A DNA stretch of 45,251 nt. It comes from Cryomorpha sp. (GTDB lineage Bacteria; Bacteroidota; Bacteroidia; Flavobacteriales_D; Cryomorphaceae). The position numbers and the translations under genes were made by a program. The notes under the pieces were generated by a model that worked only from the letters and a program-made list of their open reading frames with translations, was not told the DNA's origin and ran no database searches. Shown one piece after another: positions 1 to 45,251 of this stretch (positions are counted from its first letter, which is position 1; each line of letters starts with the position of its first letter). The stretch is taken from assembly GCA_041744015.1 (NCBI GenBank), contig JBGTLS010000079.1, forward strand, positions 1 through 45,251, in the 5' to 3' direction.

Positions 1-22
1 TAAAACGTTATCAGAGTGGTAT

Positions 23-865
23 TTAATAATATTCACATAGGGGTGATTGTTCCTTTTTTTCATTTCCAATATCACTTACGATGCTTTGGAGGTATATTAG
101 AATTGAGGGATCAGATGTTGATATGGTAACTTCTGTCGTTAATGGACCATAGCTCCTAAAAGAGAGAAATGCCGAATTGTCATCATCGAACATCCAAAAA
201 AATAAAGGAAGTGATTCTTCAAGCTCACTAACTTCCGTCAATTCAAACTTGTTGCCTAGTTCATTGCATAACTGAGTAAGCAGGCTTTTATTCTTTTCTT
301 CAATAAGGGTAAATAAACGATTAAAGGTACGAATTTTGTTTAGGCTATCAGGGTTGAATGCAATTACTTTACTCTGCCATGTGGTGATGTCCGATTTCAA
401 AGGAATATAATTGTCAAAGGCAATAGTATCCATTTCCAGGTCTAATGCTATATTAAACTGTTTCCTTAATTCTTGTCTTCTCCTATCTTCATCATAACAA
501 ATTATTTTCAATTTTTTGAAGTTGGCAAATTCAGTAGAGCTTATTTTGCTCATTAATTGAATATAATAATTTGTGTACTGACTTGGATTTGAGAAACACC
601 CATAAGCTGGCTGATCTACGACTATTGTAATTTGTTTTTTGGCGTTTTCAATGCGCTCAACAATTTTTTCCATCTGTAAGGGGAAGTATCCCACAAATTG
701 AGTACTAATTTTTTCAACTATTCCTTGAGATATTCTATTGGTATCATAATTGTCCCACACCGCAAACGCTAAACCACAAATGGCCAAACCAGGCAAAATT
801 AGTTTAACAATTCGATACCATAATCTTTGTTCAAAACGATCAATCCAGTTTTCAGTTTCGGCCAT
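23..865 (-). CDS. Membrane-anchored hypothetical protein (one N-terminal TM helix plus a soluble alpha/beta-looking domain)
   Basis: 280-aa ORF with ATG at 865. IVKLILPGLAICGLAFAVW forms one hydrophobic helix. The rest alternates beta-like runs (ITIVVD, LKIICYDED, LFFWMFDDD) with helices. There is no histidine anywhere, so no HKD motif. No family recognised by eye. Confidence 0.6.
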   Translation of the reverse strand: MAETENWIDRFEQRLWYRIVKLILPGLAICGLAFAVWDNYDTNRISQGIVEKISTQFVGYFPLQMEKIVERIENAKKQITIVVDQPAYGCFSNPSQYTNYYIQLMSKISSTEFANFKKLKIICYDEDRRRQELRKQFNIALDLEMDTIAFDNYIPLKSDITTWQSKVIAFNPDSLNKIRTFNRLFTLIEEKNKSLLTQLCNELGNKFELTEVSELEESLPLFFWMFDDDNSAFLSFRSYGPLTTEVTISTSDPSILIYLQSIVSDIGNEKKEQSPLCEYY

Positions 866-1040
866 ATTGTTCAGGCTAAATTACAATACAATAAATAACA
901 TTTATAAAAGGGCATAAACCTTGTGAAAATTTTTTGATTAGTTGACCGATTGTAAATCAATTCTTTCAAAAAATGAGACGAGTGAATTAATATTAAGTTC
1001 CTTTTATTTCTCCACTTCCTGGCACGAGCGACTGCCGTTT

Positions 1041-1415
1041 TCATAATGCTAATAATTCATCAAAAATTGATAAAAAGTACCTTTTCTTCTCCTCATCCGT
1101 AAATCCCTGTCCAAGGTTTTCAACTAAATCAATTCTTGCCAGGATTGATAAATATGCTTGACGCATCTGACGTTGAAAAATCCACCTTGCTCCCCAATTT
1201 AGAGAACGATCAATTGCAATCACAATTGCTGCTAATGCCGATAGAATTTTGGCTAAATCTTGGTGATAGTCAACCATAAATGATGCACCAGCAGATAAAA
1301 TTATGGCAATAATTACAGATGCATTATACAAAAAAGAGTCCCACTTTTGATGAGTCGAATGTTCTTTTACACTTTCGATAATCTGTCTTTTTAAGTCTTT
1401 TAAATCGATTGCCAT
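1041..1415 (-). CDS. Small 2-TM protein, SLATT/DUF4231-like layout
   Basis: 124-aa ORF with ATG at 1415. Two hydrophobic helices (SVIIAIILSAGASFMV, ILSALAAIVIAI) are followed by a W/R-rich amphipathic segment, NWGARWIFQRQMRQAYL. Assigned by eye only. Confidence 0.5.
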   Translation of the reverse strand: MAIDLKDLKRQIIESVKEHSTHQKWDSFLYNASVIIAIILSAGASFMVDYHQDLAKILSALAAIVIAIDRSLNWGARWIFQRQMRQAYLSILARIDLVENLGQGFTDEEKKRYFLSIFDELLAL

Positions 1416-1598
1416 AATTTGAAATATTTATCAGGATGGTTTGCATGATAATTTCTGTTATCGTCAATAAATCTCTTTTAAAACACATCAATTTGCGCTT
1501 ACTTCCCATCTGAAAATTATACGCACTGAAACAATCTTAGGTAAGATCGTCTTTGTGGGATATCTTCTACATCCAAATATAATAGAAATCCCATTCAA

Positions 1599-1787
1599 TC
1601 AGCCATCTACCGGAAAATATTTCCTGCTGTCCCACTTTACCGCGTATTGACTGTTGTCCATGTTCCCCGGATGCCTTTCAAAAGCACCTAATCCTTCCAT
1701 CATCCTACGGATGAGCTTAATGACACCTTCTCTCTTCATTGAAACTCCGGAAATGATCCTGACCTTGTATATGTCATTTACATCCAC
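1599..1787 (-). CDS. Possible small ORF or gene fragment (62 aa, GTG start)
   Basis: Open frame only. It starts inside repeat copy A. No recognisable motif. Confidence 0.2.
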   Translation of the reverse strand: MDVNDIYKVRIISGVSMKREGVIKLIRRMMEGLGAFERHPGNMDNSQYAVKWDSRKYFPVDG

Positions 1788-1790
1788 TCT

Positions 1791-1846
1791 GTAGTCTCCC
1801 TGGCGGGGAAGTTATCCTCATACGTCCGGATGATCTTTGGTTTTAA
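1791..1846. repeat. Copy A of a ~57-bp direct repeat (degenerate hairpins)
   Basis: gtagtctccctggcggggaagttatcctcatacgtccggatgatctttggttttaa aligns with 5950-6007 at about four-fifths identity by my count. Confidence 0.7.
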
Positions 1847-1856
1847 CTTTTATATC

Positions 1857-2342
1857 TTATCGGTATTTGGCCAATATACTTTTTTCATATTCTTCCCTGT
1901 CTACAACCTGAATTTTGAAAGCATCACGGGATGGTCCAATAAGTCCTGTGAGTTGGCATGTATGATTATTTCCTTCACTGTCTGTGCACCCTCCACTGCA
2001 ACTGGCATTCTCAGGACTGTCATTCTCGGTTACGCAATTATCAATGGTAGCACCCGAACATCCGCATGACATATATCCGCCGATTGTCCCATCATCGCGC
2101 AATAGGATAAATCCATTGTTCTCTCCATTGGCACCTTTGATATTCTTTATTTTAGCACCGGGACTTAGTTTTAATTCTGTGGGAGATATTATTTCATAAT
2201 CCGGAGTTTTAGTGCCCACTTCCAGTGGCACCATATACATTACAGCAAGGGCAGGTTCCGATTGATTATTACAATTGCTGAATAGTACGCCAATGATCAA
2301 AAATATTCCAATTGTCTTCGGGTTGATTTGGTTAGGTCGCAT
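1857..2342 (-). CDS. Cys-rich lipoprotein, function unknown
   Basis: 161 aa with ATG at 2342. Signal peptide with lipobox-like LFSNC. The mature part has multiple Cys (CGCSG, CSGGC). Confidence 0.6.
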   Translation of the reverse strand: MRPNQINPKTIGIFLIIGVLFSNCNNQSEPALAVMYMVPLEVGTKTPDYEIISPTELKLSPGAKIKNIKGANGENNGFILLRDDGTIGGYMSCGCSGATIDNCVTENDSPENASCSGGCTDSEGNNHTCQLTGLIGPSRDAFKIQVVDREEYEKSILAKYR

Positions 2343-2359
2343 TTTATTGTTGTCAGTGA

Positions 2360-2581
2360 TTATAGTGTTGACTCCGCACTTTTAATTATCCTGAGGTTTA
2401 TTTCATAGTCAATAATCCGGTTTACTATATTTTGTGGTGAGAGCCAATCTTGTGCAGACACTTTGAATCTCAAATATTCCGGGAATAAAGAAAAACGAAC
2501 ATTTAATATCCCATCATACCTCCGCCCATCCCATTCATAAAGGAACAGACATTTCTCTTCATTCCACGAGAAGAAAAACAC
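2360..2581 (-). CDS. Small hypothetical protein (73 aa, GTG start)
   Basis: Open frame directly upstream of the lipoprotein gene. No motif. Confidence 0.3.
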   Translation of the reverse strand: MFFFSWNEEKCLFLYEWDGRRYDGILNVRFSLFPEYLRFKVSAQDWLSPQNIVNRIIDYEINLRIIKSAESTL

Positions 2582-3342
2582 CCTTTCTTTCCCGTTTTTT
2601 CACCCAAATGAAGTCGCTATATTCAATGATTCAACCGGAGTTTTTATTTTGGTTTCGCTAATCAGAATAAAAAATCTATGGACATAGAAAATGTCGATGC
2701 CGCAATTGAGGATTACTTAAAAACCCATGTGTATTACGGACTGAAGAATCTGAATACCGGGTTTGAGGTGCAATCCATCAATTATTTCTCTGAAGCTGTA
2801 CCGCAGCCCTTCATTTTCTTCAAACCTTCATGTCCTCAAGTTGAAAAAAGAAGCTGCGCAGCAGCGAACCCGCATCACCCATTCCAACCCAGAAAAACAC
2901 ACATTCATCCTCCCTCACTTCCCAACTCAAACCCTCCATTTTATTTTGTCCCTGTGAACCAAAACAGAAGGACATGCCAAAACCTTTCAATCGTGAGACA
3001 CTTTACCGGCGCCTCGTACACCAACGCAAAGCGGATGAGATTTTAGCGCGGTAAAACTTACGAACCCGGCTTCCACACCCTGCGATGGGAATCACCTCGG
3101 TAGTTTCGCCCATTGGGCGGGAGATTTGTATGCAAATGTGGTGGTGGTGATCGCCGATTTCAGAAGTCGGGACAGCTTCGGGCGGGATCAGGGGAGGTCC
3201 GTACTAAAGCCAGCCGTTGTGCGAGACCCTCACACGAGAAAGTATTCTTGTTTTCGTAAACCCTCTGTTACAAGCATACCATACCTATAAATTCACTTAC
3301 TATCTTGAATTTATCAATTTTATGTTTTGTCAGATATTGATA

Positions 3343-3870
3343 CTATTCCAATTCCTTCTTGCCAATATCAAAGCCCAGCTCTCTGAAATTTGGCTGTCCT
3401 TCAAGCTTTTCTATTAGATTTAAAAATCTAGGCCATCTTTTTGGTTCATCTTCTAATAGTTTTTTTCTAATCTCTGGATGAGTACTTATGGGTTTTAAAC
3501 GATGACTGAAATTATTATCAATTTCTTCTATGCTAATAATATTGTCTACATACCACGTATCTAATTGCTCAAGAAGTCCCATATATCTTTCTAATTGATA
3601 CCATTCCAGATAATCTACTGGGCCTGAGCTATCCGTCCACCACCATTCACCATGTTCAATCAACTTAAGTTGAATTGTATCGTATTTATTCAGAGTGTTA
3701 GCGAACTCTATCATGAATTGCGACTTAGCAATCTGCCTTCCCAATTTAATTTGCTGTGCTGAGTAAAATAAAGCGGCAGCCGCTAAAATTAAACCCAATG
3801 CTGATATTAAACTCGACACTTCTGTCCAGTTAATCTTCAATTCTCCTTTTGTTGTATTATACTCGGACAT
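3343..3870 (-). CDS. Single-TM protein with DUF4760-like layout
   Basis: ATG at 3870 (the track uses TTG at 3891). TM helix SLISALGLILAAAALFY, then a helical domain with LERYMGLLEQLDTWYVDNIISIEEID. This resembles DUF4760 family members as I recall them. Confidence 0.55.
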   Translation of the reverse strand: MSEYNTTKGELKINWTEVSSLISALGLILAAAALFYSAQQIKLGRQIAKSQFMIEFANTLNKYDTIQLKLIEHGEWWWTDSSGPVDYLEWYQLERYMGLLEQLDTWYVDNIISIEEIDNNFSHRLKPISTHPEIRKKLLEDEPKRWPRFLNLIEKLEGQPNFRELGFDIGKKELE

Positions 3871-4135
3871 GAAATTGGTATTTATGTTCAATCACTAAGA
3901 TAATAACTTTGGTGTTTATTTTTCGGATGCTTGTAAAATCAGTATATCCGTTTCCTCCCTCATAACTCTAATGCAGGTATATCAATTATAAGAGGTAAAA
4001 CCGTCAGAAAATTCAGATCTGTTGCTTGTATATTACTTATGCTCGTGATCCGGATGTAGCGTTTCCAAATGTAAAAGAATCATCCAGTCAATCCAATACC
4101 CTGCTTAAAGTTTTGTTTTTCACTTAGAAGGTCTG

Positions 4136-4771
4136 CTAAACCTGACGCTCTTCACCCCAAAATCCTCTCCCTCCACAACATATCCTCAATTCATGTCCTT
4201 CCCGTACCTCTCTGCTCTCCCCATTTCTCACCCCCTCTTTCAACACCTGGCCTATTTTCTTTTTGTTCTGGGGTGTACACGGTGCCGGTGCATTGTCCTT
4301 GATGATCCGCTTCAGCACATCCAATCTCCTTTCCGATTTGACCAGAAAAGAACCATAGGGTAAAAACTCAATGTCTTTAAACACACAATCCCCATAAAAG
4401 ACCACCACGGAAAAAATGGGAAAGGTGGCATCTCCCAATTGTTTTCGCAGGGCTCGGATATGCCTTTTGTTTTGCAGGATCGGATTGTAAAGCCGGTATT
4501 TCTCTTTTCCATAATTCAAGACCTGTGTCCATTTGGGCTGAAATCCTGTTCCGAAAATCCAACCGCTGTATTCTTTCACCTCAAATACAACCAAACCGGC
4601 CTTTGTGGCCAGTACCACATCGATCTGTGAATACCTATTCTTGCCCTTGCTTAAATACAAATCGTGGAAAATCGTTTGAACCGGGTATCTGGCTTTGAGG
4701 ATTTTGGATACGAGTTTTCTTTCTGTTTTTGTGCCTCGGGTTCGGTTGGACATCATTCTGAATAATTTCAT
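4136..4771 (-). CDS. NERD (nuclease-related domain) protein
   Basis: The 211-aa ORF has a NERD-like core: ERKLVSKIL, QIDVVLATKAGLVVFEVKEYSGWIFG, WTQ and YNPILQNKRHIRAL. A TM-helix ORF lies upstream in the +1 frame (see findings). Confidence 0.7.
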   Translation of the reverse strand: MKLFRMMSNRTRGTKTERKLVSKILKARYPVQTIFHDLYLSKGKNRYSQIDVVLATKAGLVVFEVKEYSGWIFGTGFQPKWTQVLNYGKEKYRLYNPILQNKRHIRALRKQLGDATFPIFSVVVFYGDCVFKDIEFLPYGSFLVKSERRLDVLKRIIKDNAPAPCTPQNKKKIGQVLKEGVRNGESREVREGHELRICCGGRGFWGEERQV

Positions 4772-4954
4772 GGCTCTTATCCAACGGTATAAGGAAAAAA
4801 CAAATGATGAGAATTGCGGTGAAGAGCAAATACATGAGGCGTATATTCCTGGGAGATCAAGATAAGGAATAGAATGTTCTGGGCGCTTTGGTCAGGTCAT
4901 TCTGGTTTATTCTACTAGTCGCTTCCTCTCGAAAATTTCAAGGTTTGATTTCCA

Positions 4955-5605
4955 TCAGCCGTTCAGTTGGATTTTGTCTTTGACCAACGTTTCACCTTTT
5001 ATTAACCAAGAAAAACCAAAGCTTACAACAGCCAGAGCTTCCATCCAAAAAGTTAATTTGTAATGATTATATGTTTCCTCATGGATAATTTCACGCGCCC
5101 CACCGAAATATATTACTGCCATCGCCCCAAGCATTATTACGGCACAGGTTCTATATATCCTATTTCTTATTTTTTTCATTTTACCTCGTTCTTCTTTTGT
5201 TTTGTCCGACTTTGTGAAAAGACACAGTGACATATAAGTCAAACACAACAAAAATATTGCTGCTGAAATGTAATGAAAAGTCTCTTGCAATTCATTTGGT
5301 TTTAAAACTGTAACAGCAATTTCTTTTATTTCGTCGGATTTAACTGAAATATTACTCGTAGGAAATAAAATTACGCCCAATGCTGCGATTCCAGCTGTAA
5401 GAGATACATAAAAATCTATTGGTTCTTTTCCTTTATAAATGATCAGAAAGACGGCCAAAATGCTCATAATTCCAATAAAAACTGCGGATACTCTTGTGAA
5501 GTAATAATGACTAATTGATTCTAACGGGTCCGCATATTGTGCAAAGATTTGTAATGATAAGACAAGAAGAAACGGCAATGACATTCCAAGAACGCCTATT
5601 GTCAT
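4955..5605 (-). CDS. Multi-pass integral membrane protein (about 6 TM)
   Basis: 216 aa with ATG at 5605. Six hydrophobic segments. No family recognised with confidence. Confidence 0.6.
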   Translation of the reverse strand: MTIGVLGMSLPFLLVLSLQIFAQYADPLESISHYYFTRVSAVFIGIMSILAVFLIIYKGKEPIDFYVSLTAGIAALGVILFPTSNISVKSDEIKEIAVTVLKPNELQETFHYISAAIFLLCLTYMSLCLFTKSDKTKEERGKMKKIRNRIYRTCAVIMLGAMAVIYFGGAREIIHEETYNHYKLTFWMEALAVVSFGFSWLIKGETLVKDKIQLNG

Positions 5606-5949
5606 TCTTAAGGTAAGGTATGACCATTGGTTAACCAGATAGTATTTTCTTCGCTAAAATCAGGCTTAAAGGAACTAGATCCTGATGATAATTTTGGTTT
5701 TTTCATTTTTGGGACATGAAGAATGAATCAATACCATCAAATATACCAGTAATACCTTTATGTCAATAGTTTACATAAAATTTTTTTCTTGGTTCATTCC
5801 TGCGAATTTCCTGGATATTTTTACCGTCGACTCTCTGCGCAATTTCACTACAGCCCAAATTTCTCCGGATTACTCCTTCCTTACCCGTCTACCAAATTCA
5901 AAAATCAAAATTCATCCTTACCTTGCATAACTTATTCACTACCCGCCCG

Positions 5950-6007
5950 GTAGTCTCACGGGCGGGGGAAGCCATCCGGATACGTCCGGATGGTTTCTTG
6001 ATTTTAA
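5950..6007. repeat. Copy B of the ~57-bp direct repeat, with two perfect hairpins
   Basis: First hairpin: cccgccc (5942-5948) pairs with gggcggg (5960-5966). Second hairpin: ccatccgga (5972-5980), loop tacg, tccggatgg (5985-5993). A T-rich tract follows. Confidence 0.7.
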
Positions 6008-6137
6008 ATACCACGACTGGCCTAACGGATAGGGCGCACCAAACTAATTCTTCATTCCGAATCACCCATTTTCAACCAAGAAAATCACCCATTTTTAATC
6101 ACCGCCTTCCAAACTTAAGTACTACTCATACCGCCAA

Positions 6138-6827
6138 TCAATTCACCCCCACCTCCACCATATACCCACAAATAGCCACAAGTTCCTTCCGCGTAATAAA
6201 CCGAATCTTTTTCTTCCGCTCTTTCCTGTGAAACTCCCTTACATGAACATCCAATATTTTCCGCTTCCAGAGCCAAAAGAAAATTTTGGCACCGCACATA
6301 AAGTGATTTGCATTTGAAATTTTCCCTTCTTCTTTCAGTTTGTCACGATGTTCCCCGATCTCCTTATCTGTCAGTTGGTCAAGCGGCAGGTCGTTGGAGT
6401 AAATAAAAATCCGGACCTGATACGTATAATTTCGAATCGTACCAGTGCCATACCCTTTGGATTTTAAGTAATTCCTGAAATCATACATCGCTTATTCTTT
6501 TTCTTCATTGATATCTTCAATGTCACGTACCGCTTTTGTAATAAGATATTCGGTAGGCGCCGGAATACTATAGGCCCCAAAACTTTCGTAAGGCTCCAGG
6601 TCAGAGATGTTAATAACCGCAACTTTTTGAAACACAGCAAACAGATCATGAATACTAAATGAATTCTCTACCAGATACCATCCACAATACGTGCGACTCC
6701 ACAACGCGGATATTTCCAGCGCAATCCTGGACAGTTCTTCATCAGCTTTAAAATACAGAAAAAGACAAATCCAGCCCTCGTGCATCTTTCTGCTTACAGT
6801 GATTACCGGAAGTAAATTCATTTCCAA
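6138..6827 (-). pseudogene. Decayed tyrosine recombinase (integrase) gene: N-terminal parts only
   Basis: ORFs 6492-6827 and 6138-6488 share one frame and are split by an in-frame TAA (6492-6494). The second ORF has a SAM-like N-terminal integrase pattern (FRNYLKSKGYGTGTIRNYTYQVRIF, then IRFITRKELVAI) and stops before any catalytic R/HxxR/Y region. Confidence 0.5.
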
Positions 6828-7167
6828 ACTATTTTATTTTTATGAAAACCATATCGACATTCCGAACTCCGAATTCCCAACTCCCAACTATTTTGTATTC
6901 TTCATTCAACATTCTATCTGAATCTTTGTCCCAAATTGTCAATTTCACATTCGTCTATAATTCCACCTTATGATTTTTCGACCAAGATTTTAACGGTATT
7001 TTCTCCCTCTTGATCCGGAATGGGAATAAACGACCTGTTTTGTCTGTAAGGAACCGCTCCGCAGAAGAACCTTCAATAACACGCTTAGGGAGGGTAAACC
7101 TCCCTTTGGCATGTTTCTGACTTTAGATAAAAATCCGCCTTTATAGAGATTTTCCATACCTATACTT

Positions 7168-7377
7168 TCAACGAATCTGTTCCTTCAGATCATCCACAGG
7201 AATACCTGAATGCCTTGCAAATTCCTCAATTGTAACAAATTGGTGCCTGCTTTTGGATAAAAGCGCTCTGATACTTTTTAGCCTTTTTTGGGCGCTGCGG
7301 AGGGAACATCCGCACAACTTCATAATGTCATGCGATTGCACCACAATCCGTCGGGGTGTGATGTTTTCGGATTTCAT
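7168..7377 (-). CDS. Small helix-turn-helix DNA-binding protein (excisionase/AlpA-like)
   Basis: 69 aa with ATG at 7377. Includes DIMKLCGCSLRSAQKRL and VTIEEFARHSGIPVDDL. It sits next to the integrase remnant. Confidence 0.5.
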   Translation of the reverse strand: MKSENITPRRIVVQSHDIMKLCGCSLRSAQKRLKSIRALLSKSRHQFVTIEEFARHSGIPVDDLKEQIR

Positions 7378-7490
7378 AGCACTAAATTTTATGACATAAC
7401 CAATTTAAAACAATTACAATAAAAAAGCAAATGGTGGCTACCTATTGGGCAGTCTTATACATCCATACGCTGCCCTTTGCTACTCTTGTC

Positions 7491-7663
7491 TATTGCCAGT
7501 TGCATATTTCCAATTGCATATTGCATTTTGCCTATTGCCAACCGAGCGAGGCACGTGCGAACCAAGCGATAGCGATTTCATGAGCACCTTTAAAATCAAA
7601 CCCTTGCGAATAGCTCACCGACCTCAGCTAATTGCCGATTGCCAATTGCCTATTGCCTTTTGC
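7491..7663. repeat. ATTGCC-rich dispersed repeat element, copy 1
   Basis: ATTGCC/ATTGCA runs lie at both ends. The internal strings attgccaaccga (7535-7546) and agctcaccgac (7612-7622) recur in inverted orientation at 40020-40031 and 39999-40009. Confidence 0.6.
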
Positions 7664-7697
7664 TTTTTACCACCAATTCTGACATCTCCCACCCATC

Positions 7698-7730
7698 TCC
7701 CTATCGTGTCCCTATCATGTCCCTATCATA
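7698..7730. repeat. 3 x 11-bp tandem repeat (tccctatcRtR)
   Basis: tccctatcgtg tccctatcatg tccctatcata read directly from the sequence. Confidence 0.8.
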
Positions 7731-7958
7731 CTAAGGTCTGATTAAGGTTCAGACCCGGACGTCCATAAATCACAAAAGGGTCAAAATACGACCATAACGA
7801 CAAAAGCAACCTTAAATACTCTTTAACGCATCGAATTCCATTTGGCGAAAAAAACGCCTTTTGCGAACCAATATATTGTAATTCAAATAATTGCGCCATT
7901 ACTTTACACCATCAGTACAGTGCTGATCTTGAAATAAAAACCCTAAAATTCAAATATA

Positions 7959-8714
7959 ATGGGAACACAAAAAGGACCGCTAAGAATTGAAGGCAATGTG
8001 GGAAACCTCACCTTCTTCAAAAGCGGAGACAGCCACCAGGTTCGGATAAAAACCGGACCCTCGGCTGAGCAAATGCGAACTGGTTCGCAGTTCGCCAGAA
8101 CACGTGAAAACTGGGCCGAATTCGGCCGCGCTGGTAAAGCAGCAAAACTGCTGCGCAGCGCACTGGCTTCACAGGTGAAAAAAGTCAAAGACCGTTTAGG
8201 CTATGCCAGACTGGTTAAATCCATCATGGTAGTAGTTAAATCTGACCCTGCAAGTCCGCGGGGAAAGCGGGTCATTACGCTCGGCGACTTTCAACACCTC
8301 CTCGGATTCGAGTTCAATCAGCGACAACCACTGTCATCAGCGGTTGATGTGCCATACGCTGTCGCAATCGACAAGCCGGCAGGCACATTGAGTATCGCCA
8401 TACCTGAACTTATACCGGGCGAATCAATTTTAGCCCCGGAAGGTACCACCCATATCCGTTTTGTTGCCTCGGCAGCGGAAATCGATTGGGAGAATGGAAC
8501 CTACCAAAGTGACTTCGTTGAAGGAGCAGACCTGGAGTATGGACCACAAACCGAGCCCATCCAGTCGCTCGACCTCACACTACCCGCGGGCAGCACGAAT
8601 ACCTTCGTACTCGCCTTCGGTATCTGGTATTTCCAGGAAGTGAATGGTCAGTTCTACATGCTCAACGACGGGAGCAAAAATGCCATGGCCCTCGTGGGCA
8701 TTGATAACTCATAG
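7959..8714 (+). CDS. Hypothetical protein (251 aa) in a GC-rich module
   Basis: ATG at 7959. Uniform coding-like composition. The stop lies 3 nt before the next gene. No family recognised. Confidence 0.7.
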   Translation: MGTQKGPLRIEGNVGNLTFFKSGDSHQVRIKTGPSAEQMRTGSQFARTRENWAEFGRAGKAAKLLRSALASQVKKVKDRLGYARLVKSIMVVVKSDPASPRGKRVITLGDFQHLLGFEFNQRQPLSSAVDVPYAVAIDKPAGTLSIAIPELIPGESILAPEGTTHIRFVASAAEIDWENGTYQSDFVEGADLEYGPQTEPIQSLDLTLPAGSTNTFVLAFGIWYFQEVNGQFYMLNDGSKNAMALVGIDNS

Positions 8715-8717
8715 GCC

Positions 8718-9113
8718 ATGCATTTGCGACTCATCCGAATATATGGTAGCACGGGAACAAATGGCTATCTGGTAGCCAACCACAAGGTCATTTGCAAAAC
8801 AATTGAACTCCCGTGGAAAGGCAACCAACGGTCCGTCTCCTGCATCCCCGAAGGAAAGTACACCCTCCGGGAACGCTACAGCAAACGATTCGGACGCCAC
8901 CTCGAAATTCTCAACGTGCCCGACAGAGATCTCATTCTGATACACCCGGCCAACGACGCCCGCAAAGAGCTCCGCGGATGTATAGCCCCCGTATCAGAAC
9001 TCATCGGACCCGGTATGGGAATCAAATCGAGAGCGGCAACCCTACGACTTCTGGACTTGGTAACACCAGTCCTGGAACGTGGCGATACCGTGACAATGAC
9101 GATCGACACATGA
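8718..9113 (+). CDS. DUF5675 family protein
   Basis: 131 aa. The motifs GTNGYL, CKTIELPWKGNQRSVSCIPEGKYTL and LILIHPANDARKELRGCIAPV match the DUF5675 sequences I recall. Confidence 0.7.
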   Translation: MHLRLIRIYGSTGTNGYLVANHKVICKTIELPWKGNQRSVSCIPEGKYTLRERYSKRFGRHLEILNVPDRDLILIHPANDARKELRGCIAPVSELIGPGMGIKSRAATLRLLDLVTPVLERGDTVTMTIDT

Positions 9114-9173
9114 TGTAAATTAGAATTGGTTTGATGTCTAATAACTAAAAACCAAAAGCCAAAAACTAATAAC

Positions 9174-9398
9174 ATGAAATACAAACGCGAAAAGAACCTC
9201 CTTGAGCGGGCAACATCCCAGACTCCACGGTTCTTCCAAACACTGCGCAACATCGGTCTCGGCCTTCTGGCCGCCTCCGGCGCAGTATTAACAGCCCCCG
9301 TTAGCATCCCGGCCGCCATCATCACGGCAGCCACCTATGCAGCGGTGGCGGGCGGTGTCCTCACCGCAGTCTCGCAAGTGACTGTGGAAGGAGAATAA
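9174..9398 (+). CDS. Small 2-TM Ala/Gly-rich membrane peptide (holin-like layout)
   Basis: 74 aa. Basic N-terminus, then IGLGLLAASGAVLTAPV and AAIITAATYAAVAGGVLTAV. Confidence 0.5.
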   Translation: MKYKREKNLLERATSQTPRFFQTLRNIGLGLLAASGAVLTAPVSIPAAIITAATYAAVAGGVLTAVSQVTVEGE

Positions 9399-9417
9399 AG
9401 CCCACCGCATATCACAG

Positions 9418-9458
9418 CCCCTCTGGTCAGCCTCACAGTCCGGAGGGGTTGTTTTTTT
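9418..9458 (+). terminator. Rho-independent terminator
   Basis: cccctctgg (9418-9426) pairs with ccggagggg (9440-9448), with one G-U pair. ttgttttttt follows. Confidence 0.6.
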
Positions 9459-9929
9459 AATCGCATGCACGGACCAGTAAATATGAGGTTTGACTTGAGT
9501 CATGATCCCCAATCGGAAATAGCGCATAGTTTATCCTAATCCCTAAAACTTCAACCGTCATGTATTCATCCCCTCCGTTTTCAGGTTCCCACCGTTCATG
9601 TGAACCGTAAAATCGGATCCTTAAAAACTTTGCGCCCTCGCGCTGGAGCATGTCACGCATTGGCGTGGCAGGCCTATTGGCTTACGTTGGTTGCGTCACC
9701 CAAGGGCTTTAGCCCTCCCTGCGCCCCAAATCAAGCATGAATGGGCGTCCTTTCCCTGCGTCTCCGCGCTACCCACCGAGCCTCCGCGTTTATTTTCCCT
9801 TTCTCAACTCCCCATTCAATTCCCCCATTTCGAATCAATATTCCCTCATTAAAAAATTATGAACGTCACCACGGGATAAATTCCATCAAACCAAAATTTA
9901 CGAAAGTAAATTGCCCCTAATTTTATCCC

Positions 9930-11552
9930 GTGAACAACGTCTTCTATTGTCTTTTCTTTATTTGTTTTATCTCCTGTGGCGCCAAAAGGGATCATTCGGA
10001 TAAAATGATTTTTCGCTACAACGAATCAGCCGGGATTACTTCACTCGATCCGGCGTACAGCCGGAATCTGGAAAATATCTGGGCAGCTAAAATGTTGTTT
10101 AATGGCCTGGTGGAAATAGATGACTCTCTTCGCGTTCAGCCATCCGTAGCGCGACATTGGGAGATCGATTCCACAGGCACTTTGTACCGGTTTTATTTGC
10201 GAAAAGATGTTTTTTTTCACGACAGTGAAATTTTCCCGGAAGGAGAGGGAAGAGCGGTGAAAGCATCGGATTTTGTATTTAGTTTCAACAGAATCAAAAA
10301 TCCCCAACAATCCAGCCCCGGTTCCTGGGTTTTTTCATCCGTACGCGCTGAAAACCCTTTCGTGGCTGTCAATGATTCCATCCTCGAAATTCATCTCACC
10401 AAACCTTTTCCGCCATTTTTGAGCCTGCTTGGCATGCAATATTGTTCGGTGATCCCCAAAGAAGCGATTGATAAATTTGGCGATGAATTCCGGAGCAATC
10501 CGGTGGGAACGGGACCTTTCGTTTTCCATTTTTGGATTGAAAACACGCGACTCGTGATGTTGAAAAATCCGCATTATTTCGAGCGTGATGAAAACGGTGA
10601 AAATTTACCCTATCTCGATGCAGTGGCAGTATCATTTATCCCCGATAAAAGTGCTGCATACCTGGATCTACTGAAAGGAAATTTTGATTTTATGTCGGGT
10701 CTGCACACCAGCTACAAAGATGAATTGCTGACGGCCAATGGAGAATTAAATGACATTTACAGCGACCAGTTTACTTTGCAAAAACATCCATTTCTCAAAA
10801 CGGATTATCTCGGTTTTATGATCGGTGGAGAGATTGATTCACCATGGCTTCGACGCGATTTGCGCAAAGCGGTAAATTACGCCGTCGATCGTGTTTCGAT
10901 GGTGCGCTACCTGCGAAACAATGTCTATACACCCGCCACGGGAGGTTTTATCCCCAAAGGAATGCCTGGATTCAATTCGGAAGCCGGTTATTCCTATCAG
11001 CCGGACAGCGTTCGTGCACTTTTGAAAAAATCTGATTTCCCGGGTGGCAAAGGTCTGCCGGTTCTGGTCCTGAGCACCACGAGCGATTATGTCGACCTGG
11101 CAGAATACGTGCAACATCAACTCGGTGAATTTGGTATTCCGGTCAAAGTCGATGTGCTTCCGGCGTCCGTGCATGGAGAGCGAACTGCGCGAGGCGAATT
11201 GGAATTTTTTCGAAAATCCTGGCTGGCAGATTATCCCGACGACGAAAACTTTATGGCCCTGTTTTTTAGTGAAAACGAAACACCAAAAGGTCCGAACTAT
11301 ACCCGGTTTAGAAATAAAGAATTTGATGAGATGTATAAAACATCCTTATCCATCACCGACCAGGATATGCGGAAAAGGCTTTACCGGCAAATGGACAGCC
11401 TTCTTATGTCAGAGGCACCTGTCGTACCGCTTTATTATGATGTGGTGATGCGTTTTGTGGATCGGAAGGTGTCGGGATTGGACCACAATCCCATGAATGT
11501 ACTGGATCTTCGCCGCGTGAAAATCATCGATCCGGAGATTAGCTATCCCTGA
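9930..11552 (+). CDS. ABC-transporter family-5 (peptide/nickel type) substrate-binding lipoprotein, orphan
   Basis: 540 aa with GTG start. Lipobox FISC. Family-5 SBP-like motifs (SLDPA, RFYLRKDVFFHD, WLADYPDDENF). No permease or ATPase gene nearby. Confidence 0.8.
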   Translation: MNNVFYCLFFICFISCGAKRDHSDKMIFRYNESAGITSLDPAYSRNLENIWAAKMLFNGLVEIDDSLRVQPSVARHWEIDSTGTLYRFYLRKDVFFHDSEIFPEGEGRAVKASDFVFSFNRIKNPQQSSPGSWVFSSVRAENPFVAVNDSILEIHLTKPFPPFLSLLGMQYCSVIPKEAIDKFGDEFRSNPVGTGPFVFHFWIENTRLVMLKNPHYFERDENGENLPYLDAVAVSFIPDKSAAYLDLLKGNFDFMSGLHTSYKDELLTANGELNDIYSDQFTLQKHPFLKTDYLGFMIGGEIDSPWLRRDLRKAVNYAVDRVSMVRYLRNNVYTPATGGFIPKGMPGFNSEAGYSYQPDSVRALLKKSDFPGGKGLPVLVLSTTSDYVDLAEYVQHQLGEFGIPVKVDVLPASVHGERTARGELEFFRKSWLADYPDDENFMALFFSENETPKGPNYTRFRNKEFDEMYKTSLSITDQDMRKRLYRQMDSLLMSEAPVVPLYYDVVMRFVDRKVSGLDHNPMNVLDLRRVKIIDPEISYP

Positions 11553-11555
11553 TTT

Positions 11556-11948
11556 TTATTCGGCAATATCTGAATTGCGAATTACAAAGGTGCAGGTGTG
11601 GTTGTAATCCTGGGGAAGCCCGTCGGTCGCTTCTGTTTCAGAGGCCCAGTTGAAGTCAAACTGTATTTCTTTCGTAAGCGTCCCACCGCCCGCAATTTCG
11701 CTGTATGCCGAGTCAATACCTTCAGCGCACGGTGGCGACTCTTCCTGAGCAGTGTCAGAGGTGGTAAGGGTGAGCCGTTTGGTTTGACCGGAATTCAAAC
11801 GGAGCGTATCGCCCAGAGGCGCACCAAACCGATAGACCAATATTTTGATGTCTTTATTTGATCTGTTTTCAATATTGTGCACGGTGGTAGTCTCTCCCTG
11901 ACAGGAAACAAGCATCAAAAGTATCAAAGCGGCCCACATGCGGTTCAT
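11556..11948 (-). CDS. Small lipoprotein
   Basis: 130 aa. Signal plus lipobox LLMLVSC. Confidence 0.6.
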   Translation of the reverse strand: MNRMWAALILLMLVSCQGETTTVHNIENRSNKDIKILVYRFGAPLGDTLRLNSGQTKRLTLTTSDTAQEESPPCAEGIDSAYSEIAGGGTLTKEIQFDFNWASETEATDGLPQDYNHTCTFVIRNSDIAE

Positions 11949-12264
11949 GGCGCGAAGTACGCAATTTTATTGCCAATACAGGATGTACAGAAATAAAGGA
12001 TTCTTGCGAAAAATCTGAGCAAATGGATGTTATTGATTTGAGAATTCCCGGCAAAGAACAGTCGCTGGATGCTTTTTTATTGAAGGTTGAACATTTCAAT
12101 CATACTTAAAACTTATACGGGCTATTGAAGTCAGGATTTCTCATTTCATAAATGCGTCATCAAACGCGTGTTAAACCTAATAGTCCATGTGATTGTTTGA
12201 CTTGTGTGCAACGAAAGAAAGGTATGGCCGGTTAAGCTTATATACATCAACCAAAACCGAAGTG

Positions 12265-14031
12265 ATGAAAAATTTTCTCTACGTCCTGATTCTTTTCCTG
12301 GTCATAGCCGGATGTCGTAAAGACGATGAAACCTCTTCAACCGAAATCTCAAATACAGGATTTAATCCTCCCGAAATCACTGTTAATGGAAGTATTTTGG
12401 GTATTGTTGAAACTGAGAATGGAAACCCGTTAAGCGGCGTTACGGTCAAATTAAATAATTCAGAAACTCAAACCAATGATCTGGGGATTTTCACTTTCAA
12501 TAATGTCCCCATGAATACCCGGGGTGCTTTTGTCAGCGTAGATCATCCGCAATACTGGCATGCATCGCGAAAAGTATTTCCCAATTTAAACAGTTTGCAT
12601 TATACCCGGTTAACGTTGATGGACAAGTCGATATCGGGCCAGTTTGACGCGCAAACGGGAGGTGAGGTAGGGCTCGAAGAAAATTTGACGGTCACTTTTC
12701 AGGCAAACTCCATCGTAGACGCAGCCGGAAATCTCCATCAGGGCTCCGTACTGGTCTATGCCAAACCCCTGCATGCCCACGACGAAACCATGGTGGATAA
12801 AATGCCGGGAGGTTTGCACGGTATTGATCAGCAAAACAATACAAAAGCCTTGTCAAGTCATGGTATGTTGTCAATAGAACTTTATGGAACCAATGGCAAT
12901 GCATTAAATCTGAATCCCGACCGTCCGGCTGCCATCCAATTTCCTTTGGCCCCGGCCGCACAAAATAGTGCGCCGCAGGCGGTGGCTATGTGGCATTTTG
13001 ATGAAACCACAGGTTACTGGCGCGAGGAAGGAAAAGCCGATCGCCATAATAATTCCTATATCGGAGAAGTTGCTCATTTTACATGGTGGCTGTTTTCAGA
13101 AGATTACGAAACAGTGCTTCTCGAAGGTAGATTGGTTAACGAAGACGGTATGCCCGTGGCCAACAGCCAGGTTAACTTTCTGGGAGAGATGGGCAGTATA
13201 GCGCAGGTTTTCAGCAACGCAGATGGGATTTTCACTTCCGGGCTGCCAGCCGGTTATCCCCTGGCATTATCCGTTTCTAATTCCTGCAACTCGACCATTT
13301 TCGCCCTTGATTTAGGTACCCTTACGGAAAATACTGATCTGGGCGATCTGACCATTCCTGGTAGTCAGGCATTCACTACCACCCTTTCGGGAAATATTGT
13401 AAACTGTGAAGGAGAGCCTGTTACAAATGGAATGATTCAGGTATGTTGGGATCAGGGTTGTCAATATATCTTCCTGAATCCTGCCGGAGAGTTTGATCAG
13501 ACTTTTGGGTATTGTGATGCCACCGAACTCAACTTTTGGGTATTTGATTACAACACAGGAGAAATTTCAACTTTCACAGAAAGTGCAGGACCTGTTTTAG
13601 ATCTTGGAGCGATTACCCTCTGTGACAATCCGGCCGAATTGTATATGAGTCTCAATTTTGATGGAACGGAGCGATTTTATCCCTTCCCTTATCAATATGT
13701 GCAGTCTGGAATTTCTTATATAAAAGCATCTGACAATGATTATTCTATAACCATCGGTTTTCCAGGTTCAACAGTCGGAACATATTCGAACGAAGCGGTT
13801 AGTTTCAATTATTTTGAATATTCTGATAACAATGGAATTCCACTCTTTTTAGAAACGGGGAGTTGTTTCTTCGGAGAATGTGAAAATCTGACCATTACCA
13901 TAACCCAATATGGTGAACCGGGTGAAATCATTGAAGGATCATACAGCGGGGTAATGGAGTTTACAAACACATTGGAATATTTACCCAACACATCTTTTTC
14001 AGGATCCTTCAGAGTTATTCGACTTCAATAA
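12265..14031 (+). CDS. Lipoprotein with a carboxypeptidase-regulatory-like (CarboxypepD_reg) domain
   Basis: The probable true start is ATG 12265 (MKNFLYVLILFLVIAGC). The track ORF starts at 12193. GIVETENGNPLSGVTVKLNNSETQTNDLGIFTF is typical of this fold. Confidence 0.7.
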   Translation: MKNFLYVLILFLVIAGCRKDDETSSTEISNTGFNPPEITVNGSILGIVETENGNPLSGVTVKLNNSETQTNDLGIFTFNNVPMNTRGAFVSVDHPQYWHASRKVFPNLNSLHYTRLTLMDKSISGQFDAQTGGEVGLEENLTVTFQANSIVDAAGNLHQGSVLVYAKPLHAHDETMVDKMPGGLHGIDQQNNTKALSSHGMLSIELYGTNGNALNLNPDRPAAIQFPLAPAAQNSAPQAVAMWHFDETTGYWREEGKADRHNNSYIGEVAHFTWWLFSEDYETVLLEGRLVNEDGMPVANSQVNFLGEMGSIAQVFSNADGIFTSGLPAGYPLALSVSNSCNSTIFALDLGTLTENTDLGDLTIPGSQAFTTTLSGNIVNCEGEPVTNGMIQVCWDQGCQYIFLNPAGEFDQTFGYCDATELNFWVFDYNTGEISTFTESAGPVLDLGAITLCDNPAELYMSLNFDGTERFYPFPYQYVQSGISYIKASDNDYSITIGFPGSTVGTYSNEAVSFNYFEYSDNNGIPLFLETGSCFFGECENLTITITQYGEPGEIIEGSYSGVMEFTNTLEYLPNTSFSGSFRVIRLQ

Positions 14032-14051
14032 ATAAAAGTGGTTAATAAATT

Positions 14052-14597
14052 GTGACATCGGACAGCATTATACAAGGATGCCTGAAAGGGGATAAGCTCT
14101 GCCAACGAAAGTTGGTGGAGCTTTATGCTCCCATGCTTTTTACCGTGGCCAGAAGGTATTCTCACAACACCGAAGATGCCGAAGATGTGTTGCAGGATGC
14201 ACTGATTAAAATGCTTCTGGCCCTTGAAAACAATAAATATTCAGAAAAAGGAAAATTCGAAAGCTGGATGCGTACCATCACGATCACCACAGCTTTGAAT
14301 AATCTCGATCGGACAAAACTTTTTTCAGACATGGATGTGGAGGCTTCCCGGGCGTCAGATATGAGTTGTCCCCCGGAAGCTTATTCCCACCTGGGAGCAG
14401 AAGAATTGATGGAATTAATTGATCAAATGCCCGCTGGCTACAAACAAATATTCAATTTGTCTGTGATCGAAACATATACACACAAAGAAATAGCAGATAT
14501 GCTTGGAATTAACGAAGTGACATCCCGCACCCAGCTTATGCGCGCCCGGAAACACCTTCAAAAACTGATTATGAATCTTGAAAAAATAAGGTTATGA
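14052..14597 (+). CDS. ECF-type RNA polymerase sigma-70 factor
   Basis: 181 aa with GTG start. Region 2 (DAEDVLQDALIKM) and region 4 HTH (YTHKEIADMLGINEVTSRTQLMRARKHL). Confidence 0.85.
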   Translation: MTSDSIIQGCLKGDKLCQRKLVELYAPMLFTVARRYSHNTEDAEDVLQDALIKMLLALENNKYSEKGKFESWMRTITITTALNNLDRTKLFSDMDVEASRASDMSCPPEAYSHLGAEELMELIDQMPAGYKQIFNLSVIETYTHKEIADMLGINEVTSRTQLMRARKHLQKLIMNLEKIRL

Positions 14598-16120
14598 AAG
14601 ATTCTCAATTTGATAATTATCTTCGCGATCACCTGCATTCTCATGCTTCTCCCGTCGACTCGCCCAAAATCTGGACGGGCGTGGAAGCTGGTTTGCAAGG
14701 CCGTCGTAAAATTGGAAATTGGGTATTTTGGTTGGGTGCTTTTTTGCTTGTTTTTTTCCTTGCTGGTTTGGCTTATATCACCCTTCCGGGAAAAAATGCA
14801 GAAACCGGAAAGGATTCATCATTTGTAAGTGAAACATCCGCCCATCAATCAGTACAGGAAATCGAGCCATCCAATCAGGCGGAGCAAAGTTCTTTTGTAT
14901 CGGGCGATGTGCGCGGGCAGATCAATGAATCCGGGAATAACCCGGACCAAATGCGGGAAACATCAACCCCGTCAGATAAAACCTCAAATACCCGATCTGC
15001 GGTAAACAACGCGGTTGAAACGGGCAGCGCGGAAGACGCGGCGGAGGAACCAACTTTGTCGGAAGTTTCGGCTAATCCAATATTCCAGGGCGCATCTGGT
15101 CAAATGGCCGGGAATAACCCATCCGGTTTTATTCAAAAAACCCCTTCCTTTGCGAAAACAGGTTCCGACACAGGTAAATCGTCAAAAGAAATTGTTGCCG
15201 TTCACGACGATCATGATGCCGGTAAATCCCAGTCAAAGAACACTATCACGGATCAGATTCCAGCTGACGCACAGGTTTATCCTGTTGAAACTTCCTTCAA
15301 CCCATCATCGATGGTGGCATTGTCACCCATGTTACCATCTGTTTCCGGAAATCTCATGCTCCCGGAAACAAGCGGCGGGAATGACCGAAATTTTCTATTG
15401 GCCGAAAAACGACAACGGTTTTTTCTGCAACTGAGCGCTGGCGGAGGTTTTGTGCAAAGAGATATCTCAAGCTTACACAGCGCCTTTGATGCCTATGCCC
15501 TTCAGCGTTCGCTCACAGAGAGTCCGCTCGAGTACCTGTCGGTGCAGGGAAATCTGGGCTATTATGTCCTGGAAGGTTTATATGTGTCGGGTGGAATCAA
15601 TATTACGACGATCAACGAACATTTCCATCTCAATCGCGAAGTTGTGACGCACCATGAGGAAACCGTCATAACGCACATTCATGTGGATGCCGACGGAGAT
15701 TCCAACTTTCATACAGGCACTGCCATCACCACCATCCACCACACCACGCATTTTTCCCATTACAACAAACTTACCCTGATCGACATCCCCGTTTTTTTGG
15801 GATACGAATGGAATTTCAATCGCTGGACAGCCGGCATTGAAGGGGGGGTATTGTGGAATCTTTCCTTGCGCACACAGGGTACCATGCTCGGTACAAGCGA
15901 TGAAATCGTCCGGATGGAGGATTCCAACGCATTTCAAAAGCGCTTGAATCAGAATTATGCGGTCAATCTCCGCTTCGGCTATCAGTTGGGCGACCGACTC
16001 TCAATCAATCTGTCACCTGGGGTTCGTTTTATCAACAAATCCGTATTAACCGCTGGACAGATCGACCAGCATTACAGGTTGATGGGTGTGCAGGGGGGAT
16101 TGGTTTACCGGTTTCCGTAA
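14594..16120 (+). CDS. Anti-sigma-like membrane protein with a disordered linker and C-terminal beta-barrel-like domain
   Basis: ATGA overlap with the sigma gene. One TM (WVFWLGAFLLVFFLAGLAYI). S/T/N-rich linker. Alternating-pattern C-terminus ending in an aromatic residue near the C-terminus (VYRFP). Confidence 0.7.
   Translation: MKDSQFDNYLRDHLHSHASPVDSPKIWTGVEAGLQGRRKIGNWVFWLGAFLLVFFLAGLAYITLPGKNAETGKDSSFVSETSAHQSVQEIEPSNQAEQSSFVSGDVRGQINESGNNPDQMRETSTPSDKTSNTRSAVNNAVETGSAEDAAEEPTLSEVSANPIFQGASGQMAGNNPSGFIQKTPSFAKTGSDTGKSSKEIVAVHDDHDAGKSQSKNTITDQIPADAQVYPVETSFNPSSMVALSPMLPSVSGNLMLPETSGGNDRNFLLAEKRQRFFLQLSAGGGFVQRDISSLHSAFDAYALQRSLTESPLEYLSVQGNLGYYVLEGLYVSGGINITTINEHFHLNREVVTHHEETVITHIHVDADGDSNFHTGTAITTIHHTTHFSHYNKLTLIDIPVFLGYEWNFNRWTAGIEGGVLWNLSLRTQGTMLGTSDEIVRMEDSNAFQKRLNQNYAVNLRFGYQLGDRLSINLSPGVRFINKSVLTAGQIDQHYRLMGVQGGLVYRFP
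15992..16120 (+). repeat. Copy 1 of a 129-bp coding duplication (functional 3' end of the 14594-16120 gene)
   Basis: Aligns without gaps to 17387-17515 at roughly 85% identity by my count. Confidence 0.85.
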
Positions 16121-16308
16121 GGAGATTTATTTGTCATTATTCCCTTTGGTCGTGTTACCCTGTCACTCAGTCAGAGTGAAGCGTTGGTGTAGCGAAGAAT
16201 CTTTGAATTGAATAGTCACATTTCTCCTTCCTCCACTGACGTCGTTTCGCTCATCACAAGGCCAATAATTGGATGCATCCCAAAGCTTTTGTTTCAGCAA
16301 AACAGTTG

Positions 16309-16316
16309 TACCTTTG
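16309..16316 (+). promoter_or_regulatory. Candidate Bacteroidota -7 element (TACCTTTG) with upstream TTTG
   Basis: Fits TAnnTTTG. TTTG lies at 16288-16291, 17 nt upstream. ATG 16337 lies 20 nt downstream. Confidence 0.35.
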
Positions 16317-16336
16317 AAGCAATAACGCTTTTCAAC

Positions 16337-16888
16337 ATGCATAAAGAGACCAAAGACAAAACCAAGGCTTCTCCGGGCAACAGCGGAAAGGGCAACAAAC
16401 CTTTTAAAAAAGCAATCCCGAAGAAGAACGTGCGAATTACAAAAGCCAACAACCCAAAAAGTTCAAAGGAACTGCAATCCCCGGATGTAAATTATTCGGT
16501 GGATAAGTCATATTCCACGAATGAAAAACTTGAACTTATCAATAAGGGCCTACCTTATTCCGCCATTGAAAAACTCAGCGGAAGAATGGATAAACCGGTC
16601 AAATCTGTACTTTCCTTGTTTGACCTTGCGCAAACTACTTATAACTTAAAAAAGAGAGACCAGGCCCTGATGAGTCGGCGCGATACGGAAACAGTGTTAT
16701 GTCTGAATGAACTGATCGATTTTGGCATCGAAGTATTCAATGCGGAAAACGAAAAATTTCTTCGCTGGCTGAGGAAACCCAATCTGTCTTTGGGAGGTGC
16801 GGTCCCGGAAAACCTGCTGAACTCTATGACAGGGATTCAGGAGGTGAAGGGTTGTTTGGCGCGGATCGAATACGGAAATATGGCCTGA
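16337..16888 (+). CDS. Xre/MbcA/ParS-type antitoxin (DUF2384 toxin-binding domain)
   Basis: The probable start is ATG 16337; the track uses TTG 16208. K-rich N-terminus. The C-terminus (FLRWLRKPNLSLGGAVPENLL, ARIEYG) is typical of RES-partner antitoxins. Its stop overlaps the RES start (TGATG). Confidence 0.75.
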   Translation: MHKETKDKTKASPGNSGKGNKPFKKAIPKKNVRITKANNPKSSKELQSPDVNYSVDKSYSTNEKLELINKGLPYSAIEKLSGRMDKPVKSVLSLFDLAQTTYNLKKRDQALMSRRDTETVLCLNELIDFGIEVFNAENEKFLRWLRKPNLSLGGAVPENLLNSMTGIQEVKGCLARIEYGNMA

Positions 16889-17355
16889 TGCGCGTTTTTC
16901 GCATAGAAAAGAAAAAGTACCTGAATCAGGCTTTGAGCGGCAGGGGTGCGGCACTTTCAACACGAAACAGATGGAACGAATTCGGCACCCCTTTGGTTTA
17001 TACGGCACATTCACGCGCTTTGGCATTGCTCGAATTGGCGGTGCATTTAGATGTCATCGAAGGTCCAATAACAGACCGATATTATGTGGAAATTGATATT
17101 CCGGATGATTTACAAATTGTAGAACTTACTTTGGATGTCCTGCCGAAAAATTGGCAGGCAAATCCCCCGGGCAACAATACCCGACAACTGGGAGATCATT
17201 TTGTAATTCAACAGAAAGCGGCAGTGATAAAAGTGCCGAGCAGCATTGTGCCGCAGGAATTCAACTACCTGATCAATCCACTTCACAAGGATGCGGGTAA
17301 GATTGCGACAATCTCTCAGGAAATCATTCAAATTGATCACAGACTTTTAAGGTAA
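16888..17355 (+). CDS. RES-domain toxin
   Basis: The probable start is ATG 16888 (MRVFRIEKKKY). R-E-S signature positions are present: NRWN, ALLELAVH and IKVPSSIVP. Confidence 0.8.
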   Translation: MRVFRIEKKKYLNQALSGRGAALSTRNRWNEFGTPLVYTAHSRALALLELAVHLDVIEGPITDRYYVEIDIPDDLQIVELTLDVLPKNWQANPPGNNTRQLGDHFVIQQKAAVIKVPSSIVPQEFNYLINPLHKDAGKIATISQEIIQIDHRLLR

Positions 17356-17386
17356 TTTCTTCGCAGACCAGATTTTCTGCCATTGT

Positions 17387-17515
17387 GAGCGTCTGTCAGT
17401 CAATCTCTCACCCGGCGTTCGTTTTATCAACAAATCCGTTTTAACCATGGTCCAGCTCGACCGGCTTGACAGGTTGATGGGTGTGCAGGGGGGATTGGTT
17501 TATCGGTTTCCTTGA
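17387..17515 (+). pseudogene. Orphaned 3' end of the beta-barrel gene (copy 2 of the duplication)
   Basis: Reads in frame as ERLSVNLSPGVRFINKSVLTMVQLDRLDRLMGVQGGLVYRFP followed by TGA. The live gene ends DRLSINLSPGVRFINKSVLTAGQIDQHYRLMGVQGGLVYRFP. Confidence 0.8.
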
Positions 17516-17530
17516 ATATGAGGTAAAAAA

Positions 17531-17556
17531 AAGCCCCAGTCGAAAGACCGGGGCTT
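17531..17556. terminator. Bidirectional rho-independent terminator
   Basis: aagccccagtc / gaaa loop / gaccggggctt. An A-run lies upstream and a T-run downstream. On the minus strand it follows the tRNA and precedes T8. Confidence 0.6.
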
Positions 17557-17560
17557 TTTG

Positions 17561-17634
17561 TCGGGGTGGCAGGATTCGAACCTACGACCTCCTGCTCCCA
17601 AAGCAGGCGCGATACCGGGCTACGCTACACCCCG
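17561..17634 (-). tRNA. tRNA-Pro (anticodon TGG)
   Basis: The reverse complement reads CGGGGTGTAGCGTAGCCCGGTATCGCGCCTGCTTTGGGAGCAGGAGGTCGTAGGTTCGAATCCTGCCACCCCGA. It has a 7-bp acceptor stem, an anticodon stem CCTGC/GCAGG with loop TTTGGGA, and a T-loop TTCGAAT. No CCA is encoded. Confidence 0.9.
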
Positions 17635-18017
17635 AGGTGCTTCTTTCTTCATTTCAAATGACCAGAAATGCGAACCGGATTTAAATTCCCGATCTCTTTC
17701 GGGAGCGCAAATATAGAAAATCCATTTCATGTGATTCAACAAATTATTGATCAGGCATAGATTTTTCAAAAAGATTGTGGATGATATGGTGTGAACAGCT
17801 GACAACCAATTGAAAACGAGTTAAAGGTCAATAGTAAATTCCATAAATACCGAACGTTTATTGTAAAAACCTGGATTGATCAAAACGCTATTTCACTTAA
17901 CAATTTAGTAACATATAGTTAATCAATGCTGAATTCAATTAACAAATGCTAAACATATTTTCGCCAAATGAATTTTTGCGTTAACCGTGAGTTAATTCCG
18001 GCAACACAAAACACTTT

Positions 18018-19238
18018 TTGAGCGTGAATAGAATATTGCTGATTTTCTTGTTATTGTTTCCTGGCATAGACATATTCCCAAATAGTTTGGCGCCCACATC
18101 TCCACCGGATACGACGACAGAAAAGAGTCAATGGTTTAACAACATCCAGATCCGCGGATATGCACAGGTGCGGTACAACAGGTTGCTCGAAACAAATCCC
18201 GACCTGCAGTGTGAACAATGCGACCGCTCATGGGGTAGAGATGGCGGATTTTTTCTGCGTCGGGCCCGAATCATATTTTTTGGCCAGGTTCATCCCCGGG
18301 TGTATTTCTATATTCAGCCGGATTTTGCCAGTTCGAATGGAGAGGGTCAAAATTTTGGGCAACTACGGGACTTGTATTTTGATATAGGCATCGACCGTAA
18401 TAATGAATTTCGTTTTCGGATAGGTCAAAGCAAGGTTCCATTTGGATTTGAAAATCTGCAATCCAGTCAAAACAGGTTGGCTCTGGATCGGAATGATGCG
18501 ATAAATAGCGCCTTTTCCAATGAAAGGGATATAGGGGTGTTTTTTTACTGGGCCCCCGGCAAAATCCGGGACAGGTTTAGCATGCTCGTCAGAGATGGAT
18601 ACAAAGGCAGCGGAGACTACGGTGTATTCGGTTTTGGTGTGTTCAATGGTCAAACTGCCAATCAGGTGGAAAGAAACGATGACACCCATGTGGTGGCCCG
18701 TGTCACTTATCCATTTTTGATAGGCAATCAGATTATCGAAACATCGCTTCAGGGATACTCCGGCAATTTTGAACTCGCTCCCAACCAATTGAGTGAAGGG
18801 GTGAGAACAACTTCAGAAGATTTTTCATTTCGCGATCAACGCGTAGCGGCAACTGTAATCCTGTATCCGAAACCTTTCGGATTTCAGGCAGAATACAACG
18901 TGGGAGAGGGGCCTGAATTCAATCCGGCGACTTCCACAATCGAAACGCAAAAACTGGAAGGAGGATATGTCACCGTCAACTATCGCCAACAGATAAAGAA
19001 TCAATTCTTTTATCCATTCGTCCGCTATCAGTATTATGACGGAGGCAAGAAACATGAACGCGATGCGCGCAGTTATACCGTTCGGGAATTGGAGTGCGGA
19101 CTCGAATGGTTGCCAAATCCGCATTTTGAACTGGTGGTGATGTACACGATGTCATCCAGAAGATTTGAAGATTTTCAAAATCCACACAACCGCCAGGAAG
19201 GCAATCTGCTTCGAATACAGGCCCAGATGAACTTTTAG
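18018..19238 (+). CDS. Outer-membrane porin (phosphate-selective porin O/P-like)
   Basis: 406 aa with a TTG or GTG start. Signal peptide. QIRGYAQVRY start, alternating beta-strand pattern, terminal F. Confidence 0.65.
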   Translation: MSVNRILLIFLLLFPGIDIFPNSLAPTSPPDTTTEKSQWFNNIQIRGYAQVRYNRLLETNPDLQCEQCDRSWGRDGGFFLRRARIIFFGQVHPRVYFYIQPDFASSNGEGQNFGQLRDLYFDIGIDRNNEFRFRIGQSKVPFGFENLQSSQNRLALDRNDAINSAFSNERDIGVFFYWAPGKIRDRFSMLVRDGYKGSGDYGVFGFGVFNGQTANQVERNDDTHVVARVTYPFLIGNQIIETSLQGYSGNFELAPNQLSEGVRTTSEDFSFRDQRVAATVILYPKPFGFQAEYNVGEGPEFNPATSTIETQKLEGGYVTVNYRQQIKNQFFYPFVRYQYYDGGKKHERDARSYTVRELECGLEWLPNPHFELVVMYTMSSRRFEDFQNPHNRQEGNLLRIQAQMNF

Positions 19239-19281
19239 GACTGGAAATTTTCTTAGAAAGATTAAGTGTTGGATCTCCTGC

Positions 19282-19929
19282 TTATCTGAAGGTGAGGAAT
19301 AACGCTCCAATAATCAATGCGATACACATAATCAGAAAATACGGTAATAAAACATTGATCACCGCCCGACCAGCGCCAAATTCGTGAACGAGCATGATGC
19401 CGCGTACAAATAACACAACAGACCAAATCATTAATATGGCTCCTACAATTGAAATCCCGATAAGTACTGCTGAAAATGTAAGGCTTTCGATTTCCATCTC
19501 ACTGGAGAAATAATCAAATCCCAGGAATATTAGCTGCGGGATGATTAAAAGTAATACGCAAATGGCCGGAATCAGGGACCATGCCAAGACATTTCGCACC
19601 TGCCACAATTGACCTTTTGCCCCAAGCCATTTCCCCGTTTGGTGTGTTGCCCATGCCAGGATGTAATAGATGCCCCACCCAATCAATGTGGCTGATAGAA
19701 TCTGAAATATGAGATAAATTGATCCGGATCGGTTATACGTTGCACTTCCGGTTCTGCTTAAAGAATTGACGAAAGCGCCCAGCAGAAATAACAGGTTTAC
19801 GTACTTGTTCGGTAGGTGTTTGAGAACAAATTTGAATGTGGCTGCTGGATAAAACCATATGGTCTGCAACAGATTGGATTCACGGATATCCGGACCGGGT
19901 TCTTCAACTACATCCAGAATATTATCCAT
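19282..19929 (-). CDS. Yip1-like multi-pass membrane protein
   Basis: 215 aa. Soluble N-terminus, then 5 hydrophobic helices. Yip1-like layout, assigned by eye. Confidence 0.5.
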   Translation of the reverse strand: MDNILDVVEEPGPDIRESNLLQTIWFYPAATFKFVLKHLPNKYVNLLFLLGAFVNSLSRTGSATYNRSGSIYLIFQILSATLIGWGIYYILAWATHQTGKWLGAKGQLWQVRNVLAWSLIPAICVLLLIIPQLIFLGFDYFSSEMEIESLTFSAVLIGISIVGAILMIWSVVLFVRGIMLVHEFGAGRAVINVLLPYFLIMCIALIIGALFLTFR

Positions 19930-20179
19930 TGTTTACATTTATTTGAGAATCCCCTGCGTTCAAAAATAGGATAATTTTGATTGGTTCATAAAAACTGTCT
20001 GATTAACAGCTTTCATCGCATCCACGCCCGAAAATCTTTTACCACAAAATGTCGGAATGCCAATTTGTTAATCATTTACCAGTATTTGTAAATTCAGAAT
20101 AAATCATCCACCTTTGCACGCCTTTTTAATAAAGAAGGTCTTACCCGCAATCCGCTCATCAATCCCTCTTTAAAATCAG

Positions 20180-20623
20180 ATGTCAAAAATTACCGATAGC
20201 CGCAAACTCCTCGGAGTAGGAAGTACTGCCGATTTGAACGCTTTGAAAACGGTTTACCGAAATTTCATGAAAGAGAACCATCCCGACAAATTTCAGGATG
20301 ACGATGAACGCCTTTTGGCCGAAGAGCGAAGCAAGACATTTATAGAAGCCTACCATTTTTTGGTGAGTATTTCTCCCGAAACGCGCATCCGAAGCATGGA
20401 GTCGTATACAGAAACGATCACTTCTGCGCAGATTGTCAATTTCGAATACAAAAAGCAAACCCTGACCCTGGATTTTTCAGATGGGGTGAGTTATGAATAT
20501 TTCGATGTGTCGCGCGATGTGTACAACAAGTTTCTGAATGCCGATTCGCGCACGCGATTTGCCAGAAGGAGAATTTGCAACATGTTCCCTTACCGAAGTG
20601 TTAATCAGGCCGTAACGGTTTAA
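20180..20623 (+). CDS. J-domain protein with a C-terminal KTSC domain
   Basis: HPD motif (FMKENHPDKF). The C-terminus TLTLDFSDGVSYEYFDVSRDVYNKFLNADS is KTSC-like. Confidence 0.7.
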   Translation: MSKITDSRKLLGVGSTADLNALKTVYRNFMKENHPDKFQDDDERLLAEERSKTFIEAYHFLVSISPETRIRSMESYTETITSAQIVNFEYKKQTLTLDFSDGVSYEYFDVSRDVYNKFLNADSRTRFARRRICNMFPYRSVNQAVTV

Positions 20624-20650
20624 TCACTTCTTTTTCGGATTAGCTTTAAG

Positions 20651-21418
20651 CTAAATTTCCCTCACATCAGACTTTTTGAGCCAACCGCGATTTCCGCTGG
20701 CGATTTCGATCTCATACCAATTTTCGTCTTCGGTGAGAATAAAGACCTTGGTGCCGGCATGCAATATGAAAACCTTTGTAGCGACATCCCTGGGTTCGCT
20801 TTTAATGTCCACCTTATCGGTAAAAACAACTGCTGAAATATGGGTATGTCGATGAGTTTGGGCCGTATGAGCCACGGAATATGCGGCAATCGTCAAGCAA
20901 ACGAAAACGAGTCCGGTAAAGAAGCCAAGTTTCTTTCCTGAAGAGGTCTTCGCGAGCCAGTAGAGTAAAAAGGAAAGGACCGCAAGAACAATCAGTGCCA
21001 GCGATATATAAGCCCATCCATCCGGACCGATGCCATATCGAAAGTCGTCCCACCAGATATTGATCTTAGATTTTGGAAGTGTTTCAATTCTATCCGCAAT
21101 TCGGTCATTGGCCAGACGCAAATTGTATCGAACATCTTCATTTCCAGGCTCGTACTTCAAAGCTCGCTCAAAATATAAAATACTCTCCGGGATTTTTTTG
21201 AGTTTAAAATAGGTGTTGCCAAGATTGTAATTCAGTGTAACCCCGTCCACCAGGCTATCGCTGGCAAGATACCAGGAGAGGGCAGTTGAATAATCTCCGT
21301 TTTTATAGGCTTCATTCCCCAATTCAAATTTTTCTTTAGCCGAGACCAGAACTTCATCCTCAGCAAAGGCGGAGAGTACAGAAATAAAAAGGAATATGGT
21401 TAAAGCAATTCTTCTCAT
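20651..21418 (-). CDS. batE: BatE (TPR plus C-terminal SH3-like domain)
   Basis: Last gene of the Bat operon. Signal, TPR repeats (GNEAYKNGDY, LGNTYFKLKK), TM helices and an SH3-like tail (WYEIEIASGNRGWL). Confidence 0.7.
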   Translation of the reverse strand: MRRIALTIFLFISVLSAFAEDEVLVSAKEKFELGNEAYKNGDYSTALSWYLASDSLVDGVTLNYNLGNTYFKLKKIPESILYFERALKYEPGNEDVRYNLRLANDRIADRIETLPKSKINIWWDDFRYGIGPDGWAYISLALIVLAVLSFLLYWLAKTSSGKKLGFFTGLVFVCLTIAAYSVAHTAQTHRHTHISAVVFTDKVDIKSEPRDVATKVFILHAGTKVFILTEDENWYEIEIASGNRGWLKKSDVREI

Positions 21419-23199
21419 TTGATTGATCCCTCCAGTTTTTCAATCAGGCCTTCCGTCCTTTTATAAAAGCTAAAATCACTCTGTTCTGTCACCGGGGCGA
21501 ACCGTGCCATTTCGCAAGTTTCTATAATCCGAAAAGCTTCATATGCCACTTCCTCTTCAATTCCTGCTTCAAGCATTTTTTGTTTGAGCATCGGGCGGGA
21601 AAGACTGGATGCCGGAATGCCCAGTTTATCCCCTAAATATCCATATAGGGCGCTGAAAATTTCCGCATAGAACATGGTGCTATCGTTGCTGTTCATGGCT
21701 TTTTCGGCCGTGGCCAATCTTTTTCGGGCTACTTTATTGGCCTTTCGTTTTCTGCTTCCGGATACATCGCTTTCCAGAGCCTCCTGTCGTTTTCTGAAAA
21801 CTACAAAGCCCAGAAAAAGTATGACGGGACCAGTGAGCGCCAAATAATATCCCAAACTCCCGAAAAATAAATGTCCATTTTTCACAAAGGCAGTCGAATC
21901 CGTCATGATATATCTGATGTCACTTCTGGTTTGTTCCACACGGCTTTGGGCGCGCCGTTCCCCATCTTCAGGTATCATCCCATCCGCACCGCTTACGGCA
22001 AATTCAAGTGGTCCTTCCGTTTTGGTGAAATACCTTTCTTTCACCGGATCAAACCACGAAAAAGAAAGTGCGGGCATTTCATATTTTCCGGGGTATCGCG
22101 GTATGACAAGATACTGATATGATCGGCTGCCACTTACGCCGCCGGCATTTACGGATATACGGTCTTTTTGCTCAGGATCGTATGCGTCAAAATCTTCAGG
22201 AAAAAATACCGTTGGCCCTTTTATCAGGGTCAGGTTTCCCTTTCCGGAAATGGTGATGCTGAGATCGATTGCTTCATTTGTTTCCAATTCATTTCCAGCC
22301 GTTTTCAAAGAAAAGCTGAAATCGCCTACCGCGCCATTAAAGGATTCCGGCGCGTTTCCCGGAAGGGGTTTTACATTGATGCGCAATGTATTGCTATGAA
22401 CCGTAATCTCAGTCCCTGGATTGAAAAAACTCCTGTTTACGCGGCAGGTAACACTTAGCGGACCAATTTCCAATTCACCCGATCGCTGTGGGAAAAGTAC
22501 CTGTCGTTTCAGTACGGCTTTTCGGTATGGTACACCATTGATGGTTTCCAGTTTATCTTCCCATGAAGCCTGTTCTGTTTTGATATCTTCTGTCCAGAAT
22601 CCGGATAAGTTGGGGAAATTGGTTTCGCGCAGGTCAATGGTGTTGTACCGGCTGAGTAAGACATAAGAAACCACAAGATGTTCGCCCTGATACACGTTCG
22701 ATTTTGAAACCTGAATCGAAACAATCAAATTTTCATCCGTTTGGGAAGTCGCAGCAGATCTTTCTCTTCCGGATGGAACTGACCCGGGACTTTGTTGCAC
22801 ATTTCCCGCTGATCCCGATCCGCGAAGTACCTCCAGTGTAATGGGTTCTGTTCTGAAAGTTTGATTACCAACCCTGGCAGTGACAGCCCCAATCACGAAT
22901 TTTCCAGGTTCTTTTGGCCTCATGGTGTAGCTCAGCGTGATCGTACTCGATTGTTGTCCATTTACGATGCGGTAACTCGACGATTGTGAAGGGCCAAATA
23001 CCACCTGAAAATCTCTGAGATCCGGCGCTTCAATATCTCCCCGACCGTTTTCCAGGGTCAGCCTGAGGCTGAAAACATCACCTGTATAGACCGGATTTTT
23101 GTCTACACTGGCGTAAAAATTGACATCCTGCGCATTTGTAATTTGCACAGAAAACAGCATTATCAGAGCTACAATCAAGTATTTACCAGTCTTTTTCAA
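21415..23199 (-). CDS. batD: BatD (oxygen-tolerance protein)
   Basis: 594 aa with TTG start, giving a good signal peptide. Large beta-rich ectodomain, one TM near residue 450 and a helical tail. It holds the operon position of batD. Confidence 0.7.
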   Translation of the reverse strand: MKKTGKYLIVALIMLFSVQITNAQDVNFYASVDKNPVYTGDVFSLRLTLENGRGDIEAPDLRDFQVVFGPSQSSSYRIVNGQQSSTITLSYTMRPKEPGKFVIGAVTARVGNQTFRTEPITLEVLRGSGSAGNVQQSPGSVPSGRERSAATSQTDENLIVSIQVSKSNVYQGEHLVVSYVLLSRYNTIDLRETNFPNLSGFWTEDIKTEQASWEDKLETINGVPYRKAVLKRQVLFPQRSGELEIGPLSVTCRVNRSFFNPGTEITVHSNTLRINVKPLPGNAPESFNGAVGDFSFSLKTAGNELETNEAIDLSITISGKGNLTLIKGPTVFFPEDFDAYDPEQKDRISVNAGGVSGSRSYQYLVIPRYPGKYEMPALSFSWFDPVKERYFTKTEGPLEFAVSGADGMIPEDGERRAQSRVEQTRSDIRYIMTDSTAFVKNGHLFFGSLGYYLALTGPVILFLGFVVFRKRQEALESDVSGSRKRKANKVARKRLATAEKAMNSNDSTMFYAEIFSALYGYLGDKLGIPASSLSRPMLKQKMLEAGIEEEVAYEAFRIIETCEMARFAPVTEQSDFSFYKRTEGLIEKLEGSIK

Positions 23200-23935
23200 T
23201 CCGTACTCTTTGGGCCTTGTGTTTTTCTTTGTTTAATTTATCCTGCAGTTCTTTTTCCTGATTCATCATAGCATCGAGCATACGCTCGGCTTCTTCTTTT
23301 GTCAACTGATCAGGTTTGGGTTGTTCTTTCTGTTGATCCTGGTTTTCCTGTTGATCCTGTTGGTCATTCTGATCCTGTTCCTGATCCTGCTCCTGTGGAT
23401 CCTGATTTTGTTCCTGTTGCTCCTGTTCCTGCTCCTGTTTCAATTTTTGGGCGTAAGCCAGATTGTAACGAGCGTCTTCATCTGCGGGATTGTTGCGCAG
23501 GGCATTCTTATAAGCTTCTATACTCGGATCAATTTCACCGGAAATCAAACGCGAGTTTCCCAAATTAAAGTTTGATTTGTTTTTTTCTTCCGGTGTTTCC
23601 GACATTTTGGTCACTTTTTCAAATTGCTCAGCGGCTTTTTTGTTGAGCTGATTTGCAGCTTCCATCATGGCCTGTTTTTCTTCCGGATTTTCAATTTTAG
23701 ACGCCGCTTCCATCATGGAGCGCGATTTTCTCAGATACGCATTGCCGGTATTGAATATAGCCTCTTTATATTCGGGATTTTCTCCCATCGCTTCGTCGTA
23801 TTGAGACACAGCAGCGTCATATTCTCCCGATTTATAAGCTGCATTTCCTATACTTGTCTTCAATTTTTCTTTTTGCGCCTGGCTGCTGAAAGGAATCAGC
23901 AGCACAGCCAATAATATGCATTTGTACCAATTCAT
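23183..23935 (-). CDS. batC: BatC (TPR protein with a Q/E/D-rich tail)
   Basis: Signal peptide. TPR motifs (GNAAYKSGEYDAA, YNLAYAQ). Low-complexity QEQEQEQQEQNQD tract. Confidence 0.7.
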   Translation of the reverse strand: MNWYKCILLAVLLIPFSSQAQKEKLKTSIGNAAYKSGEYDAAVSQYDEAMGENPEYKEAIFNTGNAYLRKSRSMMEAASKIENPEEKQAMMEAANQLNKKAAEQFEKVTKMSETPEEKNKSNFNLGNSRLISGEIDPSIEAYKNALRNNPADEDARYNLAYAQKLKQEQEQEQQEQNQDPQEQDQEQDQNDQQDQQENQDQQKEQPKPDQLTKEEAERMLDAMMNQEKELQDKLNKEKHKAQRVRIEKDW

Positions 23936-25083
23936 GATTCAAAGATTTTAATCCGCCGGGCAAGTTTCCCTTTGCGCTCGTTTATGAATATTTCAAGAAG
24001 AATGCACAAAAGTGCAATCGCTAAAAAGAACTGATAACGGTCTTCATATTCCGCATATGACACGGATGCCATTTCAGTTTTTTCCAATGCATTTAATTCC
24101 TCCATAAGTGGATTTAATCCCACTTCTGCACTGGAAGCTTTGATATACTTGCCATTGCCCCCTTCAGCGATCTGGCGTAACATGTCTTCATTGAGCTGAG
24201 AAATGACGGTTTTTCCGTCACGGTCTTTTTTAAAACCAACAGCTTGTCCTTTCTGCATATCCGGTATCGGACTGCCCTTGGCTGAACCCATCCCAATGGT
24301 ATACACTTTAACTCCCCGGGCGGCGGCATTTGTTGCTGCTCCAAGTGCATCATCCTCGTGGTTTTCGCCATCTGTGATCACGATTATGGCTTTCTGGCCG
24401 GGATTGTTGAAGTCAAAACTCAACAGACACAGGTCGATGGCCGCACCGATAGCTGTACCCTGTACAGGTACCACATCGGGATTTACGGAAGATAAAAAGA
24501 GCTTCCCCGCTGAGTAGTCATTCGTAATGGGCAACTGAACAAATGCCTGTCCGGCAAAAACAACAATCCCAATTCGGTCGCCTTTAAGATTGTCCAACAG
24601 TTTTTCGAGTGCCCGCCTCGCCAACGTGATGCGGTTTGGCCGAAGGTCTTCGGCCAACATGCTGTTCGAGACATCCACAGCAACCATTATATCGATTCCA
24701 CTCACTTTCGCCTCAGTCATTTTTGAGCCGAGTTGGGGACCTGTCAATGCAAATACGACCATCGCTGCGGCAATGCGCCAAAGCATAAATTTGATCACAG
24801 CGTTTACACTGGATATATCGCCCACCATATTTCCGAGCAGGGTGGGCTGGGCAAAACGGTCAAGTCGTCGGTTTTTGGACCATGCTGCGATGTTGAAAAT
24901 AAAGAACATTACCGGACCGAAGGCAAGAAGCCAGGCCATTTCGGGCCTCTTGATACGCAGGCCGGGAATGGCATCGAGCACAATGAAAAACAAGAGGGCA
25001 AAGGCGATCCACAGCACAATTTCCAGTACGAGTGTGGCCACGAACATGCCCCAAAAATTGTATTTGAAATTGATGTTTTTCAC
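23932..25083 (-). CDS. batB: BatB (membrane-anchored von Willebrand factor A protein)
   Basis: GTG start. N-terminal TM helices. VWA MIDAS motif DVSNSM and IVITDGENH. Confidence 0.8.
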   Translation of the reverse strand: MKNINFKYNFWGMFVATLVLEIVLWIAFALLFFIVLDAIPGLRIKRPEMAWLLAFGPVMFFIFNIAAWSKNRRLDRFAQPTLLGNMVGDISSVNAVIKFMLWRIAAAMVVFALTGPQLGSKMTEAKVSGIDIMVAVDVSNSMLAEDLRPNRITLARRALEKLLDNLKGDRIGIVVFAGQAFVQLPITNDYSAGKLFLSSVNPDVVPVQGTAIGAAIDLCLLSFDFNNPGQKAIIVITDGENHEDDALGAATNAAARGVKVYTIGMGSAKGSPIPDMQKGQAVGFKKDRDGKTVISQLNEDMLRQIAEGGNGKYIKASSAEVGLNPLMEELNALEKTEMASVSYAEYEDRYQFFLAIALLCILLEIFINERKGKLARRIKIFES

Positions 25084-26156
25084 GGGAGTGTTTGAAGAAT
25101 TAACTGTCTGAACAAAAATTCTGCCAGCAGGAGTACAGCCCCTACGACCAGAAACCAGTAGTATTGCTCAGATTTCTGACGGTGTTCAGTCACACTGATT
25201 TTCGTTTTTTCCATACGGTCTATTTCAGAAAAAATGCGGCTGAGCGTGTTGCCATCCGTAGCCCGAAAATATTCTGCATCTGTCATCGCTGCGATGGATT
25301 TCATAGTCTCTTCATCGATTTTTACATCGGCCATCTCATATTTGTAAGTTCCATCGGGATACATGGCCACCGGAGATTTAGCGCGGCCAATGGTGCCTAC
25401 TCCGATGGTATATACACGTATGCCAAAACTCTGAGCTATTTCGGCTGCTGTAATGGGTGCAATGGATCCGGCGTTGTTGTCACCATCGGTCATGAGTATT
25501 ACAACTTTACTTCGTGCTTCGCTTTCGCGCAAACGGTTTACAGCTGTCGCCAAACCCATACCGATCGCGGTGCCACCCTGAACCAAACCGGTGCGCACTT
25601 CTTTGAACAGGTTGATAAGCACCCGGTGATCGGAGGTCAGCGGGCATTGCGTAAAACTCTCGCCTTCATAAACCACAAGTCCGATGCGGTCATTGGGTCG
25701 ACCCTGGATAAAACGAATGGCCACTTCCTTGGCTTTTTCAAGTCGGTTGGGTTGGAAATCCTGGGCGAGCATCGAAGCCGATATATCCATCGCAATCACG
25801 ATATCAATCCCTTCTGTGGTTACATTTTGCCAACTGAGTTGCGACTGAGGCCTGCACAATGCGACAATGAGAAAACTCACAGCTATCATGCGCATCATAA
25901 ATGGGAGATGCACCTGGATTTCTGTAAATATTTGACCTCCTTTCGGAAATTGGTTGAGTGATGACAATTTGACTTTTGGATGTCTCGCCTGAATGCGCCA
26001 TACGTGATAAATCCCTGCCAGAGGAACCAGAATCAACAGGTAGAAAAAGTTTTCGTTGTAATATTCATATGCATCCCTGAAATACAACCACACGCCAAGC
26101 GCAATACCTGAAGCCAACAGCGCAAAAACCAATGCTATTTTCTGCTGTCTGCTCAT
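25080..26156 (-). CDS. batA: BatA (membrane-anchored von Willebrand factor A protein)
   Basis: TM helices. VWA MIDAS motif DISASM and ILMTDGDNN. C-terminal TM. Confidence 0.8.
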   Translation of the reverse strand: MSRQQKIALVFALLASGIALGVWLYFRDAYEYYNENFFYLLILVPLAGIYHVWRIQARHPKVKLSSLNQFPKGGQIFTEIQVHLPFMMRMIAVSFLIVALCRPQSQLSWQNVTTEGIDIVIAMDISASMLAQDFQPNRLEKAKEVAIRFIQGRPNDRIGLVVYEGESFTQCPLTSDHRVLINLFKEVRTGLVQGGTAIGMGLATAVNRLRESEARSKVVILMTDGDNNAGSIAPITAAEIAQSFGIRVYTIGVGTIGRAKSPVAMYPDGTYKYEMADVKIDEETMKSIAAMTDAEYFRATDGNTLSRIFSEIDRMEKTKISVTEHRQKSEQYYWFLVVGAVLLLAEFLFRQLILQTLP

Positions 26157-27145
26157 GAAATTCGAGAATTATCCGATTCCAGCGGTGGCAGCGCTGTATC
26201 AACAGGAGGCATAACCATTGTTGCCTTCACAAAATCGATGGCTTGTGCCACGGCTTCCTCATTGTCCGTGTAATCGGGTTTTTCCTTGGCAAACTTGACC
26301 ATATCCGCACGGAACAGGATGGTGCGGAGCGCCCGGAGTTGGGGTTCAGGGATTCCACTGTACCGCAATTTGTCCAGAATCTGTCGGGTGGTAAGCTCAT
26401 GTGCGTGAACGCCAAAGGCATTTTCCAGATATGTGCGAAGCGTATCTGTAATGGAGGTGTGGTAATCCTTAACATCACCCGTTTTATAGGCTTTTTCTTC
26501 CTGAATTCGCCGAAGGGTTTCCAGCGCAATGGTCTGGGGTGACTTTTCAGGTTCAGGTGGAAGGGCTGCAGGTCTGAGACGTCTCCTTTTGCGGTAACGC
26601 ACAAATAAAATAATTGCCGCAACCAGAATGGCCACCAGGGCAAAAGCACCCGCGACGTATGGCCAGTATACTTCCAGGAAATCCAGCCATCCAACTTCGA
26701 CTTCGTAAATCTCGCGCACATCGACGATCCCTTTAGTCGTGTCGATCTCAACAGTTTCCACGGTTAGTAGAAAGGCCTCTGTTTGGGTGGGAACCCCATT
26801 TATGTCAATGACGAAAGGCGGAATGGCATAGTATCCACTGTCGAAACTCGTGATAAAGAGTTGCTGTTCTATCCGCGACTCCTTCACGCCGGCACCGGTT
26901 TCCAGGGTATCCACCGGGGTGAAATGCACCACCTCCACGCCCTTCACCAGGGTATCGCTGATGGGTGGAAAAGTCACTATGGGTGGATTGGCTTTGTCAA
27001 ATCGCACGGATAGTTTGATCACCGCCTGTTCGCCAATCCTGATTTTATCTCTGTCGATTACCGCGCTGGCATCCTGGCCCTGCGCTATAACCGCCAGGAA
27101 AAGCAACAGGATAAAGCCATATGTCTTCGCAGAGAAAATATTCAT
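26153..27145 (-). CDS. Bat-operon membrane protein (third gene; BatD-N-like ectodomain plus DUF4381-like TM and tail)
   Basis: Signal peptide. One TM (VAGAFALVAILVAAIILFV followed by RYRKRRR). It holds the position between the DUF58 gene and batA. Confidence 0.55.
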   Translation of the reverse strand: MNIFSAKTYGFILLLFLAVIAQGQDASAVIDRDKIRIGEQAVIKLSVRFDKANPPIVTFPPISDTLVKGVEVVHFTPVDTLETGAGVKESRIEQQLFITSFDSGYYAIPPFVIDINGVPTQTEAFLLTVETVEIDTTKGIVDVREIYEVEVGWLDFLEVYWPYVAGAFALVAILVAAIILFVRYRKRRRLRPAALPPEPEKSPQTIALETLRRIQEEKAYKTGDVKDYHTSITDTLRTYLENAFGVHAHELTTRQILDKLRYSGIPEPQLRALRTILFRADMVKFAKEKPDYTDNEEAVAQAIDFVKATMVMPPVDTALPPLESDNSRIS

Positions 27146-28018
27146 TTAATTTCGTTTGCTAAAAAGATTTCGCAAGGGTGAAATATATGATTCGTGTGTG
27201 CCTATGGTCGCCAGATCCACTCCGGCGCGCTTACAGGCCTGTTTGGCAAACGACATCCGGTCATAAGCATTTTTCGCGTAAGTGAGCCGCACACTTTTAG
27301 AGCTGGTATTTACCCAACGCACCTCATTGGTTTCAGGATCGACAAATTGCACCAGTCCGAGATCGGGCATTTCGCGTTCCCGCTGATCGTATATCTGCAA
27401 GGCAACGAGGTCATGTTTTTTATTTGCCAACTTCAACGGATCTTCAAAATTCTGATCCATAAAATCGCTGATCAAAAAGGCAATGCTGCGTTTTTTGACC
27501 ACATTGTTTAAAAATCTGAGCGCATCGCCAATGTTGGTGCCCTGACTCTGTGGTTTGAATTCAATCAATTCACGGATAATCCGAAGAATATGTGATTTGC
27601 CTTTCTTGGGGGGAATGTATTTTTCTATCGTCTGACTGAAAAAGATGACTCCTATTTTGTCGTTGTTGGTAATGGCCGAAAATGCCAGAACGGCACAGAT
27701 TTCGGTTATAAGCCCTTTTTTGAGTTGATCCTGGGTTCCGAAACTGTCAGATTGAGAAATATCAACCACTAATATAACGGTGAGCTCCCGCTCTTCTTCA
27801 AATATCTTCACGTATGGATGGCCGAATCGCGCGGTGACATTCCAGTCAATCGTGCGCACCTCATCGCCTACTGCGTATTCGCGTACTTCGCTAAAAGCCA
27901 TACCACGCCCCTTGAACGCTGAGTGATACTCTCCGGAAAAAATCTGGTTGGAGAGACCTTTGGTCTTGAGTTCAATGCGTCTGACTTTCTTTAAAAGCTC
28001 TGCGGTATCCGTGGCCAT
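27146..28018 (-). CDS. DUF58 domain protein (MoxR partner)
   Basis: Motifs GEYHSAFKGRGMAFSEVREYAVGDEVRTIDW and VVDIS are typical of DUF58. Confidence 0.8.
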   Translation of the reverse strand: MATDTAELLKKVRRIELKTKGLSNQIFSGEYHSAFKGRGMAFSEVREYAVGDEVRTIDWNVTARFGHPYVKIFEEERELTVILVVDISQSDSFGTQDQLKKGLITEICAVLAFSAITNNDKIGVIFFSQTIEKYIPPKKGKSHILRIIRELIEFKPQSQGTNIGDALRFLNNVVKKRSIAFLISDFMDQNFEDPLKLANKKHDLVALQIYDQREREMPDLGLVQFVDPETNEVRWVNTSSKSVRLTYAKNAYDRMSFAKQACKRAGVDLATIGTHESYISPLRNLFSKRN

Positions 28019-28027
28019 AAATACTTG

Positions 28028-29077
28028 TCAGGGAACCTCTACGGTGTTTAAAACTTTATTAATCACATCTTCCACCTTTACATTTTCTGCTTCCGCTTCG
28101 TAAGTGAGGCCGATACGGTGGCGCATCACATCTGTCGCCACAGCGCGCACATCTTCAGGAATCACATAACCCCGGCGGTTAATAAAAGCATATGTTTTGG
28201 CAGCCATGGCCATGCTGATGCTGGCACGGGGAGAAGCACCAAAGCCAATCAATTCCTTGAGCTCTTTGAGTTTGTATGCTTCGGGCTGACGGGTGGCGTA
28301 AACCAGGTCAACGATATAGCGCTCGATCTTCTCATCCATATAAACCTCCCGAACCGTCTGGCGGGCCCGCAAAATATCGGCGGAGCTTACCACTGCGCGC
28401 GGAGTCGGATATGGCTGTGAGGAAACATTGCTTCTGATGATCAGGCTTTCCTCTTCGCGGAGCGGATAGTCGAGAACAACTTTCAACATAAACCGGTCTA
28501 CCTGTGCTTCGGGCAGGGGATAGGTTCCTTCCTGTTCGATGGGGTTCTGTGTGGCCAATACCATAAATGGCTCAGGCAACTTAAATGTTTCTCCGCCAAT
28601 GGTGACCTGCCGCTCCTGCATGGCTTCGAGCAGGGCACTCTGCACCTTAGCCGGGGCGCGGTTAATCTCATCAGCCAAAACGAAGTTGGCGAATATCGGT
28701 CCCCGCTTTACAGCGAAATCCTGGTTTTTCGGATTGTATATCATGGTACCCACCACATCGGCAGGAAGAAGGTCTGGCGTGAACTGTATCCTGCTGAAGT
28801 CAACATGGATGCAACCGGAAAGGGCTTTGATGGCCAGTGTTTTGGCAAGACCGGGAACACCCTCCAGCAGAATATGTCCATTGGCGAGCAAAGCGATCAG
28901 TAATTTTTCAACCATGTCTTTCTGGCCTACAATTACTTTTTCCATTTCTAAAGTCAACAATTCGATAAAGGCGCTTTCCTGCAATATCTTGGCATTCAGC
29001 GCTTTGATATCAACCTGCGAAGAAGGGGATACAGTCGATGTACCACTTGAAAAATCACCCGGTGTTTCTTGATTCAT
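28028..29077 (-). CDS. moxR: MoxR-family AAA+ ATPase
   Basis: Walker A (LEGVPGLAKT), Walker B (LADEINRA) and VLATQNP. Confidence 0.9.
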   Translation of the reverse strand: MNQETPGDFSSGTSTVSPSSQVDIKALNAKILQESAFIELLTLEMEKVIVGQKDMVEKLLIALLANGHILLEGVPGLAKTLAIKALSGCIHVDFSRIQFTPDLLPADVVGTMIYNPKNQDFAVKRGPIFANFVLADEINRAPAKVQSALLEAMQERQVTIGGETFKLPEPFMVLATQNPIEQEGTYPLPEAQVDRFMLKVVLDYPLREEESLIIRSNVSSQPYPTPRAVVSSADILRARQTVREVYMDEKIERYIVDLVYATRQPEAYKLKELKELIGFGASPRASISMAMAAKTYAFINRRGYVIPEDVRAVATDVMRHRIGLTYEAEAENVKVEDVINKVLNTVEVP

Positions 29078-29081
29078 ACGG

Positions 29082-29089
29082 CAAATTTA
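29082..29089 (-). promoter_or_regulatory. Possible -7 element (TAAATTTG on the minus strand) immediately upstream of the moxR ATG
   Basis: Fits TAnnTTTG, with only 4 nt between the motif and the ATG. This would imply a near-leaderless transcript. Weak call. Confidence 0.2.
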
Positions 29090-29451
29090 CGGTTGAAGAA
29101 TGAGATTCTATCTCCTTTGGGAAGAAATGCATATCCTCATTTCTTATTAACCGCAAATGTGACAATATTGAGGTGGCATGTGGGGCAAGTTCCAGTTAAA
29201 AGATGTTAATCAAAAAATCGACGTAAATTATTGATTTTTCGCATATTTCATGGCGAAAATATCCATTTTCATTTGCTTAAATTAACATCGAAAAATAATT
29301 CTCCGGGAATATCCAAGGTGATAAATGTCATTCGTTTTTCAATAAATTAAAAAGCATGATCGGTGTGTAATGAACATTTTCAAATATCATGTTGATAATT
29401 CTCTCTCCCTCTCTCCACATTTATCCTTTATTTTCGATCTAAATCCATGAT

Positions 29452-29844
29452 ATGACACTACAGGAAACCATTGGAATGGTTCGCGATTTTCACGATGCAT
29501 TTGGTATTGCCAATGCACCTGAGCCCACAGCCCGCATAGGAGATGAAGCGGTTTTGTTGCGCTACAAACTCATGCGCGAAGAGAATGAGGAATATCTTGA
29601 AGCTGCGCAAAATGGAGACATCGTAGAAATTGCCGATGCGCTTGGCGACATGTTGTACATCCTTTGCGGAACGATGCTAACCCACGGTCTTCAGGACAAA
29701 ATGGCAGCCGTGTTCACCGAAATTCAGCAAAGCAACATGAGCAAACTCGACGAAAAAGGTCTTCCTATTTATCGGGAAGATGGGAAAGTGCTCAAAAGTG
29801 CACGGTACGTGAAACCAAATATATCTGCCGTCCTTGAAAGTTGA
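29452..29844 (+). CDS. MazG-like nucleotide pyrophosphohydrolase family protein
   Basis: 130 aa. The pattern REENEEYLEA ... EIADALGDMLY is typical of the all-alpha NTP-PPase fold. Confidence 0.65.
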   Translation: MTLQETIGMVRDFHDAFGIANAPEPTARIGDEAVLLRYKLMREENEEYLEAAQNGDIVEIADALGDMLYILCGTMLTHGLQDKMAAVFTEIQQSNMSKLDEKGLPIYREDGKVLKSARYVKPNISAVLES

Positions 29845-30349
29845 TCTTACCAAAGCGCTCGAGGATGCGCGCACCAGCGCCTGGGCCATGCGCAAACTTA
29901 ATTTTATGCTTGCCGTTGGCATTCCTTTCAACAGGCCGCATGGAATTCGTGTACACGAGGTGGGAGATGATTCAGTGACCACAACCATTCCGTACAGAAG
30001 AAAAAATTTGAACCACATCAAGGGGATTCACGCCTGTGGTCTGGCGACAGCGGCTGAGTTTTGCAGCGGACTTGTACTTCTTCGCCGGTTGGGGTCCAAA
30101 AAATACCGGTTGATTATGCAGAAGATTGAGGTGGAATATACCTATCAGGCCAAATCTTCCGCTTTCGCCAAATTTGAACTTTCAGACAGCGTTTTCCAAA
30201 ATGAAATTTTGAAACCGCTGGAAGAAAATGGTCAGGTTTATTATCAATGCGCCATCCTGGTTCACGATACTGCCGGGAATTTGCTTTGCAAAGCATTTAC
30301 CAACTGGCAGATTAAACCGTGGGATCAGGTAAAAACCCGCGTAAGCTAA
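29834..30349 (+). CDS. Hotdog-fold protein (DUF4442/PaaI-thioesterase-like)
   Basis: 171 aa with an uncertain TTG start. IKGIHACGLATAAEFCSGL resembles DUF4442 members. Confidence 0.5.
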   Translation: MKVDLTKALEDARTSAWAMRKLNFMLAVGIPFNRPHGIRVHEVGDDSVTTTIPYRRKNLNHIKGIHACGLATAAEFCSGLVLLRRLGSKKYRLIMQKIEVEYTYQAKSSAFAKFELSDSVFQNEILKPLEENGQVYYQCAILVHDTAGNLLCKAFTNWQIKPWDQVKTRVS

Positions 30350-30396
30350 GTTCGCTTTTCCCAAAGATTTAAGACTCTGTTTTAACCAAATACTCC

Positions 30397-30981
30397 ATGA
30401 AAAAAAGAGATTATCCTGCGATATATCGGGTGATGCATTGGTCACTGGCTATTTCCATGCTCCTCCTCCTTATCACTATATTTCTGAGACTCACCTGGAT
30501 GGAAAAAGTTCACGTGGCGGGAATTATAGAGGGCTATCTTTCCGAAAATGAACAAAGCCTGACACAAGATCAGTTGATTGTCCTGGCCAAGAAAATCCGA
30601 AAACCCATGTGGGACTGGCATATCTATTTGGGTTATTTCATTACAGGGGTTTATGTAATTCGCCTTTCCCTCCCGTTTTTTGGACACATGAAATTTTCCA
30701 ATCCCACCCGGAAGGGGTTATCCCGAAAAGTAAAATTCCATTTCTGGACTTATATCATCTTTTATGCCTGCCTGGGTGTTTCCTTATTCACCGGATTGGT
30801 GATCGATTTCGGTCCGGCCGAATACAAGAAGTCAATGGAGACCATTCATAAGCTTTCCATCTATTATTTTGTAGCCTTCATCGTTATACATCTTTGTGGC
30901 GTCATCTGGGCCGAATTGACAAATCAAAAAGGGATTGTGTCAGGAATTATCAGTGGTGGTCAAAAAAAGGAAGAGGGATAA
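30397..30981 (+). CDS. Cytochrome b561-like membrane protein
   Basis: 194 aa with 4 TM helices. Conserved His positions (MHWSLA, WHIYLGY, IHKLS, IHLCG). Confidence 0.6.
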   Translation: MKKRDYPAIYRVMHWSLAISMLLLLITIFLRLTWMEKVHVAGIIEGYLSENEQSLTQDQLIVLAKKIRKPMWDWHIYLGYFITGVYVIRLSLPFFGHMKFSNPTRKGLSRKVKFHFWTYIIFYACLGVSLFTGLVIDFGPAEYKKSMETIHKLSIYYFVAFIVIHLCGVIWAELTNQKGIVSGIISGGQKKEEG

Positions 30982-31373
30982 CACTTCATTCACGGGAAGA
31001 AATTTCATTTTTTTTATTGGGAAGGCTTTGAGGTCATTTTTGAATAATTACCTTCATGCTTAAGTCTAACCAGGATTGAAAATTGAAAAATTCCCCGCTG
31101 TATGATTCCCCACCAATTTACACCGCCATCTCCGGACATTTATTCCGGTAACGTCAGACATCCCGACCTGCTGTGCTTTCAAATTTCTGAACGGCTGATT
31201 GCATTATGCCTGTCTAAAAATTATAGATCAAAACGGGTCTATTCTCCCTTTCGCGCTTTCCGATACATGTCATTATCTCAAAGCCTTTTACGACCTTTCA
31301 GATCAACCTGAATTTCGCTCAGCTTACTTCGCATACTTTTTTGACCGATCCAATCATCTTATAACCTCCCCCC

Positions 31374-34300
31374 ATGACCGAACTCATTTTTACTGGAAAA
31401 CTTGTCGATGACACAGCCCAGACAGAACAACTCAATGAACTGACATCCTTCGCGAAAATGGAAGTCTATATGGTTCTCCCATCCACCAGAAGTGATTCAA
31501 ATATGATTTCTGTACCTGTAAATGATGCAGAGGTTTTTGAGATTGAATACGACAATGGCATTGTTGATTTTCTCGACAGAGAACGCCTTGACGAACTCGC
31601 GCGCGATCCATCCTGGCGCGGACTGGAATTAATGTCTGACAGGGCGACCGGCGATCAGAAATACTACCTGAACGACGTCCTTTTTGTCGATAGCCCCGAA
31701 CGAGGTGTTGGCAATGTGGTACCCAAATTTATCCGTCGGTTTTTTGCTAAAAAGGCTGTGAGTGTCAGTGTGAAAATGATGGCGCAGCGGGTGGATGACA
31801 AGAATGTCATAGAGGAAGGTTTGTTTATCTGTTCACGGGATTCTGTCGCCCTTGTGGAAAAAATCAATGCCGGGAAAAAGCTGGAAGACAAACCTTACCT
31901 TTTGATGGTTCACGGGTTTGCTTCAAGTATTACCAGTTCTTTCGGCGCCATGAGTGAAATTGGAAATACCGGATGGCATGATATGCAGAAACTTTACGAA
32001 GGCCGGATTTTGGGATATAACCACCACTCCTTTACCAAAAGTGCCTTGCAAAATGCCTTTGAACTGCTTGAAGCAATGCCCAAAAATCTCACACTCGATG
32101 TATTGTCTTTCTCCCGGGGGGGGCTCGTAGCCGAAATTCTGGTAAAAGCTGCTGAAACTGATTATGACAATCCGGAAGAAGCGAAATTCTGGGAGGATGC
32201 CTTTGAAAGGTTTGAAGGCATGCCGGACCAGGATTATTTCAAAAGTCTCCCTGCGCTGATGCGAAAGAAAAATCTGAAAGTCAGAAATTTTGTGCGGAGC
32301 GCCTGTCCGGCCGGAGGTACCACCCTGGCTTCAGGCAGACTGGTGACTTACTTCAAGGTGGTGCTCAACGCCATCGGGATGATTCCTGCAGTGAAAGCTT
32401 TTCCTCCTTATCTGGCATTCAAGGATTTGATTTTAACGGTGATTCAACAAAAGGATGATCCGAAAACGCTTCCCGGGGTTGAGACCATGACACCAAATTC
32501 AAATTATGTCAAAGTCTTAAACGTACTCGGAAGTCAATATCCCATTACCCGCACCCCCTTGCATGTCGTGTCGGGCGATGTGAAATTTGGCAAGCTGCTT
32601 CATTCGATGAAGGTCATTTTGTCCGATGCTTTCTTTCTGGGCGATCACGATTTTGTGGTCAATACCATCAGCATGTATCAGGGATTTCGCCGGGCCTTTA
32701 GCATAGATGAATCGGGAGTGGTGCAGCCAGGTTTTCACAAATCATTTCACCAAAGCGGGGAGGTATCCCATTTCAATTACCTCCGAAATCCCGGCTCCAG
32801 GGAAGCCATTCTGTCAGCCCTCGGTCAGAAGGATGTGGACATGCACTTTGTATGGCACTTTTATGGCCAAAAAGACGAAGTCTACACCTTGCGTGCCCAC
32901 GATCCAAAACGCCCCACGGTCATATTGTTACCGGGCATCATGGGTTCGCATTTGAAACTCGGCAAAAAGCGCATATGGCTCAACTTTACTGAACTGATGT
33001 TTGGAGGCATGGGCAAATTGACACCGGAGTCTACGCAGGTTGCTGCAGATGGAGCCATTGGATTGTTTTACAACAAGATGGTGAATTACCTCTCGCGCTC
33101 CCACAATGTTGTCGTTCATGGATTCGATTGGCGCTCCGATATGATGACGTCGGCTGACGAGCTGAAAAAAGTGGTGGAAGATGCCATGAAAAACACCACC
33201 GGACCAGTGCGCATTGTGGCACATTCCATGGGTGGGCTACTTACCCACGCGCTGTATTCAAAACACCCCGATATATGGGATCGCATGCGTCAACGTCCGG
33301 GTTTTCGCGCCCTTTTTATGGGTACACCTTTCCGCGGCTCGCACGCCATTGTCAACCTTTACCTGAAGCGTCACAGCACTTTCAATCTCCTTCACAAAAT
33401 TGATGTGCTGAACAACAGCGATGAAATGCTCACCATTGTGAACCGTTTTGTTGGCATGTTGCAATTATTGCCCCGCGAAGAAAAGTTTTTTGAAATGCCC
33501 TTCTGGGAACAAATGCGTATCGCATCAGGCAAAGGTGAAGAGTTTACAATTCCGGATGAAGCGTCTTTAAAAGTGGCAAAACAGGTTTTACAGGTATTCA
33601 ATGCCAAACCCATTGAGGGCAAAGAGCTCATCTACTTGGCAGGTCTTGATCCGGGACTGACGCCCCACAGGGTTGAAGTCAACACACACTTAAAAGCCAT
33701 CAAGGTATTCGGTACTGTAGAAGGCGATGGGGCCGTGACATGGGCTTCGGGAATCCTTCCCGTTTTTGAAGATCGCGTGTATTACTCGCGCATCACGCAC
33801 CAATCGCTTTGCAACAAACGCGCAATTTTCGGCGCGGTGCTCGATTTGCTGGAAAAGGGAGAAACGAAAAGCAACGAACTCAGTAAGTTTCCGGTAAAAT
33901 CGCGCGCAGCGCAACTCGAATACGAAATGCCGGAAATGGCGCCAGTAAGTCTCACCGTAAACAATGCCTACGACCTGCTTGGCCTTGAAGAAGATGATAC
34001 GGATAGCCAACTGCGCAAGCCGGGACAACCGATCCATGTGAAGATCAATCACGGAGATCTGGGATTTGCCAGTTATCCAGTCATAGTCGGACATTTTGAA
34101 GGAAACGATATTCTCGATGCAGAAGCCGCTATCGACAGGCATCTGAATGGGGAGTTGTCCCGACAATTGGAACTCGGTGCTTATCCCGGAAAAATTGGAG
34201 ACTCACTCGTGGTTTTGAATAATAAAGGATATTTCAAAGGTGCGGTGATAGCGGGTTTGGGATTCAATGATCGACTTACTGAACTCGAGTTGGAAAAAAC

Positions 34301-36755
34301 CCTGACCAAAGCCCTGGTGGAACTGGCTTTACAAGGTGACCGCAACACTTCGGAAAGGTCGCGCGAAACCAGGGTTTATGGGATCTCTCCGCTGCTTGTC
34401 GGCAGTTCTTATGGAGGATTGGATGTGACCAGTTCGTTACGTGCCCTGCTGCGCGCCATCATTCGCACCAACGATATGCTGGCGGAGTCGACTTTCAAAG
34501 AGCTTCGTCTATTCGTGGTAGTTGAAATCATTGAACTCTATCTCGACAAAGCCATTGACATCAACAGGGCCCTGATCAGAATGGCCAATGAGAGTGAATT
34601 CAGGGACAGGATCGTTTCCGAAAAAGTGGTGGTCGATGGAACCGGCGGACATACCCGACTCCTGGACAGCGTGAGGGCATCCTGGTGGCACCGACTGCAG
34701 ATTGTGGAAGAAGTTAAATATACCCGCATTGCCAGTGACAATGACGAAAACACCGTGAAAGCCCGCGAACAGCGCTACATGAAGTTTGTCTCCCTCTCAG
34801 AAAGGGCGCGTGCTGAAGTGGAATCTCACGATCTGGACAAGGCTCTGCTCCACGTCATGCTGGCTCAGTCTGTCGGCCGTACGGACAATGATCCCCTGCT
34901 TTCCAAAGCCTTATTTGAGTTGTTGATTCCATATGAATTCAAAGGATTTGTGGACGATATGCGGAACATTACCCTGATTCTGGACGACAAAACGGCTGAA
35001 TATCCATGGGAAATGCTCAGTCATTCACTCGATCCGAACGATCCGCCCATGGCTACACGCACAGGGTTGATTCGACAATTGCACGATGCATATTACCGCG
35101 CCAACGTATTTTATGCCCAGGAACAAAGAGCGCTTGTTATTGGTGATCCCATCTGTTCCGATCCTTTCCGACCGCTCGATTTCGCAAAAGTCGAAGCCCA
35201 GGAAGTGATGAAATTGCTGGCCAATGATTTTGGCGCGACCGTGGAACATTCCATCAATGAAGATGCGGCCAGTGTCCTGAAAAAGCTGGTGAAAGATCAG
35301 TACAAAATCATCCACCTCGCCGGGCACGGGGCTTTCGATCCGGAAAACGTGACGCGCAGTGGTCTCGTACTCAGTGACAACGTATTTCTCAACCCGACAG
35401 TAATTGGCAATCTGAGTTGGGTGCCGGAATTTGTCTTTATCAATTGCTGTCATCTCGGGGCCGTAGAAACAGGTGGATCAAAACAACCGTGGAACAAACT
35501 GGCAGCCAATCTGGGAACACAGTATATTAGAATCGGCGTAAAAGCCGTAATCGCAGCCGGATGGGCGGTTGACGACAGGGCTGCGCTCGATTTTGCCAAA
35601 GTGTTCTATGCCTCCCTTTTCAATGGCGACGATTTCGGCACTGCCGTCCAAATCGCCAGAGACCACTGTTTCAGGAATTTTCCGCACAGCAATACATGGG
35701 GAGCATACCAATGTTATGGCAATCCGCATTACAGGCTGAAAAGAAAGGACAATATCGCAAGGCGCAACGAAAACACGTATGTTCATAAGGCAGAATTGCT
35801 CACCCAACTACGCAATATCACTGCGCAGGTGGATTCATACAGTCAGCGCGACCTTGAGCGGCTTTGCGGCCTGATCGACGGGTATCTCGAGCAGGGGTCT
35901 CAATGGAATTCGGATTGTGATGTGGTTGAATTGGCTGCACAGGCTTATTTCGAATTGCGCAATTCTGAAAAAGCCATGGAGATGTACCGTGACGTGATTG
36001 CTAAAAAACCCCACGAGGTATCCTACCGCTCGCGCAGCAATTACATGAAGTTGCTCATCAACCGATCAGTGCAACTGGTCAGAGCCGGCGGTTGTGATGA
36101 CACGGAGATCGAAGGTTATATTAATGAAGCAGACCAGCAGGTTCGGCTATTTTTGAAATCCGGAGGCAAAAGCGAAGTGCTCACAGAAATAGGAGGCCAT
36201 TTCAAGCGATTGGTCAAACTGGCCAAAACAAAAGCCAAAACACTCGAATATTTACTGGAATCGGCACGGTATTACCATGAGGCTTTTGAACTGGGAGAGC
36301 GGCAATCGCTTTACGCCCTCACCAACTTCCTCCAGATGGCTGCCCTGTATGACATGAAGAGTGGGGGCAAAACAACAAAAAAATTGCCCTATGAATTTAC
36401 ACCTGCCATTGCCAAAAAATTGGTGGCTCACGGACAGGAATTGCTCACTTCCGTGAAAAATGGGGTGCCCGATTTCTGGACCACGCTCTTCGAGGCGGAT
36501 TTACTTATAGCCGAAGTTCTGGCCATTCCCACCCTCAAAATTGCCGGTATTGAATCACGGATTCGGGAAGCAGTTGAAATAATAGAAAATACATGGAACA
36601 GAAGTGGTTCCTGGCGAAAACTTGAAGTGATCAGAGATCATTATGGTTTCCTGCTGCGCGGTTTGGACAAGGTCAGCTCTTCCGGCAACAGCAGGCAGGC
36701 AGCCGTGCACAAGGGATTGCAGCATCTCTGCGAAAAAATTGAAGCTCTGCAATAG
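31374..36755 (+). CDS. 1,793-aa multidomain protein: two lipase-like alpha/beta hydrolases, an unassigned core, a CHAT protease and a helical-repeat tail
   Basis: Single uninterrupted ORF with ATG at 31374. Domain motifs are listed in the sub-features below. No signal peptide and no TM helix. Confidence 0.9.
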   Translation: MTELIFTGKLVDDTAQTEQLNELTSFAKMEVYMVLPSTRSDSNMISVPVNDAEVFEIEYDNGIVDFLDRERLDELARDPSWRGLELMSDRATGDQKYYLNDVLFVDSPERGVGNVVPKFIRRFFAKKAVSVSVKMMAQRVDDKNVIEEGLFICSRDSVALVEKINAGKKLEDKPYLLMVHGFASSITSSFGAMSEIGNTGWHDMQKLYEGRILGYNHHSFTKSALQNAFELLEAMPKNLTLDVLSFSRGGLVAEILVKAAETDYDNPEEAKFWEDAFERFEGMPDQDYFKSLPALMRKKNLKVRNFVRSACPAGGTTLASGRLVTYFKVVLNAIGMIPAVKAFPPYLAFKDLILTVIQQKDDPKTLPGVETMTPNSNYVKVLNVLGSQYPITRTPLHVVSGDVKFGKLLHSMKVILSDAFFLGDHDFVVNTISMYQGFRRAFSIDESGVVQPGFHKSFHQSGEVSHFNYLRNPGSREAILSALGQKDVDMHFVWHFYGQKDEVYTLRAHDPKRPTVILLPGIMGSHLKLGKKRIWLNFTELMFGGMGKLTPESTQVAADGAIGLFYNKMVNYLSRSHNVVVHGFDWRSDMMTSADELKKVVEDAMKNTTGPVRIVAHSMGGLLTHALYSKHPDIWDRMRQRPGFRALFMGTPFRGSHAIVNLYLKRHSTFNLLHKIDVLNNSDEMLTIVNRFVGMLQLLPREEKFFEMPFWEQMRIASGKGEEFTIPDEASLKVAKQVLQVFNAKPIEGKELIYLAGLDPGLTPHRVEVNTHLKAIKVFGTVEGDGAVTWASGILPVFEDRVYYSRITHQSLCNKRAIFGAVLDLLEKGETKSNELSKFPVKSRAAQLEYEMPEMAPVSLTVNNAYDLLGLEEDDTDSQLRKPGQPIHVKINHGDLGFASYPVIVGHFEGNDILDAEAAIDRHLNGELSRQLELGAYPGKIGDSLVVLNNKGYFKGAVIAGLGFNDRLTELELEKTLTKALVELALQGDRNTSERSRETRVYGISPLLVGSSYGGLDVTSSLRALLRAIIRTNDMLAESTFKELRLFVVVEIIELYLDKAIDINRALIRMANESEFRDRIVSEKVVVDGTGGHTRLLDSVRASWWHRLQIVEEVKYTRIASDNDENTVKAREQRYMKFVSLSERARAEVESHDLDKALLHVMLAQSVGRTDNDPLLSKALFELLIPYEFKGFVDDMRNITLILDDKTAEYPWEMLSHSLDPNDPPMATRTGLIRQLHDAYYRANVFYAQEQRALVIGDPICSDPFRPLDFAKVEAQEVMKLLANDFGATVEHSINEDAASVLKKLVKDQYKIIHLAGHGAFDPENVTRSGLVLSDNVFLNPTVIGNLSWVPEFVFINCCHLGAVETGGSKQPWNKLAANLGTQYIRIGVKAVIAAGWAVDDRAALDFAKVFYASLFNGDDFGTAVQIARDHCFRNFPHSNTWGAYQCYGNPHYRLKRKDNIARRNENTYVHKAELLTQLRNITAQVDSYSQRDLERLCGLIDGYLEQGSQWNSDCDVVELAAQAYFELRNSEKAMEMYRDVIAKKPHEVSYRSRSNYMKLLINRSVQLVRAGGCDDTEIEGYINEADQQVRLFLKSGGKSEVLTEIGGHFKRLVKLAKTKAKTLEYLLESARYYHEAFELGERQSLYALTNFLQMAALYDMKSGGKTTKKLPYEFTPAIAKKLVAHGQELLTSVKNGVPDFWTTLFEADLLIAEVLAIPTLKIAGIESRIREAVEIIENTWNRSGSWRKLEVIRDHYGFLLRGLDKVSSSGNSRQAAVHKGLQHLCEKIEALQ
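31887..32813 (+). other. Domain: alpha/beta-hydrolase module 1 (aa ~172-480)
   Basis: PYLLMVHGF strand. Nucleophile elbow SFSRGG (Ser247 codon at 32112-32114). SACPAGGTTLAS. Candidate acid and base residues in FLGDHDFVV and SHFNYL. Confidence 0.6.
32910..33863 (+). other. Domain: alpha/beta-hydrolase module 2, LCAT/PGAP1-like (aa ~513-830)
   Basis: VILLPGIMGS. HGFDWR. Canonical GxSxG as AHSMGG (Ser618 codon at 33225-33227). GTPFRGS. Candidate Asp in EGDGAV and His in THQSL. Confidence 0.7.
34959..35732 (+). other. Domain: CHAT (caspase-like His-Cys protease; aa ~1196-1453)
   Basis: LILDDKTAEYPWEML entry motif. IIHLAGHG (His1318 codon at 35325-35327). FVFINCCHLG (Cys1358 codon at 35445-35447). 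VIAAGWAV. Confidence 0.75.
35781..36752 (+). other. Domain: C-terminal helical (TPR-like) repeat region (aa ~1470-1793)
   Basis: Helix-rich sequence with TPR-like pairs (AAQAYFELRNSEKAMEMYRDVI, ARYYHEAFELGE). Assigned by eye. Confidence 0.4.
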
Positions 36756-37008
36756 TTATTTGGCGGAAGTCGAATAACCAACTATGGCCTGAGGATGCAT
36801 GGCCAGAGCAGACCTTCCAGTTGGGTGAATTAAAACCACCTTCCGGCAGTCGCTCGCCTCTTGCCTGACCGTAAGCTAAGCGGGGTCGAATGATAATTCT
36901 CTCGGCCTCTGGCCTGTAAACATTAAATGAATCTGTCATTCCTTTTCTGTATTTTTTAGTATGGAACACGCTGAATGACAGAAACCTGAGACATTCCTGC
37001 CTGGCGGG

Positions 37009-38445
37009 CTAAAACCACCTTTGCAGGAATGCTTTCCCGTTGTTGATGAATAGCCGGTCGATGATTTCCTCCTGATTGATTTGGTTCATAGGTAGGAGGG
37101 ACTGGCCGCCGTTTTTCATGTAGTTGTTGGCGTGCATGAGCATGTAGGTTTCGAGGTGGGGGAAATATTCTGACGACCAGAATCCGTTGAGCGGATCGAC
37201 GATGCCATCGAAGTCTGTTCCCAGCGCCTGAATATCCCATGCAAAAAGTCCGTGGGCGTTGAGCACCTCGGCGATGTGTTGCACCTGCGCCCAAAGCAAC
37301 CGCGACCTGTAAAACCGCATTTTGCGAACGCTCAACCGCGTGCCTGCATTTTTTAGCTCAGTTTCACTTGCAATGCGGCGTTCATCCACCTGCAAGCCGA
37401 ATATGCCATGTGATTGAGCTATGCGAACGATTTCGTCATCGTAAAAATTGATATCCGGATTGTAAAACCGATGCGCTGAGCCAGGGATTGTTTCGGCGCC
37501 TGATTCGTCCCTCAGACCCGTAACTGCGCCATGGCTGACAATGATTGGGATTGGTACAGTCTTATATTCCGTATCCAACAGGTTGAAGTATGCTTTCCGG
37601 CTGGTGCGGCTGAAGTGTTTGATGTCCACATAAATCGGTTTTCCATTTTCGGAAGAAAGCAGTTTGTGAATCACTTTCTTTCCAAGTTCCGTGATGCCGG
37701 CATTCAATCCCAAATCCTGGGTCAACACCCGGCTGGTGAGGGCATCCAGACTTTTGGCGTGACCTGCCAGTTCATTGTAAAAGTGGTGGGCAACGGTGAC
37801 AAAAAATACGCGGTGTTTCCATTTTTTTAGTTCATCGACATGTCTTAAAACCACTTTTTCATCCGCCGGTTGGTCCAGTCCACAATCCAGTACATGCAGG
37901 CCTTCAATGGACAGAAACACGCCGATTCTGTTGACGGCTGAATCGTGGTTCAGGGCTTCCAGTTCATCAAATGAATTGATGAGGTGGTAGCTGTATTTTT
38001 CCTTGTCGATGGTGTAAACCCGCCCGTCGAGCTGTTTGAGAAAATCGTATTCACGCTCCAGATCCTGCCAGTAACTTTGGTATTTCTGAATGTGGTCAAT
38101 GCGCATTCTGCCGATTCCGGTGACAAGGTTGGTGACGATGTCAGCCAACTTTCCGGTTTGGCCAAGGGGTTTAAAAAATCCTTTTTCGGGTGGGTAGAGT
38201 GAAACGGAGATACATATGGCGCCACCCTTCGCAAGTGTCGTAAAGTCAGCCTGCCGGAATTTGGTCAACCCTGAAATGTAGTTGATCAATTTGTCCGTAA
38301 CCTTTGGCGGATCGTAGTACCAGATGGAATGTTTTTGTTGGCGGTTGGCGCTGTTTTCCATGGCTGGAAAACTTGTGCCATAGGGCTTCATGGTGGGGTG
38401 GCAATGGAAGTCTATGAAGGTTCTTCTTTCGATGTTGTCGCGCAT
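37009..38445 (-). CDS. Amidohydrolase-fold protein resembling membrane dipeptidase (peptidase M19-like)
   Basis: The probable start is ATG 38445; the track uses TTG 38529. The motif series IDFHCH, SIEGLH, VTVAHHFYN, VDIKHFS and IVSHGAV parallels the metal-ligand strands of M19/amidohydrolase enzymes. Confidence 0.5.
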   Translation of the reverse strand: MRDNIERRTFIDFHCHPTMKPYGTSFPAMENSANRQQKHSIWYYDPPKVTDKLINYISGLTKFRQADFTTLAKGGAICISVSLYPPEKGFFKPLGQTGKLADIVTNLVTGIGRMRIDHIQKYQSYWQDLEREYDFLKQLDGRVYTIDKEKYSYHLINSFDELEALNHDSAVNRIGVFLSIEGLHVLDCGLDQPADEKVVLRHVDELKKWKHRVFFVTVAHHFYNELAGHAKSLDALTSRVLTQDLGLNAGITELGKKVIHKLLSSENGKPIYVDIKHFSRTSRKAYFNLLDTEYKTVPIPIIVSHGAVTGLRDESGAETIPGSAHRFYNPDINFYDDEIVRIAQSHGIFGLQVDERRIASETELKNAGTRLSVRKMRFYRSRLLWAQVQHIAEVLNAHGLFAWDIQALGTDFDGIVDPLNGFWSSEYFPHLETYMLMHANNYMKNGGQSLLPMNQINQEEIIDRLFINNGKAFLQRWF

Positions 38446-38528
38446 GGGGAGGGTGGTTTTGGTTAGGGTTTTACTGACAAGGTTCGAATTGTCAATGATT
38501 AAATGTATGGGAATATATTCAATAGGCA

Positions 38529-38537
38529 ATATGCAAT
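38529..38537. repeat. Target-site duplication, left (ATATGCAAT)
   Basis: An identical 9-mer lies at 39934-39942, immediately outside the IRs. Confidence 0.75.
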
Positions 38538-39933
38538 CAGTACTGTCCGGTTAAAGTTGGGAATAAATAAAAAAGAGAGACCGAAACGACCTCCCTTTTC
38601 TGATTATTTTTGAGTTACGACACAAAAAAATAGTCATGAGCAAAAGTAAATATTTTACCGGACAGCCGATCTTCAGCCAGCTGCTTTCTTATCTGCCACA
38701 AGGAAGGATTAATTCACTTGCAGCTGAACACGATGCCGACAGGTACTATAAAGAGTTCAGAACATATACCCATTTGGTAACGATGCTTTATGGTATTTTT
38801 AATCGATGTACAGGCCTGCGTGAAGTAACCACAGGGCTATTGGCCTGGGAGCATCGTATTCAGCATCTAGGCCTTAATTATTATCCCAAAAGAAGCACTA
38901 TTTCTGATGCGAATGTGAACCGGGCATCAGACGTATTTGAATCAGTCTACTATTGGTTATTCAATAGATATCAGTATTTTTTACCGGACAGCCGAAGTAA
39001 AAACGCCTCACGATTTTATATTGTTGATTCCACAACCATCCAGTTGTTTCAAGAAGTTCTTAAGAATGCAGGACGAAAGTCTGTAGATGGTAAAAGAAAA
39101 GGAGGAATTAAAGTTCATACCTTAATCAGAAGTGATCAGGATGTTCCTTGTTTAATACGTTATTCCGCAGGCGCAGGCGCCGATAGTCCCTTTTTGAAGG
39201 ATATTCATTTACCGGAAGGTTCTATTTTGGTATTTGATCGTGGTTATTATGATTACAAACAATACAATCGGTTTTCAACCCAAAAGATTACCTGGGTAAC
39301 CCGGTTAAGAAAGGATACTGTATATACTGTACTCGATGAAAAAAGCGTTTCGGAAACGGAAAAGTCAAAAGGAGTCATATCAGATCAGGGTGTCGTGCTG
39401 GGACATAATTTACACAAGAACAACACGCGTGTGGTGGCTCGCTTAATTAAATTTCAAGACCCTCAAACTAAGGAACAACTTGAGTTTATTACAAACAGTA
39501 AGCGATTTAACGCATCCACAATAACGCTGTTTTATAAGAAGCGCTGGCAGATTGAATCACTCTTCAAGCGAATCAAGCAAAATTATCCCTTAAGAAGCTT
39601 TCTTGGCGAGAGCGAAAATGCAATCAAAATTCAAATTTGGTGTGCTCTGATTGCAGACCTACTTCTTAAGCTTGTTAAAGCAAAAGCTGGTAAGTCCTGG
39701 TCTTTCTCAAACCTCGCCGCGATGGTTAGACTACATCTAATGACCTATATTAATCTTTTCGAGTTCCTGAAAAATCCTGAAAAAGCATTAATCAAAAATC
39801 AAAATAAATCCGAACAATTGTACCTGTTTCCAACATAGGGGGCTTAGATCTCCAATTTCAAAACTCATACTCAGATTTTACTCATAGTTCCGAAGTTAAA
39901 TCATCTGGTTTCAGATTTAACCGGACAGCACTG
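38538..39933 (+). mobile_element. Intact IS4-family insertion sequence (1,396 bp)
   Basis: IRL is cagtactgtccggttaaa (38538-38555). IRR reverse-complements to cagtgctgtccggttaaa (39916-39933), a 17/18 match. Single transposase ORF. 9-bp TSD. Confidence 0.85.
38636..39838 (+). CDS. IS4-family DDE transposase
   Basis: 400 aa. Has the Y-(2)-R-(3)-E-(6)-K signature (YKKRWQIESLFKRIK) and DDE-like segments (YIVDSTTI, LVFDRGYYD). Confidence 0.9.
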   Translation: MSKSKYFTGQPIFSQLLSYLPQGRINSLAAEHDADRYYKEFRTYTHLVTMLYGIFNRCTGLREVTTGLLAWEHRIQHLGLNYYPKRSTISDANVNRASDVFESVYYWLFNRYQYFLPDSRSKNASRFYIVDSTTIQLFQEVLKNAGRKSVDGKRKGGIKVHTLIRSDQDVPCLIRYSAGAGADSPFLKDIHLPEGSILVFDRGYYDYKQYNRFSTQKITWVTRLRKDTVYTVLDEKSVSETEKSKGVISDQGVVLGHNLHKNNTRVVARLIKFQDPQTKEQLEFITNSKRFNASTITLFYKKRWQIESLFKRIKQNYPLRSFLGESENAIKIQIWCALIADLLLKLVKAKAGKSWSFSNLAAMVRLHLMTYINLFEFLKNPEKALIKNQNKSEQLYLFPT

Positions 39934-39942
39934 ATATGCAAT
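39934..39942. repeat. Target-site duplication, right (ATATGCAAT)
   Basis: Matches 38529-38537. Confidence 0.75.
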
Positions 39943-40032
39943 TGGCAATTTCAAACTGGCAATTACCTCCCTGTGGTCCAGACGGACTCCTTGCAGTAGT
40001 CGGTGAGCTCAATCGTTCTTCGGTTGGCAATC
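39943..40032. repeat. ATTGCC-rich dispersed repeat element, copy 2 (inverted; split by the IS, other part at 38521-38537)
   Basis: Contains gtcggtgagct (39999-40009) and tcggttggcaat (40020-40031). These are exact reverse complements of strings in copy 1. Confidence 0.6.
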
Positions 40033-40221
40033 AAAAAAAAAGTAATAATCAATGGGCAAATTTGGTGACGGATGGAACTCACGACCGGATGGTGTGTGCG
40101 CCTGTGCGAAGGAAGCTATGTGCAAAGGTTAATTTGCAACAATATTAGCTATGAACATTATGAAGAGGCCATGTTGTTAAGGCAAGAAATTCACATTCGA
40201 AGTCTGCGGTGATCTCAAAAC

Positions 40222-40250
40222 AAAGAAAGCCGGCAACACCGGCTTTCTTT
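40222..40250. terminator. Rho-independent terminator of the minus-strand T9SS operon (bidirectional hairpin)
   Basis: aaagaaagccgg / caaca loop / ccggctttcttt. A T-run follows on the minus strand. Confidence 0.6.
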
Positions 40251-40274
40251 ATGACTAAAATAAATCGAAAATAA

Positions 40275-43043
40275 TCACCTTGTCACCACCAATTTATCTG
40301 TAAACAGCTCGTCTCCACAAGTTGCTCTAACTACATAAACGCCTGGAGCAAGGTTACTTATATCCATTTGGTATATCAATTGTCCGCCGGATGATTCCTG
40401 AATTAAAGACCTGCCGGACGCATCGAAAATTCCAATCCGATCAATGCCTGTACCTTTCGATTGAAGGGTAATTTCGGAACGGGCAGGGTTGGGGTAGAGC
40501 GTGAGTGTAGACGACGTAGCTTTCGCAGATGCAATTTGTTCACGCATTTCCAATTCATGTACGCGATCTGAAATGCGTTGCATGAGCGGTCTTGTTGCAA
40601 AGTTTCCCTGATAGGGTTCAGGTGTTGACAGTAGGCAAAAATCCTCCACGTACCCGGTGCTTGCAGGCTCCCCAAATTCCGCCAAGGGGTCGTCAATAAT
40701 CCGCAATCGGCCATTGGGCCTTAAATGTGCACCTGGTAACAGTCTGATTTGAGTTCGCGCATCAATTCCGTAGTGTTGATTGCCATGCGAAGCAGTCAAC
40801 GTATTAATTTTCACTTTATCTGCAATTACACTGCTATAGGGACCATCATTTCCGTTGATATAAGCAACCCAATCACCCAAAGTGATTGCGTTGAAGTGAA
40901 TAGCCTCTGGAGCTGAAAGAACTGAAGCGACGGTAACCACGCCTGACTCTTCAAAACTCGAAACTGTCGGATCATGTTTCCAAACCAAATATGTGAAGGC
41001 CTGGGTTACATTGTTCTGTTGATTGCGGGAATTGGTTTGATCGAAAAACATGTCGACCAAGAGTTTCATCTCAATCTTTTCCAACTTCAAGTCCATGTTA
41101 TTGGAAGAGTAAGCTGCTGCAAATGTCGGATTGCTTGTAGAACCTATCGACGTTGTAATGAGATTGCTTTTGTAAACGCTTCCAAAAGCGTCTCCGGCAG
41201 ATCTCCAATCAGATTCAACAATCAGCTTATTTTCACACAAACTGTATGGATCTGCGCATGGTCTGAACCAATGGGCTAAAAACATATTAGGACTTTGTAT
41301 TTCTCTGCTTATTATTTCCAACATGTCATATTTTGTCCCCATACCAGAATAGGTAAAAATGAAGGCCACATCAACGGTTGTTGATTCATGATCAAAGTCG
41401 AGCGCAGGATTGAAAGAGAATATTAGAGGCTCTGCGAGCTTTATCGCAGTGTGGTTTGTTGTAATGCTTTCAAAGGCCATTATATTCGAAGGTGGGATGT
41501 CAGGCAGGAATATGTCACTGGTGTACAGACAATTCATATCACCGGAGTGAACACACTGATACCAGGATTCGCTAAATTCCTGTTCCATTTGAACTTTGGG
41601 CTTCTCTAAAAGCGCAAACTGACCCAGCACTTCATTGTAGGCAGGATAGTTGAAAGGCGTGAGTCCAGGCTGGCCCGAACCATAACTCGAGGGAAATGTG
41701 CCCGGCATATAGAACGGTCCCATAACATCAATATACGTGGATCCGATCGTTCCCTTAAATGCCGTTTCTGTGTAAGTGGCAGTCGGAGTTGTCGGTTTTA
41801 CCGGTTTGTCAAATGTTTTAGGAAGAATTTCCATTGCCGCGAAATCCATTCCCTTGGCCAGCAGCTTCTTGAAATCTTTTGAATCTTCGCTTTTCGGATT
41901 ACCGCCCACTGAAGGCATATAGAGATTGATTAAAGTCTCACCCGCATCCAAACCTAATCGGATCAGTTGATTTCCCAAGCTGTTGTAATCGTTCATTTCC
42001 TGGTCGTATTTATCCAGTTTTGTCTTGTATTGATCAATCATGTCTTCCATACTTCGGTAAATCATGCTTCCAGGCTTGTATTCTGTGGGATTTATTTCAC
42101 TCAAGTTCATAAAATCGTTCATCGTGTAATTGTTCTCATCAATTTCCTGGGTTGCGCTGATTTCCCTGCCGATCATTTCAATATTCATAGAGTTGAATTG
42201 CCAAAATTCGATATCGAACTTACCTTGAGAAATGCATGAGCACGGGTCATAGGCCATTTGGAAATCAGCTACCATCCATTGATTGGACAAGACCGTCTGA
42301 AACCTGGGTGAAGTGTTTTCGAATATATTTGTTTGCATGCTTAGCGGCCTATCGTAGTTTTCTATGGCGCGCAAAATACCGGTAAGGTTTCCATTACCAC
42401 CACTTTGTAGTAGCTTCACTTGCAGATTTTGGTGCTTGATCCTGTTGTCCCACACATTGGCTACCAACCGCATGATGCCCCGATATCGGTTGTAAATGAT
42501 GATGTAAGGTATGTTATCGGGTTTTGCACTGTAATTGTTGCCCTGAAAAGGACTACCAGTGGCGTGTGGGCCACCTATGGAAGTGCCGTCAGGCAGGTAT
42601 CCCAGGTTCATCCAAAGCAGCTCCCATCCATCTTCCCAATGATAGTCTCTGTCTGTAATGAAGGCATTAGTTTGAGGCTCCTTCAAATAATTAAACTGGC
42701 TTGGCATATCATCACTCATGAAACTAATCATGGGGTAGTACAGTGGACAAGGGTCACCTGGATTTGCCAGCACGATGCTGTTGTCAAATTCCCAATAAGT
42801 ACAAAGGTCGATTCCAATGGTTTTAAAATCGGCTCCGGCTATTTCACCCCAGTTAAATGCATTAAGGAAGGGATTGATGGTAAAGGGTTGTTCCGGATCT
42901 GAAAGATTCACAATATTGTTGAGCAGGAAAGGATCAAGTGGTGCGTTGGGGTTGGTGCTGATGCCGGCAGGAGGGCATGGCTGACCATAGGCGGCTGCAA
43001 GTACTGAAACCAATAACATGCATAGGGAATATAGCTTTTTCAT
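40275..43043 (-). CDS. 922-aa secreted protein with a type A T9SS C-terminal sorting domain
   Basis: Signal peptide. The C-terminal ~80 aa (LTLYPNPARSEITLQSKG ... APGVYVVRATCGDELFTDKLVV) fits the Por/T9SS CTD. The body is unassigned. Confidence 0.8.
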   Translation of the reverse strand: MKKLYSLCMLLVSVLAAAYGQPCPPAGISTNPNAPLDPFLLNNIVNLSDPEQPFTINPFLNAFNWGEIAGADFKTIGIDLCTYWEFDNSIVLANPGDPCPLYYPMISFMSDDMPSQFNYLKEPQTNAFITDRDYHWEDGWELLWMNLGYLPDGTSIGGPHATGSPFQGNNYSAKPDNIPYIIIYNRYRGIMRLVANVWDNRIKHQNLQVKLLQSGGNGNLTGILRAIENYDRPLSMQTNIFENTSPRFQTVLSNQWMVADFQMAYDPCSCISQGKFDIEFWQFNSMNIEMIGREISATQEIDENNYTMNDFMNLSEINPTEYKPGSMIYRSMEDMIDQYKTKLDKYDQEMNDYNSLGNQLIRLGLDAGETLINLYMPSVGGNPKSEDSKDFKKLLAKGMDFAAMEILPKTFDKPVKPTTPTATYTETAFKGTIGSTYIDVMGPFYMPGTFPSSYGSGQPGLTPFNYPAYNEVLGQFALLEKPKVQMEQEFSESWYQCVHSGDMNCLYTSDIFLPDIPPSNIMAFESITTNHTAIKLAEPLIFSFNPALDFDHESTTVDVAFIFTYSGMGTKYDMLEIISREIQSPNMFLAHWFRPCADPYSLCENKLIVESDWRSAGDAFGSVYKSNLITTSIGSTSNPTFAAAYSSNNMDLKLEKIEMKLLVDMFFDQTNSRNQQNNVTQAFTYLVWKHDPTVSSFEESGVVTVASVLSAPEAIHFNAITLGDWVAYINGNDGPYSSVIADKVKINTLTASHGNQHYGIDARTQIRLLPGAHLRPNGRLRIIDDPLAEFGEPASTGYVEDFCLLSTPEPYQGNFATRPLMQRISDRVHELEMREQIASAKATSSTLTLYPNPARSEITLQSKGTGIDRIGIFDASGRSLIQESSGGQLIYQMDISNLAPGVYVVRATCGDELFTDKLVVTR

Positions 43044-43045
43044 GG

Positions 43046-43846
43046 TCAGTTAATTTTTATTCCGTTAAATTGAAAATCATTGCCCTGTAAAATATACCAG
43101 TAATCAAAAATGATTTCGCCGGAATTGTTGACCAGATATATACCACGTGGATCACCGGAGCCAGAACTAGCCCCTCCAACAGACACCTTTTTGTTTGTAG
43201 GATAATGTGTGAAATAATCAGCCACCTCCCCGGTATTGTGAAAGTTTACGTACCTGAAATCAACCGTCTCATAAACGCTGTAAGCAGTATCGCCATTCTC
43301 ATTGATAGGGTATACGGACCATTCGTACTCCTCACTGCCATTGTGCCTGCCCCGAAAGGTACCTATGGAGGCAAATTCAAAATAACTCCCTACAAGTCGG
43401 AAGGTCACCGCTACTGAGTCGTGACCGGTGTCATTGGGCTTGCACGGGTCCAGTTCATCATAGGTCACCACATGGCTCACCATAATATTGGAAGGATATG
43501 GCTCATTCGCAAAATTGCGCACAAACGAGGCTTCATCGATTATTTGAGATCCCAAATACCAGGTATGCGAAGTGACCTGACCCGGATAAAGTGCGTCAAA
43601 GTACAATATGGGAAAATCGGGACCAAACATGGTGTCAGCGAAAAACTGCCAGCCTTCCCAGGTTGAAACCCTGGTGGAAATCGTAAAGTCAGCCTTGTTA
43701 ATAGGTCCTCCGTGACAAGGATCATAATTCGGGCACTCGACATTTGTCGGATTGTCGCAAAGTGCATCATCATCTTTTTTACAGGCATATACCAGAAGCA
43801 CCGAGGAGACGATGATCGCTATCGATAAATTGAAGTGATGTTTCAT
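43046..43846 (-). CDS. Lipoprotein, function unknown
   Basis: 266 aa. Lipobox LLVYAC. 2-nt gaps to both neighbouring genes. Confidence 0.65.
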   Translation of the reverse strand: MKHHFNLSIAIIVSSVLLVYACKKDDDALCDNPTNVECPNYDPCHGGPINKADFTISTRVSTWEGWQFFADTMFGPDFPILYFDALYPGQVTSHTWYLGSQIIDEASFVRNFANEPYPSNIMVSHVVTYDELDPCKPNDTGHDSVAVTFRLVGSYFEFASIGTFRGRHNGSEEYEWSVYPINENGDTAYSVYETVDFRYVNFHNTGEVADYFTHYPTNKKVSVGGASSGSGDPRGIYLVNNSGEIIFDYWYILQGNDFQFNGIKIN

Positions 43847-43848
43847 GG

Positions 43849-44769
43849 CTATTCATTTTTCGATTTCGACACTTCCAGTTGCACTTTCAAAGATTCCACC
43901 TCTTTATTTAGGGCGATCAGATACAAGGTCAACTCTTCCACCTTTTCAGTCAAAATTCTTTCAACTTTACCAATCGGAATCCCTGTCTCAGCTATTTGTT
44001 CAGCCGTTGGCATGCCAGGTAGATGTTTGTTTTGTTGGATGAATGCTTCGAGTTTTTCCAACGGTATGAGGTCGTATTCTTCATCAAAAACATAATCGGC
44101 CCAATCATCCTCAATTTTGACAAAAATCTCTTCGGCAATCGTTGTACCTTTTACATAGAGTGAGTGAGTGCCCACAAAATTTTCCGTGTTTATTCCCACT
44201 TTACCAGCAGGTGATAGAGTTAAAGGGATGGTGTTGTTATTACTATTCATAAAGCGAAAGTTCCTGTTATTCGATGTAGTCCAGAGAAACTCAGGTTGGG
44301 CACCTCCTGAATATCGAAGTTTCACATGGTTGACTGTCGAATTGTACAATCCGAAAGACTGAAACACCGCAAATCTTTCAGGAGCTGCGGCGGAAAGACC
44401 AACATTTAATTTGCCATTTATCTTCGTGTTCCCGCCAATATCAGTATTTCCCATTCGATCAACTTTAAATATTTGTTGAGTTCCTAAACTGGGAAAGCCT
44501 TGATCCGTACTGTTCACCAGGAAAGCATTTTCGGGAATCCAGGTAAGTACTCCATCACTCATACCATAAAAAAGATCAATTTTGAAGGCCGTTCCCTGAT
44601 GCGTATTTTCATTAATATGCAGGCGAGCGGTGGGTTGGCTGTTATTAATACCGATTCCAGCTCCGCCGGTAGTTTCAAATGCACCTCCGCTGGGGGTATA
44701 GAGGATATTCTGTGAATTGGCTGCAATACTCATTATCAAGAGCAGAGGCAAACAGGCTAGTGTTTTCAT
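43849..44769 (-). CDS. Secreted tail-fibre-like protein with a conserved Bacteroidota C-terminal module
   Basis: Signal peptide. G-rich GxGIG(I/T)N motifs. The C-terminus (WADYVFDEEYDLIPLEKLEAFIQQNKHLPGMPTAEQ ... EELTLYLIAL) matches a module I recall from many Flavobacteriia hypothetical proteins. Confidence 0.7.
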   Translation of the reverse strand: MKTLACLPLLLIMSIAANSQNILYTPSGGAFETTGGAGIGINNSQPTARLHINENTHQGTAFKIDLFYGMSDGVLTWIPENAFLVNSTDQGFPSLGTQQIFKVDRMGNTDIGGNTKINGKLNVGLSAAAPERFAVFQSFGLYNSTVNHVKLRYSGGAQPEFLWTTSNNRNFRFMNSNNNTIPLTLSPAGKVGINTENFVGTHSLYVKGTTIAEEIFVKIEDDWADYVFDEEYDLIPLEKLEAFIQQNKHLPGMPTAEQIAETGIPIGKVERILTEKVEELTLYLIALNKEVESLKVQLEVSKSKNE

Positions 44770-45251
44770 CGTTTGTAAGTTTTGGTTAGGGAAATCAAAA
44801 TACGGATTATTTTAATCTCGTATATTTTTTTAACAAAATTTATTTTATTTCAAACAATATACATTGTAGTATATCAACTAACTATGCATTTAATCGGATT
44901 TAAACATAAACATCCCCTTCGTTTAGGAATACATTCACTCATATAGAATGTATAGAAAAAACAAGGCAATATTTCCATTTTAATAGTCGGCAACATGATC
45001 AAAATGAGAAGCCGGGCAGGGTGGTAAAATCAAATTGAATTGGCCTGAAGATGCAACCATCATAATAAACGTGATTGTTTAGATTGTCAGGGCGCAGTAT
45101 GGGAAGATAGCCTACAGTGAAATTGAGTACTATGCAAAAACCACTTCCAATGAATCTACATGAAGAAGTACTTATATTTGTACTTGATTCAAAACATGCC
45201 CAAATTATGATCGCTGCAAATTACACCGAATTCAGACCCGGCCTGAAAAAA

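Follow-up and report, generated by a model that had tools for sequence, protein, structure and literature searches.

A 1,793-residue chain of twin lipase-like hydrolases, a Macro-fold domain, a CHAT protease and a TPR-S tail in Cryomorpha sp.: a candidate conflict effector

The window, that is, the whole stretch of 45,251 nucleotides of Cryomorpha sp. which was analysed, carries a giant gene whose ATG-started open reading frame (31374..36755, forward strand) encodes 1,793 amino acids. As the sequence-only reading had it, the frame is single and without an internal stop, and the choice of start codon is backed by the alignment of Met1 in the homologues. The same reading saw neither a signal peptide nor a transmembrane helix, and this agrees with a simple hydropathy test, where no N-terminal hydrophobic stretch was found and the peak 19-residue Kyte-Doolittle mean was 1.63, at aa 1708, within the helical tail; by hydropathy alone, the protein fits a cytoplasmic, non-membrane location. 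A scan for sigma-70 promoters and terminators around the gene gave background level. The domains follow one another in the order N-terminal domain, DUF7379 hydrolase, LCAT/LPLA2-like hydrolase, Macro-fold domain (M17_N-like), CHAT protease and TPR-S tail. The domain calls made earlier from the letters were essentially right, since Pfam, profile searches against the PDB and AF2 models with Foldseek, agree on both hydrolases, the CHAT domain and the tail, while the core has been newly assigned. The features are as follows (counts refer to 63 full-length homologues of about 30% identity).

31374..31868 (+): N-terminal beta-rich domain, aa 1-165, from the AF2 model; candidate pro-domain of hydrolase 1
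31488-31490 (+): Arg39, N-terminal domain, then mostly Gly/Ser/Ala or Asp
31617-31619 (+): Arg82, N-terminal domain, then mostly Gly/Ser/Ala or Asp
31701-31703 (+): Arg110, N-terminal domain, then mostly Gly/Ser/Ala or Asp
31869..32828 (+): hydrolase 1, lipase-like alpha/beta hydrolase, aa 166-485, Pfam DUF7379 (PF24096)
aa 180-181 (+): oxyanion His180-Gly181 of hydrolase 1, invariant
32112-32114 (+): Ser247, predicted nucleophile in SFSRGG of hydrolase 1, invariant
32649-32651 (+): Asp426 in DHDFVVNT of hydrolase 1, invariant
32769-32771 (+): His466 of hydrolase 1, invariant
32829..32912 (+): linker 1, variable, aa 486-513, with candidate cleavage site Arg507
32892-32894 (+): Arg507, linker 1, in 53/63 homologues, then Gly/Ala/Asn/Ser
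32913..33869 (+): hydrolase 2, LCAT/LPLA2-family alpha/beta hydrolase (phospholipase A / acyltransferase type), aa 514-832
33225-33227 (+): Ser618 in AHSMGG of hydrolase 2, 61/63 homologues
33726-33728 (+): Asp785 in EGDGAV of hydrolase 2, 63/63 homologues
33798-33800 (+): His809 of hydrolase 2, 63/63 homologues
33870..34028 (+): linker 2, variable, aa 833-885, with candidate cleavage site Arg844
33903-33905 (+): Arg844, linker 2, in 61/63 homologues, with G/A/S at P1' in 58/63 and Pro-Pro-x-x preceding
34029..34598 (+): Macro-fold domain, aa 886-1075, from Pfam Peptidase_M17_N and Foldseek
34599..34901 (+): connector between Macro-fold and CHAT, aa 1076-1176, a long beta-hairpin sheet plus helices in the AF2 model
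34902..35732 (+): CHAT caspase-fold protease, aa 1177-1453, Pfam CHAT (PF12770) and Foldseek
35325-35327 (+): His1318 in HLAGHG of CHAT, 63/63 homologues
35448-35450 (+): Cys1359 in INCCHLG, probable CHAT nucleophile, 63/63 homologues
35733..36755 (+): TPR-S helical-repeat tail, aa 1454-1793, plus stop codon, Pfam TPR-S (PF20308)

The catalytic residues of all three enzyme modules are invariant or nearly so among the homologues, and the three active sites are under strong purifying selection throughout the family. Hydrolase 1, placed earlier at aa ~172-480 on the strength of its Ser247 elbow, matches DUF7379 at 101 bits (cut-off 33), and Ser247-Arg-Gly-Gly is present in 63/63 homologues. Its family profile (AHSRGG/AHSQGG and DNDLVVNT/ENDGIVNT) aligns with family I.5 lipases and the putative lipase 7x2p, and Foldseek returns Geobacillus and Staphylococcus lipases at E ~1e-7; true lipases are its closest kin by sequence and by fold. 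A profile search with this module found nothing beyond fragments of the same giant family, and a literature search on the name 'DUF7379' returned no paper. The AF2 model of aa 1-510 has a pLDDT of 83 and a pTM of 0.82, with residues 109-111 below pLDDT 50. The first 170 residues are poorly conserved (mean column identity 18%), keeping only M1, G8, R39, R82 and R110, and no PDB sequence match was found for the N-terminal domain.

In the case of hydrolase 2, the LCAT-like call at aa ~513-830 with Ser618 is upheld by Pfam LCAT (PF02450; 30.6 bits, cut-off 21) and by the match of the family profile to LPLA2 (E 2.4e-12) and LCAT (E 3e-10) in the PDB (4x90, 4xx1). The AHSMG nucleophile elbow is shared, Ser618 aligning with the LPLA2 AHSMG serine and Asp785 with the aspartate of the LPLA2 GDG(T)V motif (GDGT). 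The candidate Asp and His proposed in EGDGAV and THQSL are both invariant; HMMER, nevertheless, puts His809 on a non-catalytic LPLA2 histidine, and its assignment is based on invariance and on its position after the aspartate. Unlike LCAT and LPLA2, hydrolase 2 is bacterial, cytoplasmic and enclosed in a multidomain chain. An LCAT-like domain also occurs fused with a trypsin-like peptidase.

The core (aa ~885-1195) had been described as having no nameable motif, but it can now be assigned. It matches Peptidase_M17_N in Pfam above the cut-off (E 6e-6) and the leucyl-aminopeptidase N-domain of PDB 3jru at E 4.5e-4, the N-domains of M17 leucyl aminopeptidases being its nearest sequence relatives. 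Foldseek of its AF2 model returns TTHA0132, macroH2A, YmdB and leucyl-aminopeptidase N-domains at TMt 0.65-0.77 (TTHA0132 0.74, macroH2A 0.66, YmdB 0.65). Conserved positions are Gly906-His907, Glu917, Tyr937-Pro938, Gly961-Leu-Gly963, a Gly-rich loop at ~1010 and Glu1054, and the domain could be a second sensor. The connector that follows carries a variable insertion at ~1100-1140 in the conservation and gap profile.

The CHAT domain is matched over residues 1177-1450 (E 2.6e-24, 86.6 bits, cut-off 24, profile positions 4-289 of 289), and its AF2 model (pLDDT 85) retrieves Csx29 (3e-10), DdvA, separase, gingipain R and SAVED-CHAT with Foldseek. Both catalytic positions had been called intact, as His1318 and Cys1358. 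The histidine stands, whereas the cysteine is probably the adjacent Cys1359, since the H375/C422 dyad of SAVED-CHAT (8tl0) aligns with His1318 and Cys1359, not with Cys1358, itself conserved in 62/63 homologues. The helical repeat-like tail, earlier delimited as aa ~1470-1793 and taken for a putative sensor, belongs to the 'sensor' TPR family TPR-S (29.5 bits when scanned alone, cut-off 27.6; 25.8 bits in the whole-protein scan). The TPR-S profile matches the tails of 38 of 42 relatives and the tail profile matches TPR proteins in the PDB; the tail is presumed to be a sensor or regulatory module.

As regards the surroundings, the earlier statement that no CRISPR locus, gasdermin or partner NTPase is nearby is confirmed within the window. 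It contains no CRISPR array or CRISPR-like repeats, and its scanned ORFs (a set leaving out several below 185 aa) include no gasdermin, STAND NTPase, TIR or cas gene, so an association with CRISPR or gasdermins is rejected. Nor does the giant gene have any defence-gene neighbour in the window. The MoxR AAA+ ATPase encoded 2.3 kb upstream on the opposite strand is part of a Bat (MoxR/vWA) operon; the position of the giant gene next to this operon is syntenic with that in a relative of 81% nucleotide identity, and the chromosomal position is conserved. A functional tie to the operon was rejected, as neither MoxR nor vWA recurs among the genes flanking the relatives. The protein had not been recognised as any named defence system, and PADLOC likewise gives a sole, weak and partial match on the CHAT part, to BovA (residues 1277-1428 against profile positions 512-662 of 711, E 1.4e-6).

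The family to which the protein belongs is large and horizontally scattered. The Macro-like core alone retrieves ~1,000 clusters (1,029 representatives at 50% identity, E<=1e-10) from many phyla, and the fusion of hydrolase and protease is kept in more than 60 homologues. The spread is patchy, over eight or more phyla plus plasmids, and several hosts are filamentous or floc-forming (Thiothrix, Chitinophaga, Accumulibacter, Competibacter). Matches were found in 11 plasmid records, and in 9 of these the match extends over most of the protein or a large share of it. The Azotobacter copy sits on a mobilizable plasmid, where one flank holds type I R-M, Fic, PD-(D/E)XK and recombinase genes and the opposite flank three IS elements. 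A phage origin was rejected, no match being found in 50,697 phage records. Family members occur with two, one or no hydrolase. Relatives of ~950 aa were rejected as general evidence of split genes, since one of them (P0201) is truncated by a contig end; P0219 (Macro-CHAT-TPR-S, in locus L086), however, is genuinely hydrolase-less, and such members show that the protease has a lipase-independent role. Moreover, a search with the hydrolase part of P0073, a distant relative, retrieves 485 stand-alone DUF7362-DUF7379 proteins, without any named Lysobacter entry; one such stand-alone gene (locus L090) has unannotated neighbours and no Pfam-detectable protease among them.

Neither a universal neighbour gene nor a conserved housekeeping or metabolic operon was found among the relatives' loci examined. 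The commonest neighbour families among 147 neighbours are Peptidase_C14 (8) and TIR_2 (5, two of them without an assigned locus), and defence-type neighbours are few in 45 loci. Some 15-20% of the sampled relatives have a C14 caspase gene beside that of the CHAT protein; five of the loci examined place it upstream by 14-38 nt, on the same strand, and in one it overlaps the start of the giant gene. TIR genes adjoin five or six relatives, including L001, L006, L004, L084 and, weakly, L010, with operonic arrangements in L004 (TIR gene 4 nt downstream, same strand) and L084 (LRR-Roc-COR-TIR gene 63 nt upstream). The search for further TIR neighbours by jackhmmer and hhalign found only two near-identical ones. 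The idea of a self-contained single gene does not hold for the family at large, since between roughly a quarter and a third of the sampled relatives have a C14 caspase or a TIR gene beside the giant gene. On the whole, the genomic context of the relatives is supported as conflict-like and is not that of a housekeeping operon.

Within this architecture, five conserved Arg-[G/S/A] sites (Arg39, Arg82, Arg110, Arg507 and Arg844) lie in otherwise variable stretches, and arginine is over-represented among 'island' conserved positions (7/26 against 11/220; Fisher p = 9e-4, post hoc). According to the AF2 models, Arg110 and Arg507 are located in segments of pLDDT <50, although in the latter case the segment (residues 489-510) coincides with the end of the modelled construct (aa 1-510); Arg82 sits where a predicted strand begins and not in a loop, and Arg844 is outside the modelled stretch, residues 860-880 of linker 2 having pLDDT <50. 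The N-terminal sites are retained in single-hydrolase variants, whereas the linker arginines are not conserved there. The five sites would match the R|G cleavage logic of a two-gene zymogen module described in 2025, though they could instead be structural or ligand-binding. The protease had been proposed to control or release the lipases. Control is indirectly backed by the conserved Arg-Gly/Ser/Ala sites and by the Lysobacter precedent, while 'release' by linker cuts is not general, because single-hydrolase variants do not conserve the linker arginines; activation through cuts in the N-terminal domain would be the better fit.

The pairing of hydrolases with caspases has already been published, which makes the finding less unprecedented than first thought. 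In MoxR-vWA ternary conflict systems, where the pairing was first spotted by computation, alpha/beta-hydrolase genes always occur with caspase domains (Kaur et al. 2020, PMC7159879), and in Lysobacter capsici LcCaspase cuts its partner LcHydrolase at two conserved R|G sites, the cleaved form being toxic (Evans et al. 2025, preprint, PMC12642450). The latter module shares with the window protein a caspase-fold cysteine protease that is attached to a sensor of repeat type and coupled genetically with a lipase-like alpha/beta hydrolase; conserved Arg-Gly type sites are found N-terminal to the hydrolase or within it, and a cell-killing effector role is predicted. Unlike the Lysobacter pair, everything here lies in one 1,793-aa chain, to which an LCAT/LPLA2-type hydrolase, a Macro-fold domain and a TPR-S tail are added, and there are three N-terminal sites plus the linker sites instead of two; LcHydrolase and hydrolase 1 are likened by description and site logic, not by sequence. 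No partners of the MoxR-vWA-VMAP type are linked to the window gene. The best reading of the protein is that of a fused form of a known protease-effector logic.

Other CHAT and Macro systems share parts of the design. SAVED-CHAT from type III-B CRISPR-Cas in Haliangium ochraceum, which acts with PCaspase, has the same His/Cys dyad geometry by alignment and likewise fuses a ligand- or sensor-domain to CHAT; the window protein, in contrast, has no SAVED domain and no CRISPR or CBASS genes, carries its lipases in cis and has Macro-fold and TPR-S sensors. Since a C14 gene adjoins the CHAT gene in some relatives, a two-protease cascade like SAVED-CHAT to PCaspase is suggested for them. Csx29 (TPR-CHAT) of the type III-E Craspase, which in structure matches the CHAT part best, likewise unites TPR with CHAT, but its TPR is N-terminal whereas TPR-S is C-terminal here, sequence identity is ~12%, and neither a Cas7-11 partner nor Csx30/31 substrates accompany the window gene. 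In Thoeris, a Macro domain senses His-ADPR (type II) and N7-cADPR activates a caspase-like protease (type IV), and both effector components recur here; the differences are the lack of a TIR gene near the window gene, a Macro fold of M17_N type and an output that is probably lipolysis. Finally, Borvo (BovA) is also a single-gene system with a CHAT domain, yet the match covers ~150 of 711 profile positions and the remaining architecture is unrelated.

From these domain identities, conserved residues, distribution and contexts we infer a trigger, a cleavage step, a lipid substrate and a phenotype. In the resting state both lipases would be held inactive, the N-terminal domain packing on hydrolase 1 in the manner of a pro-domain. 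Once the TPR-S tail, and perhaps the Macro-fold domain as well, has sensed a trigger, CHAT would be switched on, probably through oligomerisation by analogy with other CHAT proteases. CHAT would then cut after Arg39, Arg82 and Arg110 and, in the two-hydrolase form, also after Arg507 and Arg844, and a partner C14 caspase may join it in a cascade in some relatives. Cleavage would activate lipase-like hydrolase 1 together with the phospholipase of LCAT/LPLA2 type, leading to degradation of membrane lipids and to cell death or arrest. We give roughly even chances to the gene being such a cytoplasmic single-chain conflict effector, with sensor, caspase-like protease and latent lipases, acting in abortive infection against phages or in some comparable form of regulated cell death. 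This reading is preferred because of the intact enzyme modules, the CHAT/TPR-S repertoire, the arginine sites, the published precedent, the context of the relatives and the modular versions of the family; counting against it are the window without defence neighbours, the stable site by the Bat operon, the nearly empty PADLOC result, the small number of defence-type neighbours in the 45 loci, the linker arginines lost in single-hydrolase variants, the strand position of Arg82, the possible structural or ligand-binding role of the arginines and the hydrolase-less members.

The trigger might lie elsewhere, in a variant of the same explanation which we consider unlikely, where the Macro-fold domain would be the primary sensor of a TIR-made, ADP-ribose-derived signal that switches on CHAT, the TPR-S tail only regulating or scaffolding, and the TIR protein being a neighbour in some genomes and, in the rest, missing or encoded at another site. 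The modelled similarity to ADP-ribose-binding Macro domains, the conserved Gly-rich loop and GLG motif, the adjoining TIR genes and the published Thoeris pairings would agree with this. Most loci, including the window, nevertheless have no nearby TIR gene, a TIR protein might just as well serve as substrate or co-effector, and the nearest sequence kin of the domain are aminopeptidase N-domains. We know of no report of M17 aminopeptidase N-domains binding ADP-ribose. In its fullest form, which we regard as distinctly improbable, one chain would wire an M17_N-type Macro receptor for a TIR-made messenger to a caspase-like protease and two phospholipase zymogens, the ligand causing self-processing after the conserved arginines and then membrane lipolysis, as a new effector class; if true, TIR signalling, caspase-type proteolysis and lipase executioners, themes which plants and animals use separately in immunity, would be linked in bacteria.

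It is also doubtful that the executioner is CHAT itself, or that CHAT cuts nothing but other proteins (a C14 caspase or host targets, for example), with the hydrolases as constitutively competent co-effectors or as membrane-targeting modules, not as zymogens, and the arginines as structural residues. The hydrolase-free proteins (P0219, L086), the C14 partners with their SAVED-CHAT to PCaspase-like cascade and the linker arginines missing in single-hydrolase variants speak for it. However, a cytoplasmic phospholipase without regulation would presumably be toxic, hydrolase zymogens cut at R|G have a direct precedent (PMC12642450), and the three N-terminal arginines are, beyond Met1 and Gly8, the only conserved residues of a domain which keeps them in single-hydrolase variants. 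Very unlikely, lastly, is a role outside conflict, either as a housekeeping or developmental enzyme of lipid or membrane remodelling under proteolytic control or as a toxin exported against other cells. The stable site among ordinary genes in the window and in the 81%-identical relative, as well as the filamentous or floc-forming hosts, are compatible with it, but no metabolic operon is conserved, the spread is patchy and reaches plasmids, and CHAT, TPR-S and the TIR and C14 neighbours form a repertoire typical of conflict systems. The absence from the protein of a signal peptide, a T9SS C-terminal domain and a PAAR/Rhs-type trafficking domain, together with that of a conserved immunity-like neighbour, led to the rejection of a secreted or T6SS/T9SS toxin.

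If the model of a proteolysis-activated conflict effector holds, the gene would be a compact one-gene effector in which a sensor, a protease and two lipid-attacking zymogens can be dissected by point mutation. It would also identify membrane lipid as the class of substrate on which the hydrolases associated with caspases act, a target left open in the published two-gene system, and the family would put M17_N-type Macro folds to the test as signal receptors. In this context, the facultative C14 caspase and TIR partners are natural experiments on how modules are plugged into cascades.

The gene at 31374-36755 of the window (forward strand) is one uninterrupted reading frame with an ATG start, 1,793 codons and no internal stops, as the sequence-only reading had it, and must be considered real, since an ORF of this length is not expected by chance in DNA of 45-50% G+C and more than 70 full-length homologues exist. 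The start codon is backed by Met1 and Gly8, which are aligned across homologues. A hydropathy scan revealed no N-terminal hydrophobic segment, in agreement with the absence of signal peptide and transmembrane helix noted earlier; the hydropathy peak (1.63, 19-residue mean) lies within the helical tail, and the sequence fits a soluble, cytoplasmic protein. The following domains were delimited:

aa 1-165: N-terminal domain, beta-rich, packing on hydrolase 1 (AF2 model, pLDDT 83, pTM 0.82)
aa 166-485: hydrolase 1, Pfam DUF7379 (101 bits, cut-off 33)
aa 514-832: hydrolase 2, LCAT/LPLA2 family (Pfam LCAT above cut-off)
aa 886-1075: Macro-fold domain (Pfam Peptidase_M17_N, E 6e-6, above cut-off)
aa 1076-1176: connector, a beta-hairpin sheet and helices ahead of CHAT
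aa 1177-1453: CHAT (E 2.6e-24)
aa 1454-1793: TPR-S tail (29.5 bits, cut-off 27.6, tail scanned alone)

Curated sequence thresholds place the protein in the CHAT, DUF7379, LCAT-like and TPR-S families. The twin hydrolases proposed from the sequence both exceed their Pfam cut-offs, with conserved active-site residues. In hydrolase 1, His180-Gly181, Ser247 (SFSRGG), Asp426 and His466 are invariant among 63 full-length homologues, and the elbow and the DNDLVVNT Asp motif of the family profile align with AHSQGG and ENDGIVNT of family I.5 lipases, as well as with the putative lipase 7x2p; the top Foldseek matches are Geobacillus and Staphylococcus lipases (E ~1e-7). The hydrolase 2 profile matches LPLA2 (E 2.4e-12) and LCAT (E 3e-10) in the PDB, Ser618 (AHSMGG) and Asp785 (GDG) falling on the Ser and Asp of the LPLA2 active site. 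The catalytic role of His809 is putative, since this residue, although invariant, was placed by HMMER on a non-catalytic His of LPLA2.

The core that had been left unassigned can now be identified as a Macro-fold domain from Pfam, PDB and AF2/Foldseek comparisons. Its family profile matches the N-domain of a leucyl aminopeptidase (3jru, E 4.5e-4), and the AF2 model, which is confident (pLDDT 85), matches TTHA0132, macroH2A, YmdB and LAP N-domains with Foldseek TM scores of 0.65-0.77. As regards CHAT, the best structural neighbour is Csx29 (3e-10), followed by DdvA, separase, gingipain R and SAVED-CHAT. Both the domain and His1318, invariant among the homologues, stood as first read. The nucleophile, first taken to be Cys1358 (62/63), is probably to be shifted by one residue, the SAVED-CHAT alignment (dyad H375/C422) placing Cys1359 (63/63) at that position. 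The helical-repeat tail proved to be TPR-S, which was matched in 38 of 42 relatives; the tail profile also matches TPR proteins of the PDB. The N-terminal domain gave no match in Pfam and PDB sequence searches.

Full-length, co-linear homologues (1,700-1,930 aa, ~30% identity) occur in many groups, including Bacteroidota, Nitrospirota, Acidobacteriota, Alpha-, Beta- and Gammaproteobacteria, Rhodothermales, Mycolicibacterium and Heliomicrobium, and the only name given to them by the sources is 'CHAT domain-containing protein'. When the Macro-fold core was searched against 1.84 billion representatives, 1,330 matches were obtained at E<=1e-3, 1,029 of them at E<=1e-10. From protein length and match position, three architectures could be told apart:

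two hydrolases: about 1,750-1,930 aa
one hydrolase, DUF7379 only: about 1,300-1,500 aa (e.g. the related proteins P0055 and P0061)
hydrolase-free: about 915-970 aa (P0219, a genuine stand-alone gene)

A further hydrolase-free candidate, P0201, was rejected as a truncation. The existence of two-, one- and no-hydrolase versions indicates that the constant part of the family is the Macro-fold domain, CHAT and TPR-S, the lipases being add-on effectors. A more distant family has the order DUF7362-DUF7379-TCAD7-DUF7363-CHAT, which connects DUF7379 with conflict systems of the 'ternary complex' type (Kaur et al.). Stand-alone DUF7362-DUF7379 proteins (485 matches, ~530-660 aa; P0348-P0467) were also found; one of them, at 7001-8737 of its locus (L090), is located in a row of five co-directional genes lacking a confident Pfam match, and nothing recognisable as a protease lies near it at this one locus. 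On a Qingshengfaniella alkalisoli plasmid (L089, 4848-7370), an 840-aa protein annotated as trypsin-like peptidase matches hydrolase 2 in its N-terminal part (query aa 513-849, 24.5% identity), the same lipase type being fused there to a different protease class. In Niabella hibiscisoli (L049, 9884-14786), the homologue is split into several ORFs, the longest of 521 aa, and represents either a pseudogene or frameshift errors of a long-read assembly.

The N-terminal domain is poorly conserved (mean column identity 18%), its only conserved residues being Met1, Gly8 and three arginines. Together with two arginines of the variable linkers, these are, with counts among the 63 homologues:

Arg39: 62/63; next residue G/A/S in 47/63, otherwise mostly Asp; loop
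Arg82: 60/63; next residue G/A/S in 47/63, otherwise mostly Asp; start of a predicted strand
Arg110: 59/63; next residue G/S in 60/63; loop, pLDDT <50
Arg507: 53/63; next residue G/A/S in 46/63; linker between the hydrolases
Arg844: 61/63; next residue G/A/S in 58/63; linker ahead of the Macro-fold domain

Arginine is over-represented among residues conserved to at least 80% in variable surroundings (7/26 versus 11/220; Fisher p = 9e-4, a post hoc comparison). Single-hydrolase variants keep the N-terminal sites and not the linker site.

No universal neighbour of the family was found in 45 genome loci. Of the Pfam families represented in the 147 nearest neighbours, Peptidase_C14 (8 members) and TIR_2 (5) are the most frequent; TPR-S and CD225 have 2 members each, and the PADLOC 'caspase' model has 5 matches. 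TIR and C14 genes each make up, as a rough estimate and not a formal background, well under 1% of bacterial genes, so that their recurrence is far above chance. The C14 caspase genes, at loci including Azotobacter (A. chroococcum DSM 2286, L011), Competibacter, Mycolicibacterium (M. senegalense) and others, share the strand of the homologue and precede it by 14-38 nt in L011, L016, L017 and L037, and in L043 the caspase gene overlaps the start of the homologue. A TIR gene is located upstream and divergent in L001 and L006. In Aquimarina (A. agarilytica ZC1, L004) it follows the homologue after 4 nt in the same direction, and in Spirosoma (L010) a gene 7 nt upstream is matched weakly. Next to a 49%-identical relative (L084) an LRR-Roc-COR-TIR protein of 1,118 aa ends 63 nt upstream on the same strand; a Tc/ABC-toxin gene of >2,900 aa also adjoins this homologue (1-9938 of the locus). 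None of 50,697 phage records gave a match, and 11 plasmid records did; in 9 of these the match spans most of the protein or a large portion of it. On a mobilizable Azotobacter chroococcum plasmid, one flank carries type I restriction-modification, Fic, PD-(D/E)XK and recombinase genes and the other three IS elements. On a Paracoccus yeei plasmid (L088, 4436-7720), a 'transporter substrate-binding domain-containing protein' of 1,094 aa is encoded on the strand of the homologue, ending 37 nt ahead of it, and may be a partner or sensor.

In the window itself, small genes for a MazG-like protein, a DUF4442 thioesterase and cytochrome b561 precede the gene, an M19 dipeptidase gene is convergent with it, and the surroundings comprise:

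20651-29077 (reverse strand): complete Bat-type (MoxR-vWA) operon, typical of Bacteroidota, with MoxR AAA+, DUF58, DUF4381/BatD-like, two vWA (BatA/BatB-like), TPR, BatD and TPR-SH3 genes
37009-38529: M19 dipeptidase ORF
38521-39950: IS4-like element, apparently intact, 1.8 kb downstream of the giant gene

MoxR/vWA genes do not recur among those 147 neighbours of relatives; therefore, the upstream position of the Bat operon is regarded as a coincidence. The relative in L083, 89% identical in protein and 81% in DNA, is syntenic with the window, which argues for a chromosomal gene vertically kept in this lineage; it differs by a PIN_3 toxin-antitoxin-like insertion (709-1623) between the MoxR and MazG-like genes (window 29250-29370) and by lacking the cytochrome b561 gene (window 30337-31009). 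The IS4-like element encodes a DDE transposase with a DUF4372 N-domain (38636-39838) and is bounded by imperfect inverted repeats of 35 nt that are 77% complementary; the left repeat overlaps the TTG start region of the dipeptidase ORF. At 7491-7671, at the edge of a low-GC segment, a TATTGCCAATTGCA-type unit recurs in short copies, both tandem and dispersed, which resemble the terminal repeat of the IS at 38521-38555 (AATAGGCAATATGCAAT) and may be an IS-end remnant. That segment (1-7000; GC 0.35-0.40 versus 0.43-0.50 elsewhere) holds mostly unannotatable minus-strand ORFs and a NERD nuclease-related gene (4136-4771), and may be a foreign island. Elsewhere, an Xre/MbcA/ParS-type antitoxin gene (16208-16888) overlaps a RES-domain toxin gene (16852-17355), this RES-Xre pair directly adjoining tRNA-Pro(TGG) (17560-17634) on the other strand. 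A 922-aa protein (40275-43043, reverse strand) has a T9SS C-terminal sorting domain as its sole Pfam match, and the ORFs upstream of it in the same operon direction (43046-43846 and 43849-44769) gave no Pfam match.

That caspase-fold proteases are coupled to lipase-like hydrolases is already known. Caspase domains of the MoxR-vWA ternary conflict systems are invariably accompanied by an alpha/beta-hydrolase gene (Kaur et al. 2020, PMC7159879), and autopeptidase activation by constant caspase domains has been proposed (Kaur et al. 2021, PMC8195603). The predicted working of the giant protein is most like that of the two-gene zymogen module of Lysobacter capsici, where the caspase-like protease cuts its partner hydrolase at Arg73 and Arg117, two R|G sites kept in 161 homologues; once cleaved, the hydrolase, with lipases as nearest homology and unknown substrate, kills E. 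coli, exact junctions being required (Evans et al. 2025 preprint, PMC12642450). Features for which the literature searched offers no description are the fusion into one chain, a second lipase of LCAT type, a Macro-fold domain, a TPR-S tail and the facultative C14/TIR partners, and no paper on DUF7379 or on this architecture was found. The sequence-only reading did not recognise the protein as any named defence system, and it is indeed no member of Borvo, Craspase, Thoeris or MoxR-vWA-VMAP, whose defining partners or full-length matches are absent.

Domain identities, active-site and Arg-site conservation, modularity and conflict-type neighbours are the observations from which we propose, at about even chances, a fused variant of the protease-effector zymogen logic, with trigger, cleavage, substrate and phenotype as its postulated elements. 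A trigger would be sensed by TPR-S, possibly also by the Macro-fold domain; CHAT would be switched on and would cut after the conserved arginines, whereby the lipase-like hydrolase and the LCAT/LPLA2-like phospholipase would become active and membrane-degrading. It is rather improbable that the Macro-fold domain is the real receptor of a TIR-derived messenger, a reading which overlaps with the zymogen model; in type II Thoeris a Macro domain senses His-ADPR, in type IV Thoeris N7-cADPR activates a caspase-like protease, and TIR genes stand beside some relatives. We give similarly little credence to a CHAT protease that is itself the executioner or works solely in trans, the lipases then being ordinary co-effectors; SAVED-CHAT switches on a second caspase in a cascade, and C14 genes adjoin several homologues. 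A role outside biological conflict is very improbable.

The fused zymogen reading agrees with the current view of prokaryotic immunity and does not overturn it, and its interest lies in a large and untouched family with a clear and testable mechanism.
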